A stretch of DNA of 64,000 nt from Candidatus Omnitrophica bacterium UBA6253. GTDB lineage: Bacteria; Omnitrophota; Gorgyraeia; Gygaellales; Profunditerraquicolaceae. Both the position numbers and the translations under genes were made by a program. Positions 1 to 64,000 of this stretch are shown here, in pieces. The notes beneath the pieces were generated by a model that was not told the DNA's origin, made no database searches, and worked only from the letters and a program-made list of their open reading frames with translations. The stretch lies in contig DJVP01000009.1 in NCBI GenBank assembly GCA_002441245.1, positions 12,817-76,816 of the forward strand, read 5' to 3'. Position 1 is the stretch's first letter. The number at the start of each line of letters is the position of its first letter.

Positions 1-1004
1 TGGTTTTTAGTATCCCTGAAAAAAGCCCAGAATATTTTTTCAACATGCGGATCTTTCAGCAACCCGGTATACACATCTTTAAGCCATTTGGCCTGCTTGC
101 CCTCAGTAGGATTCTTGCCCAGCCACCAATTATCCACACTTAAAAATCTTTTTACTCCCGGACAGCCGATCTCGGTAATCCATATTTTTTTATCTCCGTC
201 GCCATTACGCTGCATTATCTTATAGGCTAACTTAGGGTAATTTATCACCGCCTTAATCGCCCCGGGATGCAGCGGATTTTGGAAGAAATGTATGTTTAAT
301 ATATCAAAATAATCTTTTGCTCCGTTATCATATAAATGATTAACACTGGAGGCGCCATTAGCCAGGCCGCCGTTTAAAATTTTACAATCGGGGTCAATCT
401 GCTTAGCAGCTATATAGACATCCCTTAATAAAACGCAATAAGATTTAAGGCCATCCTGTTCTTTCCAGTAAGTAGGAGAATCCGGCTCATTCCAAAGCTC
501 CCAGTATTTAACCTGACCCTTATAACGTTTAATAACCCGGCTGGCGTATTCAATAAAGAGTTTGTTTTCTTTAGGGGGACAGTTCCACTTCCCGCAGGCA
601 GAGGCCCAATCAACGCTATAATGCAAAATACCTAAAATATGCATCCCTCTGCCCCTGAGCAGCTGAACAATATAATCATACTTGGTAAAATCAAATTTAC
701 CTTGCTGCGGCTCTATATCACCCCATAAAAAATCAAGCCTTACCCAGCCTACCCCCGCCTCTTGCATCAAAGACACTGATTTTTCTAAATCTGGCCTGGA
801 GGAATATTTATAACTATTCCAAGAATGATTCCAGTGTAAAAACTCCAACACCCCGAAAGGATTATGGATATTTTCCTCGTTTGAAATAAGCGGCCCATCC
901 TTCATATTTGATTTTAGCAAAGTTTCTCCGACATAAAGACCGAAAGAAATCAATAAAACCAGGGCTATGAAACAGATTATCTTATTCGTGAGGCTCTTGT
1001 TCAA
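1..1004 (-). CDS. Cellulase-family (GH5-like) glycoside hydrolase, partial; the stop codon lies beyond the left window edge. The start is probably TTG/GTG at ~1004-1019, which gives a signal peptide; an alternative ATG is at 905.
   Basis: Manual minus-strand translation reads MKDGPLISNEENIHNPFGVLEFLHW...WELWNEPD...KIWITEIGCPG..., with GH5-type NEP and TE(I)G catalytic motifs. The upstream in-frame extension NKIICFIALVLLISFGLYV looks like a signal peptide. The gene is missing from the ORF track because it runs off the window edge. Confidence 0.5.
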   Translation of the reverse strand, partial: MNKSLTNKIICFIALVLLISFGLYVGETLLKSNMKDGPLISNEENIHNPFGVLEFLHWNHSWNSYKYSSRPDLEKSVSLMQEAGVGWVRLDFLWGDIEPQQGKFDFTKYDYIVQLLRGRGMHILGILHYSVDWASACGKWNCPPKENKLFIEYASRVIKRYKGQVKYWELWNEPDSPTYWKEQDGLKSYCVLLRDVYIAAKQIDPDCKILNGGLANGASSVNHLYDNGAKDYFDILNIHFFQNPLHPGAIKAVINYPKLAYKIMQRNGDGDKKIWITEIGCPGVKRFLSVDNWWLGKNPTEGKQAKWLKDVYTGLLKDPHVEKIFWAFFRDTKN

Positions 1005-2319
1005 TATTGATATAATCACCGAAATCTATTCTCTCCCCCATCTCCTGCTTAACCACCCTGATCCTGTCAGGGACATACGGATGGGTTTTATAATAAGACT
1101 TCTCCTGAATCGGCATCCTGCGGTTTATATCCTGCAGCTTGGCCAGAAAAGTAATCATGCCGTGGGGGTCATAACCTGCCAGCTTGGCATAACGGGCCCC
1201 CAATTGATCGGCAAGTAATTCATCTTCACGGCTATAGCCAAGGAGAAACTGGGTAAAAGCAACATCTGCGGCAGTCCCCACATCCCCTGTGCCTGGAGCA
1301 ACTGCTACTAATAACCTTAGAATGGAATAACTTTGCATTGCCTGCAATTTCTTAATGCTATGGCGGGCTACGATATGCCCTACTTCATGCGCCAAAACAC
1401 AGGCCAACTCATCATCATTTGATACCTTGCCCAGCAACCCGCTATTTACATAAATATATCCTCCGGGGAGAGAAACAGCGTTGACCTGTTCATCCTCTAA
1501 AACCCGAAAATGATAATCAATTTCTTTCCGGTCGCTTACCGCGGCTATTTTTCTACCTATATCCTCAACGCGTTTCTGCTGCAAGGGGTCAGCTGAAAAT
1601 TTATATTGTTTTTCTACCTGCCGGTCGATTGACCGGCCCATCTGCACTTCTTTATCTGTACTGTAATAATATTTTTCCTCTTGCTTAGTAGCCAGGTTGT
1701 ATTCGGTTGAGCAACCGCTCATAACAAAAAATACTCCGGCCAATAAAAATAAGCCTAACTTCTTAAAAATCTGGTAAAGCTTCCTTAAGGGTAGCCCTAC
1801 GACATTATAAAAACAGCCCTCTGTCCTTTTAATAAAAAAAGCGCCCTTGCCCTGAATATCAAAACTTCCTGCCTTGTCCATTGGCGAAACCTGCTTAAAA
1901 TAATTAGAAATCTCAGCGTCGTTTAATTTATCCATGTAAACCCTGGTTTCTTCATGTCCGGACACCAGCTTTTCCCCCTGCTTATCCTTTTTTATAACTG
2001 CCAGCCCGGTATAAAGGCTCTGCGGCCGGCTTGATAATTTTTTAAGCATTCTACGGGCATCTTGCATATTCTTTGGCTTACCGAATATTTTACCCCTCTG
2101 CACACAAATAGTATCTGCGGCAATAATAATTCCATCCTTAACCTTGCCGGCAACATATTTAGCTTTATTGCAGGCATTATACTTTACCAGCTGAGAATAA
2201 GATGAATTCCCGCGCTCCTTTTTTTCTTTAACCTTGGCGGGAATAACCTCAAACTTTAAGCCAAATCTCTCTAATAATTTTTTTCTTGCTTTCGACTTAG
2301 ACGCTAAATATATTTTCAT
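982..2319 (-). CDS. maf: Single 445-aa ORF: an N-terminal Maf nucleoside-triphosphate pyrophosphatase (~190 aa) runs in frame into a YcaL-like M48 Zn-metallopeptidase lipoprotein (~255 aa, HEVGH motif). A signal/anchor peptide, FKKLGLFLLAGVFFVMSGC, sits between the two domains.
   Basis: The N-terminal sequence MKIYLASKSKARKKLLERFGL...GLPLRKLYQIF is typical of Maf. The internal KK+hydrophobic+lipobox-like VMSGC segment is followed by HEVGHIVARH and other M48 family features. There is no stop codon between the two parts. An ATT codon (complement of 1768-1770) lies exactly where a lipoprotein start would be. Confidence 0.6.
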   Translation of the reverse strand: MKIYLASKSKARKKLLERFGLKFEVIPAKVKEKKERGNSSYSQLVKYNACNKAKYVAGKVKDGIIIAADTICVQRGKIFGKPKNMQDARRMLKKLSSRPQSLYTGLAVIKKDKQGEKLVSGHEETRVYMDKLNDAEISNYFKQVSPMDKAGSFDIQGKGAFFIKRTEGCFYNVVGLPLRKLYQIFKKLGLFLLAGVFFVMSGCSTEYNLATKQEEKYYYSTDKEVQMGRSIDRQVEKQYKFSADPLQQKRVEDIGRKIAAVSDRKEIDYHFRVLEDEQVNAVSLPGGYIYVNSGLLGKVSNDDELACVLAHEVGHIVARHSIKKLQAMQSYSILRLLVAVAPGTGDVGTAADVAFTQFLLGYSREDELLADQLGARYAKLAGYDPHGMITFLAKLQDINRRMPIQEKSYYKTHPYVPDRIRVVKQEMGERIDFGDYINIEQEPHE

Positions 2320-3599
2320 TATTTTGCAACTTGTTTAGCGGGTGGCTTAAGCTGGATTAAAGCCGCAGCGCTTTCTCCGGCCAAATAACCCGTCGAGAAC
2401 GCTGCCTGCAGATTAAACCCTCCGGTATCTGCATCTATATCAATCATCTCCCCGCAAAAATACAGCCCCTTAATCAGACGCGACTCCATAGTCTTCGGAT
2501 TTATTTCTTTTAAACTTACCCCGCCCCGGGTCACCATCCCCTCCTCAATAGGCCTGGCCTTAGAAATATCCATCCGAAAACCTTTAAGCAAGGAAATAAT
2601 TCTCTCTCTTTCGCCTTGCGTAATCTGGTTGCATTTCTTAAGCAGGTCAATTGCGGCCATCTCTATAAAAACCTTAATTAACCTTAAGGGCAATAATTCT
2701 TTAAGTGCATTCTTGATGCTTTTTTTAGCATTCGCCTTAAACTCCCTAAGCAGGCGGTTATCCAGCTGCTCATTGGATAAGGCAGGTTTTAAATCTATCT
2801 CGACAGAAACATTCTTATTTTGCTCAAGCATATCTATCACCTTGCCGCTTAAGGTAATCGCTAGCGGACCGGATATCCCGGAGGCAGTAAAAACCAGTTC
2901 CCCTATCTCAGAGACAATTTGCGTTTTGCCGTCAAAAAACTTAAGTCTGATATTACGCAAAGTCAGGCCTTCTAATTTCCTGGGATACCCCTGTTTTACA
3001 TCAAGAGGAATTAAACCCGGACGCAAAGGCACGATATCATGCCCAAGTTTTTTGGCAATATTTACCCCCGAGGCATCAGAACCGGTAAAGCTATAACTTG
3101 CCCCTCCGCAAGCTAAAATTATCTTATCACAGACAATATCCCATCCATTTTCTAAACGCACAGCCCTAACCTTGCCGCCAGCCAAGAACAGATCAACTAC
3201 TTTGGCTTTGTAAATAACCTGCGCCCCGGATCTTTCCAGTTCCTTTTTTAATATATCAAGTATACTCGTTGAACGGTCGGTCTGCGGGAAAACGCGCATC
3301 TGGCGTTCTATTTTTAATTTTAATCCACGCTGCTCAAAAAAATCCATAAGCTGGCGGTTAAAAAATTTCTTAAAGGCATCCCTTAAGAAATCCCCGTTTT
3401 TAGAGAACCGTTTCAGGAAATATTCGAGGTCTTCTGTGTTGGTAAGGTTGCAGCGGCCCTTGCCGCTTAAGAGAAGTTTGTTGCCGAGCGAATCTTTTTT
3501 TTCAAGAAGAGTTACATCCTGGCCAAGGCCTGCTGCCCGGATTGCTGCCATCATACCTGATGGCCCACCGCCGACTACTACTATCTTTATTTTTTGCAC
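2319..3599 (-). CDS. HI0933/BaiN(YhiN)-family NAD(P)/FAD-dependent flavoprotein
   Basis: N-terminal VVVGGGPSGMMAAIRAA dinucleotide-binding fold; the length (426 aa) and overall conservation pattern match the HI0933-like family. Confidence 0.7.
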   Translation of the reverse strand: MQKIKIVVVGGGPSGMMAAIRAAGLGQDVTLLEKKDSLGNKLLLSGKGRCNLTNTEDLEYFLKRFSKNGDFLRDAFKKFFNRQLMDFFEQRGLKLKIERQMRVFPQTDRSTSILDILKKELERSGAQVIYKAKVVDLFLAGGKVRAVRLENGWDIVCDKIILACGGASYSFTGSDASGVNIAKKLGHDIVPLRPGLIPLDVKQGYPRKLEGLTLRNIRLKFFDGKTQIVSEIGELVFTASGISGPLAITLSGKVIDMLEQNKNVSVEIDLKPALSNEQLDNRLLREFKANAKKSIKNALKELLPLRLIKVFIEMAAIDLLKKCNQITQGERERIISLLKGFRMDISKARPIEEGMVTRGGVSLKEINPKTMESRLIKGLYFCGEMIDIDADTGGFNLQAAFSTGYLAGESAAALIQLKPPAKQVAK

Positions 3600-3608
3600 A
3601 AAGTTTAC

Positions 3609-4169
3609 CTAGAGGCCAAAATCCGCAAGCTTAAAGATTGATTCTAGTTTCAAGCCTGCCTGAGCCAAATTATCAGCAGCGCCTTCGCTGCGATCGACAA
3701 TCACAATCGCCTTATCGGCTATTACTCCGATCTTGTCTAATGCCAATTTGGCTTCCATGATTGCCTTGCCGCTGGTTGCCACATCATCCACAAGAATTAC
3801 CCGCGCACCTTTTTTAAGCACGGGTCCTTCCACCTGCCTCTGCGTTCCATGCTCTTTAGCTTGCTTGCGTACAATAAATGTTTTTATCGGGCATCTGTTA
3901 ATATAACTTAAAGCAGCCAGGGCGCCAACAATAGGATCAGCCCCAAGGGTCGGTCCGCCAACAGCATCCAAAACCTCATCTTTAATCATATCTAATATTA
4001 TGCCGGCAACCAGATACGCCCCTTCCGGGGTCAAAGTGATTACACGACCATCAAGGTAATAATTACTCTCCTTACCTGAAGAAAGCACAAATTTACCTCT
4101 TTTTAAGGCCTCTTTATTAAGCAAAACCAGCAGGCTGGCTTTAAGTTGTGCGCGGGTTTGTTTCTCCAT
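3609..4169 (-). CDS. pyrE: Orotate phosphoribosyltransferase
   Basis: KFVLSSGKESNYYLD... and the VILVDDVATSGKA PRPP-binding motif; 186 aa. Confidence 0.8.
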   Translation of the reverse strand: MEKQTRAQLKASLLVLLNKEALKRGKFVLSSGKESNYYLDGRVITLTPEGAYLVAGIILDMIKDEVLDAVGGPTLGADPIVGALAALSYINRCPIKTFIVRKQAKEHGTQRQVEGPVLKKGARVILVDDVATSGKAIMEAKLALDKIGVIADKAIVIVDRSEGAADNLAQAGLKLESIFKLADFGL

Positions 4170-4211
4170 GATTGTTTATTTTACTATCGATAGTCCCGAC
4201 TGTCAATTACT

Positions 4212-4240
4212 TTGACAAAGCCGATTTTCATTGTTATTAT
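4212..4240 (+). promoter_or_regulatory. Consensus sigma70-type promoter: TTGACA, 17-nt spacer, TATTAT. The -10 box ends 6 nt before the comFC ATG, so the mRNA is probably leaderless.
   Basis: Read directly from the sequence: ttgaca at 4212-4217, tattat at 4235-4240, ATG at 4247. There is no Shine-Dalgarno sequence in between. Confidence 0.45.
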
Positions 4241-4246
4241 ATCTTT

Positions 4247-4972
4247 ATGTTGCGCGGATTATTTGCCGGCATAAAGGATTTAATTTATCCAAATTGCTGC
4301 CTGGCCTGCAAAAACAAGATAGGTCCGGATAGAAAACAGATTTTAATCTGCACGCAGTGCTGGGAAAAGATTGAAAAAAACATCCCCCCTTTCTGCGTAT
4401 CCTGCGGCAGGCGGCTGGATAAAATAAACGCGGGCAAAAATATGTGCTCAAACTGCTTAAAGTTTAAATTTAATTTTGACCGGGCATTTAGCCCCTGCGC
4501 ATATACGGGCACAATAAAGAAACTAATTCATGAGTTTAAATATGCCGGCAAAGATTATTTAGGAGAACCTTTGGGAAACCTGATGAATAAATTCATTAAA
4601 GATTACCGCCTGCCTATTGAATACCTTGATTTCATAATACCTGTTCCTTTGCATAAAAGCCGGGTGAGGGAAAGAGAGTTTAACCAGGCCCAAATCTTGA
4701 GCGAGCAGATAGCTAAAGAGTTCAACAAGAAAATACTCCCTGACGTTTTAATCCGCAGCAGGCCAACCAGGACTCAAACCGAACTAAGCTTTGAAGAACG
4801 GTGCAAAAACGTAAAAAGGAGCTTCCTGGTCAAGGATCCTGGATTAATTAAAGGTGCCAACCTTTTACTTATTGACGATGTGCTGACTACGGGGGCTACA
4901 TCAAGCGAGGCGGCCGGGGCTTTAAAAGATTCCGGTGCAGGAATAATTTTTGTGATGACCCTGGCTAACTAA
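4247..4972 (+). CDS. comFC: ComF-family protein (ComFC-like phosphoribosyltransferase-domain protein). The ORF opens at 4172, but the likely start is the ATG at 4247.
   Basis: N-terminal Cys4 zinc-finger (CLACKNK...CTQCW...CVSCGRRL...CSNC) and a C-terminal PRTase motif LLIDDVLTTGAT. Confidence 0.7.
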   Translation: MLRGLFAGIKDLIYPNCCLACKNKIGPDRKQILICTQCWEKIEKNIPPFCVSCGRRLDKINAGKNMCSNCLKFKFNFDRAFSPCAYTGTIKKLIHEFKYAGKDYLGEPLGNLMNKFIKDYRLPIEYLDFIIPVPLHKSRVREREFNQAQILSEQIAKEFNKKILPDVLIRSRPTRTQTELSFEERCKNVKRSFLVKDPGLIKGANLLLIDDVLTTGATSSEAAGALKDSGAGIIFVMTLAN

Positions 4973-4974
4973 AT

Positions 4975-6078
4975 ATGAAAATCCTGCGTAATTATATTTT
5001 AAGGGAATTTTTATCACCCCTCTTTTTATCACTGGGGGTACTTACCTTTGTCATGGTTTTAATAGGCAATCTAAAACGCATTGCCGACTTGGTAATTAAC
5101 AAAGGGGTGGACCTATTCAGCGTGCTGCAAATCTTTATCTACCTTACCCCTTACATAGTCACCTACACCCTGCCCATATCAGTGCTCATAGCAGTATTAC
5201 TTGCTTTGGGCAGACTCTCCAGCGATAACGAAATAATTGCTATACGCTCAAGCGGCGTAAGCCTGTTTAAATTAATTCTGCCTTTACTAATCATCAGCCT
5301 GATCTTAAGTTTAGGCCTTGTAGTTTTCAATGACCAGGCGGCTTCATACGCGCATTTCGCTTACCGCAAAACCTTGAAAGAAATGGGGATAAAAAACCCC
5401 ACTGCAGCATTTGAAGAAGGGGTGTTTATCGACTCCTTCCAAAGATACATCCTTTTTATTTATCATGTTGACCAAAAGAAAAACCGTATGAATAATATCC
5501 GCATCTATGAACCCCAGGGAGACGATAAACCTACGCGTACGATTGTGGCTAAAGCCGGTGAGTTTATCAGTATCCCGGATAAAAATATTGTGAAATTAAA
5601 GCTTATCGATGGAACAAGCGACGAACCTGACCCGGAAAACCCCACTAACTTCTATAAACTTAACTTCCGCACCTATTTCATGAACCTGAATATGAGCCAG
5701 ATGCAGGATAAGGTTGTGGATAAAAAATATAAAGAAATGACAATCCGGGAACTGAAAAAAGAAGCCGAAAAACTTAAGAAAGAAGGCATCAGCCCTGCCC
5801 CATTAATTACAAAAATCCATGAAAAATTAGCCCTGGCCTTCTCCTGTTTTGTATTTATGCTTCTGGGCTCATCTCTCGGCATTATTACTCGCCGGAGAGA
5901 AAAATCAATTAACATCGGTATAGCCGTATTAATTATTATCTGTTACTACCCTCTTCTCATAGGTTGTGAGGCGCTGGCGATTGAAGGGCACCTTCCGGCT
6001 GCCCTTGCCCTCTGGATACCTAATATCATATTCGCCAGTATAGGGGCTTATTTAACACATAAACTATGCGCATCCTAG
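4975..6078 (+). CDS. lptF: LPS export ABC transporter permease LptF (YjgP/YjgQ family)
   Basis: MKILRNYILREF... six-TM permease with a periplasmic beta-jellyroll region. It is paired with a paralog immediately downstream. Confidence 0.75.
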   Translation: MKILRNYILREFLSPLFLSLGVLTFVMVLIGNLKRIADLVINKGVDLFSVLQIFIYLTPYIVTYTLPISVLIAVLLALGRLSSDNEIIAIRSSGVSLFKLILPLLIISLILSLGLVVFNDQAASYAHFAYRKTLKEMGIKNPTAAFEEGVFIDSFQRYILFIYHVDQKKNRMNNIRIYEPQGDDKPTRTIVAKAGEFISIPDKNIVKLKLIDGTSDEPDPENPTNFYKLNFRTYFMNLNMSQMQDKVVDKKYKEMTIRELKKEAEKLKKEGISPAPLITKIHEKLALAFSCFVFMLLGSSLGIITRRREKSINIGIAVLIIICYYPLLIGCEALAIEGHLPAALALWIPNIIFASIGAYLTHKLCAS

Positions 6079-7166
6079 ACCGCTACATCCTAAAATCAGT
6101 TGTTTATATATTTCTTTCCTGTATTTTTAGCTTTCTTTTTCTATACATCATCATTGACCTGCTTTCTAATTTAGACGAGGTATTAAAACACCGCGCTACT
6201 TTTATGCTTTTGGCGCGTTACTATCTTTCTTACCTGCCGGTAATGTTCGTTCAGGTATCGCCTTTCGCCTGCCTCTTGAGCACAGTATATACATTCAGCA
6301 AACTTAATCATAATAATGAAATAATCGCCATGCGTTCCAGCGGCTTGAGTATATTTGATATTACCAGAAATGTCCTGATATTTGGCTTGCTAATCAGCTT
6401 GCTGGTATTCTGGGTAAATGACAGGTTCGTCCCTGCTGCCCTGGCCGAAAACCAGAAGATCAAGGCGCAAATGGAAGAAGGCTCCAAAGGCAATAAAACC
6501 AAAAAGCTCAATGTAATCCTGAACCTTTCCATGTATGGTTCAAGAAACAGGCTTTTTTTTATCAGTAAATTCTTTCCCAATACTAAAACCATGGAAGGAA
6601 TTACAATCTTAGAACATGATGAAAACCAGAATCTGACCAAGAAAATTGTCGCTGACAAAGGGACTTACGTGGACGGATTATGGAGATTCTCCCAATGCAT
6701 TACATATAATTTTGACCGCAATGGACAGGTGGTCGATGAACCATCCTACTTTGAGGAAGAAATTATGGCGATACCCGAAACTCCGCGTGATTTCGCAAAC
6801 CTCAGGCAAAAACCTGAACTGATGGATATTCGCCAGATGCAAGATTATATCTGGAGAGTTTCTAAAAGCGGGGCGACTACCGTAATCCGGAATTTAAAAG
6901 TTGACCTCTACCAACGCTTTACCGCTCCATTTACCAGCCTGATAATTATACTTTTAGGGATCCCGTTTTCGCTTATGACGGGCAGGCGTGCCACAGGCAT
7001 GGCTTCTATCGGTATCTCGATTATCGTGGGATTCCTTTATTATATCCTTGATGCCATATTCCTGGCTATAGGAAAATCCGGGCTGCTTATGCCCTTTATG
7101 GCGGCGTCAATGAGCCATTTGATTGTCATCTCAACCAGCCTTTTTCTTATAGCAAGATTACCTTAA
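6066..7166 (+). CDS. lptG: LPS export ABC transporter permease LptG
   Basis: MRILDRYILKSV...; YjgP/YjgQ family paralog that overlaps the lptF stop. Confidence 0.75.
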   Translation: MRILDRYILKSVVYIFLSCIFSFLFLYIIIDLLSNLDEVLKHRATFMLLARYYLSYLPVMFVQVSPFACLLSTVYTFSKLNHNNEIIAMRSSGLSIFDITRNVLIFGLLISLLVFWVNDRFVPAALAENQKIKAQMEEGSKGNKTKKLNVILNLSMYGSRNRLFFISKFFPNTKTMEGITILEHDENQNLTKKIVADKGTYVDGLWRFSQCITYNFDRNGQVVDEPSYFEEEIMAIPETPRDFANLRQKPELMDIRQMQDYIWRVSKSGATTVIRNLKVDLYQRFTAPFTSLIIILLGIPFSLMTGRRATGMASIGISIIVGFLYYILDAIFLAIGKSGLLMPFMAASMSHLIVISTSLFLIARLP

Positions 7167-7172
7167 TTATTT

Positions 7173-8297
7173 TTAAGAAATATAAATTCGCGGGATGCGA
7201 CTGCCTAAACCACAGACAATCTCATAAGAAATAGTACCGGCTAAATCTGCCAACTGTTCAGTAGTAATCTTTTCTTTTCCTTGTTTTCCGATCAAGACTA
7301 CCTCATCTGCAAGCTTTGGTTTAAATTTACCTACGTCGACCATAATCTGGTCCATGCAAATTCTGCCGCTGACATAAAACCTCTTGCCGCCAATTAAAAG
7401 CGGAGCCAGATTAGAAAGGTTTCGCGGATAACCATCGCCATATCCGATAGGTAAAGTAACAATATGGGCCGGCCGCCTTGTTATATAGGCATGGCCGTAG
7501 CTTATGCCGTAACCGGCGGGGACTTGTTTAATAAAAATCACGCGGGTTTTAAGGCTTAAGGCAGGCTTTAATTTTATCCCCAGCCTGGGTTTGGGGGCTA
7601 ATCCATAAATTACCAATCCCGGCCTGACCATAGTAAAATGGCTATCCCGATAATTAATCAAACCGACGCTGTTAGCAGCATGTACCAACGGAATGGCTAT
7701 GCCGATTTTCTTTAATTCATTGACCAGCTTATAAAATAGCTTGATTTGAAAAGCGGTAAAGTTACGGCCGGAATCAGCGAAAGGGAAATGCGTAAAAATC
7801 CCTTCGATTATAACGGATTTAAGCTTATGGATTTTCTTGACCAACTCAAAGGCATCCTGATGCGCGACTCCAATCCTGCCCATTCCGGTATCTACTTTAA
7901 TATGCAGACGTATCGGTTTCTTCAACGCGACAGCCTTTCTGCTTAACGCGACAGCTAATTCGTAATCGCAGATAGTAGGGGTAAGTTTAAAAGTAAAAAG
8001 CGACTGGATATCCTGTTCAAGAATCAGGCCGAGCACAAGGATGGGTGTCTTTATATGCGCCTTTCTTAACCTTACCCCTTCATCAATAGAAGCAACCCCC
8101 AGGTAATCCACTCCGGCACCAGCCAATCTTTTAGATACGGGGATTAAGCCATGGCCGTAAGCATCGGCTTTCACAGTGACCAATATTTTTGTCTGTGGCC
8201 GCAGACGCGACTTCACCTGCCTAAAATTATGTTCTAAATTACTAAGATTAACCTCTGCCCAGGTGGGCCGGTAACCTATCTTATTTTTATCTGGCAT
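7173..8297 (-). CDS. alr: Alanine racemase
   Basis: VKADAYGHG PLP-lysine motif; ~374 aa. Confidence 0.8.
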   Translation of the reverse strand: MPDKNKIGYRPTWAEVNLSNLEHNFRQVKSRLRPQTKILVTVKADAYGHGLIPVSKRLAGAGVDYLGVASIDEGVRLRKAHIKTPILVLGLILEQDIQSLFTFKLTPTICDYELAVALSRKAVALKKPIRLHIKVDTGMGRIGVAHQDAFELVKKIHKLKSVIIEGIFTHFPFADSGRNFTAFQIKLFYKLVNELKKIGIAIPLVHAANSVGLINYRDSHFTMVRPGLVIYGLAPKPRLGIKLKPALSLKTRVIFIKQVPAGYGISYGHAYITRRPAHIVTLPIGYGDGYPRNLSNLAPLLIGGKRFYVSGRICMDQIMVDVGKFKPKLADEVVLIGKQGKEKITTEQLADLAGTISYEIVCGLGSRIPRIYIS

Positions 8298-8950
8298 TCT
8301 TGAGGGTATAAATAAATTGGTTTAATTGCCTGCGCTGAACTATATTGCCTAGCTTTTATTTTTCCCAAAGCCAGTTTGATAAGATTATGCGCTTTAGGGA
8401 ACCAGTAATCCTTATCCAAGATAGTTGCGCCTTTTATAAGAGAAGACATCTTCTCCTTATATAAAATTGTGGCGTCTCCTAAAATTACCGCCTTGACGGG
8501 AAACTCTTTAACAAATTCATCCAAACTTAAAAGCTTATATTCACTTTTACGCTTAAGGGCATCTCCTTCTTTTTTATAAGAACTGCAATAAAGAAGGCCC
8601 CTCCTGGCATCTATCGCCGGGACAATCAGGGAATTATCAAGCATAACATTTGCCGCCAGAATATCCAGCGTGGATATTCCAACAACTGGTTTATCCCTGG
8701 CAATGCTTAAGCCTTTTACCGCAGCTAAGCCTATACGTATCCCGGTAAAAGACCCCGGCCCCAGGCCACATGCAAAATAATCAATATCCGATATTTTTAA
8801 TCCCGCCGCCTCAATAACCCTTTGAATAGTCGGGACCAAAAGAGCAGAAAGGCCTCTGCCTGTCTCAAGGTTATATTCGTAAAATTTTCCATCCGCATAT
8901 AATCCAAGGCAGAGGAATTTGGTAGTAGTATCAATTCCTAATATTTTCAT
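8276..8950 (-). CDS. tsaB: tRNA threonylcarbamoyladenosine biosynthesis protein TsaB (YeaZ)
   Basis: MKILGIDTTT... Kae1/YgjD-like inactive paralog, located next to tsaE. Confidence 0.75.
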   Translation of the reverse strand: MKILGIDTTTKFLCLGLYADGKFYEYNLETGRGLSALLVPTIQRVIEAAGLKISDIDYFACGLGPGSFTGIRIGLAAVKGLSIARDKPVVGISTLDILAANVMLDNSLIVPAIDARRGLLYCSSYKKEGDALKRKSEYKLLSLDEFVKEFPVKAVILGDATILYKEKMSSLIKGATILDKDYWFPKAHNLIKLALGKIKARQYSSAQAIKPIYLYPQECQIKIR

Positions 8951-9398
8951 AAATTATCCTTGCCATCTGTTTATACCTGGGCCCCCTGCCAATAAACTCA
9001 AGTATCCTATGGTTTCTGGATTTATTAGATAGCTTAATCTTTAAGAATTCCTTTGGCAAGAGGAATTTTAGACGTTCCGGCCATTCGATAACCGTTATGG
9101 CGTCAGAGTAAAAATACTCTTCATACCCTAGTGCCAGGATTTCTTTATGGCTCCTGACCCGGTAAAAATCAAAGTGGTTTAAGAAATGCTTTCCTTTATA
9201 TACGCGCAGGAAAACAAAGGTAGGGCTGACTACATTATGTTTATCTATGCCCAGGCCTTGTGCAATTCCCTTAGCCAAAACTGTTTTGCCTGCGCCAAGC
9301 GATCCGGATAAAAGGATAATTTCTCCTCCACGAAGGTTACGCGCAATCAACTTGCCTATTCTTAATGTATGGCTGACTGATGTAGATAGTTTCTTCAT
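8931..9398 (-). CDS. tsaE: tRNA t6A ATPase TsaE (YjeE)
   Basis: LSGSLGAGKT Walker A motif and VVSPTFVF motif; 155 aa. Confidence 0.75.
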   Translation of the reverse strand: MKKLSTSVSHTLRIGKLIARNLRGGEIILLSGSLGAGKTVLAKGIAQGLGIDKHNVVSPTFVFLRVYKGKHFLNHFDFYRVRSHKEILALGYEEYFYSDAITVIEWPERLKFLLPKEFLKIKLSNKSRNHRILEFIGRGPRYKQMARIIYENIRN

Positions 9399-10294
9399 TA
9401 AAAATGCTTAAAACCTTTAAGCTTAAGTCTAGAATATTTGTTTTTATGGTTAATCGACCTCAACCCGAATGAAACAGGCATAATCTCCCCTATCAGCCTA
9501 AAACCATATTTTGAACACCTGATTATCTTACTGGCCTGGTCTCTCGAGGCAGTAAAAAGCAGCTCAAATTCCTCTCCGGAACAAAGCGCCTCATCTACCC
9601 CCCCGGCCTCTTTACTTAAAGGGATAAGGCTTTCAAATAAAACAGCCCCGGCAGAACTTTGCTCTAATATATGCCCCAAATCCTGTATCAACCCATCGGA
9701 AACATCGATCATAGAATTAATCTTAAAATTATCCACCAGGAAACGCGCCTCTTTTAAACGAGGGGTAAATTCTAGATGCTTACCCTTGATTGATCCGCCA
9801 AAACTGCCTGTTACCATAATAATATCACCGGTCTTTGCTCCCCGGCGAAGGCAAAGCTTATGCTTCTCAACCTCTCCCAACATACTCACATCAATAATTA
9901 ACTTGGAAGAGGCGCTGATATCCCCCCCAACAATATTGATTTTGTATTTTCTTGCCAAACCGAATATCCCTTTAGCCAAAAAATCCGCCTGGTTAACCTG
10001 CATATTCTTTGGCAAACCCAATGACACTACCGCATGCCTGGGAAGGCCTCCGCAGGCGGCAATATCGCTTATAGATATAGCCAGGGCCTTTCTGCCTACC
10101 GCTTCCAGATTATCAGCTTTTTTAAAATCTACACCCTCGATAATCATATCACAGGTAAATAACTGATACATAGACTTATTCAGATGCAGGACCGCACAGT
10201 CATCTCCGCTGCCCCTTAAAACTGAAACGTCAGTTTTGATTTGTTTCTGGAATCTCCTGATTAAACCAAATTCGCCGATCTCTTTTAAGTGCAT
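9398..10294 (-). CDS. thiL: Thiamine-monophosphate kinase
   Basis: MHLKEIGEFGLIRRF...GDDCAVL AIR-synthase-related fold, typical of the ThiL N-terminus. Confidence 0.75.
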   Translation of the reverse strand: MHLKEIGEFGLIRRFQKQIKTDVSVLRGSGDDCAVLHLNKSMYQLFTCDMIIEGVDFKKADNLEAVGRKALAISISDIAACGGLPRHAVVSLGLPKNMQVNQADFLAKGIFGLARKYKINIVGGDISASSKLIIDVSMLGEVEKHKLCLRRGAKTGDIIMVTGSFGGSIKGKHLEFTPRLKEARFLVDNFKINSMIDVSDGLIQDLGHILEQSSAGAVLFESLIPLSKEAGGVDEALCSGEEFELLFTASRDQASKIIRCSKYGFRLIGEIMPVSFGLRSINHKNKYSRLKLKGFKHF

Positions 10295-11352
10295 TTATTA
10301 TCCCTAAGGATTCTACTGATATTCTTAATATAAGGCGGTTTGATAATCCCTCTATCCGTAATAATCGCGCTGATCAACTGATGCGTAGTAACATCAAAAG
10401 CAGGGTTAATTACATCAGCTCCGGCAGGCGCGATACTTTTTTTAAGCAGGATCTTGATGACCTCCTGCGGATTACGCATTTCAATCTTGATATCTTTGCC
10501 GCTTTTTATCTTAAAATCGAATGTACTCTTTGGGGCTGCGATATAAAAAGGTATTTTATGGTATTTACATAAGATTGCCAAATTTAATGTCCCGATTTTA
10601 TTAGCTGAATCACCATTGGCGGCAATACGGTCTGCTCCAGCAATTACCAAATCTATCTTTTTTTCAGCCATAAGAGAAGCCGCTGTATTATCCGCGATCA
10701 TCGTAACATCCACCCTCCGTTTATAAAGCTCCCAAGAGGATAGCCTGCTGCCCTGCAGCAAGGGGCGCGTCTCGCAAGAAAATACTTTTATTCTTTTACC
10801 TTGTCCGCAGGCAGAATAAATAACTCCCAAGGCGGTGCCATAATCAATCGTAGCCAGTATCCCGGCATTACAGATCGTCAAAACCCTATCGCCGTACTTA
10901 AGTAACTTGGCCCCCTGAAAACCAATTTTACGGCAAGAGGAGATATCCTCCTGCATAATCTTCTCGCCCTCTTCCAGGATAGCTTTCTTGATTCTAGAAA
11001 CAGGCTGTTTATTATTATCTAAAGCAACCCCACAGGCCCTTTCTATGCCCCAAAAGAGGTTCCTGGCTGTCGGACGGGAGCTGGCGATATATTTTGCTGT
11101 TGCCTTTAATTGATGGCTGAATCCCGACCAATCAGAACCCGGATAATTCCTTATCCCTAAATATACGCCTAAAGCTGCGGCAGCACCCAGAGCCGGAGCT
11201 CCGCGTACCTGCATTATTTTGATTGCCTGCCACAAATCCTCCACCTTGCCGATATTAAGATAAGCTAATTTCTGCGGCAATTTAGTCTGATCAATAATCC
11301 TAATCTCGTTATTCTTCCAATCTATTGTGCGGATATGCATTCTACAACCCAA
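10285..11352 (-). CDS. mtnA: S-methyl-5-thioribose-1-phosphate isomerase (eIF-2B family). The true start is probably the internal MHIRTIDW, at ~11340.
   Basis: IRIIDQTKLP...VRGAPALGAAAALG signature. Confidence 0.7.
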   Translation of the reverse strand: MGCRMHIRTIDWKNNEIRIIDQTKLPQKLAYLNIGKVEDLWQAIKIMQVRGAPALGAAAALGVYLGIRNYPGSDWSGFSHQLKATAKYIASSRPTARNLFWGIERACGVALDNNKQPVSRIKKAILEEGEKIMQEDISSCRKIGFQGAKLLKYGDRVLTICNAGILATIDYGTALGVIYSACGQGKRIKVFSCETRPLLQGSRLSSWELYKRRVDVTMIADNTAASLMAEKKIDLVIAGADRIAANGDSANKIGTLNLAILCKYHKIPFYIAAPKSTFDFKIKSGKDIKIEMRNPQEVIKILLKKSIAPAGADVINPAFDVTTHQLISAIITDRGIIKPPYIKNISRILRDNKCT

Positions 11353-12460
11353 TTAATTTAGCCAATATGCTTTTCTTCACACCTATAGCCGCAGCCGGAC
11401 AAGACTCCTGGCAGCAGAAACAGGCAATACACTGTTTATAATTAAAAACTATGCCTTTCTTCTTAAGCATGATACATTTTTTCGGGCAGATATTTACGCA
11501 ATGCCCGCAACGCGTGCATTTCAGACGCAGAGAATAGGGATAATACCTGATCAACCACTTAAGTATAATTTTAAAGGCATCCGGAAGATTATTTAATTTT
11601 GATGCCTGAGGTAAAATGAAAGGACGGATATTCAGCTTATCGATACCCTCTCCTTCTATCTTAATTTTACTCAGATTGTCTTCGCCTAATCCGCGCAACG
11701 CCGCTTCCCTGGTTGATAAAACCTCCTGGTGTTTAATACCCATTATCCTGGCCATTACTGTATCTAACGCTACACAATCAGAGCCGGCAAGTAAAAGATT
11801 AAGCTGCCGTACCTTACCGCTGGTTCCCGGGCCTTCCCCTTCCATAGCTGATATCCCGTCAATAATTGTTAAGGCGGGCCTGGCCTCTTGATATATATCC
11901 GCAAGGATCTTTACGAACTCAGACGGTTTAAAATAATTCTTATGCAACTCGGTTTTATATGTTCCCGGGATTAATCCAAAAAGGTTTTTAATCGCGCCGG
12001 TAATTAGCGTAAACCCGTGAGTCTTGAACTTAGGCAGGTTAATCAGATAATCACACTCATCCAGCCAACTGGTAAGCGGAAATTTATCGCGCATCCTGCG
12101 TTTGTCAAAATTAACCAGTTCTACTCCCTCATCATGAGCAACTTTCTTTATACCGGTAACCTCATAAACTTCATCTACATTTTCAATATACTCCCCCCAT
12201 ACGCTGGGGCCATCACCGATAACCACACGGCAATTAATTTCTTTTAAAATATGTATCACCGAGCTTACTACCTGCGGATGAGTGGTGATTGCGTATTCAG
12301 GCCCCTTGGACATCAAAAGATTGGGTTTTACCAGCACGCGGGAGCCGGGTTTGACAAAACAGGTTATGCCTCCCAAGAGATCAACCGTTCTCCTTTCTGC
12401 CTGTTCCACAGCAAGCGATTCATAACTATTGCATTTAACTATGGAAATCTTGGCATTCAT
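11342..12460 (-). CDS. DUF362-domain protein with a C-terminal 2x[4Fe-4S] ferredoxin domain
   Basis: N-terminal KISIVKCNSYE...; C-terminal CTRCGHCVNICP and CIACFCCQESCP cluster motifs. Confidence 0.6.
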   Translation of the reverse strand: MNAKISIVKCNSYESLAVEQAERRTVDLLGGITCFVKPGSRVLVKPNLLMSKGPEYAITTHPQVVSSVIHILKEINCRVVIGDGPSVWGEYIENVDEVYEVTGIKKVAHDEGVELVNFDKRRMRDKFPLTSWLDECDYLINLPKFKTHGFTLITGAIKNLFGLIPGTYKTELHKNYFKPSEFVKILADIYQEARPALTIIDGISAMEGEGPGTSGKVRQLNLLLAGSDCVALDTVMARIMGIKHQEVLSTREAALRGLGEDNLSKIKIEGEGIDKLNIRPFILPQASKLNNLPDAFKIILKWLIRYYPYSLRLKCTRCGHCVNICPKKCIMLKKKGIVFNYKQCIACFCCQESCPAAAIGVKKSILAKLIGL

Positions 12461-13218
12461 CCTATTTTAAAGAAGCCCTTGGCATTTCTGGTTGTTTTAT
12501 CCGCTATCTCCTCAACGCTGGCCCCCTTGATCAAGCTAACTGTCTCAGCCAATAATTTTATATGCATAGGTTCATTACGCTTGCCGCGAAAACCTTCGGG
12601 AGATAAATATGGAGCATCAGTTTCAAGCATCAGCCTATCAAGCGGAGTAAGCTTAACCATATCCCTTAATCCCTGGGCCTTTTTATAGGTGATATTACAG
12701 GTAAAAGATATAAGAAAACCCAAATCTAAACAAGCCCTCAGGAAAGCTTCATCACCGGAAAAACAATGTATTACCGCTTTAACAGGCATAGCGGTTTTTA
12801 AAACCTGCACAACCTGCTCATCTGCCTGGCGGCTATGTATTACCAAGGGCAATTTTAAATCTTTAGCTAACTTAATCTGCCTGCCGAAAGCATGCAATTG
12901 TTTCCCTTGAGAGGATAAATTACGGTAATAATCAAGTCCTGTTTCTCCAATAGCCACAACTTTATCCTTTAAAGCCAGCCCCCTTAGCCTATCTTCTGCT
13001 TCCTGATTAAAGCTATCTGCGTCGTGCGGGTGCACTCCTACGCTGGAGTAAACTTGTGCATATTTTGATGCTAATTCACAGGCGGCGCTTGAAGAATCCA
13101 GGGTGGCGCCGATATTCACAAAATAATTTATTCCGGCATCCTCGGCGCGCCGGATAACCTCATTGCGGTCCGCATCAAACTCTGAAAAATCAAGATGGCA
13201 GTGTGTATCAACTAACAT
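12457..13218 (-). CDS. tatD: TatD-family metal-dependent hydrolase/DNase
   Basis: MLVDTHCHLDF... and the conserved His/Asp pattern. Confidence 0.8.
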   Translation of the reverse strand: MLVDTHCHLDFSEFDADRNEVIRRAEDAGINYFVNIGATLDSSSAACELASKYAQVYSSVGVHPHDADSFNQEAEDRLRGLALKDKVVAIGETGLDYYRNLSSQGKQLHAFGRQIKLAKDLKLPLVIHSRQADEQVVQVLKTAMPVKAVIHCFSGDEAFLRACLDLGFLISFTCNITYKKAQGLRDMVKLTPLDRLMLETDAPYLSPEGFRGKRNEPMHIKLLAETVSLIKGASVEEIADKTTRNAKGFFKIG

Positions 13219-13229
13219 ATGGCATGAAA

Positions 13230-14735
13230 TTATTTCTTTTTGGTCTCAATACGAGGAAATAAGGGATTGCCTTTTTTTATTTTATCCTCCCCAAACTGTT
13301 CCTGGATCAACGAGGCAGTCTGAGGAATAAAAACTTCCAGTTGCCTGGATACCGACCTGATAACATCAACTAATAAACGGATAAATTCTTTCAGTTCTTC
13401 AAGCTTATTTTCTTTGGCCAAATTCCAGGGTTTGGTTTCTTCAACATGCTTATTAGCCATACCAATCAATTCCCAAATAGCTTCCAAAGCCAAACTAAAA
13501 TCCTGTTCATCTAAAGCTGAATTGACCCTTGTCTCCAGCTGTTGGATTTTGGATAAAATATCAATGACCTTCTGGCTATCCTTGAGTTTATTAAGATCAA
13601 GACAGGGAATATTGCCATTAAAATACTTCTCGATCATGGTCAAGGTACGGTAAACCAGGTTCCCCAGGTCATTTGCCAAATCGCTATTATAGCGTTTAAT
13701 TATCCCCTCTTCTGAAAAATTGCCATCTAAGCCAAACGGCACATCCCGAAGGAGGAAATATCTATACGCATCAAGGCCATATTTTTCCACCATCTCAAGC
13801 GGATTAACCACATTGCCGCGAGATTTTGACATTTTATCTTCATTGATCATCCACCATCCGTGTGCAAACACTGCCCGGGGGAGCTCAATATTTAAAGCAT
13901 GCAACATGATAGGCCAATAAACTGTATGTTGCCTTAAAATATCCTTGGCCATAAGGTGTAATTCTGCAGGCCACCATCGAGAATAATACTTATCCTCCTT
14001 ATCAAATTCACCAACTGCGCTAATATAATTAACCAAAGCATCAAACCAAACATAGGTCACATGTTCAGAAGCAAAAGGCAAGGGTATGCCCCAATTAAGC
14101 CTCTCCTTAGGCCGCGAAATACACAGGTCATTTAATTTGTTTAATTCCAAAAACCTTAAGGTCTCCTCATAACGGCTGGCGGGTTTAATAAAATGCGGGT
14201 GTTTTCTAAGAAAATCCAAAAGCCAATCCTGATATTTAGATAACTTAAAAAAATAATTGATCTCAACAATATGCTCAACCGGCCTACGGCAATCCGGGCA
14301 TAAGCCACCCATAGCCTGAGACTCAAGCCAGAATGTTTCACAGGGAGTACAATATAACCCCTCATATTTACCTTCGTAGATATCGCCTTTTTTAAAAAGG
14401 ATCTCCAGGCTTTTCTGCACAACCCTGACATGGCGTTCTTCGGTAGTACGGATAAAATCATCATAAGAAACATCTAAGGATTTCCAGAGGTTCCTGAATT
14501 GCTGACTTGTTTGATCTACAAAACTCTGCGCGGAAAGATTAGCGGCGTCGGCGGCTTTTTGGATTTTTTGGCCATGTTCATCAGTCCCTGTAAGAAAACG
14601 CACATTTTCATTTCCTAAAACACGGCGCTTAAACCTGCTCAAAACATCAGCCGCAATAGTAGTATATGAATGCCCGATATGCGGAGAGGCATTTACATAA
14701 TAGATAGGAGTAGTAATGTAAAACTTATCTACCAT
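13230..14735 (-). CDS. metG: Methionyl-tRNA synthetase
   Basis: Class I HIGH motif (PHIGHSYT) and KMSKS motif. Confidence 0.85.
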   Translation of the reverse strand: MVDKFYITTPIYYVNASPHIGHSYTTIAADVLSRFKRRVLGNENVRFLTGTDEHGQKIQKAADAANLSAQSFVDQTSQQFRNLWKSLDVSYDDFIRTTEERHVRVVQKSLEILFKKGDIYEGKYEGLYCTPCETFWLESQAMGGLCPDCRRPVEHIVEINYFFKLSKYQDWLLDFLRKHPHFIKPASRYEETLRFLELNKLNDLCISRPKERLNWGIPLPFASEHVTYVWFDALVNYISAVGEFDKEDKYYSRWWPAELHLMAKDILRQHTVYWPIMLHALNIELPRAVFAHGWWMINEDKMSKSRGNVVNPLEMVEKYGLDAYRYFLLRDVPFGLDGNFSEEGIIKRYNSDLANDLGNLVYRTLTMIEKYFNGNIPCLDLNKLKDSQKVIDILSKIQQLETRVNSALDEQDFSLALEAIWELIGMANKHVEETKPWNLAKENKLEELKEFIRLLVDVIRSVSRQLEVFIPQTASLIQEQFGEDKIKKGNPLFPRIETKKK

Positions 14736-15531
14736 GCTCTTTTTCCTTATAGTTTACCTCTAAGAATCCGCCTTCTTCAAGCTGGACAGTAACTACTCGC
14801 TTAAAAACATTGACATTAATAACCTTGCCCTTGCCCTGGGCAGTATTTAAATGCTCGCCCTCCCTGGGCAGGCCTTTTGAAAGCAATTTATAGGTTTCAT
14901 ACTCATAAGAAAGGCAGCACATAAGCCGGCCGCATAAACCGGATATTTTCGGAGGGTTTAATGAGAGCCCCTCTTCCTTGGCCATCTTTATAGTTACCGG
15001 CTCAAAATCCTTCAGGAATCTTTTACAGCAAAGCTCGCGTCCGCATGAACCATAACCGCCAAAAAGCCTGGCCTCATCCCTTACTCCGATCTGCCTTAAT
15101 TCAATGCGCGCTTTAAATATCTTGGCTAAATCTTTAACCAGATTACGGAAATCTACGCGTCCGTCGGAAGTAAAATAAAATAAGATCTTGGATCGGTCAA
15201 AAGAATACTCTGCCTTAACCAATTTCATATCCAGCTTGTGTTCAGCTATCTTCTTTTCGCAGGCACTATATGCCTCCCTGGCTTTTATACAATTATCTTC
15301 TACCTGTTTTAAGTCGCTTTCCTTGGCCAGGCGGATTATTTTCTTCGGTGGTTCTTTAGAGTTGCCTTCAGCGCAGCAATGCGCCTGATGCGGCAAAATA
15401 ACAGAGCCATAATCCATGCCCCTATCATGCTCTACAATTACACAATCCCCGACCTTTAAAGTTAAATTGCCGGCTTGATAGAAGTGTATCTGGCCGGAAT
15501 TCCTAAGTTGCACCAAAATCATGCCTTCCAT
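14725..15531 (-). CDS. ricT: PSP1-domain protein (RicT/YaaT-like)
   Basis: PSP1 C-terminal conserved region; conserved position between holB and metG, as in the Bacillus yaaT locus. Confidence 0.65.
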   Translation of the reverse strand: MEGMILVQLRNSGQIHFYQAGNLTLKVGDCVIVEHDRGMDYGSVILPHQAHCCAEGNSKEPPKKIIRLAKESDLKQVEDNCIKAREAYSACEKKIAEHKLDMKLVKAEYSFDRSKILFYFTSDGRVDFRNLVKDLAKIFKARIELRQIGVRDEARLFGGYGSCGRELCCKRFLKDFEPVTIKMAKEEGLSLNPPKISGLCGRLMCCLSYEYETYKLLSKGLPREGEHLNTAQGKGKVINVNVFKRVVTVQLEEGGFLEVNYKEKEHGR

Positions 15532-16478
15532 AGTTGCGCTCCTAAGTTATGCAGAAGTAATTTACTGTTAATGTTACTTTCTAAATAAAACAGGCTTTCC
15601 GAGATCGCCGTTAACACACCATCGAGATACTTAAAAGAAAATTCGAGTTTTAGCTTCAGTAAATCATTTTTTCGGTCTAGATGTATCAACTCTCTATCCG
15701 GCAATCCCGCCTTAAGCAAATATACATCCCTGAACCATGAAGCCAGGATATTTAAAAAACTGTGCAATTGTTCTTTGCTCTGGCCTGTCAAATTATGGTC
15801 AAACGCTTTACCAGAAAGAACAAAATAATCAAATATCCTGTTTTTCTCCTCAAATACCCCGGAATCCTTTAGCCTAAGAGCCAACCCCAGCCTTCCTTCA
15901 GAATAAAAGCTAAGAAAATGAGCAAAGAGCCGTTCAACAAAATAATTCTTAATCAAAATATCCTCTAACGCAGCTACTGCCAAAGGAGAAAATCTTATGA
16001 CCCTGCAGCGCGAAAGAATAGTCTTAAATATTCTCTGCGGCTTATGTGTAACTAAAATAATTAAACTGTCCGCAGGCGGCTCTTCCAGGATCTTAAGCAA
16101 GGAGTTTGCCGATTCAGGATTAAGCCTATGCGCGTCATCAATAATAAAAACCTTCATTACCCCTTCGTACGGCCTAAAACTTGCTTGGCGCTGTAAAGAA
16201 CGGATATTTTCAATCTTAATTTGCGAGGTGTCACTTTCAATAATACAAAGGTCAGGATGCTGCAGTTTTTCCATTTTTAAACATGAACTGCAATTGCCGC
16301 ACGGCTTCTGGCTTAAAGCTGTGCAATTTAATTTCTGGGCAATTATTTTAGCGACTGTCTTCTTGCCGATACCCTCCGGACCGCTAAAAATATATCCACC
16401 GGAAAAACATGATTTTTCTATATAAGCATTTATGATATTTAACGGTTTTTCATGCCCCAGGATATCATTAAAGCGCAT
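15519..16478 (-). CDS. holB: DNA polymerase III delta-prime subunit
   Basis: AAA+ clamp-loader fold (FSGPEGIGKKT) with a CGNCSSC zinc module; it follows tmk. Confidence 0.75.
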   Translation of the reverse strand: MRFNDILGHEKPLNIINAYIEKSCFSGGYIFSGPEGIGKKTVAKIIAQKLNCTALSQKPCGNCSSCLKMEKLQHPDLCIIESDTSQIKIENIRSLQRQASFRPYEGVMKVFIIDDAHRLNPESANSLLKILEEPPADSLIILVTHKPQRIFKTILSRCRVIRFSPLAVAALEDILIKNYFVERLFAHFLSFYSEGRLGLALRLKDSGVFEEKNRIFDYFVLSGKAFDHNLTGQSKEQLHSFLNILASWFRDVYLLKAGLPDRELIHLDRKNDLLKLKLEFSFKYLDGVLTAISESLFYLESNINSKLLLHNLGAQLWKA

Positions 16479-17073
16479 CGGTTAACTTTCTGATGTTATT
16501 TTGAGTGGTTAATTTATCGGGTTGCACTTTGACAATCTTAATCCTTTTAGGCTCAAGCCTGGCAAGCTTAAGATACCCCTTCCTTACCATTTCATGATAT
16601 TTAAAAGAGCGCTGTTCAATGCGGTCTTTGCAGCTATGGCGATGCTCAAGCCCCTTCCTTACCGGCAAGTCCAGGAAAAGAGTAAGATCCGGCTTTATTC
16701 CCAAAGTTGCGAATTTACCGATATATTTAATCATGCCTATATCTACCCCTAAACCAAACCCCTGATAGGCAATAGTAGAATCCAGGAAGCGGTCGCAGAT
16801 GACAATCTTGCCGGCGTTTAACGCAGGCTGAATAATATCCCTTACTACCTGGGCGCGGGCAGCCATATAAAGCAGGGTTTCCGCCTCAGGGGATATCTTG
16901 CTTTCAGGATTAAGTAAAATCTCCCTTATCTTCTCGCTTAATTTAACCCCTCCGGGCTCACGCAGATATATTACTCTTAAGCCTTTGGATTTTAGGTAAC
17001 GATAAAGCATCTCTGATTGAGTACTCTTACCGCAGCCCTCAGAACCTTCAAATGAGATAAATTTGCTTTTCAT
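16468..17073 (-). CDS. tmk: Thymidylate kinase
   Basis: FISFEGSEGCGKST P-loop and LREPGG motif. Confidence 0.85.
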   Translation of the reverse strand: MKSKFISFEGSEGCGKSTQSEMLYRYLKSKGLRVIYLREPGGVKLSEKIREILLNPESKISPEAETLLYMAARAQVVRDIIQPALNAGKIVICDRFLDSTIAYQGFGLGVDIGMIKYIGKFATLGIKPDLTLFLDLPVRKGLEHRHSCKDRIEQRSFKYHEMVRKGYLKLARLEPKRIKIVKVQPDKLTTQNNIRKLTDAL

Positions 17074-17150
17074 GCCAATATCTTAAGCGGGTACTATCTT
17101 GGTCTGTTTCTCGCCGCACTCCGCGGCTCGAATTCAACCCAAGCCACCCG
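17074..17150. repeat. Degenerate member of the GC-rich intergenic hairpin repeat family (gccaat...gcggg, tcgccgc-actcc-gcggc).
   Basis: Shares the hairpin-1 module and the GCCAAT loop motif with the elements at 25.1 and 31.6 kb. Confidence 0.35.
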
Positions 17151-18593
17151 CTATAACTTTTTTCTCCAGGTTGTTTTCCCATCTTTAGTATCTTCTAAAA
17201 TTATACCCTGCCCTTCTAAATTCTTCCTGATTTTGTCAGCCAAAACATAATCTTTGGCTTGTTTGGCGTTTGTTCTATCTATAATTCTTGCCTCAATCTC
17301 ATCCTGACCAATTTCTGTTACTTCATGGTTATTTTCAAATACAAAACCAAAAACATTTTTTCCCAAATCCCTAATTACACCCTCTGCTTCATTAATTATC
17401 TGGACATATTCATCACTGCCAGCTCCCGAATCAATAAATTTATTAGTATCGCTAACTAACCCAAAAAGACTAGCCAAGGCATCAGGAGTATTAAAATTAT
17501 CATCCATTGCCTCAATAAAATTATTCTTGTTCTTCTCAATGAAATCTGCGGCCTTTCTTATCCCGCTTATGCAAGATTTCCTTGCCTTCTGGGTATTATG
17601 AAAAAGCATTTCAAACCTCTGCGTCGCCTTATAAGCATCGTCTAATTTTCTCTCTGTAAAATCCATAGGATTAGAATAATGTGTCTGTAGATATAAGATC
17701 TTTAAGGCATCGACCGGATACTTACTTAATACATCGTTTATAGTTATAAAATTACCCAGCGACTTGGACATCTTCTGGCCGTTGATAGTAAGCAGGCCAT
17801 GGTGTATCCAGTAGCGGGCGAATTTCTTGCCTGCGCCCTCGGACTGGGCTATTTCATTTTCATGATGCGGGAAAATAAGGTCAAGGCCGCCGCCGTGAAT
17901 GTCAAATTCATCTCCTAAAATATCCGAGCTCATTACAGAGCACTCAATATGCCAACCCGGCCTCCCCTTTCCCCAGGGGCTATCCCAGGCAGGCTCTCCG
18001 GCTTTGGCGGATTTCCATAAAGCGAAATCAAGCGGGTCTTTCTTTTTCTCGCCAAGGGCAACCCTTGCCCCTGATTCCATTTTTCCTATCGCTTGATTGG
18101 ATAATTTTCCGTAATCCCTGGCTTTCTTAATATCAAAATATACGTCCCCTTCGGAAATATAAGCTGTATCCCTGCCAATCAAATCTTGAATAAATTTAAT
18201 CATCTTGGGGATATAATCGCTCGCCTTGGGCTCAACAATTCCATTCTCCTCTATGCCTAAGTTATTCAATGCATCATGGTAAGCCGAAAGGTACTTATCC
18301 GCCACTTTCTTAAAACTCGTGTTTAAATCTTCACCTGGCAATTCTTCCTTTGCCTTATTGATAATCTTATCATCAACATCAGTAACGTTGCGGACAAATG
18401 TAACCTCATAATCTTTATAGACTAGATAGCGCTTGATAACATCAAATATATACGCACTCCGTGCATGCCCGATATGCGGCTGGTCATAAACCGTAGGCCC
18501 ACAAACGTACATCTTGATCTCTTTCGGCTTTAGGGGAACAAGTTCTTCTTTTTTCCTTGAAAGGGAATTATATATAAAAATAGGCATGGACAA
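17151..18593 (-). CDS. cysS: Cysteinyl-tRNA synthetase
   Basis: HIGH motif (PHIGHARS) and KMSKS motif; 480 aa. Confidence 0.85.
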   Translation of the reverse strand: MSMPIFIYNSLSRKKEELVPLKPKEIKMYVCGPTVYDQPHIGHARSAYIFDVIKRYLVYKDYEVTFVRNVTDVDDKIINKAKEELPGEDLNTSFKKVADKYLSAYHDALNNLGIEENGIVEPKASDYIPKMIKFIQDLIGRDTAYISEGDVYFDIKKARDYGKLSNQAIGKMESGARVALGEKKKDPLDFALWKSAKAGEPAWDSPWGKGRPGWHIECSVMSSDILGDEFDIHGGGLDLIFPHHENEIAQSEGAGKKFARYWIHHGLLTINGQKMSKSLGNFITINDVLSKYPVDALKILYLQTHYSNPMDFTERKLDDAYKATQRFEMLFHNTQKARKSCISGIRKAADFIEKNKNNFIEAMDDNFNTPDALASLFGLVSDTNKFIDSGAGSDEYVQIINEAEGVIRDLGKNVFGFVFENNHEVTEIGQDEIEARIIDRTNAKQAKDYVLADKIRKNLEGQGIILEDTKDGKTTWRKKL

Positions 18594-18660
18594 GCACCTT
18601 ATAGCTTTTGTCTTGCGTAATCCCCGTGAGCGTCAGCGAACTACTAACGGGAAAAACATT

Positions 18661-19341
18661 CTATTTCTTCTCTAAATCCTTAACTCTATCCTGCAGTTCT
18701 TCAATTGTCTGCATGATCGGATCCAGTATACGCGCATGGTCTAAGCTTACATCCATCTTCTTACCGTCCTGCTTGGTAATCCTCCCCGGTACACCCACTA
18801 CCGTGGAATTCGCCGGCACATCTTTAACCACTACCGCATTTGCGCCAATATACGAATTATCTCCAATAGTAATATTGCCTAAAACTTTTGCCCCGGCACC
18901 GATAACAACATTATTACCAATGGTTGGGTGGCGTTTTCCTTTAACAATCCCTGTGCCCCCTAAGGTAGCCCCCTGATAAAGCAGGACATCATCCCCGATA
19001 ATCGTTGTTTCTCCGATAACCACGCCCATACCATGGTCAACAAAGAAACGCTTGCCAATCCTGGCTCCCGGGTGAATCTCGATCCCCGTTACAAGGCGTG
19101 CCAGCTGTGATAATGCCCGGGCAAGAAAAAATAAATGTACCCGATACAATGCATTGGCAATACGATAATAGATCAAGGCGTGCAGCCCCTGATAAAGCAG
19201 GATTATCTCTAAGAAACTTTTTGCCGCGGGGTCTCTTTTCTGCGCCGCCCTGATATCCGAATAGAAAAATATAGAAATAAGCGCAAGCTTAACCGCAACA
19301 AGTATTGCCAAGATTATTATTATATTTATAGCGCAAACCAT
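18661..19341 (-). CDS. cysE: Serine O-acetyltransferase
   Basis: Left-handed beta-helix hexapeptide repeats; N-terminal SAT helical region. Confidence 0.75.
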
Positions 19342-19363
19342 ATTACCTCCCGCATATCCTTGA

Positions 19364-19843
19364 CTAATCCTTAACTAAAGAAGCTAGCGCGTAACAGGAA
19401 ATTGCTTCATTATTGCCTACAGATCCTAAGCCTTCGTTTGTTTTTGCCTTTATGTTCAGGATATCTTCCTGAATCTTCATCAAGGCGCAAAGTTTTTGTT
19501 TTATCTCTTTCTTAAAAGGCGTGAGCGCCGGCTCCTGGGCAATAATTACAGCGTCAAGGTTATTAATCTTATAGCCATTACTATCTACAAATCCTTTAAC
19601 TGTCTTAAGCAGCGAGCCGCTGTCGATCCCCTTATATTTAGGATCTGTATCGGGAAAATACTCTCCGATATCCCCTAACGCCAAAGCTCCCAGCAAGGCA
19701 TCGCAAAGCGCATGGATTAACACATCTCCATCAGAATGCCCCAAGAGGCCTTTATTATAAGGCACTTCCACTCCGCCTAAAAGTAACGGCCTGCCTGCAA
19801 CCAGACGATGAATATCATAACCTATGCCGGTTTTATACTGCAT
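19364..19843 (-). CDS. ispF: 2-C-methyl-D-erythritol 2,4-cyclodiphosphate synthase
   Basis: IGYDIHRL...GHSDGDV...HA..DA motif set. Confidence 0.85.
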
Positions 19844-20519
19844 GGGACTTCCTTTTAATAATTAACCCCGCGACCAATAAATCTTCGCACGTAGTAATCT
19901 TGATATTACTATAATCACCTTCAACTATTTTTACCCTTTTTCCTAATTTCTCGACTAAAGAGGCATCATCGGTAACATCATCCCGGGAGTACTTTTTATA
20001 TGCCTCAAGAAGAAAGTTTTTCTTAAATACTTGTGGAGTCTGCGCCTCCCAGAGCTTACCCCTATCCAGGGTCTCGTTAATTATGCCACCCTGCAGGCAA
20101 GACTTTATTGTCGCCTTTGGCTTTACTGCCAGTATAGCTGAGCCGCTCTTTTTTGCCGCTTGAATAACTTTTGTAATAAACCTGCTATCAACAAACGGCC
20201 TGGCAGAATCATGGATTAATACCCAATCGCTGTCTTTGCTAACTGCCCTAAGCCCATTATAAACTGAATCCTGCCTGCGCCTGCCGCCTAAAACAAAAAC
20301 TTTTATTTTCTTAAAAGAATGCCTCTTTATAGCCTTAATTATTTTACCTTGATTAGCTAAGCTAAGCACCACAATAATCTCGCCTATACCCGGGTGCTTG
20401 TTTAAAGTATCCAGAGAATGAACTACCGCCGGTTTACTGCCTATTCTTACCAAAGGTTTAGGAACTGCGGCATTAAGCCGCCTGCCTTTTCCTGCCGCCA
20501 GGACAATCGCGCTAAGCAT
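19833..20519 (-). CDS. ispD: 2-C-methyl-D-erythritol 4-phosphate cytidylyltransferase
   Basis: IVLAAGKGRRL and HDSARPF motifs; it overlaps ispF (translationally coupled ispDF pair). Confidence 0.85.
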   Translation of the reverse strand: MLSAIVLAAGKGRRLNAAVPKPLVRIGSKPAVVHSLDTLNKHPGIGEIIVVLSLANQGKIIKAIKRHSFKKIKVFVLGGRRRQDSVYNGLRAVSKDSDWVLIHDSARPFVDSRFITKVIQAAKKSGSAILAVKPKATIKSCLQGGIINETLDRGKLWEAQTPQVFKKNFLLEAYKKYSRDDVTDDASLVEKLGKRVKIVEGDYSNIKITTCEDLLVAGLIIKRKSHAV

Positions 20520-21499
20520 TATTTATCAATTTTAGTAAAAATCATCCTACCGGCCTGAGTCTGCAGGACTGAAGTCACCACGGCCTTTACATCCTGGCCG
20601 ATCAACCGACGCGCATCCTCAACTACAACCATTGTCCCGTCATCAAGATACCCCACTGCCTGATTATGCTCCTTACCCTCCTTAATCAGTTTGATATGCA
20701 TCTCCTCGCCGGGAAAGACTACGGGTTTTAAGGCATTGGCTAATTCATTAATATTTAAAACCTTAATTCCCTGGATACTGGCTACGCGGTTTAAATTAAA
20801 ATCTACGGTAAGGATTTTGGCCTCAAGCAGCTTGGCCAACATAACTAATTTTGCGTCAACTTCCGAGGTTTCAGAAAAATCCTGCTCGTGAATAGTTATG
20901 TCCATTCCTGATTCTTTCTGAATAGTATTAAGTATCTCTAACCCACGCCGGCCCCTCTGGCGTTTAATCGGGTCAGTAGAATCGGCAATCTGCTGTAATT
21001 CCCTAAGCACAAACTTGGGGATGATAACTTTCCCCCCTAAGAAACGTGTCTTGCAAATATCAACAATCCGGCCGTCAATAATAACGCTGGTATCAAGAAG
21101 AATTACATCCCCGGACTGGTCCTGCCGGCGCAGACGCACATAAGGAATAATAAGATTAAACTCATCTTTGCCACGCAAAGCCACAACCACCCCAAGATAA
21201 CAAAAAGCTAAAGTCAAGGTCACCCTGATCATGGAAAGAGTAGCAGGATCAGTATAAAAAAGGCTGAATGCATCTCCTGCAAGTTTTGCCATAATCAAAC
21301 CCAAGATCAAACCAAATACAGCACTAGAGAGACCGTTTACTGAAACCTTGCGCAAACCTGCTTCCAGAATAATCAATACGAATGTTATAAGCCCACCGAT
21401 TATCATACCTATAAAGCCAGCCCCATTTGAAGCTGCTGTCTGATATCCGATAACCATGCCGCTCAATATAAACAAAAGCCGTACTAATAATAAATTCAT
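20519..21499 (-). CDS. yacL: YacL-like membrane protein with PIN and TRAM domains
   Basis: N-terminal TM helices, a central PIN domain and a C-terminal TRAM domain. Confidence 0.65.
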
Positions 21500-21607
21500 T
21501 TTTTTGCCTCCTTACCCGTAAGAGTACACGACGCGGAAGCGTCGCATTTGTTTCTCAAATAAAACAATGTGCCGGCCACTTCTTTCGAGCCGGGTGTTAG
21601 CCCATTC
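21500..21607. repeat. GC-rich multi-hairpin intergenic repeat (REP-like family member)
   Basis: Hairpins gacgc-ggaa-gcgtc and tgccggcc...gccgggtg, followed by the ttagc motif that is shared with the 25.1 kb element. Confidence 0.5.
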
Positions 21608-23008
21608 CTATAAATGCGAAGTGCCCTGCTGCTTAACAGATGAGCCCAAGACAATATCTAAGGCTTCTTTTAAAGTAGTAACGGGAATAATCTCCATATC
21701 TGATTTATCAAATTTTAATGTTTTACAGCTATTCTTAGGTAATATGCAATGCTTAAACCCTAGCTTTTCTGCTTCATTAATACGCGTAAGCACCTGAGAA
21801 ATACTCCTGATCTCTCCGGATAGCCCAACCTCGCCTAAAACCACGGCTTGCGGCATAACCACCTGCTCCCGAAAGCTGGAAGTAATCACTGCACAGACCG
21901 CTAAATCCGCTGCCGGATCCTCTATTTTTATTCCACCTGCCACATTAATAAATATATCTTCCGCTTCAAGGGCCAACCCTAAGCGTTTTTCTAAGACTGC
22001 TACCAATAAAGACAGGCGGTTAAAATCAAACCCTTGCGCCCTCCTCCTGGCATAGCCAAAACTACTTCTTGAAACCAAAGATTGTATCTCTACCAAAAGA
22101 GGCCGCGTTCCCTCCAATATAGAGGTAACAATTGACCCGGAAACATTGTTGGGCCTCTCAGAAAGAAAAATCTCTGAAGGATTTTTTACTTCTTTCAATC
22201 CTTCCGGCCCCATTTCAAATACCCCGATTTCATTGGTTGAACCAAACCTGTTCTTTACTGCCCGTAATATCCTGTATATCGCGAAACGATCGCCCTCAAA
22301 ATACAGCACCGTATCAACGATATGCTCTAAGACGCGCGGGCCGGCCAATGTACCTTCTTTTGTAACATGGCCGATAATGAAAATTGATGTGCCGGTAGTC
22401 TTGGCCAACTGCGTAAGGATCCCCGCACATTCCCTTACCTGGCTTACACTTCCAGCTGAAGAGCTGATCGAAGAATCAAAAATAACCTGTATAGAATCAA
22501 TCACTACTACCTGGGGCTTGAGCTTCTTAATGTATTCAACAACTAAAGATAAATCCGTTTGATTTACAATATACAAATTGTCTGACCCGGATTCACCTAA
22601 ACGCTTTGCGCGCAGCTTAGTCTGGACTACAGATTCTTCGCCGCTTACGTAAAGCACCCCTATACCCTGTTTAGTCAGATGATTTGAAACCTGCAGGGAA
22701 ATCGTGGATTTTCCTACCCCCGGATCTCCTCCAATTAGAATCACTGACCCCTTGACGATCCCGCCGCCTAAAACCCGGTCCAACTCACGAATGTTGGTCC
22801 TTAACCTATCCTCATCCCTGGCTACTACATCTTTTAGGAGTACCGGCCCATCTTTATACAGAGAAACCCTGTCCTTGCTTCCGGAAGAAGGGGCGATATA
22901 ATCCTCTTCGCTAAAAGAATTCCAGCTATTGCAATCTGGGCACCTGCCTAGCCATTTTGGAGACTGATAGCCGCAACTGGCGCAACTAAATATCGATTTG
23001 GTTTTCAT
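21608..23008 (-). CDS. radA: DNA repair protein RadA
   Basis: N-terminal C4 zinc finger CASCGYQSPKWLGRCPDC, RecA-like Walker A motif GDPGVGKST, and a Lon-like C-terminal domain. Confidence 0.85.
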   Translation of the reverse strand: MKTKSIFSCASCGYQSPKWLGRCPDCNSWNSFSEEDYIAPSSGSKDRVSLYKDGPVLLKDVVARDEDRLRTNIRELDRVLGGGIVKGSVILIGGDPGVGKSTISLQVSNHLTKQGIGVLYVSGEESVVQTKLRAKRLGESGSDNLYIVNQTDLSLVVEYIKKLKPQVVVIDSIQVIFDSSISSSAGSVSQVRECAGILTQLAKTTGTSIFIIGHVTKEGTLAGPRVLEHIVDTVLYFEGDRFAIYRILRAVKNRFGSTNEIGVFEMGPEGLKEVKNPSEIFLSERPNNVSGSIVTSILEGTRPLLVEIQSLVSRSSFGYARRRAQGFDFNRLSLLVAVLEKRLGLALEAEDIFINVAGGIKIEDPAADLAVCAVITSSFREQVVMPQAVVLGEVGLSGEIRSISQVLTRINEAEKLGFKHCILPKNSCKTLKFDKSDMEIIPVTTLKEALDIVLGSSVKQQGTSHL

Positions 23009-23013
23009 TAATA

Positions 23014-24399
23014 TTAAAGAGCCCCAAAAACCTCTTTCTTGGTAATAAAGGCGCTGGCTGTATCTTTGGTAATTAATCCGCGCCTGAATAAATCCATTAA
23101 AGAACTATCCATTGTATGCATACCAAATTCCGCTCCTGATTCCAAATAACTGTAAATCTGTTCGGTACGCGCCTTTCTAATAAGGTTCCTTATTGCCGGG
23201 GTAAACATCAATACCTCTGTTGCCAAAACCCTTCCTTTTCCATCGGCACGCGGAAGAAGATACTGGCAAACAATACACTCCAAAGACGTAGCTAACTGAA
23301 TGCGTATCTGCATCTGCTGCTCTACGGGGAAGATATCAATCAGCCTATTAATGCATTCAATGCTACTGGTAGTATGCAGAGTAGAAAATACCAATTGGCC
23401 TTCCTCCGCGGCAGTAATCGCCTGAGAAATAGAATCCAAATCCCTCATCTCACCCATTAAGACAATATCGGCATCCTGACGCAAAGTACTTCTAATGGCA
23501 TCAGAAAAAGACAGGGTATCTAAACCAACATCCCTCTGGCAAATTAAGCTGTTTTTACTTGTATATATATATTCGATTGGGTTTTCAATACTGATGATTA
23601 CGCTCTCTCTTCTCCTGTTTATGCTTTCAATAATTGAGGCCAAAGTAGTGGATTTACCGCTATCTACCGGGCCAGAAACAATAACCAAGCCATTCTTCTT
23701 GTTCACGACATTATGCAGGATAGATGGCAGCCCCAATTCATCCAATGATCTTACTTCACTGCCGATAATCTTAGCCACAATCGCAAGATGCCCTTTATCA
23801 AAGAAAACATTCATTCTAAAACGCCGGTTTTCCTGAGGCAAGGTGTAAGCGAAATCCAGCTCAAGATCTTTATAGAGAGCGGATTTTTGTTTTTCGTTTA
23901 TAATGGAAAAAACAATTTTTTCTATGTCCTCTTCCGAGATAGGCACCACATCCATATGCAAAACCTTGCCATCCACCCTGCAAACAGGCATACATCCAAC
24001 TGCTAAATGCACGCTAGTTGCTTCTCTTCTGATTGCGCTGGTCAAAAGTACATCCAGGTCTACTTTCTCAACATATGTGCCTATTTTTTCCTGGCCGTTT
24101 TCGTCTATCTCATCGAAGGAAATTCCGTAAACATATTTATCATCACTGGATTTCTGCGACCGCACTACCTTGCCGATAAATTTTATCGGGGCTTCTAAAA
24201 ACGGAAGGGGCATTTCACCCTGTATAGCTGTGCCTATTTTCATTACATCCTTACTTTCAATTGCAAAACCATTTACACTGATATCCCGGACCTCGGCGCC
24301 AAATACCGCATTAACATTATCGCCTATAAAAGAATACTTGAGCAAATAATCACATTCTTTTCTTCTGGTCGATCTTTTATTCATGAAATTCTTAAACAT
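23014..24399 (-). CDS. pilT: PilZ-domain fused to a PilT/PilU-family type IV pilus retraction ATPase
   Basis: N-terminal RSTRR (RxxxR) and DISVNG (DxSxxG) c-di-GMP-binding PilZ motifs. C-terminal Walker A GPVDSGKST and PilT-type ATPase core. Confidence 0.7.
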   Translation of the reverse strand: MFKNFMNKRSTRRKECDYLLKYSFIGDNVNAVFGAEVRDISVNGFAIESKDVMKIGTAIQGEMPLPFLEAPIKFIGKVVRSQKSSDDKYVYGISFDEIDENGQEKIGTYVEKVDLDVLLTSAIRREATSVHLAVGCMPVCRVDGKVLHMDVVPISEEDIEKIVFSIINEKQKSALYKDLELDFAYTLPQENRRFRMNVFFDKGHLAIVAKIIGSEVRSLDELGLPSILHNVVNKKNGLVIVSGPVDSGKSTTLASIIESINRRRESVIISIENPIEYIYTSKNSLICQRDVGLDTLSFSDAIRSTLRQDADIVLMGEMRDLDSISQAITAAEEGQLVFSTLHTTSSIECINRLIDIFPVEQQMQIRIQLATSLECIVCQYLLPRADGKGRVLATEVLMFTPAIRNLIRKARTEQIYSYLESGAEFGMHTMDSSLMDLFRRGLITKDTASAFITKKEVFGAL

Positions 24400-24421
24400 T
24401 AAAACCTCCTAATTAAAACAG

Positions 24422-25036
24422 CTACTTTCTCTCTTTAGTCTTAATAAACAGTTTCCAGGGGTTTTTACGTATATCGACAACCAGGGCTTCCAGTTGATCA
24501 TAAAGTGTGTCATCATAGATAAGTTTACCTAATGACCCCTCTTTGTTTTTTATCTTAGAAATGCCGTCATCCAAATTGCGCAAAATATTCTCAGCATTCC
24601 TGAATAACTGATGTATGGGTAAAGGATCGATCCCAACCAGGCATTCATTGGCCTTAAGAAAATAAGCATAATCATTACCCGGCATTATCTCCACGTATTT
24701 TTCACCCAATAGCCCCAGGGTATTAACCCAAACAGTAGAATCGACAGGGATTTTAATGTTATTCCTGATCCAAACGCCCAAATTTACATTCGAACGATTT
24801 TCCTCTGGGATAAACTCCAGTTTGATTTTCTTTACTTCCCCCACATCCACTCCGGCGAAACGCACCGGTGCGCCAACCTTTATTCCATTTACAAAATTAA
24901 AGCTCAAATTTATATGATAGCCTGAGCTCCAGGTTTTAAAACCACCGATCGATAGAATAAAAATAATCAGGATCACCAGTCCTATAAAGACAAAAATACC
25001 CACCTTTAACTCTAATTTAGTTTTACCAAATATCAT
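24422..25036 (-). CDS. mlaD: MCE-domain protein MlaD
   Basis: N-terminal TM anchor followed by an MCE domain; lies downstream of mlaE and mlaF. Confidence 0.75.
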   Translation of the reverse strand: MIFGKTKLELKVGIFVFIGLVILIIFILSIGGFKTWSSGYHINLSFNFVNGIKVGAPVRFAGVDVGEVKKIKLEFIPEENRSNVNLGVWIRNNIKIPVDSTVWVNTLGLLGEKYVEIMPGNDYAYFLKANECLVGIDPLPIHQLFRNAENILRNLDDGISKIKNKEGSLGKLIYDDTLYDQLEALVVDIRKNPWKLFIKTKERK

Positions 25037-25185
25037 CTAAACCTCCTTGTACAGAAAGTACACACCGGCCAATCCAATTAGGCCGGGTGTTAGCTTACAA
25101 AAACACACCCGCGCAACTTTCGCCACTAGGCGAACAATGGCCAAATTCCTATCTGGGCCAGGTGTCGCGCTAAGCGCGGCGTGGT
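25037..25185. repeat. GC-rich multi-hairpin intergenic repeat (REP-like; two tandem copies of the module)
   Basis: Contains acacccgcgcaa, hairpins ttcgcc-acta-ggcgaa, tggcc...ggcca, gcgc-taag-cgcg and caccggcc...ggccgggtg, and the ttagc motif. It is homologous to 31620-31719, with compensatory changes. Confidence 0.55.
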
Positions 25186-25950
25186 TTATTTAAAATTATC
25201 AACCGCCTCGGTTATTGGCCCCTTAGCAAGCCCATTGATAAACTGGTGCACAACAGTATTCTTGGACTCCCGGATTTCTTTAGGAGTACCTTCCAAGATT
25301 ATTTTACCTTTATACATCATCGCAATCTTATCGGCAATATGATAGGCGCTTTTCATATCATGAGTAACAACGATTGAAGTAACTTTTAATTTATCATGTA
25401 AAGAACGAATGAGCTCATTAATACTATCTGCAGCTATTGGATCTATGCCTGTAGTCGGTTCATCATAAAGTATGATCTCCGGCCGTATACAGATTGCCCG
25501 TGCCAGGGCCACGCGCTTTTTCATACCCCCGCTTAATTCCGAAGGCATAAGATTTCCGATGCCCCCCAGGCCTACCAATGCCAAAGATTCTTCCACTCTT
25601 TCCGATAATTCTTTTTGGTTGATATGCGTATGCTCGATAAGGCTAAAACCTACATTATCGGCAACGTTCATAGAATCAAAAAGGGCTCCCCCCTGAAACA
25701 CCATGCTGATTTTAGAACGCAAGGCGCTTAATTCCAACTCATTTAAAGCAGCCACTTCTTTTTGATTTACCAAGACCTTGCCCCGGTCAGGTTTTAAAAG
25801 TCCTACAATGTGCTTAAGTAAAACGGATTTCCCGCATCCGCTTCTTCCGATAATTACACAGGTTTGTCCTTTGCTGATACTCAAGTTTAAATCATTCAAT
25901 ACCGGTGAGTTATTGAATTTTTTATTTAGTTTCTGGATCTCAATAATCAT
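25186..25950 (-). CDS. mlaF: Mla ABC transporter ATP-binding protein
   Basis: Walker A motif GRSGCGKS and ABC signature LSGGMKKR. Confidence 0.75.
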   Translation of the reverse strand: MIIEIQKLNKKFNNSPVLNDLNLSISKGQTCVIIGRSGCGKSVLLKHIVGLLKPDRGKVLVNQKEVAALNELELSALRSKISMVFQGGALFDSMNVADNVGFSLIEHTHINQKELSERVEESLALVGLGGIGNLMPSELSGGMKKRVALARAICIRPEIILYDEPTTGIDPIAADSINELIRSLHDKLKVTSIVVTHDMKSAYHIADKIAMMYKGKIILEGTPKEIRESKNTVVHQFINGLAKGPITEAVDNFK

Positions 25951-26736
25951 TTAAGGAAAAATAAAATAGAATAAAGCGGTAAAGAAGCAATCCGCGGCAA
26001 TAATCATAATAAAAGTAAAGACTACCGAACGCGTTGTTGCCCTGCCTACCCCCGCTGCCCCACCTTCAACGTTAAAACCTTCATAGCAACTTATTAGCGC
26101 AATAAGCATCCCAAAAATCCAGGATTTGAATAAACCGGTGAATAAATCTTTATAAAGTAATGAAGAAAAGGTAACATGCATATACATGCTGCTGGTAATG
26201 CCTAATTTTATTGTGCAGATAAAATAGCTCCCCAGGATACCGATAATATTAGCATACAAAGTTAAAATAGGAAGCATAACTCCTAAAGCGACAAAACGCG
26301 GAACCACTAAATATTTTACAGGATTAGTAGCCAAGGTCTCCAAGGCATCAATCTGCTCCGTTACCTGCATGGAGCCTAACTCCGCGGTGTTTGATGCCCC
26401 GACCCTGCCCGCTACTATCAAGGCAGTGATTACGGGTCCGAGTTCACGCACGATAGATAAAGCTACAAGGCTGGCAATATACAACTCTGAACCAATACGC
26501 TGCATGAAATAAGCGGTCTGTAAAGCAAAGATAAAACCGATAAATAAGGCGACTAACGAAACAATCGGGAAGCTGTCATATCCTGCTTTCTTAGCCTGTT
26601 CAATTATGCGGCCATACTTATAGGGCGGCTTAAATGTCAAATACACAGTCTGCCCGGCCAGGTTAGTTAAGCCGCCAAAAAAGTACATAAAAGAAAGTAC
26701 CTTGCGGCCTAAATCCATAAAAAATAAAGTAAACAT
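25951..26736 (-). CDS. mlaE: Mla ABC transporter permease
   Basis: MlaE/YrbE-type permease TM pattern; adjacent to mlaF and mlaD. Confidence 0.75.
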   Translation of the reverse strand: MFTLFFMDLGRKVLSFMYFFGGLTNLAGQTVYLTFKPPYKYGRIIEQAKKAGYDSFPIVSLVALFIGFIFALQTAYFMQRIGSELYIASLVALSIVRELGPVITALIVAGRVGASNTAELGSMQVTEQIDALETLATNPVKYLVVPRFVALGVMLPILTLYANIIGILGSYFICTIKLGITSSMYMHVTFSSLLYKDLFTGLFKSWIFGMLIALISCYEGFNVEGGAAGVGRATTRSVVFTFIMIIAADCFFTALFYFIFP

Positions 26737-29156
26737 TATTCGAAAATAAGCTCTTCGTTCCTACGCGTTACCTTGATTGAAGAACCCTCCTTGTATTTCT
26801 TGGAAATAATCTCCTGAGCCAAAGAATCCTCCAGGTATCTCTGAATAGTCCTTTTCAATGGCCGTGCGCCAAAAACAGGGTCAAATCCTTTTTCGATTAA
26901 GAAATCTTTGGCCTCCCGGCTCACCTCTAAAGATATCTTCTGATCCTTTAACCTTTCGACTACATAACCGATCTCAATATCAATGATCCGCACCAGGTCC
27001 TCTTTAACCAACTGCCGAAAAACTATAATATCATCAATCCGGTTTAAGAACTCAGGTTTAAAAGCATGCTTGACTGCCTCAAGTAGTTTTTCTTTCATAT
27101 CCTGATACGTAACCTCTTCTTTTTGGGTCTTAAAACCAAGGGAGCCGGTCTTGCGGATCAACTCTGCGCCAATGTTAGAGGTCATAATAATAATTGTATT
27201 CTTAAAATCCACCTTACGGCCAAAGCTATCCGTGAGCCGGCCTTCTTCAAAAACCTGCAACAGTAAATTAAAAACATCAGGGTGGGCTTTTTCAATCTCA
27301 TCCAAAAGTATGACCGCATAAGGCCTGCGCCGCACGCGCTCAGTAAGCTGACCGCCCTCTTCATATCCTACATATCCGGGAGGTGCGCCAATGAGCCTTG
27401 AAAGATTAAATTTCTCCATATATTCCGACATATCCAGCTGCAACAAGGCATCTTCGTCGCCAAACATAAACTCCGCTAATGCCCGAGCCAAGAGAGTTTT
27501 TCCTACGCCGGTAGGACCTAAAAATACGAATGAACCTATAGGCCGCCTTGGATCTTTAATCCCGGCGCGCGAACGCCTCACCGCATGCGCAATAGCTTCA
27601 ATAGCTTCATTCTGGCCGACTACACGTTTATGCAATTCTTCCTCGATCTTAAGCAGCTTTTCGCTTTCTTTTTCTTCCAGCCTGAAAGCAGGAATTCCCG
27701 TCCATTGGGCCACAATCTTGGCGATATCCTCAGCTGTAACCTCCGGGCGCATCTTATCTTTTGCCTGCCCCCACTCTTTATTCAATTTTTCCAGTTCCTG
27801 GCGGGCAATACGCTCTTGGTCCCTTAAAGAAGCAGCCTTTTCAAAATCCTGGCTCTTGATGTAAGACTCTTTTTCTTTCCTTAATGACTCAACATTGGCC
27901 TCCAGTTTCTTGATCTCCGGAGGGACAATCAAAACATTCAAGCGGGCATGTGAACCTGCCTCATCGATCAGATCAATGGCCTTGTCCGGCATGAACCTTC
28001 CGGAGATATAACGGTCAGACAATCTTGCCGCAGCTTCTAAGGCCTCATCTCTGAAAGAGACCCGGTGATGCGCTTCATATTTATCGCGCAGGCCTTTTAA
28101 AATCTCAACGGTCTGTTCAACCGTCGGAGGCTCAACCATGATCGTCTGAAACCTGCGTTCTAAAGCAGCGTCCTTTTCGATATATTTACGGTATTCATCC
28201 AGGGTAGTTGCTCCGATACACTGCATCTCCCCGCGGGAAAGCGCCGGTTTCATAATATTTGAAGCGTCAATTGCGCCTTCGGCAGCCCCTGCCCCTACCA
28301 AGGTATGCAATTCGTCAATAAAAATAATGACATCCTGCGAACGCTTGATCTCCTCCATGATCGCCTTGATTCTTTCCTCAAACTGGCCACGGTATTTTGT
28401 CCCGGCGACCATTAACGCTAAATCTAAAACTACGATGCGCTTGCCCCTTAAAACCTCGGGTATATTCCCAAGTATAATCAACTGGGCCAAGCCTTCAACA
28501 ATAGCAGTCTTGCCTACCCCTGCCTCGCCCAAAAGCACAGGATTATTCTTAGTGCGCCGGCTTAAAATCTGAACTACCCGCTCAATTTCATGCACACGGT
28601 CTATTACCGGATCTAATTTATTCTCACGGGCCAAAGCTGTAAGATCCCTGCCAAAGGCATCTAAAGCTGGAGTTTTTGTTTTTGACTGAGCTCCGCCACC
28701 CTGATTCATTCCCGGCAAGGCAGAACCTAAAAGCCCCATCACTTCATTACGCACAGAGTTTAAATCCATGCCTAAATTTAACAACACCTGAGAAGCAATG
28801 CCTTCGCCTTCACGGATAAGCCCGAGCAAAAGATGCTCGGTACCGATATAATTATGCCCCAAGGAACGGGCCTCTTCAGCCGCCAGTTCCAGGGCTTTTT
28901 TGGCTCGCGGGGTAAACGGAATATCTCCGATGATCTGGGTAGTCGGACCGGGTTGTACCAGTTTCTCTATCTCCAGCCTGATATTCTCAAGCGAAACATC
29001 AAGCTTTTGCAATACCGCGGCAGCCACGCCTTCACCCTCCCGTATCAAACCAAGTAGTATATGTTCAGTACCGATATAGTCGTGGTTAAAACGCCTGGCC
29101 TCTTCCTTTGCTAAAATAATTACCTTTCTTGCCCTCTCTGTAAAACGATTAAACAT
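26736..29156 (-). CDS. clpC: ATP-dependent Clp protease ATP-binding subunit ClpC
   Basis: Double Clp_N repeats, two AAA+ modules and a UVR motif. It lies downstream of mcsA and mcsB. Confidence 0.85.
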
Positions 29157-29169
29157 GATTTCTCCTCAA

Positions 29170-30222
29170 TTATAATAGGTTTAGTTTCTTGCGAATAAGC
29201 TGTGCCCTTTTTAAATCCCTTTCATCAGACGAAAGTTTCTTGTTTTCCAGTTTCTGCAAATGAGCTGGCTGGGTAATGATAAAGAGTTCATTGATTGTGC
29301 GGCGGTCAATATCTTTAATCATACCCAAATCGCTGCCCAGCCTAACCATAGACAACAATTCAATTGTCTCCTGGCTGGTAATAATGCGGGCGCTTTTCAA
29401 AATACCCAGAGAACGATTAATCCTATCCTCTAAAACCTCTTTGTTTTTGGAGAGCAGTATCTGGCGCGCCTGGGTCTCCTGCTCGATGATCTGGCGGATA
29501 AGCCCGTTAATGTTTTCAATTATCTCGTCTTCTCCATGCCCTAATGAAACCTGGTTGGAAATTTGAAAGAAGTTCCCGCTGGCCTGCGTACCCTCCCCAT
29601 AAAGGCCGCGGGTAGTAAAGCTTAATTTGGCAATCGCCGCCAATACCCGTTCAATCTGCCTGCTCATTACTAAAGCAGGCAAGTGGAGCATGACCGAACC
29701 GCGCATACCGGTTCCTGTATTGGTAGGGCAGGCAGTAAGGTAACCAAAATCATCTAAATACGCATAATCCAAAAGTCCGGCCAGGGCATCATCCAGGCGG
29801 TTAATAATATCCCTGGCTTCAAAAAGATTAAACCCTGACTGCATCAATTGGATACGCAGGTGATCTTCCTCGTTAATCATCACCGCGATTATCTCTTCAT
29901 CATCAACCAACAATGCCTTATAATCCGTCTTCTGAGAATGCTCAATTGACATAAGATGCCTCTCCACCAAGAACTGCTTGTCAATTGCATCTAAATCCGC
30001 CAGTTTAAAAAGCGTGGAGCTCTTAAGCATATCTATTTTTAAGGCGGCATCACTGATCTTTGCCAAAACCTCCTCAAGCTGTATTTTACTGGCCCAGTGC
30101 GGAAAAGGATATTTGTTAAGATTCCTGGCCAGGCGTATTCTGCTTGAAATAACAATATCAGAGTTTGGACCTGTGCCTTTTAGCCATTCACTGGTATGAT
30201 TTAATAAATCATCAATCTTCAT
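29170..30222 (-). CDS. mcsB: Protein-arginine kinase McsB
   Basis: ATP:guanido phosphotransferase catalytic domain (CPTNTGTGMR). Confidence 0.8.
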   Translation of the reverse strand: MKIDDLLNHTSEWLKGTGPNSDIVISSRIRLARNLNKYPFPHWASKIQLEEVLAKISDAALKIDMLKSSTLFKLADLDAIDKQFLVERHLMSIEHSQKTDYKALLVDDEEIIAVMINEEDHLRIQLMQSGFNLFEARDIINRLDDALAGLLDYAYLDDFGYLTACPTNTGTGMRGSVMLHLPALVMSRQIERVLAAIAKLSFTTRGLYGEGTQASGNFFQISNQVSLGHGEDEIIENINGLIRQIIEQETQARQILLSKNKEVLEDRINRSLGILKSARIITSQETIELLSMVRLGSDLGMIKDIDRRTINELFIITQPAHLQKLENKKLSSDERDLKRAQLIRKKLNLL

Positions 30223-30223
30223 T

Positions 30224-30748
30224 TTAACTTTCTTTTACTCCGCTCCCCTGCTCTGACGAGAGTTTCTTGATTTGATCGCGCAAGCGCGCTGCCTCTTCAA
30301 AATCCTCCCTCTGAATTGCTTTCTGCATCCCTGCTTTCAGACCTTCCAGATCCATCTTTTTCCTTCCGGGCTTTGAGATGACCTTCTCTTTAATAAGCGG
30401 CGATTTACCAACATGCTGATTTGAACCATGGATTCTTTTTAACAAAGGAGCCAGGTATTTACGGAAGGCATTATAGCAACCACCGCAACCCAATCTGCCA
30501 ATCTTCTTGAAATCCGCGTAGGTTAAATTGCAATTAGGGCATTTCACAGCAACATTTTCTTCATCTTTATCCGGTTTCTCAAAATCAGCCATACCCGCCA
30601 AAAGGTCGCTTAAGCCAAACTGCTGCTCCATAGCTGCGCTCTTATTCCTTGCGCAATCCTCGCACAGATGCAGTTCATTCATCTGCTCATCAATAATTTC
30701 AGTAAGATGCACAGTAGCCGGATTTTTTTTACAAATATCACAAAGCAT
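30224..30748 (-). CDS. mcsA: McsA (zinc-finger/UVR-domain activator of McsB)
   Basis: Repeated CxxC zinc-finger pairs and a C-terminal UVR motif (EEAARLRDQIKKL). Confidence 0.7.
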   Translation of the reverse strand: MLCDICKKNPATVHLTEIIDEQMNELHLCEDCARNKSAAMEQQFGLSDLLAGMADFEKPDKDEENVAVKCPNCNLTYADFKKIGRLGCGGCYNAFRKYLAPLLKRIHGSNQHVGKSPLIKEKVISKPGRKKMDLEGLKAGMQKAIQREDFEEAARLRDQIKKLSSEQGSGVKES

Positions 30749-30749
30749 A

Positions 30750-31619
30750 TTAATATTTTATTCCTTCTTTAAGGGTAAGCTGCCTAAACTTCTTCATTAA
30801 CACCAAAGTAAGCTTTCCGGGTTTGCCTGTCCCGATAACCCTGCCGTCCACCTTAACAACAGGAATAATCTCTGCGGCTGTACCGGTCAAGAAACATTCA
30901 TCGGAAATATAAACTTCATGCCTGGTAATCACATGCTCATGCGTTGGGATCTTGCTCTTGCGGGCAATCTCCAAAACTGAATCCCGGGTAATCCCGCGTA
31001 AAGTCCCCATGCACTGCGGAGGAGTATAAAAATGCCCATTCTTAACCACAAAGATATTATCGCCGGTGCACTCGGCCACATAACCTAATGAATCAAGCAT
31101 AATTGCTTCATCAGAGCCGCAATTAGCTGCCTCGATTTTAGCCAGAATATTGTTCAGATAGTTCAAAGACTTGATCTGAGGATTAAGCGCCTCAGGTAAA
31201 TTACGCACCGTAGGCACAGTAACAATACTTAACCCTTCACGATAAAGTTTTTCCGGATATAAGGCAATCTTATCCGCGATGATAATTATTGTAGCCCCCT
31301 TATAGCACTTGCGCACATCAAGCCCCAAGTCTCCTTCTCCGCGCGTAACTATAAGTCGGATATAAGCATTATCCAATTTATTGGCTTTAACCGTCTGCAG
31401 CACCGCCCTGATCAACTGTTCCCTGGTTAAAGGAATTTTTAACATAATGCTTTGCGCAGACTCGAAAAGCCGGTCGATATGCTCTTTTAATTTAAACACA
31501 CGGCGCCCATACGAACGGATCCCCTCAAAAACACCGTCGCCATAAAGCAGGCCGTGGTCGAAAACTGAAATCTTCGCGCTCCCTTTTTCATAGAATTTAC
31601 CGTTGATATAAACCTTCAT
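30750..31619 (-). CDS. ilvE: Branched-chain amino acid aminotransferase (class IV PLP enzyme). The true start is MKVYING at 31619; the longer ORF reads into the intergenic repeat.
   Basis: Class IV aminotransferase motifs; an AAGGGGGG Shine-Dalgarno sequence sits upstream of the ATG at 31619. Confidence 0.75.
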   Translation of the reverse strand: MKVYINGKFYEKGSAKISVFDHGLLYGDGVFEGIRSYGRRVFKLKEHIDRLFESAQSIMLKIPLTREQLIRAVLQTVKANKLDNAYIRLIVTRGEGDLGLDVRKCYKGATIIIIADKIALYPEKLYREGLSIVTVPTVRNLPEALNPQIKSLNYLNNILAKIEAANCGSDEAIMLDSLGYVAECTGDNIFVVKNGHFYTPPQCMGTLRGITRDSVLEIARKSKIPTHEHVITRHEVYISDECFLTGTAAEIIPVVKVDGRVIGTGKPGKLTLVLMKKFRQLTLKEGIKY

Positions 31620-31719
31620 CGTAGCCCCCCTTGTGTACGAACATACACCCGCGCAATCGCCGCAGAAAGCGGCGCACCCGCCAATCATTTATGGCGGGGT
31701 GACTGACTAACGCGGGGCG
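31620..31719. repeat. GC-rich multi-hairpin intergenic repeat (REP-like family member)
   Basis: Contains acacccgcgcaa, cgccgc-agaaa-gcggcg, cccgcc...ggcggg and aacgc-ggg-gcgtt. It is collinear with the 25.1 kb element, and stem pairing is preserved by compensatory substitutions. Confidence 0.55.
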
Positions 31720-32415
31720 TTAGTTTAAAATAACTCCGTCTTTCAAATGTATAATTTTTCCCGCTGCCCTTGCAATATCTTTATCATGAGTAACCATTAA
31801 AACAGTAATCTTTTCCCTTTGATTAAGCTCTGCAAGCAACTGCAAGATAAGCTTGCCGTTTTCCGAGTCCAGATTGCCGGTAGGCTCATCGCAAAGTAAA
31901 AGTTGCGGGCGGTTAATTAATGCCCGGCAGATAGCTACTCTCTGCTGTTCTCCTCCTGATAACGCCTGCGGCCTATGAGCAAGCCTTTGGGATAATCCCA
32001 GCCTTTCCAGGAGCTGACGGGCAAACTTTAAGTCTTTCTTCCTCCCCCACCAGCTTCTTAAAATACTCGGCAATAAAACATTCTCCAGGGCAGTCAACTC
32101 CGGTAGAAGATGAAAAAATTGAAAAACAAAACCAACTTTGCGGTTACGAAAAGTTGAACGAGCATTTTCATCTAAACCATAAATATCCACGCCTTCAAAA
32201 TAAACCGAACCCTCTGTAGGATTATCCAATCCTCCCAGAATATGTAAAAGCGTAGACTTGCCTGCTCCCGAAGGTCCCTGAATTGCCAAGAATTCTCCCG
32301 CAGTAACAGAAAAATTTACATCTTTTAATATTTCAAGATTACCCGCGTTGTCACGGTAACTTTTACAAATTCCATTAACTTTAACTATACTCTTATTCAT
32401 GCCGTACTGCCTCAC
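31720..32415 (-). CDS. lolD: Lipoprotein-releasing system ATP-binding protein LolD
   Basis: ABC ATPase (GPSGAGKST, LSGGEQQR); lies downstream of a MacB/FtsX-type permease. Confidence 0.7.
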   Translation of the reverse strand: MRQYGMNKSIVKVNGICKSYRDNAGNLEILKDVNFSVTAGEFLAIQGPSGAGKSTLLHILGGLDNPTEGSVYFEGVDIYGLDENARSTFRNRKVGFVFQFFHLLPELTALENVLLPSILRSWWGRKKDLKFARQLLERLGLSQRLAHRPQALSGGEQQRVAICRALINRPQLLLCDEPTGNLDSENGKLILQLLAELNQREKITVLMVTHDKDIARAAGKIIHLKDGVILN

Positions 32416-33604
32416 TGGGAATTATCCTGGTAGCGTAATATGCCGGATAGATACTGGCAGCTAAAATTATCACTAAAGCAGACAATACAATCAAATTAAT
32501 ATCCCCTATATTGATATTAACCGGGATGCGGTCAAAATAATAAATGTCTTTCGGGATCAGTTCCCTGCCGATAATCCGGGATATAAAATCCACTACTTTA
32601 TCCAGGGAAAGTGCAAGAGAAACCCCCCCGGTTAATCCCAAAATGATCCCGGCTATACCGATAGACATACCCTGAAAAACAAAAATCTGCAGGATACTCT
32701 TGGTCCTGGCGCCGACAGAACGCAAGATACCTATATCCTTAATCCGGCTCATCACCGACATAATCAAAGTACTCACAATACCAAAGGCCGCAACCACCGT
32801 AGTCATAGTTACCACGATAAACATAACTATCTTTTCCAATTTCAATGCTTCCAGAAAGTTCCTATTTGCATCTATCCAGGTGCGTGCCTGATATGGCCCG
32901 ACACCGGTTAAATCCCTGTAAAGTTTTTCTTTAATATCCTCAACCTTATAAGCATTATCCACCTTAACTGCCAGGCCGCTTACCGTATCAGGCATCTTGT
33001 AGAAATCCTGCGCTCCTTTAATACCAGTTAAAATCAGGCTGGAATCATAAAGATACATCCCGCTGTTAAAAATTCCCTTGATGCGAAAATCAGTTTTAGT
33101 AAGAGTAGCCGGAGAAACCAGGCTGACCTTATCCCCTATCCCTAAGCCTAAGCGTAAAGCAAACTCCTGGCCTACCGCAACTTCATTACCGGAAAAATCA
33201 TAACTTCCCAATTTCAAATATTCATTAATATTAGATGTCTCTGCCTGAAGCTGCGGATCAATACCGCGCACCTCCACCCCAAAGATTGATTTATTATTCT
33301 TTACCAGTGCCTGGCCATCAATAAACGGAGACGCGCCTTTAACATAAGAAATGGCCTTTAATTTATCGATTACCTTATAGGGCTCTTTTGAGCCGCCATA
33401 GAATTCAAGGGAGAGATGCGCGTTAGTACCGACCATCTTATCTTCAAGGAAACGGTCAAAACCACTCATCACTGAAATTACCACGATTAACACCATCACT
33501 CCGATAGCAATGCCGATCATAGAAATAAGAGCGGTCATAGAAATAATCTTCTCTTTCCTGCCTGCTCTCAAATACCTCTGGCTAAGCCATAACTCCGAAA
33601 GCAT
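32393..33604 (-). CDS. lolC: Lipoprotein-releasing system permease LolC/LolE (FtsX-like permease with a MacB periplasmic domain)
   Basis: Four-TM FtsX fold with a large periplasmic loop. Confidence 0.7.
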   Translation of the reverse strand: MLSELWLSQRYLRAGRKEKIISMTALISMIGIAIGVMVLIVVISVMSGFDRFLEDKMVGTNAHLSLEFYGGSKEPYKVIDKLKAISYVKGASPFIDGQALVKNNKSIFGVEVRGIDPQLQAETSNINEYLKLGSYDFSGNEVAVGQEFALRLGLGIGDKVSLVSPATLTKTDFRIKGIFNSGMYLYDSSLILTGIKGAQDFYKMPDTVSGLAVKVDNAYKVEDIKEKLYRDLTGVGPYQARTWIDANRNFLEALKLEKIVMFIVVTMTTVVAAFGIVSTLIMSVMSRIKDIGILRSVGARTKSILQIFVFQGMSIGIAGIILGLTGGVSLALSLDKVVDFISRIIGRELIPKDIYYFDRIPVNINIGDINLIVLSALVIILAASIYPAYYATRIIPSEAVRHE

Positions 33605-33605
33605 C

Positions 33606-35108
33606 CTACTCCTCTTCCTTAACCTCTTCTTGTTTTCTCAACAGAGGAAACAAAATCACATCCCTAATTGATGGCTGGCCTGTAAACAGCATAACTAACC
33701 TGTCAATGCCTATACCTAGCCCTCCTGCCGGAGGCATGCCATGTTCTAAGGCTAAAAGATAGTCATCATCCACGCTTTTTTGGCTTCGACTATCGGAAGA
33801 CGAACCATCGTTCTCTAATTGGTTATCCTCAGCATTAAGATCTTTTATCTCTTCCTCAAAACGCTTGCGTTGCTCCAGTGGGTCATTTAACTCGGAATAA
33901 GCATTGGCAATTTCCATGCCTGCCACATAAAGTTCAAACCTTTCGGAAACCAAAGGATTATCTTTTCTTACCTTAGCCAGAGGGCAAAGGCTGGTAAAAT
34001 AATCCGTGATAAATACCGGGTTAACCTGCAGCCCCTCCTCTAACGTATCTTCAATAATCTTATTTATCTGCGAACGGCTCAAACGGTTTTTATCCCTGGC
34101 AAACCCCTTAGCCTGTAATTTTTCAAGCATTTTAGCAGGGTCGTCAAACGGCTCTATGCCAAACTTATCTTTGACTAATCCAGCAAATGACTGCCTGTTC
34201 CAGGGGGTTTTAAGGGCAATGACCTTGCCCTGATAAACCAATTCATCTTTGCCTAAAACTTCGGCTGCCACATAACAGACCAAGTCCTGGGTTAAGTTAA
34301 TCATATCTTCGTAATCCGCATAGGCCTGGTAAACTTCAAGCATGGTAAACTCCGGATTATGCCGGGTAGATACCCCTTCGTTGCGGAAAGAACGATTGAT
34401 CTCATAGACCCGGTCAAACCCTCCTACTAAAAGGCGCTTTAAGTACAACTCCGGGGCAATCCTTAGATATAAATCCATGCTATATTCATTATGGAATGTC
34501 TTAAATGGCCGGCCTGCCGCGCCGCCTGCGATATCATGCATCATCGGGGTCTCAACCTCCAAGAATCCTTTCTCGTCAAGGAAATTACGGATAGCCCGGA
34601 TAATCTTTGCTCGTAATAAAAATACTTTTTTTACATCTTCATTGGAAAGTAAATCCAGATAACGCTGTCTATAACGCAATTCCACATCTTTTAAGCCATG
34701 CCACTTCTCGGGCAATGGCCGCAAGGCCTTAGCTAGTATTGTAAAATCCATAACCTTAACCGTAAATTCTCCGGTATGCGTCTTAAAAAGTTCACCCTGC
34801 ACGCTTATAATATCGGCAATATCGAGTTGCTCAATAAGAGCGGCCTTTTCCTCTCCCACGACATCCCGCTTAAGATAAAGCTGAATCTTGCCGGTAGCAT
34901 CCCGCAAGTCCATAAAATTAACTTTGCCATGGCTGCGATTAGCCGTAATCCTTCCACAGAGCACAACCTTCTTGCCTTCTTCAAAAGAAACCAAAGCTTG
35001 GCCAACAGTATCATGATCCGGTACAGCAGCAGGATACAAGGGCACTTTTTTCTCTTTAAGCGCCTCTAATTTGTTAATTCTTTGCTGGATAATCTCATCA
35101 ATGTCCAT
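33606..35108 (-). CDS. lysS: Lysyl-tRNA synthetase (class II)
   Basis: N-terminal OB fold, class II motifs, FRNEGVSTRHNPEFTMLE. Confidence 0.85.
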   Translation of the reverse strand: MDIDEIIQQRINKLEALKEKKVPLYPAAVPDHDTVGQALVSFEEGKKVVLCGRITANRSHGKVNFMDLRDATGKIQLYLKRDVVGEEKAALIEQLDIADIISVQGELFKTHTGEFTVKVMDFTILAKALRPLPEKWHGLKDVELRYRQRYLDLLSNEDVKKVFLLRAKIIRAIRNFLDEKGFLEVETPMMHDIAGGAAGRPFKTFHNEYSMDLYLRIAPELYLKRLLVGGFDRVYEINRSFRNEGVSTRHNPEFTMLEVYQAYADYEDMINLTQDLVCYVAAEVLGKDELVYQGKVIALKTPWNRQSFAGLVKDKFGIEPFDDPAKMLEKLQAKGFARDKNRLSRSQINKIIEDTLEEGLQVNPVFITDYFTSLCPLAKVRKDNPLVSERFELYVAGMEIANAYSELNDPLEQRKRFEEEIKDLNAEDNQLENDGSSSDSRSQKSVDDDYLLALEHGMPPAGGLGIGIDRLVMLFTGQPSIRDVILFPLLRKQEEVKEEE

Positions 35109-35142
35109 AGGTTAGTAATTATATAGTATATTTGGGGTTATG

Positions 35143-35183
35143 TCAAAAGAAAATGGGGCAGGATATTGATTAAATCCTGCCCC
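35143..35183 (-). terminator. Rho-independent terminator after the HtpX-like gene
   Basis: Minus-strand RNA: GGGGCAGGAU-UUAAUCAAU-AUCCUGCCCC, followed by AUUUUCUUUU. Confidence 0.7.
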
Positions 35184-35207
35184 ATCTGGTTAGCTATCAG
35201 ATACTTT

Positions 35208-36170
35208 TTAAGCCTGGTATTGCGAAAGTTTCTTAATCCTTTTAAGCATATTAGGATGCGTGCTTAAAAGCTCCATCATCTTATCCCCTAAATTCAAACG
35301 AATGTTTGAATTCTTGAGTAACCCCAGCTCAGAAGCATCAATTGAGCCGCTTTTATCTAAATCTAGCTGTGATAACTCCAAAACCTCTTTCCTGCCCTGG
35401 GATGGATCATTAATGAAAAATGCTTTTAATCCTTCGCTTTGCTTTAAAGATTCTTTATTCAGCCTGGCTGCTCCGTAAGCCAGCTTATAAAGGCTGGAGG
35501 CCAGGGCCTTGGGCTGATTACCTAAAAGTACCGACCCCCGGTCCGCAAAATATTCCCGGATACGCGATGCATAAAGAACCAAAAGGTTGGTCACAAAATA
35601 AAACAGAAAAGCTGCCAGGCCGATTAATACGGTATTAGCCCCCCGCTCATCACGTCTCCTGCCAAAAAATAAAAACTGCCAGGCAATACGGTACATAATC
35701 ATGGGGATTACCGAGAGCAGGGTAATCGTAAGCACGTCGCGATTCTTTAAATGGCTTAATTCATGCCCTAGCACTGCCTTCAATTCCTCCTCGTTGAGCA
35801 AATTTATAATCCCGCTGGTTACACAAACCCTGCCGTCTTTTATTGAGCGGCCAAAGGCAAAAGCATTGGGGATATCGATCTGGGCGATACCAATTCTAGG
35901 CATAGGGATATTCGCGCGCATACTTAAGCTTTCCACCATCTGGAACAGGCGCGGATTATCCGCCCTTTTTATGTATTTTACATGCATACTCCACTCTACT
36001 ATTTTTGGCCCCAGCATATACTGGATAAACATCATCGCGACAGAGATAATCAGATAAAAGTTAAAATCACCAGCGTGCAGGAAACCTCTGCCGATAACAA
36101 CAATTAAAGCATAAATGATCCCGAATAAAAGAGTCACCAAAAGCCACATCCTTAATTGCAATGACCACAT
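35208..36170 (-). CDS. htpX: HtpX-like M48 membrane Zn-metalloprotease
   Basis: TM helices plus the HELSHLKNRD HExxH motif. Confidence 0.75.
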   Translation of the reverse strand: MWSLQLRMWLLVTLLFGIIYALIVVIGRGFLHAGDFNFYLIISVAMMFIQYMLGPKIVEWSMHVKYIKRADNPRLFQMVESLSMRANIPMPRIGIAQIDIPNAFAFGRSIKDGRVCVTSGIINLLNEEELKAVLGHELSHLKNRDVLTITLLSVIPMIMYRIAWQFLFFGRRRDERGANTVLIGLAAFLFYFVTNLLVLYASRIREYFADRGSVLLGNQPKALASSLYKLAYGAARLNKESLKQSEGLKAFFINDPSQGRKEVLELSQLDLDKSGSIDASELGLLKNSNIRLNLGDKMMELLSTHPNMLKRIKKLSQYQA

Positions 36171-36198
36171 CCCCGTTTCCCCCCTATCATTGTTTTAA

Positions 36199-36582
36199 TT
36201 AAACTGAATCATTAATAACATCGGCCTTAATAATGAATTTGTATATAGGCATAGTTTTACTATCGGTATCTACATATACATACTGGGTTATCTGTCCGGA
36301 ATATCCTTTGGGGTCAAATTTTACCGCCAGGTTAGCGGTTTCTTTGGGCAAGATAACCTTTTTATCTATTTCTGAAACAGTACAACCGCAGGAAGCATGT
36401 GTACCGTTGATATTTAAATCGTCGATAGAATCATTTTTCAATAAAAAGGTGTGCTTTACAATCCCCTCCGAGGCGCGAATCTTGCCGAAATCCCAAGTAT
36501 TAGTATCGGGTTCGGCAAGCTGAGCCAGCCCTACTGATAAAATAAACAAAAAACACACAGTAAATAATAAGACTTTACGCAT
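36199..36582 (-). CDS. DUF1573-domain secreted protein
   Basis: Signal peptide and the characteristic HASCGCTVS motif. Confidence 0.6.
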   Translation of the reverse strand: MRKVLLFTVCFLFILSVGLAQLAEPDTNTWDFGKIRASEGIVKHTFLLKNDSIDDLNINGTHASCGCTVSEIDKKVILPKETANLAVKFDPKGYSGQITQYVYVDTDSKTMPIYKFIIKADVINDSV

Positions 36583-37760
36583 TAACCCCTCCAGATTAAG
36601 AATAACCCTAAAATAAAAAACAAAACGGCCATAAATATTTTAATTAAACCCAAATGTTTCTTGATAAATCCCGAGAACTGTGTACTGGTTGTCCCCATAA
36701 GCGCAAAAACAAAGATCGTTATCAGCGGGACGATAAACATGACGTTGTAAAGCAAAAGATATCCCAGGGCCTGCAATTTAAAGGAGCTGGCCTTCAAAAC
36801 AAAGGCTATCGTAGGCAGATACACCTGTCCGGTGCAAACTGCCTCCAGCAAAGAAACCAAAAACCCGCTGATAAAAGCGCTAGCAAGAAGCTTGCCTAAT
36901 CCGGGGGAGGAATTTTGCTGTTTTTCTTGAGAACTTTTGCGGTAAAAAAAGCCTACCACCTTATGGATACGTTCTTTAACCGCCTTAGGTAACTGCAGAA
37001 TAAGTTGTTCGGTTGAACCCGTCTTTTTAAATTTGATAAAATCATAAATCGCAAAAATACCGAACAGGATACTGGCTGAGCCAATAGTTATATTCAATAA
37101 ATGAGTAATTGCCCAAAAACCGCGGAAACGGTAAAGGAAATTAAAAACCCCTAAACCTATGCACAGATACGTCAGGAACACAGAAAGAATAAAAGCAGTC
37201 CCGATAAAAAACAGCTCTTTCTTACGGTACCCCTGGGCTGACAGAAAAGAAATAAAGAATACAATCACCGTAAAGGCGCAGGGGTTGATCCCATCCTCAA
37301 GCCCTGCGATAATTACGGAGAGGGGAACAAAACTCTTAAAATATGCGACTGGATCAGCCGGCATTAAAAAAGATCCTGCAAGCGGCCTGCTTAAGGAATC
37401 TTTGATGAAATTACGCAGGTTAGCCTCAACTTCTCCCTGGCTATTCAAAAATTTCCCCTGCATGTAGAAAACCGGGATCTTGAATTCTACACCAGAGCCG
37501 CTTTTCTGCATTAGGCTTAAGAACAACTTATAGTTTTCCAATTCCTCCACATCCAGATAAACAAAAACAACCTTTCCCTCAAATTCCTTCTGGATAGCCG
37601 GCATTACCTGCGCCTTTATTTTCGAGCATTCATGGCAGTTAAGTGAATAAAAAATAAACAACTCCGGCATCTCTTGCTTATCAAGGGCCATGGCCCTTAC
37701 AGGCAAAAACAATGTTATAAAGAAAAAACAAGCTAAGCATCTCTGTATTATTTTACGCAT
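36582..37760 (-). CDS. Thioredoxin-like domain (CHEC) fused to a DsbD/CcdA-family multi-TM thiol-disulfide transfer domain
   Basis: Signal peptide; CxxC in a thioredoxin-like N-terminal domain; TM core with NPCAF and CTGQ motifs. Confidence 0.5.
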   Translation of the reverse strand: MRKIIQRCLACFFFITLFLPVRAMALDKQEMPELFIFYSLNCHECSKIKAQVMPAIQKEFEGKVVFVYLDVEELENYKLFLSLMQKSGSGVEFKIPVFYMQGKFLNSQGEVEANLRNFIKDSLSRPLAGSFLMPADPVAYFKSFVPLSVIIAGLEDGINPCAFTVIVFFISFLSAQGYRKKELFFIGTAFILSVFLTYLCIGLGVFNFLYRFRGFWAITHLLNITIGSASILFGIFAIYDFIKFKKTGSTEQLILQLPKAVKERIHKVVGFFYRKSSQEKQQNSSPGLGKLLASAFISGFLVSLLEAVCTGQVYLPTIAFVLKASSFKLQALGYLLLYNVMFIVPLITIFVFALMGTTSTQFSGFIKKHLGLIKIFMAVLFFILGLFLIWRG

Positions 37761-37842
37761 AGAGGTTCCTTTTACCGCTATACTCCCGATTTGCCAGACC
37801 AGCCAGAGGGATTACACGAAAAACAGTGTACGTATACTTATT

Positions 37843-38235
37843 CTATTTATTAAATATGCTGAATTTACCCGGGCCTAATAAAATAAGGGACAGGCAAATT
37901 GCTGCAATTATAAAGGTGTACTCAAAACCTCCGTTAGACAAGAAAAAACCTTTACCTATGTGCACCTTAATAGCAGCAGTAACAATTAAAATTAAAAGCA
38001 GAGTTGCTGCCGGTCTGACCTGCAGGCCTATAATCAGCAAGAGCCCGCCAAGCAACTCCGTATATGCAGCAATATATGCCCAGAATATTGCCGGAGTAAA
38101 CCCCAAACCGGAAAGCATCCCGGAAAAAGCCTTTATCCCCGGTCCGCCGAACAAACCAAAAGATTTTTGCAGGCCGTGCGCCATAAACATAATACCCAGC
38201 CCCAATCGCAAAACCAAAATCCCCCAATTTAACAT
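37843..38235 (-). CDS. DoxX-family membrane protein
   Basis: MLNWGILVLRLGLGIMFMAHGLQK... typical DoxX four-TM protein. Confidence 0.7.
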   Translation of the reverse strand: MLNWGILVLRLGLGIMFMAHGLQKSFGLFGGPGIKAFSGMLSGLGFTPAIFWAYIAAYTELLGGLLLIIGLQVRPAATLLLILIVTAAIKVHIGKGFFLSNGGFEYTFIIAAICLSLILLGPGKFSIFNK

Positions 38236-39395
38236 TTTGTCCCTCCTTGCCTGCCAGCAGGCCTATCTATCGATAGGCAACAAGCTTTTAATAAATTACC
38301 GGCTAATCCTATCTTATTCCTCAAGCCGGATGAACGGTAAATACACATTAAAAAATGCAATAGAGTAGGAGAAAAACCTTTCAGATTCAGGCCAAAAACA
38401 CTGCCGCATGATTTATTATTTGCCATGGGGATAATAAATCCAAGATCCCGTGGGCGAAATTTATTAAGCGGAAGTTTTTTTATGCTCCTGATTATATTAT
38501 CCGCTGTTTGAGCGCCTTCGGCAATAGAAAACTGCACAGCCATCCTTAAAGGATTATTTCCTTTAACAAAAAAGGCTGCATCCCCTGCACAGAAACAATC
38601 CTGTTTAAATGTCAAACATTCATCAACAACTATTCTGCCCTGCGGATTCTTTTCAACCGCTAGTTTCTGTATAAAATCAGCAGTCCTTACGCCCGGAACC
38701 CAAATTAACATAGCCCTTTCAAATACACGGCCTCCGGAAACTGCCACCCTGTTGCTCTGTATATTTTCAATAACTGAGTTCAATAAAACCTCTATCCCCA
38801 TGCTTTTTAAATTATCCCGCACATAGATTTTCATCCAAAGCGGCAAAGGCCCGAGTATCCCGGGCGTCCGCTCGACAATAACAACTCTTCCGGTAAAACC
38901 GTTATTGCGGAACAGCAGCCAAAGATTAGTTGCTGCCTCTATCCCTGTATATCCGCCTCCGCAAATGATGAAATTATCAAATTTATTATCCCGAAGCGCA
39001 TTTATTATAACTTTTACGTCATTTACACTATTTAAAGCATAAGCGTAGTCTTGCGCATTCTGGTTACCGAAGAAATTTGTCTGGCTGCCGCTGGAAATAA
39101 GCAAAAAATCATAAGTATAGCTGGAGCCAACGGTATAAACCTGCTTAGCTTCAAGATCAATTGAAATGACTTCTTCTTTAATAAATCTTACTTTTTTCCC
39201 CAATAGAGCTTGAATACGGTAAGTAAGCAGCTCAGGGCCCAGCCCCCTGCCTACTGCATCGGGGATCAGTGGTAAAAAATCAGTGTCCTCTTTCTTATCA
39301 AAGATCACAATGTCAAGATCAAGCCCGCACTTAGACAACTTTTTTGCCGCGCTTAATCCGGCGAAACCGGCGCCAATAATAACTATTTTATGCAT
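38229..39395 (-). CDS. Type II NADH dehydrogenase / pyridine-nucleotide-disulfide oxidoreductase family flavoprotein
   Basis: Two dinucleotide-binding motifs (IIGAGFAGLS, ICGGGYTGIE) and CAGDAAFF. Confidence 0.65.
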   Translation of the reverse strand: MHKIVIIGAGFAGLSAAKKLSKCGLDLDIVIFDKKEDTDFLPLIPDAVGRGLGPELLTYRIQALLGKKVRFIKEEVISIDLEAKQVYTVGSSYTYDFLLISSGSQTNFFGNQNAQDYAYALNSVNDVKVIINALRDNKFDNFIICGGGYTGIEAATNLWLLFRNNGFTGRVVIVERTPGILGPLPLWMKIYVRDNLKSMGIEVLLNSVIENIQSNRVAVSGGRVFERAMLIWVPGVRTADFIQKLAVEKNPQGRIVVDECLTFKQDCFCAGDAAFFVKGNNPLRMAVQFSIAEGAQTADNIIRSIKKLPLNKFRPRDLGFIIPMANNKSCGSVFGLNLKGFSPTLLHFLMCIYRSSGLRNKIGLAGNLLKACCLSIDRPAGRQGGTKC

Positions 39396-39468
39396 ATTTA
39401 AAAAAGGTAAATTCCCCGCTTGCGAAAGTGTAATTGCATAATTATATTTTATATGTTAACATATTTTT

Positions 39469-40510
39469 ATGTTCATGAAAATAAAAATCCGCATTGAAAA
39501 AGAACTGTCCAGTTACATCAAAACCATAGACAGGCTGTATTCGCTCAATAAGCTCTCCCCTGTTCTTTTTAAAAGTATCAAGGAGTTTATTTGCCGTCCG
39601 GGTAAAAGAGTCCGCCCGATATTATTCTGCATTGGATATCTTGGTTTTTCTAAAAAAAACCCCTCCGGGACTTTACCGCAGCGCGCTATCCTTAGAATTG
39701 CTGCATGATTTCATGCTGGTTCATGACGATATCATTGATAAATCCGATACCCGCCGTGGCGCCCCCTCAATGCATGCCCTGCTGAACCGATACCTTGACC
39801 CCAGGAAGAATATTAAATTCAACGGAGAAGACTTGGCTATTGTTATAGGTGACGTGATGTACGCTATGGGCCTGGACGCCTTTTTAGCGGTTAAAGAGAA
39901 CCTGCAACACAAAGAAAATGCCTTAAGAAAACTTATCTCCGCAGCTTTATACACCGGAAGCGGAGAATTTATAGAATTGCTTTTGGGAGCCAAGGCATTA
40001 GAAAAAGTTACCCAGGAAGATATTTACAAGATTTATGATTATAAAACCGCAAATTATACCTTTGCCTCACCCCTGACCATGGGCTCCACTCTTGCCGGAG
40101 CAGAAGCAGGCCAAGCGAAAAAACTCTACTCTTATGGCATGTTTCTGGGAAGAGCCTTTCAAATTAAAGACGATATCATCGGGACTTTCGGCGAAGAAAA
40201 AGATACCGGAAAATCAAACCTCACTGATATTAAAGAAGCCAAAAGAACCCTGCTTGTATGGTATGCCTTTAACCACGCCTGCAAAAAAGACAAGCTGGTA
40301 ATAAAAAGGATTATGGATGGTAAATTTTCAAGCAATACCGAACTGCTAAAAATGCGCCAGATAATTTCCCGCTCGGGTGCGCTGGCATATGCAAAAGACC
40401 AGATTAAGCTTCTTTTCTCTAAAGCAAATATACAACTTGACACTTTGAAAATGGATGCGCATTATAAACAGGCGCTGGATAATTTCTCCCAAAAAATCCT
40501 TAAAATATAA
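39469..40510 (+). pseudogene. Polyprenyl diphosphate synthase (GGPP-synthase-like, CrtE candidate). It is split by a 1-nt frameshift inside the A8 run at 39652-39659: the N-terminal 79 aa are in one frame and the catalytic body is in another.
   Basis: Frame 1 gives ...GKRVRPILFCIGYLGFSKKNPSGT..., then a stop. Frame 2 gives ...VFLKKTPPGLYRSALSLELLHDFMLVHDDIID (first DDxxD) ... FQIKDDIIG (second DDxxD). A7 instead of A8 would restore a single ORF. Confidence 0.65.
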
Positions 40511-41392
40511 CTACTCTTCTCCTCCTGTGCAAATAAACTTACAGCGGCCGCTTGTAGTATCAAGAGCCAGTTCATTAGCCGGATCAATCTCTAAGGCTTT
40601 ATTCATATAATAATTATATTTTTCCTTCTCCCCTCTAATCTTGGCCAATTGCGCCATGCGCACATAAACATCCGCAAAAAACGGGTCAATCTTGAGCGCC
40701 TTATCCAGGTATTCTTCAGCCTTGTCTTTATTGCCTCCGGCAATTGCAGGAGCCAAAAGATAATAACTACCCAAACCAAACAAAACAGCCGGGGAATCGG
40801 GCTGGAGTTTTTGCGCCTTATCCAGGTTTGTTTTTACCGCCAGCCCGTCTATTGCTTTAGAGAATAAACCACCATAATGCGCAAGCATGCCTTTTGATCC
40901 GGCATACATAGCATATGCTCGTGCATAATTACTCAAATCCACTTTATCCTGCCCCTGCTGAATAACTTTTGAAGCCAGCCGCACTGAACCGGTAAAATCC
41001 ATTTTAAAATATTTAATATAAGCCAGGCTGATTAAGGCGGGGGCAAACAGCGGATCCTGTTTAATTACCTCAGCTAATAAACTTTCCGCTTTCTTAAGAT
41101 CATGCATCCTGCGGCAAGACTCCGCAATGCCCCATTTTAACTCAACCATATCAGGATACTTATTAAACAAAGCTGTAAATACCTGATATGCAGAGTGGTC
41201 CTGATGCAGATTCAGGTAAACCAACCCTAGAACATATTGATCATCTAAAAAATCCTGGTTTTTAGCCACAGACTCCTGGGCATCCGGCAGGGTTAATCCA
41301 TCCGCTTTATTATGCAAGGCCTTCCAATCCATGGGATATAATACCGAGGAATAAGTAAATAAAATTAATAATATTAAAAATGGCTTTTTCAT
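40511..41392 (-). CDS. TPR-repeat protein with an N-terminal signal peptide
   Basis: Signal-peptide-like N-terminus; repeated TPR-like helical hairpins. Confidence 0.5.
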   Translation of the reverse strand: MKKPFLILLILFTYSSVLYPMDWKALHNKADGLTLPDAQESVAKNQDFLDDQYVLGLVYLNLHQDHSAYQVFTALFNKYPDMVELKWGIAESCRRMHDLKKAESLLAEVIKQDPLFAPALISLAYIKYFKMDFTGSVRLASKVIQQGQDKVDLSNYARAYAMYAGSKGMLAHYGGLFSKAIDGLAVKTNLDKAQKLQPDSPAVLFGLGSYYLLAPAIAGGNKDKAEEYLDKALKIDPFFADVYVRMAQLAKIRGEKEKYNYYMNKALEIDPANELALDTTSGRCKFICTGGEE

Positions 41393-41685
41393 TTTATTTG
41401 CCTTTTAAAGAACTCCCAGAAAATAATCCCCAGAGAAACCATGCTGAAGCCAAAAAGAAAGTCCTCCAGAGGTATGCTGCCGGCCCTTATGCCAAGGAAA
41501 AACTGGCTGTTATATATAACTATGCCGGATCCGGTAAGGTAACCGTTTACCAGGAATTTAAAGCCTAATATAATAACAAGGAATAGATAAAATAATTTTT
41601 GCTTGAAAATGTTAACCCTTGTCAGCCTATCAATCAAAACTGTCAGAATTACAGAGCTTGCAGCTATTAAGGTATACTCCTTCAC
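41389..41685 (-). CDS. Lycopene cyclase domain protein (CrtYd-like subunit of a heterodimeric cyclase)
   Basis: ~100-aa three-TM protein with an IPLEDFLFG motif. Confidence 0.65.
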   Translation of the reverse strand: MKEYTLIAASSVILTVLIDRLTRVNIFKQKLFYLFLVIILGFKFLVNGYLTGSGIVIYNSQFFLGIRAGSIPLEDFLFGFSMVSLGIIFWEFFKRQIK

Positions 41686-41990
41686 TTGAGCCTCTCTTTA
41701 ATGTATTTAAGCGCTTCCCAGGTAAATATACAGCAAAATGGGACAACTATAAAAAATAACCATTCCTCAACCGGCAGGTTAATAATATTAACTCCGAATA
41801 CCCCTTCGGGATTAAAATACCAGTGCCCTCTCCAGGTAGCAAAAATATCCCAAGCGCCGAATATAACTATTAATATGCTTAAGGAAAAAACTAAAGGCTT
41901 GAAATTACGCCAAAATCTTAACGGGGGGTAAAAACTAAGCAGCAGCGGGATAATGGCAGACAACACCAGGACCATCATGTATTTAGACAT
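41682..41990 (-). CDS. Lycopene cyclase domain protein (CrtYc-like subunit)
   Basis: ~100-aa three-TM protein with an LPVEEWLFF motif; overlaps its partner gene. Confidence 0.65.
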   Translation of the reverse strand: MSKYMMVLVLSAIIPLLLSFYPPLRFWRNFKPLVFSLSILIVIFGAWDIFATWRGHWYFNPEGVFGVNIINLPVEEWLFFIVVPFCCIFTWEALKYIKERLK

Positions 41991-42081
41991 CCCTTATTTT
42001 ATTACTAACATGCTATCTTGGCAATCAAATTTCAGTGTTTAAATCCTTGGTTTTTAGGTTATTTGATTGTAAAATAGAGAC

Positions 42082-42945
42082 ATGTTTAACAAAAAGCTGG
42101 GGATAGGTTTTCAAGAAGCTAAGAAAATTACTAAAAAATTCGCCAAGACTTTTTATACAGCTTCTCTTTTCTTGCCCGAAGAAAAGAAATACGCCAGCTA
42201 TGCTGTATATGCTATTTGCCGTTTAAGCGATGAAGCGGTGGATGATTTGACTTGTTCGGACAAGGAAAAAAGCTTGCAAAGATTAGAATCAAAAATATCC
42301 GCTTCTTACACCGAAAAACATTTTGAAGAACCGCTACTGGCAGCCTTTAGCCAAACAGTTAATAAATATAAAATCCCCGGCGAATACTTTGCATCCTTGA
42401 TTAAAGGGATGCGCATGGACTTAGAGTTAAAACGTTATGCAAGTTTTACTTTGCTTTATGAATACTGTTACAGGGTAGCCGGAGTCGTTGGCCTGATTAT
42501 GCTGAAGATTTTCGGGTACAAAAACAGCTCCGCTGAAGAAAATGCCATAAAACTGGGAGTTGCCATGCAGCTAACCAACATCCTGCGCGATATAAATGAA
42601 GACCTTGGCCGGGGCAGGATTTACCTGCCCCTGGATGAAATGGCCAAGTTCAACATTACCGAACAGCAATTATCCGAAGGCAAGATCAACAAAAACCTTA
42701 AAGATTTCTTGCGTTTCCAAATCAGCCGTTGCCGGAAATTTTACAGCGATTCCCTGGAAGGGGTCAAACTCATTAATAGCCCTTTTTGCAGATTTGTAGT
42801 ATTATGCATGAAGGAGATTTATGCCGGTATATTGGAAAAAATCGAAGAAAACAATTATAACGTTTTCACTGTCCGCGCACACGTGAGTAAATTAAGAAAA
42901 ATCATGATTATACTTAAAATATTGCTGGAGCGTAAATATTTATGA
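42082..42945 (+). CDS. crtB: Phytoene/squalene synthase family enzyme (CrtB-like)
   Basis: Trans-isoprenyl diphosphate synthase head-to-head family; YCYRVAGVVG and Asp-rich regions. Confidence 0.75.
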   Translation: MFNKKLGIGFQEAKKITKKFAKTFYTASLFLPEEKKYASYAVYAICRLSDEAVDDLTCSDKEKSLQRLESKISASYTEKHFEEPLLAAFSQTVNKYKIPGEYFASLIKGMRMDLELKRYASFTLLYEYCYRVAGVVGLIMLKIFGYKNSSAEENAIKLGVAMQLTNILRDINEDLGRGRIYLPLDEMAKFNITEQQLSEGKINKNLKDFLRFQISRCRKFYSDSLEGVKLINSPFCRFVVLCMKEIYAGILEKIEENNYNVFTVRAHVSKLRKIMIILKILLERKYL

Positions 42946-43787
42946 AGATAAACCTGGCAAAATCAGCGGGGTTTTGTTTCGGGGTCAAAAGAGCAATCAA
43001 TATCGCCATGGAGACCGCAAAAACCAATCAACCGGTACTTATGCTCGGGGATATTGTGCATAATGAAGATGTGGTAAAAAAAATCCAGAATTCGGGGGTA
43101 AGAAAGACCAAACGCCTTTGCCAGGGCAAAGGGAAAACACTGTTGATCCGTGCGCATGGCTGTTCAAAAAAGATACTGCAAAGAGCTAAAAAGTCGGGCT
43201 ACTTGATTATTGATGCAACATGCCCTATGGTAAAAGAGATCCATGCAATTGTCAAAAACCTGGAAAACCGGGGTTTCAGAATAATTGTAATCGGAGATAA
43301 ATCTCATGATGAAGTTAAGGGGATTGTCGGGCAGCTTAAGACCAAAGCAATAATTATCGATAATTTGAGCAATATTCCTTTTAAGAAAATAAGCTCTATC
43401 AAAAAAGCAGGGGTAGTTGTGCAATCAACTCAAAATCTGGATAAGGTAGAAGAAATAATCAGTATTCTAAGGAAAAATATAAGCAAACTTGAATTTCATA
43501 ATACCATCTGCAGACCAACCAGGTCAAAACAAGACGAAATTAAGGTTATGCCGCTGAAAAATGATGTAATGATTATTATCGGCTCTAAGACAAGCGCTAA
43601 CACTAAAAGGATTTATGAGATATCCAAATCTTTAAATAAAAGAAGCTACTGGGTAAATTCAAGCAACCAAATTAAGGATAGCTGGCTGGCTAAAGCTAAA
43701 AATACGGGGATAACCGCAGGGGCCTCTACTCCCGAATCAACAATCCAGGAGGTTGTTCAAAAGATTAAGGCACTTTGCGCCGTTTAA
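42942..43787 (+). CDS. ispH: 4-hydroxy-3-methylbut-2-enyl diphosphate reductase
   Basis: MKINLAKSAGFCFGVKRAI... LytB fold with conserved Cys residues. Confidence 0.8.
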   Translation: MKINLAKSAGFCFGVKRAINIAMETAKTNQPVLMLGDIVHNEDVVKKIQNSGVRKTKRLCQGKGKTLLIRAHGCSKKILQRAKKSGYLIIDATCPMVKEIHAIVKNLENRGFRIIVIGDKSHDEVKGIVGQLKTKAIIIDNLSNIPFKKISSIKKAGVVVQSTQNLDKVEEIISILRKNISKLEFHNTICRPTRSKQDEIKVMPLKNDVMIIIGSKTSANTKRIYEISKSLNKRSYWVNSSNQIKDSWLAKAKNTGITAGASTPESTIQEVVQKIKALCAV

Positions 43788-45216
43788 TTAAATCCGCAAC
43801 TATACGGGATCCGGCGATAACTACCGGCAGCCCGCCTCCGGGTTGCGTACTTGCTCCTACGTAATACAAATTCTTTATTTTTGAATCAAAATTAGCCGGC
43901 CGAAAGAAAGCGCTCTGGGTTAAATTATGCGCCAGGCCAAAAGTCGCTCCATATTTAATATTATACCAACCGATAAAATCTTTAGGGTAAAAACGGTGCT
44001 CAACTTCTATTAATTCATCAAGGTTACACCCGCATAAACTATTTATTTTATCGAAAACCAGTTTTCTTATCCTGCCTTCATGTTTTGCTAAATCATCTCT
44101 GGACTTCATTAAATTGGCAACAGGTATCAATAAATATATGATATCCTTTCCGGAAGGAGCCAAAGAAGGGTCGGTTACAGTAGGCACATGCACATAAAAA
44201 GATGGGTCTTCCGGTATTGTTTTATCTTTGAATATCTGATTCAAATTCTTATTTAAATCTTTGCTAAAGAATAAATTATGATGCGCAAGTTTATTAAGCT
44301 TGTTCTTTAACCCTAAATAAATCAAATAAGTCGAGCAGGAATATTTAAATTCGGGAATCTTGCGCTTAAGTAAATCTGTCTGGGCATAAGCATAATCAGC
44401 ATTAACTACCGCATAATCGGGGTTAATAAAGCATCCGCCTGCCTTAAGCGAAATCTGCCTGCCTGTTCCAGTAATACCTTCTATCGGATAATTATAATTT
44501 ATCTTTGCACCGAATTTCTTAGCCAGCTTTTCCAAGGCCAAAGGTATCTGGTACATCCCGCCCATAGGATGGGCAATTTTCTGCACATGGTCAGTGTAAG
44601 TAATTACGCTGTAGAATGCCGGCGCCTGAAATGGGGAAACCCCCATAAACATAGCCTCAAATGTAAAAGCATAACAAAGTTTATCGCTCTTAAAATATTT
44701 ACGGGCAAGCTGCCAATATGACTCTAAAACGCGGATTTTGCCTGCCAGGCCCCAATAATAAGGATTTGCTAAAGATTTACAGGTTACGCATTTATAAAGC
44801 AACGGCCTGATTACGTTATATATCCTGGTAGTCTCCCGAATAAACTTGTCGAATTGTTTAGCAGCTCCCGACTCTATCCGCTCCAATTCCTCTTTTGTAC
44901 GGCTGCTGTCCCGATGCACGGTAAGTGCTTCTCCGTCGGAGTAAATAATCTTATAACTCGGGTCAATAATACGTAAATCCAGATAATCATTAAGTGATTC
45001 TCCGCAATAAGAAAAGACTTCCTCAAAGAAATCCGGCATAAGTACAAACGAAGGCCCCATGTCAAATTTAAACCCCGCGTCTTCAAGCAGGTGGTTACGT
45101 CCGCCACATTCAGGGAGTTTTTCAAAAACCTCAACATCATGGCCATCATGCGCCAGGCGGGCAGCTGTTGCCAATCCGCCTACGCCAGCGCCAACGATTA
45201 CAACTTTTTTAGACAT
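43765..45216 (-). CDS. crtI: Phytoene desaturase family (CrtI-like)
   Basis: VVIVGAGVGGLATAARL FAD-binding fold; 483 aa; CrtI-type amine-oxidase fold. Confidence 0.75.
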   Translation of the reverse strand: MSKKVVIVGAGVGGLATAARLAHDGHDVEVFEKLPECGGRNHLLEDAGFKFDMGPSFVLMPDFFEEVFSYCGESLNDYLDLRIIDPSYKIIYSDGEALTVHRDSSRTKEELERIESGAAKQFDKFIRETTRIYNVIRPLLYKCVTCKSLANPYYWGLAGKIRVLESYWQLARKYFKSDKLCYAFTFEAMFMGVSPFQAPAFYSVITYTDHVQKIAHPMGGMYQIPLALEKLAKKFGAKINYNYPIEGITGTGRQISLKAGGCFINPDYAVVNADYAYAQTDLLKRKIPEFKYSCSTYLIYLGLKNKLNKLAHHNLFFSKDLNKNLNQIFKDKTIPEDPSFYVHVPTVTDPSLAPSGKDIIYLLIPVANLMKSRDDLAKHEGRIRKLVFDKINSLCGCNLDELIEVEHRFYPKDFIGWYNIKYGATFGLAHNLTQSAFFRPANFDSKIKNLYYVGASTQPGGGLPVVIAGSRIVADLIKRRKVP

Positions 45217-45233
45217 CTCCGCCCTTTCGTTTA

Positions 45234-46076
45234 TTAAAAAACAATGGTTTTGTTCTCATGCCTGATGATACGGTAATCAATATAGCTTAAAATAGCGTTA
45301 GCTAAAGCCTTTTTCTCCAGGTTCCTTCCTTTTCTTATAAGGGACTGCCGGTTATCCTTATGTGAAACATGCTCTACCTCCTGGGAAATAATCGGGCCTT
45401 CATCCAGTTTATCGTTTACAAAATGAGCGGTTGCCCCGATAACCTTAACCCCCTGTTTAAGTGCCTGGCCAAAAGGATCAGCTCCCTTGAAAGCAGGCAA
45501 GAACCCATGATGGATATTGATTATATCTTTATTGTATTTTCTCAGGAATTCAGGCGAAAGCACCAGCATATACCGTGCCAAAACCAGAAAATCAGTAGAA
45601 TCAAGCGCATAAGACAATAATTCTGCCTCCCGCCTGTTCTCTTTACTGGCAGGGACATAATGAAACGGAATGTTATGCTGGCTTAACAACTTGCGGTGTT
45701 TTTCATTATTGCTTAAAACAAAGGGTATTTTAACATTAAGCTCCCCTGACATGCAAAGATACAGCAAGTCTATCAAACAATGGTCATCTTCGGATACGAA
45801 TATCCCCATGCGTAAGGTTTGCGACTTATCAATAATCTTCCACTGCGCAGAGAATTCCCTGCCTGTAGCTGAAAATTCCTCCGTTAAAAAATCTTTATTA
45901 TGCTGCTCTTTAGTTAAAATAAACTCAACCCGCATAAAGAAATACCCACCCTCCGGATCAGTGCTATACTGATCAGCAGCAACTATATTACCTCCATGTT
46001 TTAGAATAAAATCAGAGATCCGGGCAACAATCCCTTTCTGATCCAGGCATTGAAATAATAGAATAAATTTACGCAT
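45234..46076 (-). CDS. purU: Formyltetrahydrofolate deformylase
   Basis: N-terminal ACT domain plus a formyltransferase domain; 280 aa. Confidence 0.8.
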   Translation of the reverse strand: MRKFILLFQCLDQKGIVARISDFILKHGGNIVAADQYSTDPEGGYFFMRVEFILTKEQHNKDFLTEEFSATGREFSAQWKIIDKSQTLRMGIFVSEDDHCLIDLLYLCMSGELNVKIPFVLSNNEKHRKLLSQHNIPFHYVPASKENRREAELLSYALDSTDFLVLARYMLVLSPEFLRKYNKDIINIHHGFLPAFKGADPFGQALKQGVKVIGATAHFVNDKLDEGPIISQEVEHVSHKDNRQSLIRKGRNLEKKALANAILSYIDYRIIRHENKTIVF

Positions 46077-46107
46077 ATGCCCTCCGTAATTAAATTATAC
46101 CCCTGAT

Positions 46108-46286
46108 TAACTGCGAGTTAACTCAACAATCTTTTTTTCTATCAATATTTTGTGTTTTTGCTCTTCAGTAATCAAAAGCGAAAGCAGTTCTGTCAGGTTT
46201 GGATGTTGCGACAATATCTCCTGGTATGTCTCTATCGCATCCTCTTCTTTTGATAAGGCTATTTTTAAAACTTCAAGATCGACCAT
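46108..46286 (-). CDS. Small (59 aa) helical protein with ferritin/rubrerythrin-like E...ExxH residues; below the track's 60-aa cutoff
   Basis: Strong Shine-Dalgarno sequence AAGGAGG 6 nt before the ATG. Sequence MVDLEVLKIALSKEEDAIETYQEIL...EEQKHKILIE. A CATGTA-TATC-TACATG palindrome lies just upstream. Confidence 0.4.
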
Positions 46287-46425
46287 AGTTAACCTCCTTT
46301 AAGGCATGTATATCTACATGTTTATTGGTTAAATTATAACATAAAGATAGTTTAAAAGAATCAGTTTATATTATATAAAACCGCACAGTAATAATTACTT
46401 GTTTTTAGGGGAATTTTATAACGGA

Positions 46426-47517
46426 CTACGGGAGCGGGATATTTAAACAGGACTCTGTCTCTGTAACAAGTTCGCAGATTAATTCTTTAACTGAGATTAT
46501 TTTATTAATCCTATAGGCATTGCTGCCACACATGGCAAATCCTTTATTCAAATCTCCCCGGTAAGCATTCAACAGCGCCTTGGCAATACAATAATTAACT
46601 TTCTGAGCATCACAGGTATACAAGCATTTATACTCGCAACCGAAAGCTACATGTGCTCCTTCGGTAACCTTCTTCACAAATTCATTACTGATAACCCTCC
46701 CCGGCATCCCTACCGGGCTCTGGATAACTATAATGTCCTCTTTTTTAGCTGCAATATAAGCCTCTTTATATTGCAAAGATACATCACATTCATGAGTACA
46801 AACAAAACGCGTAGCCATTTGCACCCCGCTGGCGCCTAAACGCATAACCCTGGCAATATCTTTACCATCAAAAATTCCTCCAGCGGCAATCACGGGAATA
46901 CGCGTTTTGTCATTTTCAAAAGTGCGTGTAACCGCTAATACCTCGGTCAGGATCTTGTCCAAGGAAAAATGCTCTTCATCAGCAAGCTCAGCCAAACTAT
47001 AACCCAGATGCCCACCGGCAAGCGGCCCTTCAATAATAATAGCATCAGGTAAACGTTTATACCTCCTGGACCAGGTACTGCAAATAATCTGCGCTGCCCG
47101 GCTAGAAGAAATAATCGGGATAAGCTTAGTCTTTTTATTCTTAATCAAAGATGGCAAGCGTAACGGCAGTCCGGCCCCGGAAATAATCACATCCACAGAT
47201 TCAGCTTGGGCCGCCTCCACTAACTCATCATAGTTAGTAAGTACGCACATAATATTTACGCCGAACGGATTTTTTGTCATGCGCCTAGTCTCTCGGATGA
47301 TATTTGTTAGTTCCGCGCGCGAACGCATCTTGTAATCACGTTGCTCATTGTCACATTCTTCTCCCAACCCCACTGCGGCAATCACCCCAAGCGCCCCCTC
47401 ATTGGAAACAGCCGAAACCAATGAAGATGAAGATACACGCACCCCCATTCCGCCCTGAATAATAGGTATCTCTATTCTTAAACTACCTAACGATAAACCC
47501 CCAAACTCAACCTTCAT
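46426..47517 (-). CDS. Nitronate monooxygenase / FabK-like NAD(P)H-dependent flavin oxidoreductase (TIM barrel)
   Basis: IPIIQGGMGVRVSSSSLVSAVSNEGALGVIAA FMN-binding motif. Confidence 0.7.
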   Translation of the reverse strand: MKVEFGGLSLGSLRIEIPIIQGGMGVRVSSSSLVSAVSNEGALGVIAAVGLGEECDNEQRDYKMRSRAELTNIIRETRRMTKNPFGVNIMCVLTNYDELVEAAQAESVDVIISGAGLPLRLPSLIKNKKTKLIPIISSSRAAQIICSTWSRRYKRLPDAIIIEGPLAGGHLGYSLAELADEEHFSLDKILTEVLAVTRTFENDKTRIPVIAAGGIFDGKDIARVMRLGASGVQMATRFVCTHECDVSLQYKEAYIAAKKEDIIVIQSPVGMPGRVISNEFVKKVTEGAHVAFGCEYKCLYTCDAQKVNYCIAKALLNAYRGDLNKGFAMCGSNAYRINKIISVKELICELVTETESCLNIPLP

Positions 47518-47742
47518 AGGATTGCTTTCTGCGGACTAAACCCTGCTTTAAAGAATTAACTGGTGTGCAACTTTCTGCGGAAATAAAAACCATAAAGGTT
47601 AATTGTCTTGCCCTTTACGGCTACAAGATTTACTAAACTTTATATTATCTCTTTGATTTGATTATACCACGTATTTGAAAAACTGCTGGGATTATTTTAT
47701 AATTCATACACCAACGCAACTTGCTCAACAATTATAGAATAT

Positions 47743-48342
47743 TTACCATCTCTCCCAATGCATGTTTTCCCGTTTAAACTTATCCTTCGGTTTATCTTCA
47801 GACGTAGGATATCCGATAGGAATAACATTAAGGGGGATAACGCTTTCCGGGATATTAAGCTGTTTCCGAACAAAATCCATCCTATTCTTATCCGGATAGA
47901 CCCCTGTCCATACAGCTCCAAGCCCCAAGGCCTCCGCAGCCAATAGGATATTTTCTCCGGCGCAAGTGCTGTCAATAATGGCAAATTCGGTTTTGCCCTG
48001 AAGTGCCTTTTCCGGTATTGCACAAACGATTATTGCGGCGCCGGCCTTATCCAGCATCTTAGCATAAGGCAATACCTTTGCGAGTGCATCAAGACCACCG
48101 CGATCCGTAACTATTATAAACGACCAGGGCTGCATATTAACCGCTGTCGGAGCCGCCATTGCCGCTTTGGCAATAGCGATAAGATCATCTTGCGACACTT
48201 TCTCGCCGGTAAAATGGCGCACGCTCCTGCGATTGTAAATAACAGTTAAGGCATCCGGAAAGGATTTTTCATTCTGCGCAAAAATGGCATTACATGAAAT
48301 AACCATAAACAATACAATTAAACTAACCCTCGTAATTTTCAT
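47743..48342 (-). CDS. Nitroreductase-family protein with an N-terminal signal peptide, possibly a lipoprotein (VISC)
   Basis: Nitroreductase fold (RRSVRHF...) preceded by MKITRVSLIVLFMVISCNAIFAQ. Confidence 0.65.
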   Translation of the reverse strand: MKITRVSLIVLFMVISCNAIFAQNEKSFPDALTVIYNRRSVRHFTGEKVSQDDLIAIAKAAMAAPTAVNMQPWSFIIVTDRGGLDALAKVLPYAKMLDKAGAAIIVCAIPEKALQGKTEFAIIDSTCAGENILLAAEALGLGAVWTGVYPDKNRMDFVRKQLNIPESVIPLNVIPIGYPTSEDKPKDKFKRENMHWERW

Positions 48343-48400
48343 ATTAGGTTCCCCCTGATTAGCAAAACAGATGAGTCCTGCGTAAATACTGGCCCCGCTA

Positions 48401-48895
48401 TTAGACGGATTTCGTAACTGGAGCTTGAAGAATAATAAAGAAATTAAACGATAAATGGCCGCAGTTCGCTAGGTTATTTTTTTGCTTACTTAGGAGAAAG
48501 TGGAGTATTTCTCGCACATCCTGTTTCATTTGATCCATATCAATATGAAGCTGTTTGCTGATAATCCTTTCGGTATCTGCTTCTGTCGTAGTAATCCTAA
48601 GAAGCTCTTCTTGTTTTCTTATGCGCTCGGCAGTTTCTCTCTTTAACTCCAGCCATCTCCGCCAAGCGAATACGGCTAAACCGATGCTTAAAGTTAGAAG
48701 GGTTGTAACAACTTCATCGACATAGAGTATCTTGTCAGGATACTTCTGTAGAAATTCTACAATTAAACCAAATACATTAAAGAAATATGAAAGGACAAGC
48801 GAAAGAATAACAGCAGCAATAAGTAAAATTAGATCCCTGAATGCCTTAGGGGGATGAAGCTCTATATTATTTCTGGTTTTTTGTACGCCAGTCAT
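48401..48895 (-). CDS. Hypothetical membrane protein (two TM helices plus a coiled coil)
   Basis: ORF with hydrophobic helices and a charged helical C-terminal region; no recognisable family. Confidence 0.35.
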   Translation of the reverse strand: MTGVQKTRNNIELHPPKAFRDLILLIAAVILSLVLSYFFNVFGLIVEFLQKYPDKILYVDEVVTTLLTLSIGLAVFAWRRWLELKRETAERIRKQEELLRITTTEADTERIISKQLHIDMDQMKQDVREILHFLLSKQKNNLANCGHLSFNFFIILQAPVTKSV

Positions 48896-48973
48896 TTTAC
48901 TCCCCCTTGTTGAAGAAATTTCAAGCCAATGGATGGCAAAAGGGACAGGACAATATGCCAGGATTAATTACTG

Positions 48974-49426
48974 CTATTTAGCTAGTTTACGATATCCAAT
49001 AAATATAAGCACTATAAAAGCAGCTAACAATGATAAGAACCTCATCCAATCTTGGAGCTCAGACCAATAAAACATATAGCCTTCGGTCAAAGAAAAAATC
49101 CCCCCAAACATAAGGCCCGTTCCGATTGCTTGAATAGAAATGATTGCTCCGGCAATTATGCAAGCTATGCCTACGGGAACAGCTACGAAGAAAAGATTTC
49201 TCTGAAAAGTTTTTTCTTTTTCGCGCCAAACCCTATCCCTCTCCTGTCTTTCTTTGTCTATCTGTACCCTTTCTTCAGGAGTGGCCTTATCGTAACGCTG
49301 ATAGGAATAGGAATCATAACGATCCTGCCATTTAGGCATAGGGCTGAATGTGCTAACCCCATAATGAACTAACATAGGTAAAATTATTGCAATACCAAAT
49401 CCTAGGGCAAATTTCTTTGCGAGCAT
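48974..49426 (-). CDS. Hypothetical membrane protein
   Basis: Three predicted TM segments; a consensus promoter and an AAGGAGG Shine-Dalgarno sequence lie upstream. Confidence 0.4.
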   Translation of the reverse strand: MLAKKFALGFGIAIILPMLVHYGVSTFSPMPKWQDRYDSYSYQRYDKATPEERVQIDKERQERDRVWREKEKTFQRNLFFVAVPVGIACIIAGAIISIQAIGTGLMFGGIFSLTEGYMFYWSELQDWMRFLSLLAAFIVLIFIGYRKLAK

Positions 49427-49445
49427 TTTTTCCTCCTTTTTATAT

Positions 49446-49474
49446 ATTCTACTACTGGCAAAAAATCATTGCAA
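49446..49474 (-). promoter_or_regulatory. Sigma70-type promoter TTGCAA-17-TAGAAT driving the 48974-49426 gene
   Basis: Minus strand reads ttgcaa tgattttttgccagtag tagaat, followed by AAGGAGG and the ATG. Confidence 0.45.
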
Positions 49475-49505
49475 CTTATTTATATGCTAGCGCTTCCTAA
49501 ATTAC

Positions 49506-49883
49506 TCATTTTTCTATCCAGTCGATAGCATCATTATAATTCTCAAACACTTTAACTTTATTCCCTGTCTTGATTTTCCTACCTTGAGACCATAGCTTAT
49601 ACCATTCTTTAGATAAACCGGCCTTAACCACAATAGCCGACTTTCCATTTCCAATTTTTTCCTCATTGCTTATATGAAATGACCTTATTTTCTGCAAATC
49701 ATCAACAGGAACATCCTCAAATTTAAGGGCTGTATGGTCAAAAACTATATTACTGTTTGACAGGAACCGCGGATGCTGCAATAAATCTTCTGCCATTACA
49801 ATAAAATCCCTTGCATTCATCTTACCGCTTGTCTTTACAGATATTAAATCCATTGAAGCCATAAATGCTATTTTATAATTCAT
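49506..49883 (-). CDS. Hypothetical small cytoplasmic protein, possibly with a STAS/SpoIIAA-like fold
   Basis: Alternating beta/alpha pattern resembling anti-sigma-antagonist domains; the similarity is weak. Confidence 0.3.
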   Translation of the reverse strand: MNYKIAFMASMDLISVKTSGKMNARDFIVMAEDLLQHPRFLSNSNIVFDHTALKFEDVPVDDLQKIRSFHISNEEKIGNGKSAIVVKAGLSKEWYKLWSQGRKIKTGNKVKVFENYNDAIDWIEK

Positions 49884-49902
49884 ATATTTTACCGCGAATA
49901 AA

Positions 49903-50400
49903 CTATTTCTTTATTTTCTTAACAGCTTCCTGCATCTCCGGGCTATTTACGATATCCATGAATTTGGAATTTTTCATTAAAGCCTGAATATCATTTGCTT
50001 TCGCAGCCTCTAAGATAGCAGGATCATTAGCCATTGCCTGAAGCCCGGGATTACTGGTTAAATCTATAAATATAGCTGCATTTTCCGGATTTTGCATTAA
50101 TGTCTGACTATAAGCAGAAACCTGGGACGGAGTTGGGTTATTAGCCTGGAGAATAGGAGTTGCAGATGTATCAGTTGAAACATATTTTACGGATTCAATC
50201 TTAGAAACCTTTCCTGCCCCTACCTTTATTTCCCCAAAGGTAGGGGTGTTTATGGTATAAATACCTTTTGCATAAAAAACTATTTCGCCGTTAATTACGC
50301 TGCCGTCGCTCAATTCAATTTTACTTAGCTGCCCGCCATAGGAAGCTGCATTTAGCATAAAAAACAATGAGCAAGCGATAATAATTTTTTTCAAATCCAC
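49903..50400 (-). CDS. Hypothetical secreted protein
   Basis: Signal peptide; the C-terminal half carries NP(E/G)...A repeats. Confidence 0.35.
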   Translation of the reverse strand: MDLKKIIIACSLFFMLNAASYGGQLSKIELSDGSVINGEIVFYAKGIYTINTPTFGEIKVGAGKVSKIESVKYVSTDTSATPILQANNPTPSQVSAYSQTLMQNPENAAIFIDLTSNPGLQAMANDPAILEAAKANDIQALMKNSKFMDIVNSPEMQEAVKKIKK

Positions 50401-50413
50401 CTCCTGCTTTATT

Positions 50414-51367
50414 TTACTTTAGCTTCTCGGAGATCATGTAAAGAATTCCGCCTGCTATTTCCGGCTTAGGAAGCAGGTATTTTCTTGCTGAAATAACAAC
50501 CTGTGTCTTACTGCCTGTTTTCTTCTCAATCTTTACGGTTATCTGAGTGGAATTTATATTTGCGCTAATAACGCCTTGCAATTTGTCTTCCCTGGTAATC
50601 CTACCTTTGCGCTTTAAAACCTCCAGGCTTATTGCGTATACATTATCAAAAGTAGAGACAAAATCCTTCTGAACACTATCCCTGCCTATAAGTGTTACAG
50701 CTACAGCAACCGGTAAAACCGCCACGCCAGTCAACATAGCAACCCCATAAACTTGCGCCCCCTGTATTCCGGCCGCCCTCATAGGCTCTGCTAATATAAG
50801 CGCTGCTAACTGTTGGACACTAGTTATATTCTTGTAACTCTTGTCTATATTTATATTGTATACCTTAAAGACAGGTTCTCTTCCCGGGCTATAATCCTTA
50901 AAAACTATCCTTCCCATATTAAGCGTAAGTAAATCAATCTGCATAGGCATTTGCCCAGAATGCCCGGCACTCTGGTTCCTCCCTTGCTTCACCACCTTCA
51001 GCTCATCAACATTCAATTTACCTTCTTTATTTTTTTCAAGGCCAATTTCTTTTATTTCAATCCCGACATTCACCAAATGCAGTTTTCTCTTGAGTAAAGC
51101 ACCCAAATCATACCTGACATTTATTTTTGGCAAAGACACAAGGATGGATTTAGAAAATCCCTTAGGATTATATACCTTAAGTCCAGATATCCGCACAGAT
51201 TGGTTAAAAACACCTAAAGAAAACCCATCAATATGCACCGGTGCTCCGGTGAGCTGCGTCGCTATAATTGTTATCGCGGACTTAATTACCTGGTCTTTAA
51301 TAATACTGCCGGTAAAGATTACTACGAGCAATATTACCAATATGACTACAGTCTTTTTCATAGCCAT
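50414..51367 (-). CDS. Hypothetical exported protein with an AsmA/DUF748-like N-terminal region
   Basis: N-terminal anchor, then QLTGAPVHIDGFSLGVFNQSVRISGLKVYNPKGF, which resembles AsmA-family N-termini. Confidence 0.35.
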   Translation of the reverse strand: MAMKKTVVILVILLVVIFTGSIIKDQVIKSAITIIATQLTGAPVHIDGFSLGVFNQSVRISGLKVYNPKGFSKSILVSLPKINVRYDLGALLKRKLHLVNVGIEIKEIGLEKNKEGKLNVDELKVVKQGRNQSAGHSGQMPMQIDLLTLNMGRIVFKDYSPGREPVFKVYNINIDKSYKNITSVQQLAALILAEPMRAAGIQGAQVYGVAMLTGVAVLPVAVAVTLIGRDSVQKDFVSTFDNVYAISLEVLKRKGRITREDKLQGVISANINSTQITVKIEKKTGSKTQVVISARKYLLPKPEIAGGILYMISEKLK

Positions 51368-51573
51368 TCTCCTTTTCTATGATTTTACTCCAAACAAAAA
51401 CCTTCCGCAAGCATTTTACTCACAGAAGGTTGGAATTAACACTCCGCCTTTACGACGAAATTAGGAAATAGGGCTTAATGAAAATTGGCTCCCCATCGTG
51501 AATGAGTTTCGTAACTGGTTATACTTAGAGAGTACAGAAAACTGTGTGAAGAACTACTTAAAATCCAATAAGT

Positions 51574-52320
51574 TTATCTACCAGAAACATCAAGTAGCTT
51601 TGTTTTCTTTTTTAATATCAGGCAAATTAGATAGATGGCTAACCCAATTATGAAAAAATATACCCAAGACATGCGAGCTTCAAATTTACCCTTAAGCAAT
51701 AAGTTAGTGCTGACTTCCAAGAAGAAAAAAACAGCTATGATTGAAAAAAATGTAGAAAATTCTCTTCTAATCACTGTTTTTAACGAGAAGGGTAAATCCG
51801 GCTTTTTCCAGTTCTTGAAATCAGGGAATAGCATAGGTGTTTTCTCCGCCCAGCCAATAAATGAAGCCCCAAACTTTTTTCTTAAGAATTCTTCTTCAGA
51901 GAAGATTATTCTTTCATAATATAACCAAAACCCAACCCAGACCATTAAAGCAAACCACCATACTTGAATAAATAATGTAATTCCAAGAACTATAACAAAA
52001 TTACCCACATACAGAGGATTTCTTATAATTGAATACATCCCGCTTGTATTTAAACTTTCTGCTAATTGTGATTTTGTATTTCTACCCGATGTCCCCCTTG
52101 GAACATAGCCAGCAGTAAGACAACGTATGCTTAATCCTAAAAATGATATACAAATGGCTAAAGTCTCCCAGTAATCTGTAGCCCTGTCTCCAAAAACATG
52201 TTCGAGTACTTTAGAATATCTCAGAGCAACAATAAATAATGGGATTACCAATAAAGGCAAATAACTTCTCCACCGGAATAACCAATTACCCTGTTTTTCC
52301 ATATCTTCTCTTAGAGCCAT
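51574..52320 (-). CDS. Isoprenylcysteine carboxyl methyltransferase (ICMT)/phospholipid methyltransferase family membrane protein
   Basis: Multi-TM protein with an RNPLYVG motif and a C-terminal SAM-binding region. Confidence 0.65.
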   Translation of the reverse strand: MALREDMEKQGNWLFRWRSYLPLLVIPLFIVALRYSKVLEHVFGDRATDYWETLAICISFLGLSIRCLTAGYVPRGTSGRNTKSQLAESLNTSGMYSIIRNPLYVGNFVIVLGITLFIQVWWFALMVWVGFWLYYERIIFSEEEFLRKKFGASFIGWAEKTPMLFPDFKNWKKPDLPFSLKTVIRREFSTFFSIIAVFFFLEVSTNLLLKGKFEARMSWVYFFIIGLAIYLICLILKKKTKLLDVSGR

Positions 52321-52440
52321 TCTTCTCCTATTCTAATATGAATTTAGTTTATTATATCCTAAACAAAAGCTTCTGCAATAGATTTATCACAGAGAGCCAA
52401 AGTTAAAAATTCCCCTCTAAGACTCCAGCCTTCGATTCAA

Positions 52441-52482
52441 GAAAACCAAAAACAAAAAGACCCTATTCCTGAGAATAGGGTC
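52441..52482 (-). terminator. Rho-independent terminator downstream of tRNA-Asn
   Basis: Minus-strand RNA: GACCCUAUUC-UCAG-GAAUAGGGUC, followed by UUUUUGUUUUUGGUUUUC. Confidence 0.75.
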
Positions 52483-52492
52483 TTTGAAAAGA

Positions 52493-52568
52493 TGGCTCCC
52501 CCTCTAGGACTCGAACCTAGGACCTGGAGATTAACAGTCTCTCGCTCTACCAGCTGAGCTAAGGGGGA
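52493..52568 (-). tRNA. tRNA-Asn (anticodon GUU), 76 nt with an encoded CCA
   Basis: Hand-folded cloverleaf: acceptor UCCCCCU/AGGGGGA, D-arm GCUC-AGCUGGUA-GAGC, anticodon loop CUGUUAA, T-arm CUAGG-UUCGAGU-CCUAG, discriminator G, CCA. Confidence 0.85.
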
Positions 52569-52593
52569 ATTTAATTGTGGGAGTATTTTAACA

Positions 52594-54519
52594 CTAGATA
52601 ATCTGGCTTTCAAGAGCTTTTATATCCGCTTCGATCTCCTGGATAAGTTTTTCAATCTCTTTCATGCGCCGGCCATAGTCACGAGCTGTCTCCTCATCGC
52701 GGTAAAAATGCGGATTAGATAAAGCCCGCGCTTTAGCATAACTCTCAATTTCCAGAGTTTCTTTCTTTTTAAGAAGTTTATTAATTTTATCGCGAATAAT
52801 AGAATTATGCGATTTGCGTTTTTTATCCTCTTCTTTATTCTTTCGCTCTTGCTCTTTAGCCTTTTCTTTAGCCTCATCAACATGCTTAACCTGCGCAGGC
52901 CCGGGTTTATGTTCAATATTTATATCAGCTAGGCTGTCGCGTTTCTCAAGATAATAATCAAATGTCCCGGGGAATTTCCTCACCCTGCCTGCCTTAACCT
53001 CAAAAACATTATTCGCTATTGAACCGACAAAATAAATATCATGGCTTATAAAAACAATTGTACCCTCATAGCTTTTAAGCGCCTTTACCAAGGCATCCAC
53101 GGCATCCACATCAAGATGCGTGGTCGGCTCATCTAAAAGCAGGAAATTCGGCGGGTCAATTAAAAGCTTGGCCAGGATAAGCCGGCTTTTTTCCCCTCCG
53201 GAAAGAACCTTAACCTTCTTTTCGGCATCGTCACCGGTAAATAAAAATGCCCCAAGGATGGTCCTGATCGTTTCCTCTGCCATATAGCCCGGAGCTGCTG
53301 AATAGGCTTCTTGCAAAACAGTATTTTCAATATTTAAAACATCTGTGCGCGTCTGCGAAAAGTAACCGATATCCACATTATATCCTACAACCCTGTTTCC
53401 CTTATCTATACTGACAATCCCCGCCAGGATTTTTAAAAGTGTGGATTTACCCGCGCCGTTTTCTCCGGCCAGAACCGCTTTTTCTCCTTGGGTTATTTCA
53501 AAATCTAACCCGTCATAAACCTGGATATCCCCATAAGCCTTGGAAATCCCCTCTAAATTAATCACCCGGTGGCCGCTCCTGCGGGTTTGAGGAAAAGAAA
53601 AACTGCCTATACTTTCACGCGGATCAGGCGGAACAATAACCTTTTCCTCTTCCATCCTTTCCAGGACCCTACGCTTAGCGCGCACAGAGGCTGCTTTATT
53701 TGGCTGAGCGTGAAACCTAGCCACAAACTTGTCTAGTTGTTTTATCTTTTTATCCTGCTCTTTAAACTGTTTAATCAAATGGGAGCGCTTCTGCGCTTTT
53801 ATCTCTTCATAATGCTCGTAGTTGCCATGGACCTTTGAAACTGAACCGTTTTCCAGAATAAGTGTGTAGTTGGTAACATCTGTCAGGAACGCCTTATCGT
53901 GGGATATCATAATAAAAGTACCCTGAAAATTTGCTAAATAATCCTTAAGCCATAATGCCGCATTTAAATCCAGATAGTTAGTCGGCTCGTCAAGCAACAA
54001 TAAATCATACTGGTAAGTCAACAGCTTGCCTAATAGAGCGCGCATCTGCCAGCCACCGCTCATTTGATTTATAGGGCGGCTGAAGTCTCTTTCTTTAAAA
54101 CCTAATCCCGAAAGTATCTGTTTAGCCTTATATTCCAGCTCAAAGAACCCCAGAGTTTCCAATTCATGCAAAACTTCTCCATAATGTTTTGAGCCTGCTT
54201 CATTTTTGAGTTCAAGCTTTTCTTTTTCCTCCTTAAGGCACATAATTCTTTCATTGCCCTCGGTTAATTCAACAAGCACGGTGTGTTCGGATTTAAAACT
54301 CGCCTCCTGGGGAAGATAACCTATATGCACCCCCTTATTTACTCTCACCTCTCCGTTAGAAGGCTCGGTCTCTTGTAAAATCATTGAAAATAACGTACTC
54401 TTTCCAGTGCCATTGGGCCCGATAAGCCCAATCCTCTCACCCTGGTTTATATTGAGAGATATCTCCTTAAAAAGAACTTTAGGCCCGTAATTTTTCGAAA
54501 GTTTAATTATGTTAATCAT
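52594..54519 (-). CDS. ABC-F family ATPase (EttA/Uup-like translation factor)
   Basis: Two tandem ABC domains without TM regions; charged C-terminal coiled-coil tail. Confidence 0.75.
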   Translation of the reverse strand: MINIIKLSKNYGPKVLFKEISLNINQGERIGLIGPNGTGKSTLFSMILQETEPSNGEVRVNKGVHIGYLPQEASFKSEHTVLVELTEGNERIMCLKEEKEKLELKNEAGSKHYGEVLHELETLGFFELEYKAKQILSGLGFKERDFSRPINQMSGGWQMRALLGKLLTYQYDLLLLDEPTNYLDLNAALWLKDYLANFQGTFIMISHDKAFLTDVTNYTLILENGSVSKVHGNYEHYEEIKAQKRSHLIKQFKEQDKKIKQLDKFVARFHAQPNKAASVRAKRRVLERMEEEKVIVPPDPRESIGSFSFPQTRRSGHRVINLEGISKAYGDIQVYDGLDFEITQGEKAVLAGENGAGKSTLLKILAGIVSIDKGNRVVGYNVDIGYFSQTRTDVLNIENTVLQEAYSAAPGYMAEETIRTILGAFLFTGDDAEKKVKVLSGGEKSRLILAKLLIDPPNFLLLDEPTTHLDVDAVDALVKALKSYEGTIVFISHDIYFVGSIANNVFEVKAGRVRKFPGTFDYYLEKRDSLADINIEHKPGPAQVKHVDEAKEKAKEQERKNKEEDKKRKSHNSIIRDKINKLLKKKETLEIESYAKARALSNPHFYRDEETARDYGRRMKEIEKLIQEIEADIKALESQII

Positions 54520-54523
54520 TAGA

Positions 54524-55123
54524 TTAAATTGTACGGCGAGATTCTAGGGACTTTGAAAGGGTAGTAGCATCCGCATATTCCAGATTTGAACCCACTGGTA
54601 TTCCTAAGCCAATACGGCTTAATTGCACGCCTAATGGCTTAAGTAATTTAGTAAGATACAAAGAAGTAGTCTCACCCTCGGTATCGGCATCAGTAGCAAT
54701 AATTATTTCCTTAATACTGCCCTGTTTTATCCTTTGAATAAGCCCATCGATCTTCAAATCACCAGGGCCTCTTCCTTCAAGAGGGGATATTGACCCAAGC
54801 AGCACATGGTAAACCCCCCGGAAATTACCTGCCTTTTCAATTGCCGTAACATCACTGGGCTTCTCTACTACACAAACAATATCCCCTTGCCGGCGGATAT
54901 CCTGACAAATTTTACAAGTGTCTTCTTCGCTTAGGTTATTGCAAATCTGGCAAGAACGCACACTCTCCTTTACCTTATTCAGAGACTCGGATAAAACCCT
55001 GATTTCATCTTTGGATGCGCCTAGGACATGCGCTACGATACGTTCGGCGCTGCGCCTGCCAACACCGGGAAGTTTTATTAAACACTCAAGCAATTTCTCT
55101 ATGGAAACCGTATAATTAGCCAT
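54524..55123 (-). CDS. recR: Recombination protein RecR
   Basis: HhH motif LPGVGRRSAERI, C4 zinc finger and Toprim domain. Confidence 0.85.
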   Translation of the reverse strand: MANYTVSIEKLLECLIKLPGVGRRSAERIVAHVLGASKDEIRVLSESLNKVKESVRSCQICNNLSEEDTCKICQDIRRQGDIVCVVEKPSDVTAIEKAGNFRGVYHVLLGSISPLEGRGPGDLKIDGLIQRIKQGSIKEIIIATDADTEGETTSLYLTKLLKPLGVQLSRIGLGIPVGSNLEYADATTLSKSLESRRTI

Positions 55124-56685
55124 TAGCCTTCCTTGACCACCCTTCCCCCAAACATATCGAGGGCAGATTTAACAAAAGGATTACTGTGCGCATCTTGCTC
55201 ATGTTTTGCTTGCGCAACTAAAATAAAATTTATTCTTAAATCGGCATTACATAATTCAGAGGCAGCCTTCTCGATCATCGCCTTATTTTCCTTCTTATCC
55301 AGGGACTCCTTATGCAAGGAGTAATTCTTAGGAAAAGCTACGGTTAACATATTCCCCTGCACCTTGGTTGGCTCTCCTTCGCTTAAATAGGTAGATACCG
55401 ACATCTTGATACTGGCAAGGTTATTTACTATATGACTCCAAACACTTTTTACCTGATCTAAAGAAATTGATTCACTCGGAGCTTGAGTAGGAGCCTGAAT
55501 AGGAACATCCTCTTTAACCGCTACTTCCGGACCAGCCTGTTTTTCTTTTTCCAAAATAGGTTTCTTTGATTTCTCCCCAATCAAACCACGACCCTCTAGC
55601 CTGTTATATGCCAGCCTGACCAGGCTTATCTCTAATGGTATGCGCTGAGAATCTAAGCGCTTGGCCATCTCCTGCGTAGCGACTAAAATATTAAAAGCGG
55701 TAAAAATCTCTTCCAAGGATAGTGATTTACTTTGCTCGAATAGGCGGTCGCAAACATCCTGCGGCAAATCAACCAATTTTGTATCTGCTTTAGAAACTTT
55801 AGCTACCATCAAATTACGAAAATGTTCAATAAGATTGATAAGAAATACCCCCGGGTCTTTACCGTCATCGACAATCTCACTAAAAAGCCTTAAGGCCCCC
55901 TGGGGGTCCTTCTGGATTATTTTATCAGTAAGGGCGAACAAAACATCCTGTTCAACCATGCCCAAAACAGAGATGGCATCTTTTAAAGATACATTCCCCT
56001 GGGAAAAAGATACCAGCTGGTCTAAAACTGATTCTGCGTCCCTTAAAGAACCGTCGCTGCTCTTAGCAACCGCAAATAACACCTCTTTATCCACCACGGC
56101 CTTCTCTTGGCGGATGATCTTTTCAAGCTGAGAGATAATTTCAATTACCGGAATCCTGCGAAAATCCATGCGTTGGCAACGGGAGATAATTGTCGGCATG
56201 ACTTTTTGCGGATGGGTAGTAGCAAAGATAAATTTCACAAACTCCGGAGGCTCTTCAAGGGTTTTAAGCAGGGCGTTAAAACCATCGGGGGTTATCTGGT
56301 GCACCTCATCAATGATATAAATCTTATACTTACCTTGAGTAGGGGAAAATTTTACATTTTCACGTAAGGCCCTTATTTCATCAATGCCGCGGTTAGAGGC
56401 GCCGTCAATCTCAATTACATCAAGAGAATTCCCCTGGTTAATCCCCAAACATGAAGAACATTTTTGGCAGGGTTTTATCGTAGGACCCTCTTTACAGTTT
56501 AACGCTTTAGCCAGGATTCTTGCGGTTGAAGTCTTGCCTACACCCCTTGGGCCGGTAAAAAGATAGGCGTGGGCAAGCCGATTTTTCTGGATCGCGTTTT
56601 TTAAGGTACCTACTATATGGTCTTGTCCGACAACGCTCTCAAAATCCTGTGGACGCCATTTTAATGCAAAAACAGTATAAGCCAT
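55123..56685 (-). CDS. dnaX: DNA polymerase III subunit gamma/tau
   Basis: AAA+ clamp-loader domain (FTGPRGVGKTSTARILAKALNC) with a Zn module. Confidence 0.85.
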   Translation of the reverse strand: MAYTVFALKWRPQDFESVVGQDHIVGTLKNAIQKNRLAHAYLFTGPRGVGKTSTARILAKALNCKEGPTIKPCQKCSSCLGINQGNSLDVIEIDGASNRGIDEIRALRENVKFSPTQGKYKIYIIDEVHQITPDGFNALLKTLEEPPEFVKFIFATTHPQKVMPTIISRCQRMDFRRIPVIEIISQLEKIIRQEKAVVDKEVLFAVAKSSDGSLRDAESVLDQLVSFSQGNVSLKDAISVLGMVEQDVLFALTDKIIQKDPQGALRLFSEIVDDGKDPGVFLINLIEHFRNLMVAKVSKADTKLVDLPQDVCDRLFEQSKSLSLEEIFTAFNILVATQEMAKRLDSQRIPLEISLVRLAYNRLEGRGLIGEKSKKPILEKEKQAGPEVAVKEDVPIQAPTQAPSESISLDQVKSVWSHIVNNLASIKMSVSTYLSEGEPTKVQGNMLTVAFPKNYSLHKESLDKKENKAMIEKAASELCNADLRINFILVAQAKHEQDAHSNPFVKSALDMFGGRVVKEG

Positions 56686-56700
56686 TAAGTAAAAGGGTTA

Positions 56701-56934
56701 TTATTTCTTATCAATCTGGATCTGTTGGACCTTCACGCCTTTTTCTGCCAGGTATTCAAAGGCCCGCTTAATTTCTTCCTGCTGGCCTTCTATTGTAAGG
56801 ATTGACCATCCCGCCTCCATGGAAAAAGAAGCCTCGATAATATTTAAGCTGATCTCGAATTTCTTGCAAAGATAACAAATTATGGATTCATCCTGCAAGG
56901 TACCCGGAAAAGTCAATCCAATGGAGATCTTCAT
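56701..56934 (-). CDS. Stand-alone NIL-domain protein
   Basis: 77 aa matching the NIL pattern (LtF.G....piI..l...f.v..NIl.A...........l...G......a..yL...gv.ve); its own AAGGAG Shine-Dalgarno sequence. Confidence 0.5.
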   Translation of the reverse strand: MKISIGLTFPGTLQDESIICYLCKKFEISLNIIEASFSMEAGWSILTIEGQQEEIKRAFEYLAEKGVKVQQIQIDKK

Positions 56935-57045
56935 CTTTCATACTCCTTATTGCCTAATACATACAACATCTTTCTAATCTGCTATAATTATATCTATTAT
57001 CTCAGAACATCCGTATTTTTTCAATGGGTAAGTTCCTTTATTTTA

Positions 57046-58227
57046 TCAGGGATATCGAAACATCTCCCCTGAAATTAATACGTCCAAATATTTTTCATAT
57101 TTTTTTATTAAAGAAGAGCGCCTATCCTGGTTAATCTTTATTACGCGGTCGGCAATCTTATAGCAATACCCGCAATCTTCACATAAAGCTAAAGAGCAAT
57201 CATTATCGATAAAATGAAGGATAAAATTATCCAATGCCCGATTTTCAATATAGAAAACACCTTGCATGATTAATTCCCTTAATTTTATGAGCTTAAGTAC
57301 ATTTACCGTAAAGGGACGGAAGAAATATTTTGCTTTTTGAAGCAGCCTCGGTTTCTCCACTATGATGGTTTTATCAGCAGAAAGGAAAAGATCAAGCAGG
57401 TTTCCTTCATATGAGCGGTTAACATAGGCATTATAAATTGAAATAAGCACCGTCGTGGACATCGCGCGGTCTATCAATTTTATTCTCTCTATACCAATAG
57501 CCTCATAATGTTGCAAATCCTCCGGCCTGATCCAGGGGGAACGGATAAGCTCAAAAGGAGAAAGAAGCTTTTTATAATTACAGGCAAGGTTCGCATAATC
57601 AATTAAAAAACCTTTTAAATAATGCCGGGACTGAGTGCCATGCGAACCGATAACGGCATGATAAGGCCTGAACGGACACTGGTATAAACAGCATTCGTTA
57701 GCAATCAGGCGTAATTTACATTTTGCCTCCCGGCTTATTCTTTTAAGCAAGGGGAAATTCCTATTCACCCTTACGCTGCTTAAGGTTATCTCATCAGCCC
57801 CTAAGCCTTCCCAATATTTGACTTTAGCTAAACTATCTACTCCAGCCATAGTAGAAACAATTACTTTCAGGATAGAATAATTTTTCTTAATCATTTCCGA
57901 CAAGTACGGAATCGACACTGTAACAGAATCAACCCCTATATCAACAAGCCATGATAAAAATCCGCGTATCTGCTTCTGCCCTGATTTTGTCCATTCACAA
58001 TTGTTAAGGCAAGTACTATTTATGACATAATTAAACCCTATTCCTTTTTTATGAAGCTGGTGAATATATTCCCGGGCGTCATGCCTGGAAACAAACGGCA
58101 AGGAATAGGAATTTCTACAGCCGCCTATCGGGTCATCGCGAAGCTTACCATAAACTTCATCGGCGTATTCAACATTTAAAGCCTGGATCAACTCCGGCTG
58201 CCAATTAGTTGGCACAGAAAACTTCAT
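57046..58227 (-). CDS. Cys-rich hypothetical protein (CCLYQCP and CX4CX2CX2C clusters), probably an Fe-S protein; co-operonic with the radical-SAM genes
   Basis: 393 aa with multiple conserved-looking Cys clusters and no canonical CxxxCxxC motif. It sits 17 nt downstream of the SPASM radical-SAM gene. Confidence 0.4.
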   Translation of the reverse strand: MKFSVPTNWQPELIQALNVEYADEVYGKLRDDPIGGCRNSYSLPFVSRHDAREYIHQLHKKGIGFNYVINSTCLNNCEWTKSGQKQIRGFLSWLVDIGVDSVTVSIPYLSEMIKKNYSILKVIVSTMAGVDSLAKVKYWEGLGADEITLSSVRVNRNFPLLKRISREAKCKLRLIANECCLYQCPFRPYHAVIGSHGTQSRHYLKGFLIDYANLACNYKKLLSPFELIRSPWIRPEDLQHYEAIGIERIKLIDRAMSTTVLISIYNAYVNRSYEGNLLDLFLSADKTIIVEKPRLLQKAKYFFRPFTVNVLKLIKLRELIMQGVFYIENRALDNFILHFIDNDCSLALCEDCGYCYKIADRVIKINQDRRSSLIKKYEKYLDVLISGEMFRYP

Positions 58228-58244
58228 TTTAACTCTTCTCCAAA

Positions 58245-59381
58245 TTAAAGGACATACGGCAAATACTCCCCAATTTTCTCCAGCGGAATACTCTCGCTAT
58301 ATGGCCCATTACAATTAGAATCCTTGCTTATTGCATCTCGGTAATTATTGAATCTATAAGCCTTACAACCACCCCCGCATAACCTCACTAATGAACAAGC
58401 CCTACATCCATCGGGGATAGACAGAAAATCCAGCAAATCCTGATTCCGGCAGGAATTATTTATGATAGCGTAAAACTTCTCGTTCTTAATATTCCCCAGG
58501 TTAAGATTAAGAAAAGGGCAGGGCGTTACTGTCCCATCGGATTTTATATTAATCGTACTGATAAAAGCAGAGCAGGCCTTCGGCCTTTTAGATAATACAT
58601 CCAGCAATTTATTTTTATAAGCCTTGCTAGTATTGTACGCCCAATCAATCGCATACTGGAACGATTTCCTGTCTTCCGGTTGCAAATCGCAAGAACCCTG
58701 TTTTATATACGGAAAAAACATTGTCTTTGCCTTAAGGCCTCTGGCAAAATCATCTATCTGTTTCAAATGGTTTACATTGACAGACATAAGAACCGTAAAT
58801 GTATGGGTAGGCAAGCCTGCGGCAATTAGATTCCTTATCCCCTCTTGGGTCTTCTCCCATGAACCCGGAGTTTGAGTTATCCCGTCATGGATATCTTTAT
58901 AGCAAGAATATAAATTGACGATAACAGCGCTCACTCCCGCTTGTTTAATTCTTGCAGCTAGCCGGGGAGTAACCAGGGTTGCATTAGTATAGATTGTTAT
59001 ATGTTTAATTTTTCTTTTCGCGTAATTAATAATTTCGAATAGATCCCCCCTTAAAAGCGGTTCTCCCCCTAAAAGTTGAAGCTTAAGGTTTCCTCCTACA
59101 GGCCTTAATTGGCTGATCAGATTACAGATTTCCCTGCAAGATAACGATTCTTCCAAAGAAAAATCACAGTAGCAATTCTTGCATCTCAAATTACAGACAT
59201 TATTAACATGCAACTTAATATTCCTGAATTTAATATTTAAAGCTTTAAAAGCCACATTCCTGACAAGGATGTCAAATGCTTTCTGCGATTGGATCCGCTC
59301 AAAGAAAAAACGAAAACATTTATTGCATATTTTATTAAATACCCCGGAGATTGTGATTTTTAAGGAATTTTTATCTGCCAT
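58245..59381 (-). CDS. Radical SAM enzyme with a C-terminal SPASM/twitch domain
   Basis: CNLRCKNC (CX3CX2C) radical-SAM motif; C-terminal CRACSLVRLCGGGC auxiliary-cluster motif. Confidence 0.7.
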   Translation of the reverse strand: MADKNSLKITISGVFNKICNKCFRFFFERIQSQKAFDILVRNVAFKALNIKFRNIKLHVNNVCNLRCKNCYCDFSLEESLSCREICNLISQLRPVGGNLKLQLLGGEPLLRGDLFEIINYAKRKIKHITIYTNATLVTPRLAARIKQAGVSAVIVNLYSCYKDIHDGITQTPGSWEKTQEGIRNLIAAGLPTHTFTVLMSVNVNHLKQIDDFARGLKAKTMFFPYIKQGSCDLQPEDRKSFQYAIDWAYNTSKAYKNKLLDVLSKRPKACSAFISTINIKSDGTVTPCPFLNLNLGNIKNEKFYAIINNSCRNQDLLDFLSIPDGCRACSLVRLCGGGCKAYRFNNYRDAISKDSNCNGPYSESIPLEKIGEYLPYVL

Positions 59382-60829
59382 TATTTAGTGATCTTGCAAG
59401 ACAAATAAGAATTGTATTTTTTACACAATAAAATCTTAATCTTATTATAAAGGGAAGAAATACTTCTTGTCCTTGTGGTAATTTCTTTGAAAATAAAAGG
59501 AATACTGAGATAATGCTGCTTCATGGCCTGGACCCTTAAAGTTTTCATGCGTATTAACGTTTGCTCATCCAGAATGCTGTATAAAAATTTTCCCCCGTTT
59601 GCAAAATTGCGCCATAAATCAACCGGGATCTTATTTGCCTGCACAGCTTCATTAAACATCCCTGAGCCTGGAAATAACATTGCGAGACGAAACTCAACAT
59701 AATCGATATCTTTGCTTCGCGAAAACTTAATTGTCTGCCTTATCTCATCTTCCGTCTCTCCCGGCATACCTAATATGAAATAAGCAACAGTAGCTAAGCC
59801 TGCCTGGCGGGATTCCTTAAGCACTTTCTCAATTTGATACGTAGTAATATGTTTTCTCATCAGCTCATTTCTTACCCGCTCAGATCCGGATTCTATGCCA
59901 TATTTAACATGCGTACAATTTGCCCTCTTCATTAAAGAAAGCAACTGCTTATCCACCATATCGATCCTGCTCATACAGGCCCATTTAACCCTTAACCTCT
60001 GCCTAATGATTTCACTGCATAACTCCTCCATCCTGCCCCTATCGACTGTCATCGCATCATCAATAAAATCTATATAGCTGACTCCTAAGCTTGATAAATA
60101 TTTTAATTCTTCAATAATATTCTTGGCGCTCCTTACGCGAAATTCCCCCCTCTGCGGGGTTGCACAAAAAGCACAATTAAAAGCACATCCCCTGGAACCA
60201 AGCACTGAAGCAATATTGCCGCTTAAAAGCCCAGAAAAAATCTTATAAGGCCAATACTCCCGAGCGGGAAAAGGCAGGATATCCAGATTTTCTATAATTT
60301 GCAGGCGGTTAACCGATACTGTTTTCCCATTTTTTAAGACCAGATTACAAATTCCCGAAGGATCACTTTTGTTAAATATGGCCCTTACTAATTCGGCAAA
60401 GGCGAATTCTCCATCGGATACAATACCATAGTCCGCGTTAAGATAATTAACGCAGTCCGGGTCAAAATGCACGTGCGGGCCGCCAACCACAACAGTAACC
60501 TTGGGAGATAAATTCTTAATTTGCGCAATTAAAACTTTGGCTAAAGGCAAGTTCAGGGTTGAAACATAAATTCCCGCAACCATCGGATTTTCATGCAAGA
60601 TGATATCTTTAATAACAACCGGCCAATCATTTAAAAAAGTCATATCCAGGAAACTGACATCAATATTGCGTTGTTTTAAAACCGCAACTAAATATAAGAG
60701 CCCCAGCGGAGGGTAAAACCTGTCTTCCACGCTGACAGGCGGCAGGCTTCCGTCCTTAAGATCAACAGCATCAAGATTCTTAAAATTATAAGTGCTATAA
60801 ATTATAATTACCTTATTTTTCATTATCAA
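59381..60829 (-). CDS. B12-binding-domain radical SAM protein (class B radical-SAM methyltransferase-like)
   Basis: N-terminal cobalamin-binding Rossmann-like domain, then CAFNCAFC (CX3CX2C). Confidence 0.7.
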   Translation of the reverse strand: MIMKNKVIIIYSTYNFKNLDAVDLKDGSLPPVSVEDRFYPPLGLLYLVAVLKQRNIDVSFLDMTFLNDWPVVIKDIILHENPMVAGIYVSTLNLPLAKVLIAQIKNLSPKVTVVVGGPHVHFDPDCVNYLNADYGIVSDGEFAFAELVRAIFNKSDPSGICNLVLKNGKTVSVNRLQIIENLDILPFPAREYWPYKIFSGLLSGNIASVLGSRGCAFNCAFCATPQRGEFRVRSAKNIIEELKYLSSLGVSYIDFIDDAMTVDRGRMEELCSEIIRQRLRVKWACMSRIDMVDKQLLSLMKRANCTHVKYGIESGSERVRNELMRKHITTYQIEKVLKESRQAGLATVAYFILGMPGETEDEIRQTIKFSRSKDIDYVEFRLAMLFPGSGMFNEAVQANKIPVDLWRNFANGGKFLYSILDEQTLIRMKTLRVQAMKQHYLSIPFIFKEITTRTRSISSLYNKIKILLCKKYNSYLSCKITK

Positions 60830-62387
60830 CCTTGCGTATCTGATAGATATTCACCAAAACTCCATCAATATAAAATGCCCCCAACCTCGGAAAACGCGCA
60901 TCAAACCATTTCTTTACTTCCCGATCATTGGAAGAAAAACTTCCATCCCTGTTCCAAGAGGCAAAAAAAACCCAGATATTACGTAAATTATATTCATTTA
61001 AATCAAGCATATCAATATCAAGATCACGGTACTTGGGCTTAAAATTTTTCGCATGCATCCTGGAAAGTATCCGCTCGAAATAAAGGTCTGTATTCTTCTT
61101 GTAAAAATAAAAACCTGGGACGTCAGAACCCCTCTTACTCTCTCTGGACAGATAATACTGGAAGGTAACCATAAAAGAGTTATTTGTAAATCCCAGTGCA
61201 TCACCGTCTTTTTTAAAACTCAAAAACTTAGCTACCAGGGGGCGCACGGGTTTTTTAAGGCAGACAGCCTGGGGTTCATAGTAAAATACTAATTTATCTG
61301 CATAATAATTATACAAAGAACAACTTAAAATAATGAGAAAAACAGCTATTCCTGTTATTTTAAGAAAAGGATGCTTTAGAGAAGTAATCCCTTTTGAAAG
61401 CAATAAATACAAAAAAGGGCTAAAAATTATAAGATGCCTGGTGAGATAGATATGCGCAATATAGCTGTCAAATAAAAAAACTAAGATCAAGGGAAGGATA
61501 GAAAATAATATAAGAAATAACACCTCCTTTGAATTTTGCCGCTTTATCAACGCGGCAAAGGCTAGCGCGATCATAAGCGATAAAACTGACCAATATACCA
61601 GGGGGCTAAGACTGTAGCCGGTAATAAAATTAACCAGGCTGATTAGGATAAACCACGCAGAACCGGCTCCCTGCAACCAAAATCCGTCTTTTAATAAATT
61701 GAATTGGCTGATAAAGGTCGGTAAAATTATCAGAGCAAAAATTAGTAAAGCTATCCCTGCGGAAAGTGCCCATTTTACAAAACATCTCCTATATTTTGAT
61801 AAAATAATAATCAGCTCCGGTATAAATAAAAATAATGCGAAATAAGTAGTCGAAATAAGGCAAAGAGTGACCAATGAAAAAATTACCCAATATAAAATTA
61901 TTTTTTCTTTTTCTAAAGCTTTAAAGAAAATGTATACTCCGGCAAGAGTGAAGAAAACGGAAAGGCTGAACATGCGCGCCTCTTGCGCATACCAGATCTG
62001 GAAAGGAGAAAGGGCCATAAGTGCCGCCCCGATAAGGGCCGTTATCTTATCAAAAAACAGTACTCCTAACTTATATAAAATAATTATAGAAAGAACACTA
62101 AAAATAACTGAAAAAAAACGCAAGCTGAATTCATTTAAGCCGAAAAGAAATGACCATTGGCGAAGCAAAGCGTAATAAAAAGGCGGGTGCTTGTCTATGG
62201 ACAGCGAGTTGAATTCATGATCAGGGCCGGCAGCAAACATGCCTGAAATTACTTCATGAGTCAATACCTCATCGAGCCAGAAATCATGCTGGGCAAGGTT
62301 AAACAAACGAAGGGCAACCCCCAAGACAATAATTGCCAAAAACAACCAGTTATTGTTCCAGCTTATTTTAGCCGGTAGATATCGCAT
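60813..62387 (-). CDS. GT-C fold membrane glycosyltransferase, family 39/83-like (ArnT/PMT-type)
   Basis: ~11 TM helices; N-terminal RLFNLAQHDFWLDE motif typical of ArnT/PMT polyprenyl-phosphate-sugar transferases; soluble C-terminal domain. Confidence 0.65.
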   Translation of the reverse strand: MRYLPAKISWNNNWLFLAIIVLGVALRLFNLAQHDFWLDEVLTHEVISGMFAAGPDHEFNSLSIDKHPPFYYALLRQWSFLFGLNEFSLRFFSVIFSVLSIIILYKLGVLFFDKITALIGAALMALSPFQIWYAQEARMFSLSVFFTLAGVYIFFKALEKEKIILYWVIFSLVTLCLISTTYFALFLFIPELIIILSKYRRCFVKWALSAGIALLIFALIILPTFISQFNLLKDGFWLQGAGSAWFILISLVNFITGYSLSPLVYWSVLSLMIALAFAALIKRQNSKEVLFLILFSILPLILVFLFDSYIAHIYLTRHLIIFSPFLYLLLSKGITSLKHPFLKITGIAVFLIILSCSLYNYYADKLVFYYEPQAVCLKKPVRPLVAKFLSFKKDGDALGFTNNSFMVTFQYYLSRESKRGSDVPGFYFYKKNTDLYFERILSRMHAKNFKPKYRDLDIDMLDLNEYNLRNIWVFFASWNRDGSFSSNDREVKKWFDARFPRLGAFYIDGVLVNIYQIRKVDNEK

Positions 62388-62399
62388 ACTTTTAATTTG

Positions 62400-63965
62400 C
62401 TAAGAATCATACCACTTTGGTTTTCTTAACTCTTTAAAACCGGTTATGTATTCTAATTTCTTTTCTCCCATCAAAGTATCAATCATCGATAAAAACATAA
62501 CCTTAAGGGTATTCCTAAAAAACCACCAATAAAGCCCGCGTTTATGTTTGTACCGGCAAAACAGGCCCCTAACAAGCCAGAAAGGCCGGCAAAGCACATA
62601 ACGCTTGTTTAACTCCATATTGAGATCAGCAAAATCTTTTCTACTAAGGCCCGTATATGAACGCATCAACGGAGTGGCCCAATCATAACGCTTAAAATCA
62701 TCCTCTTCCAGAAGATTGTCGGCCTTTGCCTCATTATAAATCATGGTACCGGGAACAGGCGCAACAGGATGAAACGCAGGATAATCCATGTCTATCTCTT
62801 TGGCGAAATCTACCAACCCCAGCATTGACTCGCGGGTGTCAAAAGGAAGGCAAGTAACAAATGTCCCTTGCCTGAATACCTGCGGATACTTTCTTTTAAA
62901 AATCAAGAAGACCTCCTTGATTAAACCTTGAGTATATACAGACTTATTCAGCTTCCTAAGGTCTTCGGTACACCCCCTCTCTACCCCGATAAGGGGATGA
63001 ATTAATCCTCCCCGGACCATCTTATCAAGAATTCCCAGTTTTTCATCCCGAAGCAAGAAATCAGCCCTTAAGAAAGCCCACCAGTAAAGGTCTTTATAGT
63101 TCCTCTTTAATAAACCGTCGCAAAACTCATTCGTCCATTTAGGGTCAATATTAAATGTAGGATCCGCCCATATAATATAGCGCCTATTATATTTCTTATA
63201 AATCAAATCAACTTCCTCTAATGTCCTGGCAACACTCTTCGTCCTATATCGGGGCATAGCCTCCAGCTGCCCCTTTTCTACATCGGTGTTAACGTGCTTA
63301 CCCCAAAAAGTCCATAAGGAACAAAAACTGCATTTATCAATACAGCCCCTTGAATGTTCAAGAGTAACGCTTTGCGGCCACAAATACCCAAATGGTGAAT
63401 ATTTGCCCATTGGCATAAGATCAAAAGCGGCTACCGGCAATGTATCTAAATTCTCAACCAGGGGTCGCAAGGCGTTCCTAATAATCTGTCCGTTCATTTT
63501 ATATGCAATACCTTTAACATTAGATAAATCACCTTTTTGAGATAAAACCTTTATCAATTCAGCAGCTGTATCCTCCCCTTCAAAACGAACAATAATATCA
63601 AGCACCTTATTTTGAAGGCCATATTCAACCATCCAGGAAAAAAAATGCCCTCCGGCAATAGTAATAATTTCGGGGTTTATTTGTTTGGCTAAAGAAAATA
63701 ACTTAAGGGCCTCATGGTTATAAAGGGCCTCCTCGCCGGCTCCTATAAAATCAGGATTCTCTTGACGTAACAACTGGGCCAGTGTTTTCCAACCTATTTT
63801 TAACGGCGGGCAATCTATTATCTTAACCTCTACTTCAGGCACATTCTGTCTTACCGCTGCCGCGATACTCGGCAGGCCAAGCGGTAAAAGGAAATTATCA
63901 GATTCATTTATAAAAGGCCAAAGGAATCTCGGGGGGCGCACAAGAACAAATTTCTTTTTTTTCAT
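62400..63965 (-). CDS. B12-binding-domain radical SAM protein (second paralog)
   Basis: N-terminal B12-binding fold (LPLGLPSIAAAV...IIDC...ITIAGGHF), then CIDKCSFC (CX3CX2C). Confidence 0.7.
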   Translation of the reverse strand: MKKKKFVLVRPPRFLWPFINESDNFLLPLGLPSIAAAVRQNVPEVEVKIIDCPPLKIGWKTLAQLLRQENPDFIGAGEEALYNHEALKLFSLAKQINPEIITIAGGHFFSWMVEYGLQNKVLDIIVRFEGEDTAAELIKVLSQKGDLSNVKGIAYKMNGQIIRNALRPLVENLDTLPVAAFDLMPMGKYSPFGYLWPQSVTLEHSRGCIDKCSFCSLWTFWGKHVNTDVEKGQLEAMPRYRTKSVARTLEEVDLIYKKYNRRYIIWADPTFNIDPKWTNEFCDGLLKRNYKDLYWWAFLRADFLLRDEKLGILDKMVRGGLIHPLIGVERGCTEDLRKLNKSVYTQGLIKEVFLIFKRKYPQVFRQGTFVTCLPFDTRESMLGLVDFAKEIDMDYPAFHPVAPVPGTMIYNEAKADNLLEEDDFKRYDWATPLMRSYTGLSRKDFADLNMELNKRYVLCRPFWLVRGLFCRYKHKRGLYWWFFRNTLKVMFLSMIDTLMGEKKLEYITGFKELRKPKWYDS

Positions 63966-64000
63966 TGCCTTATCTCCACTATTTGCTTTTATGATAAAAT

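Follow-up and report, generated by a model that had tools for sequence, protein, structure and literature searches.

A new family of REP-like repeats is present in a group of uncultivated Omnitrophota, where it occupies an unusual, fixed position in front of genes and is not a gene-specific regulator. No description of this repeat family was found in the literature. It was recognised in a 64-kb stretch of DNA (the window in the following) from an Omnitrophota MAG, with 41.5% GC overall. Units of the family fill the mlaF|mlaD (25037-25185), lolD|ilvE (31620-31719), and radA|yacL (21500-21607) gaps, which have 49-63% GC, while the ordinary AT-rich promoter and terminator gaps of the window have 29-39%, with exceptions of up to 48% at 37761-37825 and 48343-48400. 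An earlier, sequence-only reading had described such gaps as conspicuously GC-rich in an AT-rich genome. The gaps are indeed so, but the genome is only mildly AT-rich and GC-rich 50-nt stretches are frequent within its genes.

Read along the gene strand, the unit consists of hairpin A and then hairpin B, stacked without a spacer and followed by the Shine-Dalgarno (SD) sequence and the start codon. The 9-11 bp of hairpin A follow the consensus RCA-CCC(C)-SSSS / SSSS-GGG-TGT, with a single bulged C, and its loop reads U(U/A)A..KGWAUU; the outer stem, CACCC/GGGUG, is conserved, while the inner stem of 4-5 bp is variable. Hairpin B has 5-6 bp. The 3' end of the unit lies 0-1 nt from the SD of the next gene, and its 5' end either a few nt past the stop codon of the gene before it or 10-20 nt past a promoter-like site. 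Units are found singly, in tandem, or nested in the loop of another unit, and nesting creates three-way junctions. The hairpins listed in the sequence-only reading are all present, and on the gene strand those at mlaD and ilvE adopt the same three-way junction; the GTACA mini-palindrome noted beside the start codon is real and is hairpin B of the family. What had been missed was the A-B-SD-start architecture, the strict gene-strand orientation, and that the proposed modules are nested whole units.

A covariance model, R1, was built from 10 seeds, namely copies from relatives and one simple unit of the window (mlaD-A), and the window was scored with it in a filter-free 64-kb search. The features of the three gaps all lie on the minus strand. 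Unit mlaD-A (25062..25092), a UAAC linker and the hairpin A ACACCCGGCC-UAAUUGGAUU-GGCCGGUGU with its bulged C, gave 43.3 bits (E = 2e-11), being itself among the seeds, while the opposite strand of this site gave just 9.6 bits. Its counterparts in L011, L014, and L017 have 94-100% identity. Next to mlaD (25042..25061) comes hairpin B, GUAC-UUUCU-GUAC (25049-25061), directly followed by the SD AAGGAGG (25042-25048), and the start codon of the gene occupies 25034-25036. Unit mlaD-B has an outer hairpin A (25104..25183) that was read from the sequence; its 5' arm, CACGCCGCGC, spans 25174-25183, and its 3' arm, GCGCGGGUGUG, spans 25104-25114. The three-way junction closed by this hairpin begins 2 nt past the mlaF stop and has the fold (((((((...hp...hp.))))))), and R1 matched the same nested layout in L081, L051, L013, and L035. 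The inner hairpin A in its loop, ACACCUGGCC-CAGAUAGGAAUU-UGGCCAUUGU (25137..25163), was matched at 25132-25167 (E = 0.036 in the same search); its identity to the orthologous stretch of L027 is 90%, and a strain SNP, U>G in L002/L004, gains a C-G pair. The nested unit has its own hairpin B, UUCGCC-UAGU-GGCGAA (25119..25134), with equivalents in the arrays of L011, L013, and L027. Hairpin B of mlaD-B itself (25093..25104) is weakened to GUUU-UUGU-AAGC, compared with GCUU-UUGU-AAGC in the relatives L011 and L012.

The ilvE unit is built in the same nested way. Its outer hairpin A (31645..31720), with AACGCCCCGCGU as 5' arm, which overlaps the lolD stop codon in its final base, and UUGCGCGGGUGU as 3' arm, closes a three-way junction in the gene-strand fold. 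Inside it are the inner hairpin A CACCCCGCC-AUAAAUGAUU-GGCGGGUG (31675..31701; R1 match at 31672-31704, 20.3 bits, E = 6.5e-4) and the inner hairpin B CGCCGC-UUUCU-GCGGCG (31658..31674). The 3' part (31625..31648) holds hairpin B, GUGUA-UGUUCG-UACAC (31633-31648), and the SD AAGGGGGG (31625-31632). Over its full length the gap has 83% identity to L017, rising to 100% in a 52-nt core, and it shares the exact 12-mer TTGCGCGGGTGT with the mlaD gap. The read-through peptide that the sequence-only reading derived from this copy (MIGGCAAFCGDCAGVCSY...) is correct; the true start codon of ilvE, at 31617-31619, encodes the Met at which the NCBIfam ilvE match starts.

The radA|yacL gap contains a decayed hairpin A, UAAC-ACCCGGC-UCGAAAGAAGUG-GCCGG-CACA (21568..21597), that has lost its outer stem. 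It gave 14.9 bits (E = 0.036) with R1 in the filter-free 64-kb search, and its orthologue, at 85% identity, is unit 2 of L016/L017, which is intact. A remnant of a first unit, GGGCACUUCGCA-UUUAUAGGAAU-GGGC (21600..21626), now provides the last radA codons and the stop, and by-eye alignment with it places the radA stop inside the hairpin A loop in L013, L014, and L017. The 3' part (21507..21544), which was set beside ...GGUGUACCCUUCCGGGUAAGGAGG of L017, has an extra hairpin, CGACGC-UUCC-GCGUCG (21529-21544), hairpin B, ACUC-UUAC-GGGU (21514-21525), and the SD AAGGAGG (21507-21513), with the yacL start codon at 21497-21499. An exact 13-mer, GCTAACACCCGGC, is common to this gap and that of mlaD.

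Two other sites had been drawn into the family and fall outside it. The gap at 17074-17150 (minus strand), taken to be a degenerate fourth copy, has no R1 match and holds the short form of a separate, locus-specific conserved long hairpin, GCGGGUGGCUUGG...CCAAGAUAGUACCCGC, after the cysS stop (fold z = -3.7). Its homologues measure 70-290 nt at cysS|tmk in relatives and are inverted at cysE|cysS in others; comparison with Rfam gave no match. The suspected weak relative at 18594-18660 was likewise unmatched by R1 in the 64-kb window and is a different element. Several other, unrelated palindromic families occupy the same junctions in relatives.

The window together with 24 of 80 loci of related genomes yielded 41 R1 copies, 40 of them in gene-strand orientation. 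Metagenome loci totalling 592 kb contained 152 R1 copies. A metagenome scan gave at least 120 matches, and 100 unique low-GC copies among the matches listed were analysed; copy numbers per genome are an extrapolation. Among these listed copies hairpin B is present in 95, and an SD, a start codon, and an ORF follow in 72, compared with 8 in the antisense control. The distance to the downstream start signals peaks at 24-27 nt, and the complete A-B-SD-start layout at 19-32 nt is found in 59. Where there is an upstream gene, its stop codon lies a median of 5 nt from the hairpin base (15 nt or less in 44/53). A lack of further copies combined with unsupported covariation, or a match to a described Rfam family, would have refuted the sequence-only reading; copies are numerous in relatives and metagenomes, and no Rfam family was matched even at E = 10, so neither applies.

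More than 70 unrelated genes stand behind the module, among them dnaK, tuf, pgk, argH, eno, ssb, acpP, and those of ribosomal proteins L6, L16, L20, S6, S8, and S20. Together with the many empty junctions described below, this leaves unsupported the suggestion that mlaD, ilvE, and yacL have a regulatory leader in common. Gene-specific cis-regulatory leaders (riboswitch or attenuator), or intrinsic terminators separating transcription units, might be read from the similar three-way junctions with alternative pairings at mlaD and ilvE, and from the hairpin B variant GCUUUUGUAAGC, where a short U run follows a GC stem. However, most copies have no U tract, and no gene-strand terminator was called, in agreement with the sequence-only reading, while canonical U-tract terminators are present elsewhere in the window. 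This explanation, which also has the missing Rfam match against it, is already contradicted by the distribution of the family and must be regarded as highly improbable.

The stems vary between copies while their pairing is kept, as had been proposed. Paired cells amount to 94.3% and 98.3%, with 8 and 9 of 10 pairs, respectively, changed on both sides; no shuffle attained these values, and slid controls were 24-65% paired. The inner stems GCGC, GGCC, GGCG, GACG, and AACG each have a matching partner. G-U exceeds A-C on the gene strand (23:8 and 44:10), an excess mostly due to one outer pair. Orthologous units are 83-100% identical, compared with 51-62% at the four-fold sites of the flanking genes. 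Once present, units are thus conserved far above the synonymous rate, although gene conversion among copies could also give such identity.

At orthologous junctions the unit is present in 14/77 (mlaF|mlaD), 9/67 (radA|yacL), and 5/47 (lolD|ilvE) cases, and in most relatives the junction is empty and 12-16 nt long (GCAGCAAGGAGG for an empty site versus GCAGCAAGG[...]AAGGAGG for a filled one). Units are gained and lost at these junctions, and they multiply locally in tandem and by nesting. L190 has arrays of 300-400 nt, located behind rsfS and argS on one strand and behind rpmB on the opposite one. Arrays of this length, and the other palindromic families in the same junctions, look like selfish expansion. 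Selfish DNA palindromes (REP/REPIN- or MITE-like) would spread through recombination or, as ssDNA hairpins, be mobilised by a transposase acting in trans; at the RNA level they would be functionless, and selection would only purge copies that damage the ribosome binding site next to them. The presence/absence differences between orthologous junctions, the tandem and nested multiplication, and the occasional inverted units (L040, and within the L138 array) fit this, as does the SD accessibility. The SD is predicted to be unpaired with a probability of 0.235 in the native sequence; shuffling the element gives 0.115 (p = 7e-4) and deleting it 0.241, but native and shuffled sequences show no difference when a 5-nt window including a base paired in hairpin B is used. 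The fold is thus predicted to render the insert harmless for the SD rather than helpful. Against selfish palindromes, orthologous copies retain even idiosyncratic loops and inner stems while synonymous sites are near saturation, and the 40:1 orientation and exact SD spacing are also unfavourable; insertion with respect to the SD as an asymmetric target could explain the orientation equally well. The 100 sites compared showed neither a consistent target-site duplication nor a consistent terminal tag, and neither a transposase or its signature nor an associated RAYT was seen in the loci examined. On balance this origin appears unlikely as the whole explanation.

Sequence is conserved beyond pairing not only in the outer stem and bulged C, but also in the KGWAUU loop, where position -5, left unconstrained by the search, is G in 95/100 copies; this loop G, too, is unexpected for selfish palindromes. 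It could be that hairpin A is a putative binding site of a trans-acting factor controlling more than 100 genes, with a CsrA-like protein (GGA in both the loop and the SD) or the 16S rRNA 3' tail (loop UAAGGA) as candidates. Loop GG and SD lie a constant distance of about 31 nt apart, within the known range for a CsrA dimer, the module precedes highly expressed housekeeping genes, and the units are under purifying selection. However, just 55/100 loops contain GGA (77/100 contain GG, and many have UUGUAU or CUGAAU), the inner nested units lie far from any SD, and no copy with the family architecture was found in IMG/VR viral contigs. Such a factor is a rather doubtful proposition.

Among known elements the REP/BIME sequences of Enterobacteria and Pseudomonas, whose defining features have been listed (PMC12306157), come closest. 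Shared features are imperfect palindromes of about 35 nt that follow a family consensus and are dispersed in many copies, an extragenic, often intra-operon location within 15 nt of the upstream stop, REPs being transcribed with the operon, and clustering into composite arrays. In contrast to BIMEs, which alternate in orientation, the Omnitrophota module is locked to the gene strand; it lies 5' of genes and abuts the SD at fixed spacing, while REPs are found at 3' ends; it has an obligatory second hairpin, its units nest in loops, and it is without the GTAG/CGTC terminal tag. MIRU elements (mycobacterial interspersed repetitive units) are reportedly intercistronic within operons and oriented as the flanking genes, with tandem-unit numbers varying between strains or species and units spanning from upstream stop to downstream start, all as seen here. 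Unlike these direct repeats with small coupling ORFs, the Omnitrophota units are hairpins with covarying stems and have no general ORF, the in-frame ilvE read-through being an isolated case. BOX (Streptococcus pneumoniae), ERIC, and Correia elements are also modular intergenic repeats with variable internal modules and predicted stable RNA structure; they are co-transcribed with neighbouring genes and have reported orientation-dependent effects on mRNA stability. However, they are longer (100-150 nt or more), occur in both orientations, and are not tied to the SD, and Correia shows signatures of insertion and has inverted repeats at its ends. Stabilisers and insulators of the 5' UTR, such as the ompA leader stem-loop and synthetic RBS insulators, likewise place a strong hairpin directly before an exposed SD, and in the Omnitrophota module the GC-rich insert leaves predicted SD accessibility unchanged. 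Those are single-gene features, while this is a repeat family in which the hairpin is not 5'-terminal and stabilisation is only inferred. Since promoter-proximal copies begin 10-20 nt past the presumed transcription start, they are not 5'-terminal protective hairpins.

Of the readings first offered, a real, non-coding, multi-hairpin intergenic family closest to the REP/BIME type has thus survived. Overall it is probably best explained as a lineage-specific, dispersed, self-folding module, REP-like but with its own architecture, that serves as a cis-acting intercistronic insulator. The module would be transcribed within the 5' UTR or intercistronic mRNA and act in cis as RNA, a compact, self-contained structure filling the space between cistrons while leaving the SD unoccluded. 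REP/BIME hairpins inside E. coli operons give exonuclease protection and translational uncoupling. By analogy, the most likely role of the Omnitrophota module would be that of a barrier or insulator, which may protect adjoining cistrons from exonucleases and uncouple them from upstream translation.

Three of the four gaps that the sequence-only reading had flagged as conspicuously GC-rich hold units of one hairpin repeat family. They are the junctions (X|Y denotes the junction between genes X and Y) mlaF|mlaD at 25037-25185, radA|yacL at 21500-21607 and lolD|ilvE at 31620-31719. The four gaps do have a GC content of 49-63%, versus 29-39% in the AT-rich gaps of the window, which hold promoters and canonical U-tract terminators. 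Two further short gaps, 37761-37825 and 48343-48400, reach up to 48%. The exact word TTGCGCGGGTGT is common to the mlaD and ilvE gaps, and GCTAACACCCGGC to the mlaD and yacL gaps.

The GC content of the window is 41.5% overall, nearly all of its genes lie on the minus strand, and their homologues carry the names Candidatus Omnitrophica or Omnitrophota. Its MlaD protein recurs in identical form on contigs of the assemblies GCA_028712745.1 and GCA_028718365.1, as well as on several contigs from metagenomes. The gene names assigned earlier (tmk, cysS, a PIN/YacL-like gene, radA, mlaD, mlaF, mlaE, ilvE and lolD) are right, and so are the limits of the ilvE gap, the true ilvE start codon being 31617-31619. 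The longer ORF proposed by the ORF finder gives ilvE a false N-terminal extension of 23 codons, MIGGCAAFCGDCAGVCSYTRGAT, which is nonsense; the earlier view that this copy is not coding is supported. The cut-off of the gene map was 100 aa, and the "intergenic" gaps 46077-46425 and 56686-57045 (minus) each hold a small ORF below this limit with its own Shine-Dalgarno sequence (SD), one starting with MVDLEVLKIALSKEEDAIETYQEIL and the other with MKISIGLTFPGTLQDESIICYLCKKFEISLNIIE. In nearly all of 80 relatives radA directly follows mlaD, unlike in the window species, where a gene for a PilZ-domain PilT-family ATPase (23014-24399, minus) lies between them.

The design of the unit was recognised because the window could be compared with the copies of relatives. 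Hairpin A consists of a 5' arm RCA-CCC(C)-SSSS with one extra C, a loop U(U/A)A..KGWAUU and a 3' arm SSSS-GGG-UGU, and is 33-38 nt long; hairpin B brings the whole unit to about 50 nt. Hairpin B abuts hairpin A without a spacer, has 5-6 bp and a UUGU or AGGU loop (e.g. UGCCC-UUGU-GGGCA), and is followed by the SD, (A)AGGAG(G), and then the start codon. Units are found singly (L012 and L025; L-numbers denote loci of relatives or metagenome contigs), in tandem joined by UAAC (L029 and L014; in the window, unit mlaD-A follows unit mlaD-B), or nested (mlaD-B and the ilvE unit of the window; L027, L042, L081 and L011). The gene-strand RNA folds of the distal mlaD gap and the ilvE gap (z = -3.4 and -2.0) display the same three-way junction, where a closing stem made with ...UUGCGCG encloses two hairpins; this shape arises because a whole inner unit occupies the loop of an outer hairpin A. 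The collinear modules described from the sequence alone are parts of such units: acacccgcgcaa is the 3' arm of the outer hairpin A, the first and second hairpins of that description are the inner hairpin B and the inner hairpin A, respectively, the GTACA palindrome is a hairpin B, and gttagc is the UAAC linker plus a 5' arm.

All window units are found between annotated genes. The yacL gap is a decayed two-unit copy, and the final residues and stop codon of radA now come from its first unit. In some copies the 5' arm or loop doubles as the end of the upstream gene, providing its final codons or its stop codon. Two SNPs in the mlaD gap separate the window from L002 and L004, which are strains of its species; one, U to G at 25143, lengthens the inner hairpin by one C-G pair, while the other is in a hairpin loop. 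At 47700-47725 (minus), in an AT-rich gap, AAGTTGCGTTGGTGTATG resembles a lone 3' arm of hairpin A, with 13 of 15 positions matching the ilvE copy, and may be a decayed remnant. Hairpin B is UCCUCC-NNNN-GGAGGA in the leaders of pgk and argH (L104:475-560, L139:1316-1345, L152, L125 and L154), where the SD forms its 3' arm and is predicted to be sequestered.

The check proposed for the family was a covariance model applied to relatives. A home-made model (R1), whose E-values are rough, was seeded with ten simple units, nine from relatives plus mlaD-A. It gave 41 matches in the window and the mlaD loci of 80 related species (1.19 Mb; the window species' own genome lies outside this set), spread over 24 of the 80 loci, and 40 of the 41 are on the gene strand. 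A filter-free search gave E = 2e-11 (mlaD-A, itself a seed), 6.5e-4, 0.036 and 0.036 for window units, and the best window site dropped from 43 bits on the gene strand to 9.6 bits on the opposite strand. In alignments fitted to the model, which favours pairing, 94.3% of the cells are paired in the 41 matches, with changes on both sides at eight of the ten pairs (one pair, for instance, is GC in 21 and CG in 14), and 98.3% in 150 further matches, with changes on both sides at nine of ten. No shuffle of the 41 matches reached the observed pairing, and slid controls gave 28-53%. The varied inner stems are plain in the raw sequences as well (GGCGC/GCGCC, GACGC/GCGTC, AACGC/GCGTT and GGCC/GGCC), and the earlier claim that pairing is kept while stems differ thus holds. 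Six units at three sites are found in the 64 kb of the window, and the model found 152 in 592 kb of the metagenome carrier loci listed, about 52 of them beyond the seeds. Extrapolated, these densities suggest about 100 or more units per carrier genome. A direct-repeat finder run on the whole window missed the family, whose units are too short and too gapped for it.

Metagenome contigs, which carry no taxonomic label, were scanned for a single stem subtype, the loop being left free (CCCCGCGCT-N6-13-TTGCGCGGGTR), giving at least 120 matches; about 20 of those listed are chance matches in contigs with at least 50% GC. Hairpin B is present in 95 of the 100 unique low-GC copies among the matches listed, and 72 of the 100 have an SD, a start codon and an ORF within 80 nt, versus eight in the antisense control. 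The distance from hairpin to start codon has a sharp peak at 24-27 nt among the low-GC matches listed. Orientation was judged by this SD and start codon test, as stop-to-stop ORF classification was too noisy and missed the 83-aa rpmB. On the upstream side, a co-directional ORF ends beside the element in 53 of the 100 copies listed, with a median of 5 nt from stop codon to hairpin base; the distance is at most 15 nt in 44 of the 53, and the stop codon is inside the element in 12. The remaining copies listed are preceded by AT-rich sequence, and in several of them sigma-70-like promoters, read by eye, may be found 10-20 nt upstream. Inverted units exist, but are rare. Locus L190 contains arrays of at least eight units each (300-400 nt) at 630-1020, 1410-1690 (+) and 5290-5560 (-), including three exact 47-nt tandem copies; each array points the same way as the gene downstream of it, which is rsfS or argS on one strand and rpmB on the other.

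More than 70 unrelated genes are found downstream of the module among the matches listed, often of highly expressed kinds as named by eye from their N-terminal sequences. On the same basis we take them to include dnaK, tuf, pgk, argH, eno, ssb, acpP and rpoZ, and presumably the genes for ribosomal proteins S6, S8, S20, L6, L16 and L20. A regulatory leader shared by mlaD, ilvE and yacL, as once suggested, does not agree with this, nor with the junctions of relatives. The lysS-to-metG synteny is kept across the 80 species, while the junctions vary. In most species mlaF|mlaD is only 12-16 nt, containing a stop codon, an SD and a start codon, and the family is present in 14 of 77; for radA|yacL it is 9 of 67, for lolD|ilvE 5 of 47, and for both mcsB|clpC and ispF|cysE 2 of 56. 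Because orthologous junctions are so often empty, the element is not a leader or riboswitch belonging to any of the three genes.

A comparison of filled and empty sites displays a clean insertion exactly at the SD: the empty site of L015 reads GCAGCAAGGAGGAAC, and the filled site of L017 reads GCAGCAAGG[CGCCCC...GGGU]AAGGAGGC. AAGG, a candidate target-site duplication, is found on both flanks at radA|yacL, but this does not apply to mlaF|mlaD or to most of the 100 metagenome sites listed. MITEs are defined by terminal inverted repeats plus a target-site duplication of fixed length; the unit arms could act as the former. Unrelated palindromic families are found in the same junctions of relatives (L020, L024, L030, L032, L038, L040, L046, L055, L058, L066 and L081), namely GTAGGGGAGGTTTAAACCTCCCCTAC, CCCCCTCGCGGGAGCTCGGGG...GCCGGAGGCTGGGGAAAAA, CCTGCCTGCCGGCAGGCAGG and long AT-rich palindromes of the TTTAGGATTTCGAGTTT type. 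In this lineage, operon junctions in general act as hot spots where palindromes are inserted.

Units are gained and lost at junctions and conserved once present. Where four-fold degenerate sites are only 51-62% identical, orthologous units keep 83-100% identity, even in their private loops and inner stems. The mlaD-A unit of the window is identical to that of L011 at 51 of 51 positions and to that of L017 at 48 of 51, the ilvE unit has a 52-nt core identical in L017, and unit 2 of L016 and L017 agrees at 49 of 51. The metagenome pattern fixed only the first U and the last UU of the loop; among the matches listed, 95 of 100 nevertheless have G at loop position -5 and 82 have A at position -3, with scrambled neighbours. 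The units are subject either to purifying selection or to gene conversion between copies, and selection is favoured because orthologous copies keep their private features. That the family is a purely selfish repeat is a less likely reading.

Two further elements that had been linked to the family stand outside it. The supposed degenerate copy in the tmk gap, 17074-17150, gives no match to the covariance model and is a separate conserved hairpin (z = -3.7). It is a 77-nt short form (minus strand, 3' of the cysS stop codon) of a long hairpin, GCGGGUGGCUUGG...CCAAGACAGGACCCGC, that many relatives carry after the cysS stop codon at about one per locus (L075:16620-16830, L016:6550-6740 and, in reverse, L012:15006-15217), and that in some relatives is found inverted in the cysE|cysS gap. 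There are roughly 20 homologues. These elements range from 70 to 290 nt, and the longest forms have a central domain of about 100 nt. The element is 6S-like in shape, and a search of the long form against Rfam, at gathering score and at E = 10, gave nothing relevant. For the weak relative suspected at 18594-18660, the only similar sequence is the corresponding gap of L042: the 67-nt gap of the window (minus) has a hairpin UCCCCGU...ACGGGGA and a tail AAAAGCUAUAAGGUG in common with the cysE|cysS gap of that locus. It is unrelated to the repeats and may be a cysS leader. A conserved hairpin of about 75 nt, CCCCGCACCUUCU...AGAAGGUGCGGGG, is found in the mlaD|radA gap (about 10615-10700 in locus coordinates) of L012, L019, L034, L040, L042, L043, L046, L051 and L054, and is absent from the window. 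A near-copy of its 3' arm recurs inside the hairpin, which extends to the GTG start codon of radA and looks like an alternative pairing in a radA leader.

When it comes to function, a promoter and terminator scan of the window gave counts at shuffle expectation, with no gene-strand terminator within the units. One marginal minus-strand call, at 31666-31648 within the ilvE unit, has a poor tail, in agreement with the earlier statement that none of the copies is a clean terminator on that strand. In most family copies hairpin B and an SD come next, not U runs, and the unit is not an intrinsic terminator. On the gene strand G-U exceeds A-C (23:8 and 44:10), mostly from one outer pair. The module is probably transcribed and would act in cis on the mRNA, most likely as a compact barrier or insulator between cistrons. 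A precedent is found in E. coli, where REPs at most 15 nt from a stop codon affect the upstream gene (PMC12306157) and REP hairpins protect the upstream mRNA.

Across 57 copies the calculated probability that the GGAG core is unpaired was 0.235 for the native sequence, 0.115 with the element shuffled (p = 7e-4) and 0.241 with it deleted; a 5-nt window that included a base paired in hairpin B gave no difference from shuffles. The C-rich insert is thus invisible to the SD because its fold is self-contained, and the fold is predicted to open the SD no further than deletion does. GGA is found in the loop of 55 of 100 of the metagenome matches listed, and a second GGA is always in the SD; a CsrA-type reading of the loop GGA is possible but not compelling.

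Less probably, the units are binding sites for a trans-acting factor. A more specific version, which we consider improbable, is that the module is a lineage-specific, trans-recognised expression signal, in which hairpin A, with its bulged C and KGWAUU loop, stacked on hairpin B at the SD would dock an RNA-binding factor or the 30S subunit. For example, a UAAGGA loop might pair with the 3' tail of 16S rRNA and tether ribosomes after upstream termination. If this were so, a repeat family would tie more than 100 genes, among them those for EF-Tu, DnaK and ribosomal proteins, into a single post-transcriptional regulon.

No described family matched: Rfam 15 gave no hit at gathering score on the window, none inside the flagged gaps at E up to 10 over 16900-32000, and nothing relevant in eight related loci at gathering score and at E = 10. 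No paper in the searchable literature ties Omnitrophota to such repeats or describes the family. REPs are extragenic, palindromic stem-loops (14-40 nt in E. coli) with a consensus motif and many copies per genome, and they have a terminal GTAG/CGTC tag and a RAYT (IS200/IS605-like) transposase gene between inverted REPs (PMC12306157). The family is likewise extragenic, palindromic and short, with the consensus RCACCC(C)SSSS-U(U/A)A..KGWAUU-SSSSGGGUGU for hairpin A, and is probably multicopy in each carrier genome; to this extent the earlier comparison with REP/BIME elements was apt. However, neither GTAG nor CGTC was found at the unit ends in 100 aligned copies among the metagenome matches listed, and strict gene-strand orientation, placement 5' of genes abutting the SD, an obligatory second hairpin and nesting also set the family apart. 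While BIMEs combine REPs in alternating orientation with defined linkers, the clusters found here are direct tandem or nested arrays in one orientation. Like MIRUs, the family is intercistronic, gene-oriented and copy-variable, but it lacks their ORFs. Viral contigs gave no convincing copy and one doubtful match with the specific pattern. A looser pattern matched at least 120 viral contigs, 118 of those listed having 50% GC or more; the inspected ones, the two of low GC, had no family architecture. By Rfam 15 and the searchable literature we rate the family as an undescribed REP-like one: a dispersed, orientation-locked, covarying and nested hairpin repeat that abuts the SD.

The repeats explain the variable intergenic lengths in Omnitrophota MAGs, and the covariance model helps annotators to avoid false start codons, such as the extended ilvE. 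The unit is also a candidate portable insulator for ribosome-binding sites. As the Omnitrophota are uncultivated, their gene expression can be approached through sequence alone. A single structured module that precedes the ribosome-binding sites of many housekeeping genes, and is conserved well above neutral expectation, represents either a level of mRNA control that has gone unrecognised or a clear example of repeats moulded to do no harm where an operon is most sensitive.

Follow-up and report, generated by a model that had tools for sequence, protein, structure and literature searches.

A PilZ domain fused to a PilT-type retraction ATPase in Omnitrophota: a candidate for c-di-GMP control of pilus retraction in cis

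Introduction

Can a second messenger act directly on the motor that retracts a type IV pilus? Known control of these pili by c-di-GMP lies on the extension side, through MshEN domains in MshE and PilB, the FimX-PilZ-PilB route, transcription and riboswitches. Examining a 64 kb stretch of Omnitrophota DNA (here called the window), we asked whether a single reading frame, encoding a PilZ domain followed by a PilT-type ATPase, might place such an input on the retraction side. In the searchable literature, including a survey of PilZ domains, a review of PilB regulation and papers on Omnitrophota genomics, we found no description of a PilZ-PilT fusion, nor any account of a second messenger acting directly on a retraction ATPase; a Geotalea paper considered as a precedent lists PilZ and PilT only as separate genes and was set aside.

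The reading that we favour, and hold to be moderately probable, is that the protein is a PilT-type hexameric retraction ATPase that has gained a ligand-competent PilZ domain, is controlled by c-di-GMP and serves a pilus machine encoded elsewhere. Omnitrophota are ultra-small and probably predatory or parasitic, with near-universal type-4a pili thought to mediate attachment to hosts (PMC10066038), and c-di-GMP-controlled retraction could enter their decision to attach or release. A PilT with a built-in PilZ domain would also offer a one-protein system in which to study how ligand binding feeds into the conformational cycle of the PilT hexamer.

An intact fusion gene in a housekeeping superoperon

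The gene lies exactly where the original prediction had placed it, between radA and mlaD:

23014..24399, minus strand: PilZ-PilT fusion open reading frame, 461 aa, with an ATG start and a TAA stop at 23014-23016
24405..24410, minus strand: Shine-Dalgarno sequence AGGAGG, 5 nt 5' of the ATG at 24399, from direct reading of the sequence
24422..25036, minus strand: mlaD, last gene of mlaE-mlaF-mlaD, ending 22 nt upstream of the fusion gene (synteny in loci L001-L007)
21608..23008, minus strand: radA, starting 5 nt past the fusion stop (synteny in loci L001-L007)

A protein identical to that of the window (100%; P0001) is present in a Candidatus Omnitrophota metagenome-assembled genome (MAG). Some MAG annotations start internally and yield a 349-aa 'PilT' that lacks PilZ (P0139), which might suggest that the fusion is an artefact, produced by a frameshift joining two genes, by misassembly or by a wrong start call. 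The reading frame, however, is uninterrupted and has a strong ribosome-binding site at its upstream ATG, and the junction is confidently folded in the AlphaFold model. The same architecture, at 447-506 aa, is common to about 60 independent protein clusters (at 90% identity) from NCBI, JGI, ENA and Logan assemblies, with the N-terminal region conserved at the protein level. This recurrence and conservation, together with the ribosome-binding site, effectively refute an artefactual origin, to which we give next to no credence.

The 5-nt spacing makes it probable that radA and the fusion gene are co-transcribed. A promoter and terminator scan, with counts no higher than shuffle expectation, found no convincing minus-strand terminator from mlaD through the fusion gene to radA, which is consistent with, but short of proof of, co-transcription of all three. 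The order mlaE-mlaF-mlaD-[fusion]-radA-PIN-ispD-ispF-cysE-cysS persists at protein identities from 100% to as low as 48% (L001-L007), and the block of about 20 kb around the fusion gene is a conserved housekeeping superoperon.

Such constancy invites a role apart from pili and tied to the neighbours, either as a partner of RadA in taking up or recombining DNA or with the Mla lipid transporter. Beyond the persistent gene order from mlaE to cysS and the terminator-free 5 nt before radA, this idea can draw on the fact that retraction by PilT drives the uptake of DNA in naturally competent bacteria, and on a resemblance to Bacillus subtilis, where the order mcsA-mcsB-clpC-radA-disA-yacL-ispD-ispF-cysE-cysS likewise sets the gene of a cyclic-dinucleotide enzyme beside radA. 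Yet, because the whole block is a housekeeping superoperon, adjacency to radA and mla is little informative about function. Fusion members at or below 45% identity, and a member from Zixibacteria, lie in wholly different neighbourhoods without radA or mla; the canonical PilT of Omnitrophota likewise resides in an unrelated leuC-leuD operon; and the window protein retains the PilT-specific AIRNLIR motif. We consider a neighbour-tied role very unlikely. We find it similarly hard to credit that in the window clade the fusion is no pilus motor but a c-di-GMP-gated hexameric ATPase acting with RadA, the diderm equivalent of the second-messenger checkpoint that DisA and RadA form in Firmicutes, although such a partnership would explain both the 5-nt fusion-radA pair and the clade's retention, down to 48% identity, of an unusual aspartate in Walker A (described below).

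A PilZ domain with intact ligand-binding motifs

The N-terminal part of the protein contains three features:

24067..24378, minus strand: PilZ domain, aa 8-111 (PF07238), comprising a β-barrel (aa 13-98) and a C-terminal helix (aa 100-111)
24361..24375, minus strand: RxxxR motif R9-S-T-R-R13, in a disordered N-terminal loop
24268..24285, minus strand: (D/N)xSxxG motif D39-I-S41-V-N-G44, 25 residues after RxxxR

The proposal of an N-terminal PilZ domain bearing RSTRR and DISVNG is borne out by the Pfam PilZ profile (PF07238), which matches at 46.5 bits (E=4.9e-12) over positions 2-101 of its 102, twofold above the gathering cutoff of 22.5; the HMM E-values for PilZ and PilT alike lie far beyond chance. 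In AlphaFold models the domain forms six strands (13-24, 33-41, 44-49, 58-63, 72-83 and 89-98) followed by the helix 100-111, with pLDDT below 50 for residues 1-8. When the PilZ domain was modelled alone, its best 48 PDB fold matches were all c-di-GMP PilZ domains, among them BcsA, Alg44, PlzD, MapZ, YcgR and, as the top structural match, MotI (5vx6; TMq 0.73-0.77).

PF07238 is matched by 32 of the 33 members of the fusion family. Both arginines, R9 and R13, are invariant among 33 and among 28 fusion proteins, and S41 is invariant across fusions, the three residues remaining constant over fusions of 32-90% identity; position 39 is Asp or Asn, and position 44 is Gly in the window clade and Ser in some other fusion clades. 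Since the arginine pair and the serine are intact even in relatives with degenerate ATPase motifs, selection appears to act on ligand binding. Conservation across about 60 clusters and the invariance of the contact residues thus support, at the level of sequence, a c-di-GMP input in cis, and we predict that the fusion protein binds c-di-GMP and is gated by it.

A different possibility is that the domain has degenerated into a module for protein interaction and does not bind c-di-GMP, much as the Xanthomonas PilZ protein bridges FimX and PilB. PilZ proteins that bind no c-di-GMP are indeed known to regulate pilus ATPases (bioRxiv 10.1101/814665; PMC8389850), and the substitution of G44 by Ser in several fusion clades would fit such a module. 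In the window protein, however, both motifs are complete and canonically spaced, R9, R13 and S41 are unvarying in every fusion compared, and the top fold matches are c-di-GMP-bound PilZ domains. The predicted barrel, moreover, has all six strands plus the helix, whereas the Xanthomonas type has no RxxxR loop and an incomplete barrel (bioRxiv 10.1101/814665). A degenerate, non-binding domain therefore seems to us distinctly improbable.

A PilT core joined by a three-residue connector

The remainder of the protein is arranged as follows:

24058..24066, minus strand: three-residue connector, aa 112-114, joining the PilZ C-terminal helix to the first PilT helix
23755..24057, minus strand: PilT N-terminal (N2D-type) domain, about aa 115-215 (TIGR01420 from aa 115; Foldseek match to PilT4 6ojx/6ok2)
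23038..23754, minus strand: PilT C-terminal ATPase domain, about aa 216-454 (HMMs and structure match)
23647..23673, minus strand: Walker A GPVDSGKST, aa 243-251, with K249; Asp replaces the usual Gly at 246
23566..23598, minus strand: Asp box IISIENPIEYI, aa 268-278, with E272 and E276 invariant
23437..23475, minus strand: Walker B and catalytic Glu DADIVLMGEMRDL, aa 309-321, with E317 invariant
23365..23394, minus strand: His box LVFSTLHTTS, aa 336-345, with conserved H342
23173..23196, minus strand: PilT signature helix AIRNLIRK, aa 402-409, conserved at 90% or more in the family and aligning with AIRNLIRE of Geobacter PilT4

Identification of this part as a PilT-type ATPase, also made in the original prediction on the strength of Walker A GPVDSGKST, holds at the level of families and of folds. 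NCBIfam TIGR01420 (pilT_fam), whose cutoff is 319.1 bits, matches aa 115-454 at 407.4 bits through positions 2-340 of its 343, and T2SSE (PF00437) scores 121 bits. The PilT part is 44% identical to Geobacter metallireducens PilT4, 35% to PilU, and 24% to both DotB and PilB. Foldseek recovers the two-domain N2D+CTD fold with a TM-score of 0.85-0.93 to PilT4, end to end over aa 114-447. PilT structures match at E=8.7e-91 (44% identity) versus 4.7e-65 (35%) for PilU 9n32.

Profiles of extension ATPases, by contrast, fall far below their cutoffs (PilB 110.7 versus 675.65 bits, GspE 114 versus 630.25, MshE about 110 bits), and MshEN (PF05157) has no match in the fusion protein at E up to 1. With some 110 bits where 630-675 would be required, and with MshEN lacking, we reject a PilB-, GspE- or MshE-type identity; the protein does not group with MshEN-bearing PilB-like ATPases, an assignment that, like a PilZ score below threshold, would have told against the original prediction. 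An anti-phage defence ATPase (PADLOC) was also considered and rejected, the sole match being to mad8 at 21.5 bits over aa 234-275, which covers the P-loop only.

DSSP assignment on the AlphaFold model places helices at 100-111 and 115-124, on either side of the connector, where block pLDDT is about 80. The AlphaFold pLDDT is 83.8, and the interdomain geometry is only as firm as a monomer model with pTM 0.66 allows.

The fusion family and the fate of its catalytic residues

At 50% identity, at least 11 representatives share the PilZ-PilT architecture, carried by Omnitrophota, Zixibacteria and unassigned MAGs, and a score gap separates fusions (655-722 bits) from plain PilT proteins (554 bits or less). 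Scanning a genome collection with the window protein returned 4 close relatives, and a word-indexed homologue search with a PilZ-only profile returned 12 short stand-alone PilZ proteins and 0 known fusions. In a neighbour-joining tree of PilT cores the fusions cluster together, with single-clan bootstrap support of only 11-23/100, and the clade with the Walker A Asp receives 86/100.

Database entries are named 'PilT/PilU family type 4a pilus ATPase' or 'twitching motility protein PilT', with PilZ unmentioned, and the internally started P0139, from which PilZ is omitted, belongs to the 90% cluster of P0058. Names of this kind hide the PilZ domain, and some MAG annotations drop it entirely.

Several family members have lost catalytic residues. 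The Walker A Lys is missing from the distant fusions P0169 (GPAGAGTTT) and P0284 (GLPGSGRST), and the His-box His from P0180, P0248, P0270 and P0284, all with PilZ motifs retained; to judge from these sequences, such losses hint that a PilT body can work non-catalytically. One might thus picture a PilT body that chiefly regulates rather than drives: depending on c-di-GMP, the protein would plug the PilC/PilM socket or serve there as an adaptor, competing with PilB or canonical PilT, or recruiting a second retraction ATPase. Omnitrophota also encode a separate canonical PilT; in Vibrio cholerae a PilT inactive in its Walker box still supports PilU-driven retraction (PMC11656802); and the window clade's own Walker A, GxxDSGKST, is atypical, its Asp-246 being confined, among 150 PilT-like proteins, to the mla-radA Omnitrophota clade. 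The window protein nevertheless keeps K249, E272/E276, R289, E317 and H342, all of them fixed or almost fixed within its clade. Asp at this position of a P-loop is, moreover, compatible with NTP hydrolysis, as in the GHVDHGKTT of translational GTPases, and a weak GTP_EFTU Pfam match indeed falls at aa 239-265. We therefore rate a mainly non-motor role as unlikely for the window protein, though worth keeping in view, and expect it to be an active, hexamer-forming ATPase.

Isolation from pilus genes

The gene had been described as orphaned from pilus genes. That none lie nearby stands: Pfam scans of the 64 kb window, covering every open reading frame from 110 aa upwards, detected no pilus or T2SS gene; the window's six frames contain no prepilin motif; and a search with local HMMs gave no further PilZ or PilT-like frame among its 554 stop-to-stop open reading frames. 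GGDEF and EAL genes are likewise absent from the window and, as are pilus, T2SS and pilin genes, from within 10 kb of the fusion gene in about 10 homologous loci. Four small Pfam-less open reading frames at 48401-50400 were considered as pilins and rejected, having no class III signal peptide. Near other fusion genes we observed an HD_5/HD (HD-GYP-like) gene two genes away from the Zixibacteria homologue, and a PAS-kinase-PilZ gene in the vicinity of another homologue.

With no linked pilus genes, guilt by association lends no support to a pilus role. This isolation is, however, not remarkable. In four assemblies the canonical Omnitrophota PilT (346-352 aa) sits in a housekeeping operon, rpoA-rplQ...leuC-pilT-leuD-leuB, equally isolated inside leuC-leuD, so isolation of the fusion gene from pilus genes is normal for Omnitrophota. 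In well-studied bacteria such as Pseudomonas aeruginosa, too, pilT lies apart from the other pil genes. Type-4a pili are reported from nearly all Omnitrophota classes (PMC10066038), and T2SS/T4P-like loci, pilZ genes and GGDEF domains have been reported in the phylum (bioRxiv 10.1101/2023.11.21.568195).

A proposed mechanism

If the protein is the c-di-GMP-controlled retraction ATPase that we favour, the flexible loop with R9xxxR13 and the face of the β-barrel with D39xS41xxG44 would bind c-di-GMP between them, and the ligand would order or dock six peripheral PilZ domains. Because only three residues join the PilZ helix to the first PilT helix, the change could be relayed to PilT, either to the packing of NTD against CTD, which sets the conformation of the hexamer, or to a surface that engages PilC/PilM, with altered retraction activity or recruitment as the outcome. 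Its partner, encoded at another place in the genome, may be a type-4a pilus or else a related type IV filament or T2SS-like system. On the model of YcgR and MotI, we weakly favour c-di-GMP as a brake on retraction, which would stabilize attachment pili.

Comparison with known systems

Like canonical PilT (G. metallireducens PilT4, 6OJX/6OK2; P. aeruginosa, 3JVV), the fusion combines N2D and CTD with Walker A and B, the Asp and His boxes and the AIRNLIR helix; unlike it, the fusion has an extra N-terminal PilZ region of 113 residues, and its Walker A departs from the canonical GPTGSGKST. With MshE and MshEN-bearing PilB it shares a predicted c-di-GMP sensor placed in cis, N-terminal to the N2D of a filament motor ATPase, MshEN being the c-di-GMP receptor of extension ATPases (PMC5013675; PMC4624772; PMC11656802). 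It differs from MshE in its sensor fold, a PilZ β-barrel rather than the helical MshEN domain, and from the extension type of MshE, PilB and GspE in that its motor is a retraction-type PilT.

The flagellar brake or declutch proteins YcgR and MotI (DgrA) likewise pair a canonical PilZ domain with a motility motor, control of the motor being a prediction in the case of the fusion. YcgR and MotI work in trans, on the rotor or the stator of the flagellum, and bind c-di-GMP at the PilZN-PilZ linker, whereas the fusion carries a single PilZ domain covalently on the pilus ATPase itself and has RxxxR right at the N-terminus. The PilZ-FimX-PilB system of Xanthomonas and Pseudomonas also ties a PilZ fold to a type IV pilus ATPase and c-di-GMP signalling (PMC8389850). 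There, PilZ is a separate protein with an incomplete barrel and without the binding motifs, FimX senses c-di-GMP and the target is PilB; in the fusion, the PilZ domain is canonical, fused and on PilT. An ATPase machine bearing a fused PilZ domain already has a parallel in the PilZ-DnaK proteins reported from Myxococcus xanthus (PMC10313047), which belong to the Hsp70 class of ATPases and to a different biology.

A PilZ domain joined to a PilT-type ATPase

Positions of the fusion ORF and its nucleotide-binding motif in the window
23014–24399, minus strand: uninterrupted ORF of 461 aa, the PilZ-PilT fusion
23647–23673 (aa 243–251), minus strand: Walker A motif GPVDSGKST, with Asp in place of a near-universal Gly

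The ORF lies 5 nt downstream of an AGGAGG ribosome-binding site and carries exactly the motifs first read from it, with the PilZ residues R9-S-T-R-R13 and D39-I-S41-V-N-G44 spaced by 25 residues. Its N-terminal part (aa 8–111) matches the Pfam PilZ model at 46.5 bits (gathering cutoff 22.5; E=4.9e-12), and its T2SSE ATPase domain scores 121 bits. In NCBIfam, aa 115–454 match the PilT/PilU family TIGR01420 at 407.4 bits (cutoff 319.1), while the protein stays far short of the cutoffs of the PilB, GspE, ComGA, VirB11 and DotB models; a Pfam scan found no MshEN domain. Because the PilZ domain is recognized by its model and the ATPase does not group with MshEN-bearing PilB proteins, the original prediction of a PilZ-PilT fusion stands. 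The catalytic set of PilT is complete (K249, E272/E276 of the Asp box, R289, the Walker B glutamate E317 and the His-box H342), and the PilT-type AIRNLIRK helix is present.

Structural comparison agrees with this assignment. Residues 114–447 align end to end with solved PilT structures from Geobacter (PilT4), Aquifex, Pseudomonas and Thermus (E=1e-82 to 1e-91), with progressively weaker matches to PilU, DotB and PilB. A full-length AlphaFold model built from a 33-sequence family alignment (mean pLDDT 83.8) superposes its body on PilT4 (Foldseek TM 0.85–0.93, 44% identity) and gives the PilZ part its canonical topology, six beta-strands (aa 13–98) and a helix (aa 100–111), followed after a connector of only three residues by the first PilT helix (aa 115–124). 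For a separate model of aa 1–118 (pLDDT 79.5), the top 48 PDB matches are exclusively c-di-GMP-binding PilZ domains, including MotI, BcsA, Alg44, PA4608/MapZ, PlzD, YcgR, MrkH and PlzA. Residues 1–8, directly ahead of RxxxR, are modelled as disordered, as expected given that the N-terminal loop of apo PilZ domains becomes ordered upon ligand binding. Two fusion alignments, of 33 and 28 sequences, show no variation at R9, R13 or S41; since the motifs are invariant and the barrel complete, we consider it quite improbable that the PilZ domain binds no ligand.

Conservation and degeneration within the fusion family

An identical protein (100%) occurs in a Candidatus Omnitrophota MAG, and PF07238 and PF00437 occur together in about 57 further 90%-identity clusters (447–483 aa, identity down to 41%). 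A profile from 28 diverse fusions regained the same set at 655–722 bits, separated by a clean gap from plain PilTs (at most 554 bits), every member coming from a MAG or metagenome. Run exhaustively against 1.84 billion 50%-identity representatives, a PilZ-domain profile returned at least 11 full-length fusions among its top 150 matches, one of them labelled candidate division Zixibacteria. The PilZ HMM is passed by 32 of 33 fusion members, the T2SSE model by all 33. The fusion is a conserved family and not an artefact; an origin in assembly or annotation error is excluded.

In some NCBI annotations of MAGs the start is placed inside the fusion gene (P0139; 349 aa, 'type IV pilus twitching motility protein PilT'), which hides the PilZ domain. 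The contig of a 90%-identical homologue (locus L015) bears the label 'uncultured Planctomycetales bacterium', and an identical cluster member is labelled Elusimicrobiota, probably binning or taxonomy-label inconsistencies of Omnitrophota MAGs.

Several distant fusions (P0169, P0284, P0180, P0248 and P0270) have lost the Walker A lysine (GPAGAGTTT; GLPGSGRST), the His-box histidine or both, and may be pseudo-ATPases; RxxxR and (D/N)xS are kept in all. Since ATPase residues are lost while these motifs persist, the predicted c-di-GMP site is the feature that this family preserves most consistently. Such degenerate relatives, together with literature on ATPase-dead PilT, lend weight to the strongest rival to a working motor, that the fusion acts as a non-catalytic plug or adaptor, a reading we regard as possible but unlikely.

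The Walker A aspartate was not counted as a sign of inactivity, because Asp is standard at the equivalent P-loop position of translational GTPases; the resemblance of GPVDSGKST to the EF-Tu-type GHVDHGKTT also explains a weak Pfam match to GTP_EFTU. All members of the Omnitrophota clade located between mlaD and radA (bootstrap 86/100) carry GxxDSGKST, and among 150 PilT-like proteins the Asp type occurs as GPVD (54), GLVD (6), GPMD (3) and GPTD (1). Gly occupies the position in every other one retrieved: canonical PilTs, the distant fusion clade and both halves of tandem PilTs. The latter, two PilT cores per polypeptide, form about 40 clusters (P0033–P0074; roughly 686–772 aa) with source labels including Alphaproteobacteria, Myxococcales, Deltaproteobacteria and Lentisphaeria, their N- and C-terminal halves forming separate clades in an NJ tree.

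Genomic neighbourhood

Among all window ORFs of at least 110 aa there are no pilus, T2SS, pilin, GGDEF, EAL or HD-GYP genes; no prepilin motif occurs in its six frames, and no second PilZ or PilT-like ORF among its 554 stop-to-stop ORFs. The description of the fusion as orphaned from pilus genes is therefore accurate but not distinctive, since canonical Omnitrophota pilT genes (346–352 aa) are equally isolated. In four assemblies these lie in an rpoA-rplQ...leuC-pilT-leuD-leuB-type context, as far from pilus genes as the fusion; for a gene encoding a pilus motor, this recurrent placement beside leu genes is unusual.

Canonical pilT genes downstream of rpoA-rplQ, by locus
L012, 5394–6434, and L021, 10001–11050: between leuC (Aconitase) and leuD (Aconitase_C)
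L019, 3858–4916, and L020, 7100–8158: between an aminotransferase gene and leuB (Iso_dh)

The fusion lies 22 nt from mlaD and 5 nt from radA, with no convincing terminator around it between the two genes, and the order mcsA-mcsB-clpC-mlaE-mlaF-mlaD-[fusion]-radA-PIN-ispD-ispF-cysE-cysS is kept in relatives at 79%, 61% and 48% identity. This neighbourhood mirrors the clpC-radA-disA-yacL-ispDF-cysES region of B. subtilis: window 16468–31688 (minus strand) has the same order, with PIN as the yacL-like gene, but lacks disA and gltX and has mlaEFD and the fusion between clpC and radA. The Gram-positive-type McsAB/ClpC arginine-kinase system thus occurs here in a diderm lineage also carrying lptFG and mla. 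Synteny within this housekeeping superoperon is the sole argument for a role outside pili, linked to RadA or Mla; it is contradicted by the other fusion clades, whose neighbourhoods are unrelated, and we judge such a role highly improbable.

Genes adjoining distant fusions (no pilus genes next to any of these)
bamA-skp-lpxDCAI, with a PAS-kinase-PilZ gene nearby
nuo genes
Hsp70 gene
HD_5/HD gene and EpsI (Zixibacteria)

At one distant-fusion locus, an MshEN-domain gene lies at a distance of 9 kb. In a clade at about 42% identity, a conserved ORF of 153–154 aa without a Pfam match lies directly 3' of the fusion, followed by a methyltransferase gene (L008, 11412–11873; L010, 3557–4021), and could encode a clade-specific partner.

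Other features of the window, all on the minus strand
982–2319: 445-aa ORF joining N-terminal Maf (aa 2–187) to C-terminal Peptidase_M48 (aa 245–425)
36582–37760: 392-aa ORF adjoining a DUF1573 gene, no Pfam match, no prepilin signal
48401–50400: four adjacent ORFs (125–165 aa), no Pfam match, no prepilin signal, two predicted by eye to be membrane proteins
57046–63965: cluster of three radical SAM genes (B12-binding domains in two, SPASM type for one) together with genes for a PMT_2 glycosyltransferase and a U32 peptidase-like protein, which may form a modification or biosynthetic locus

Proposed mechanism and comparison with known systems

Type-4a pilus gene sets have been reported in 135/141 Velamenicoccia, 19/23 Omnitrophia, 11/13 Aquiviventia and 38/40 Gorgyraia (PMC10066038), and Omnitrophota are reported to have conserved T2SS/T4P-like loci (GspD/E/F, genes with class III signal peptides), numerous small pilZ genes, and GGDEF domains (bioRxiv 10.1101/2023.11.21.568195; 10.64898/2026.06.07.730766); the fusion's lineage can thus be expected to have a filament machine as well as c-di-GMP signalling. 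We propose that c-di-GMP would dock with the N-terminal RxxxR loop on one side and the barrel's DxSxxG face on the other. Because only three residues separate the PilZ C-terminal helix from the first PilT helix, six PilZ modules would be fixed rigidly on the hexamer, at its periphery or its N-terminal face. Ordering upon ligand binding could from there bias the packing of NTD against CTD, by which the states of the PilT hexamer are defined, or, alternatively, mask or expose a surface docking into the PilC/PilM socket. By analogy with YcgR and MotI, we lean weakly towards high c-di-GMP inhibiting retraction, an effect that would stabilize attachment.

Full-text literature searches under several names found no description of a PilZ-PilT fusion, and a survey of PilZ-domain proteins lists many architectures, PilT or T2SSE fusions not among them. 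The architecture shows in precomputed Pfam annotations, but the source names give these proteins just as PilT or PilT/PilU. A review from 2024 on how pilus ATPases are regulated treats c-di-GMP for the extension side only (PMC11656802). The fusion thus appears to be an undescribed combination of a known motor and a known sensor; both parts, and the general logic of fusing a sensor to its motor, are already familiar, and its function is a prediction. Architecturally it is analogous to the MshEN-N2D-CTD arrangement of MshE/PilB, with a different sensor fold and the opposing motor.
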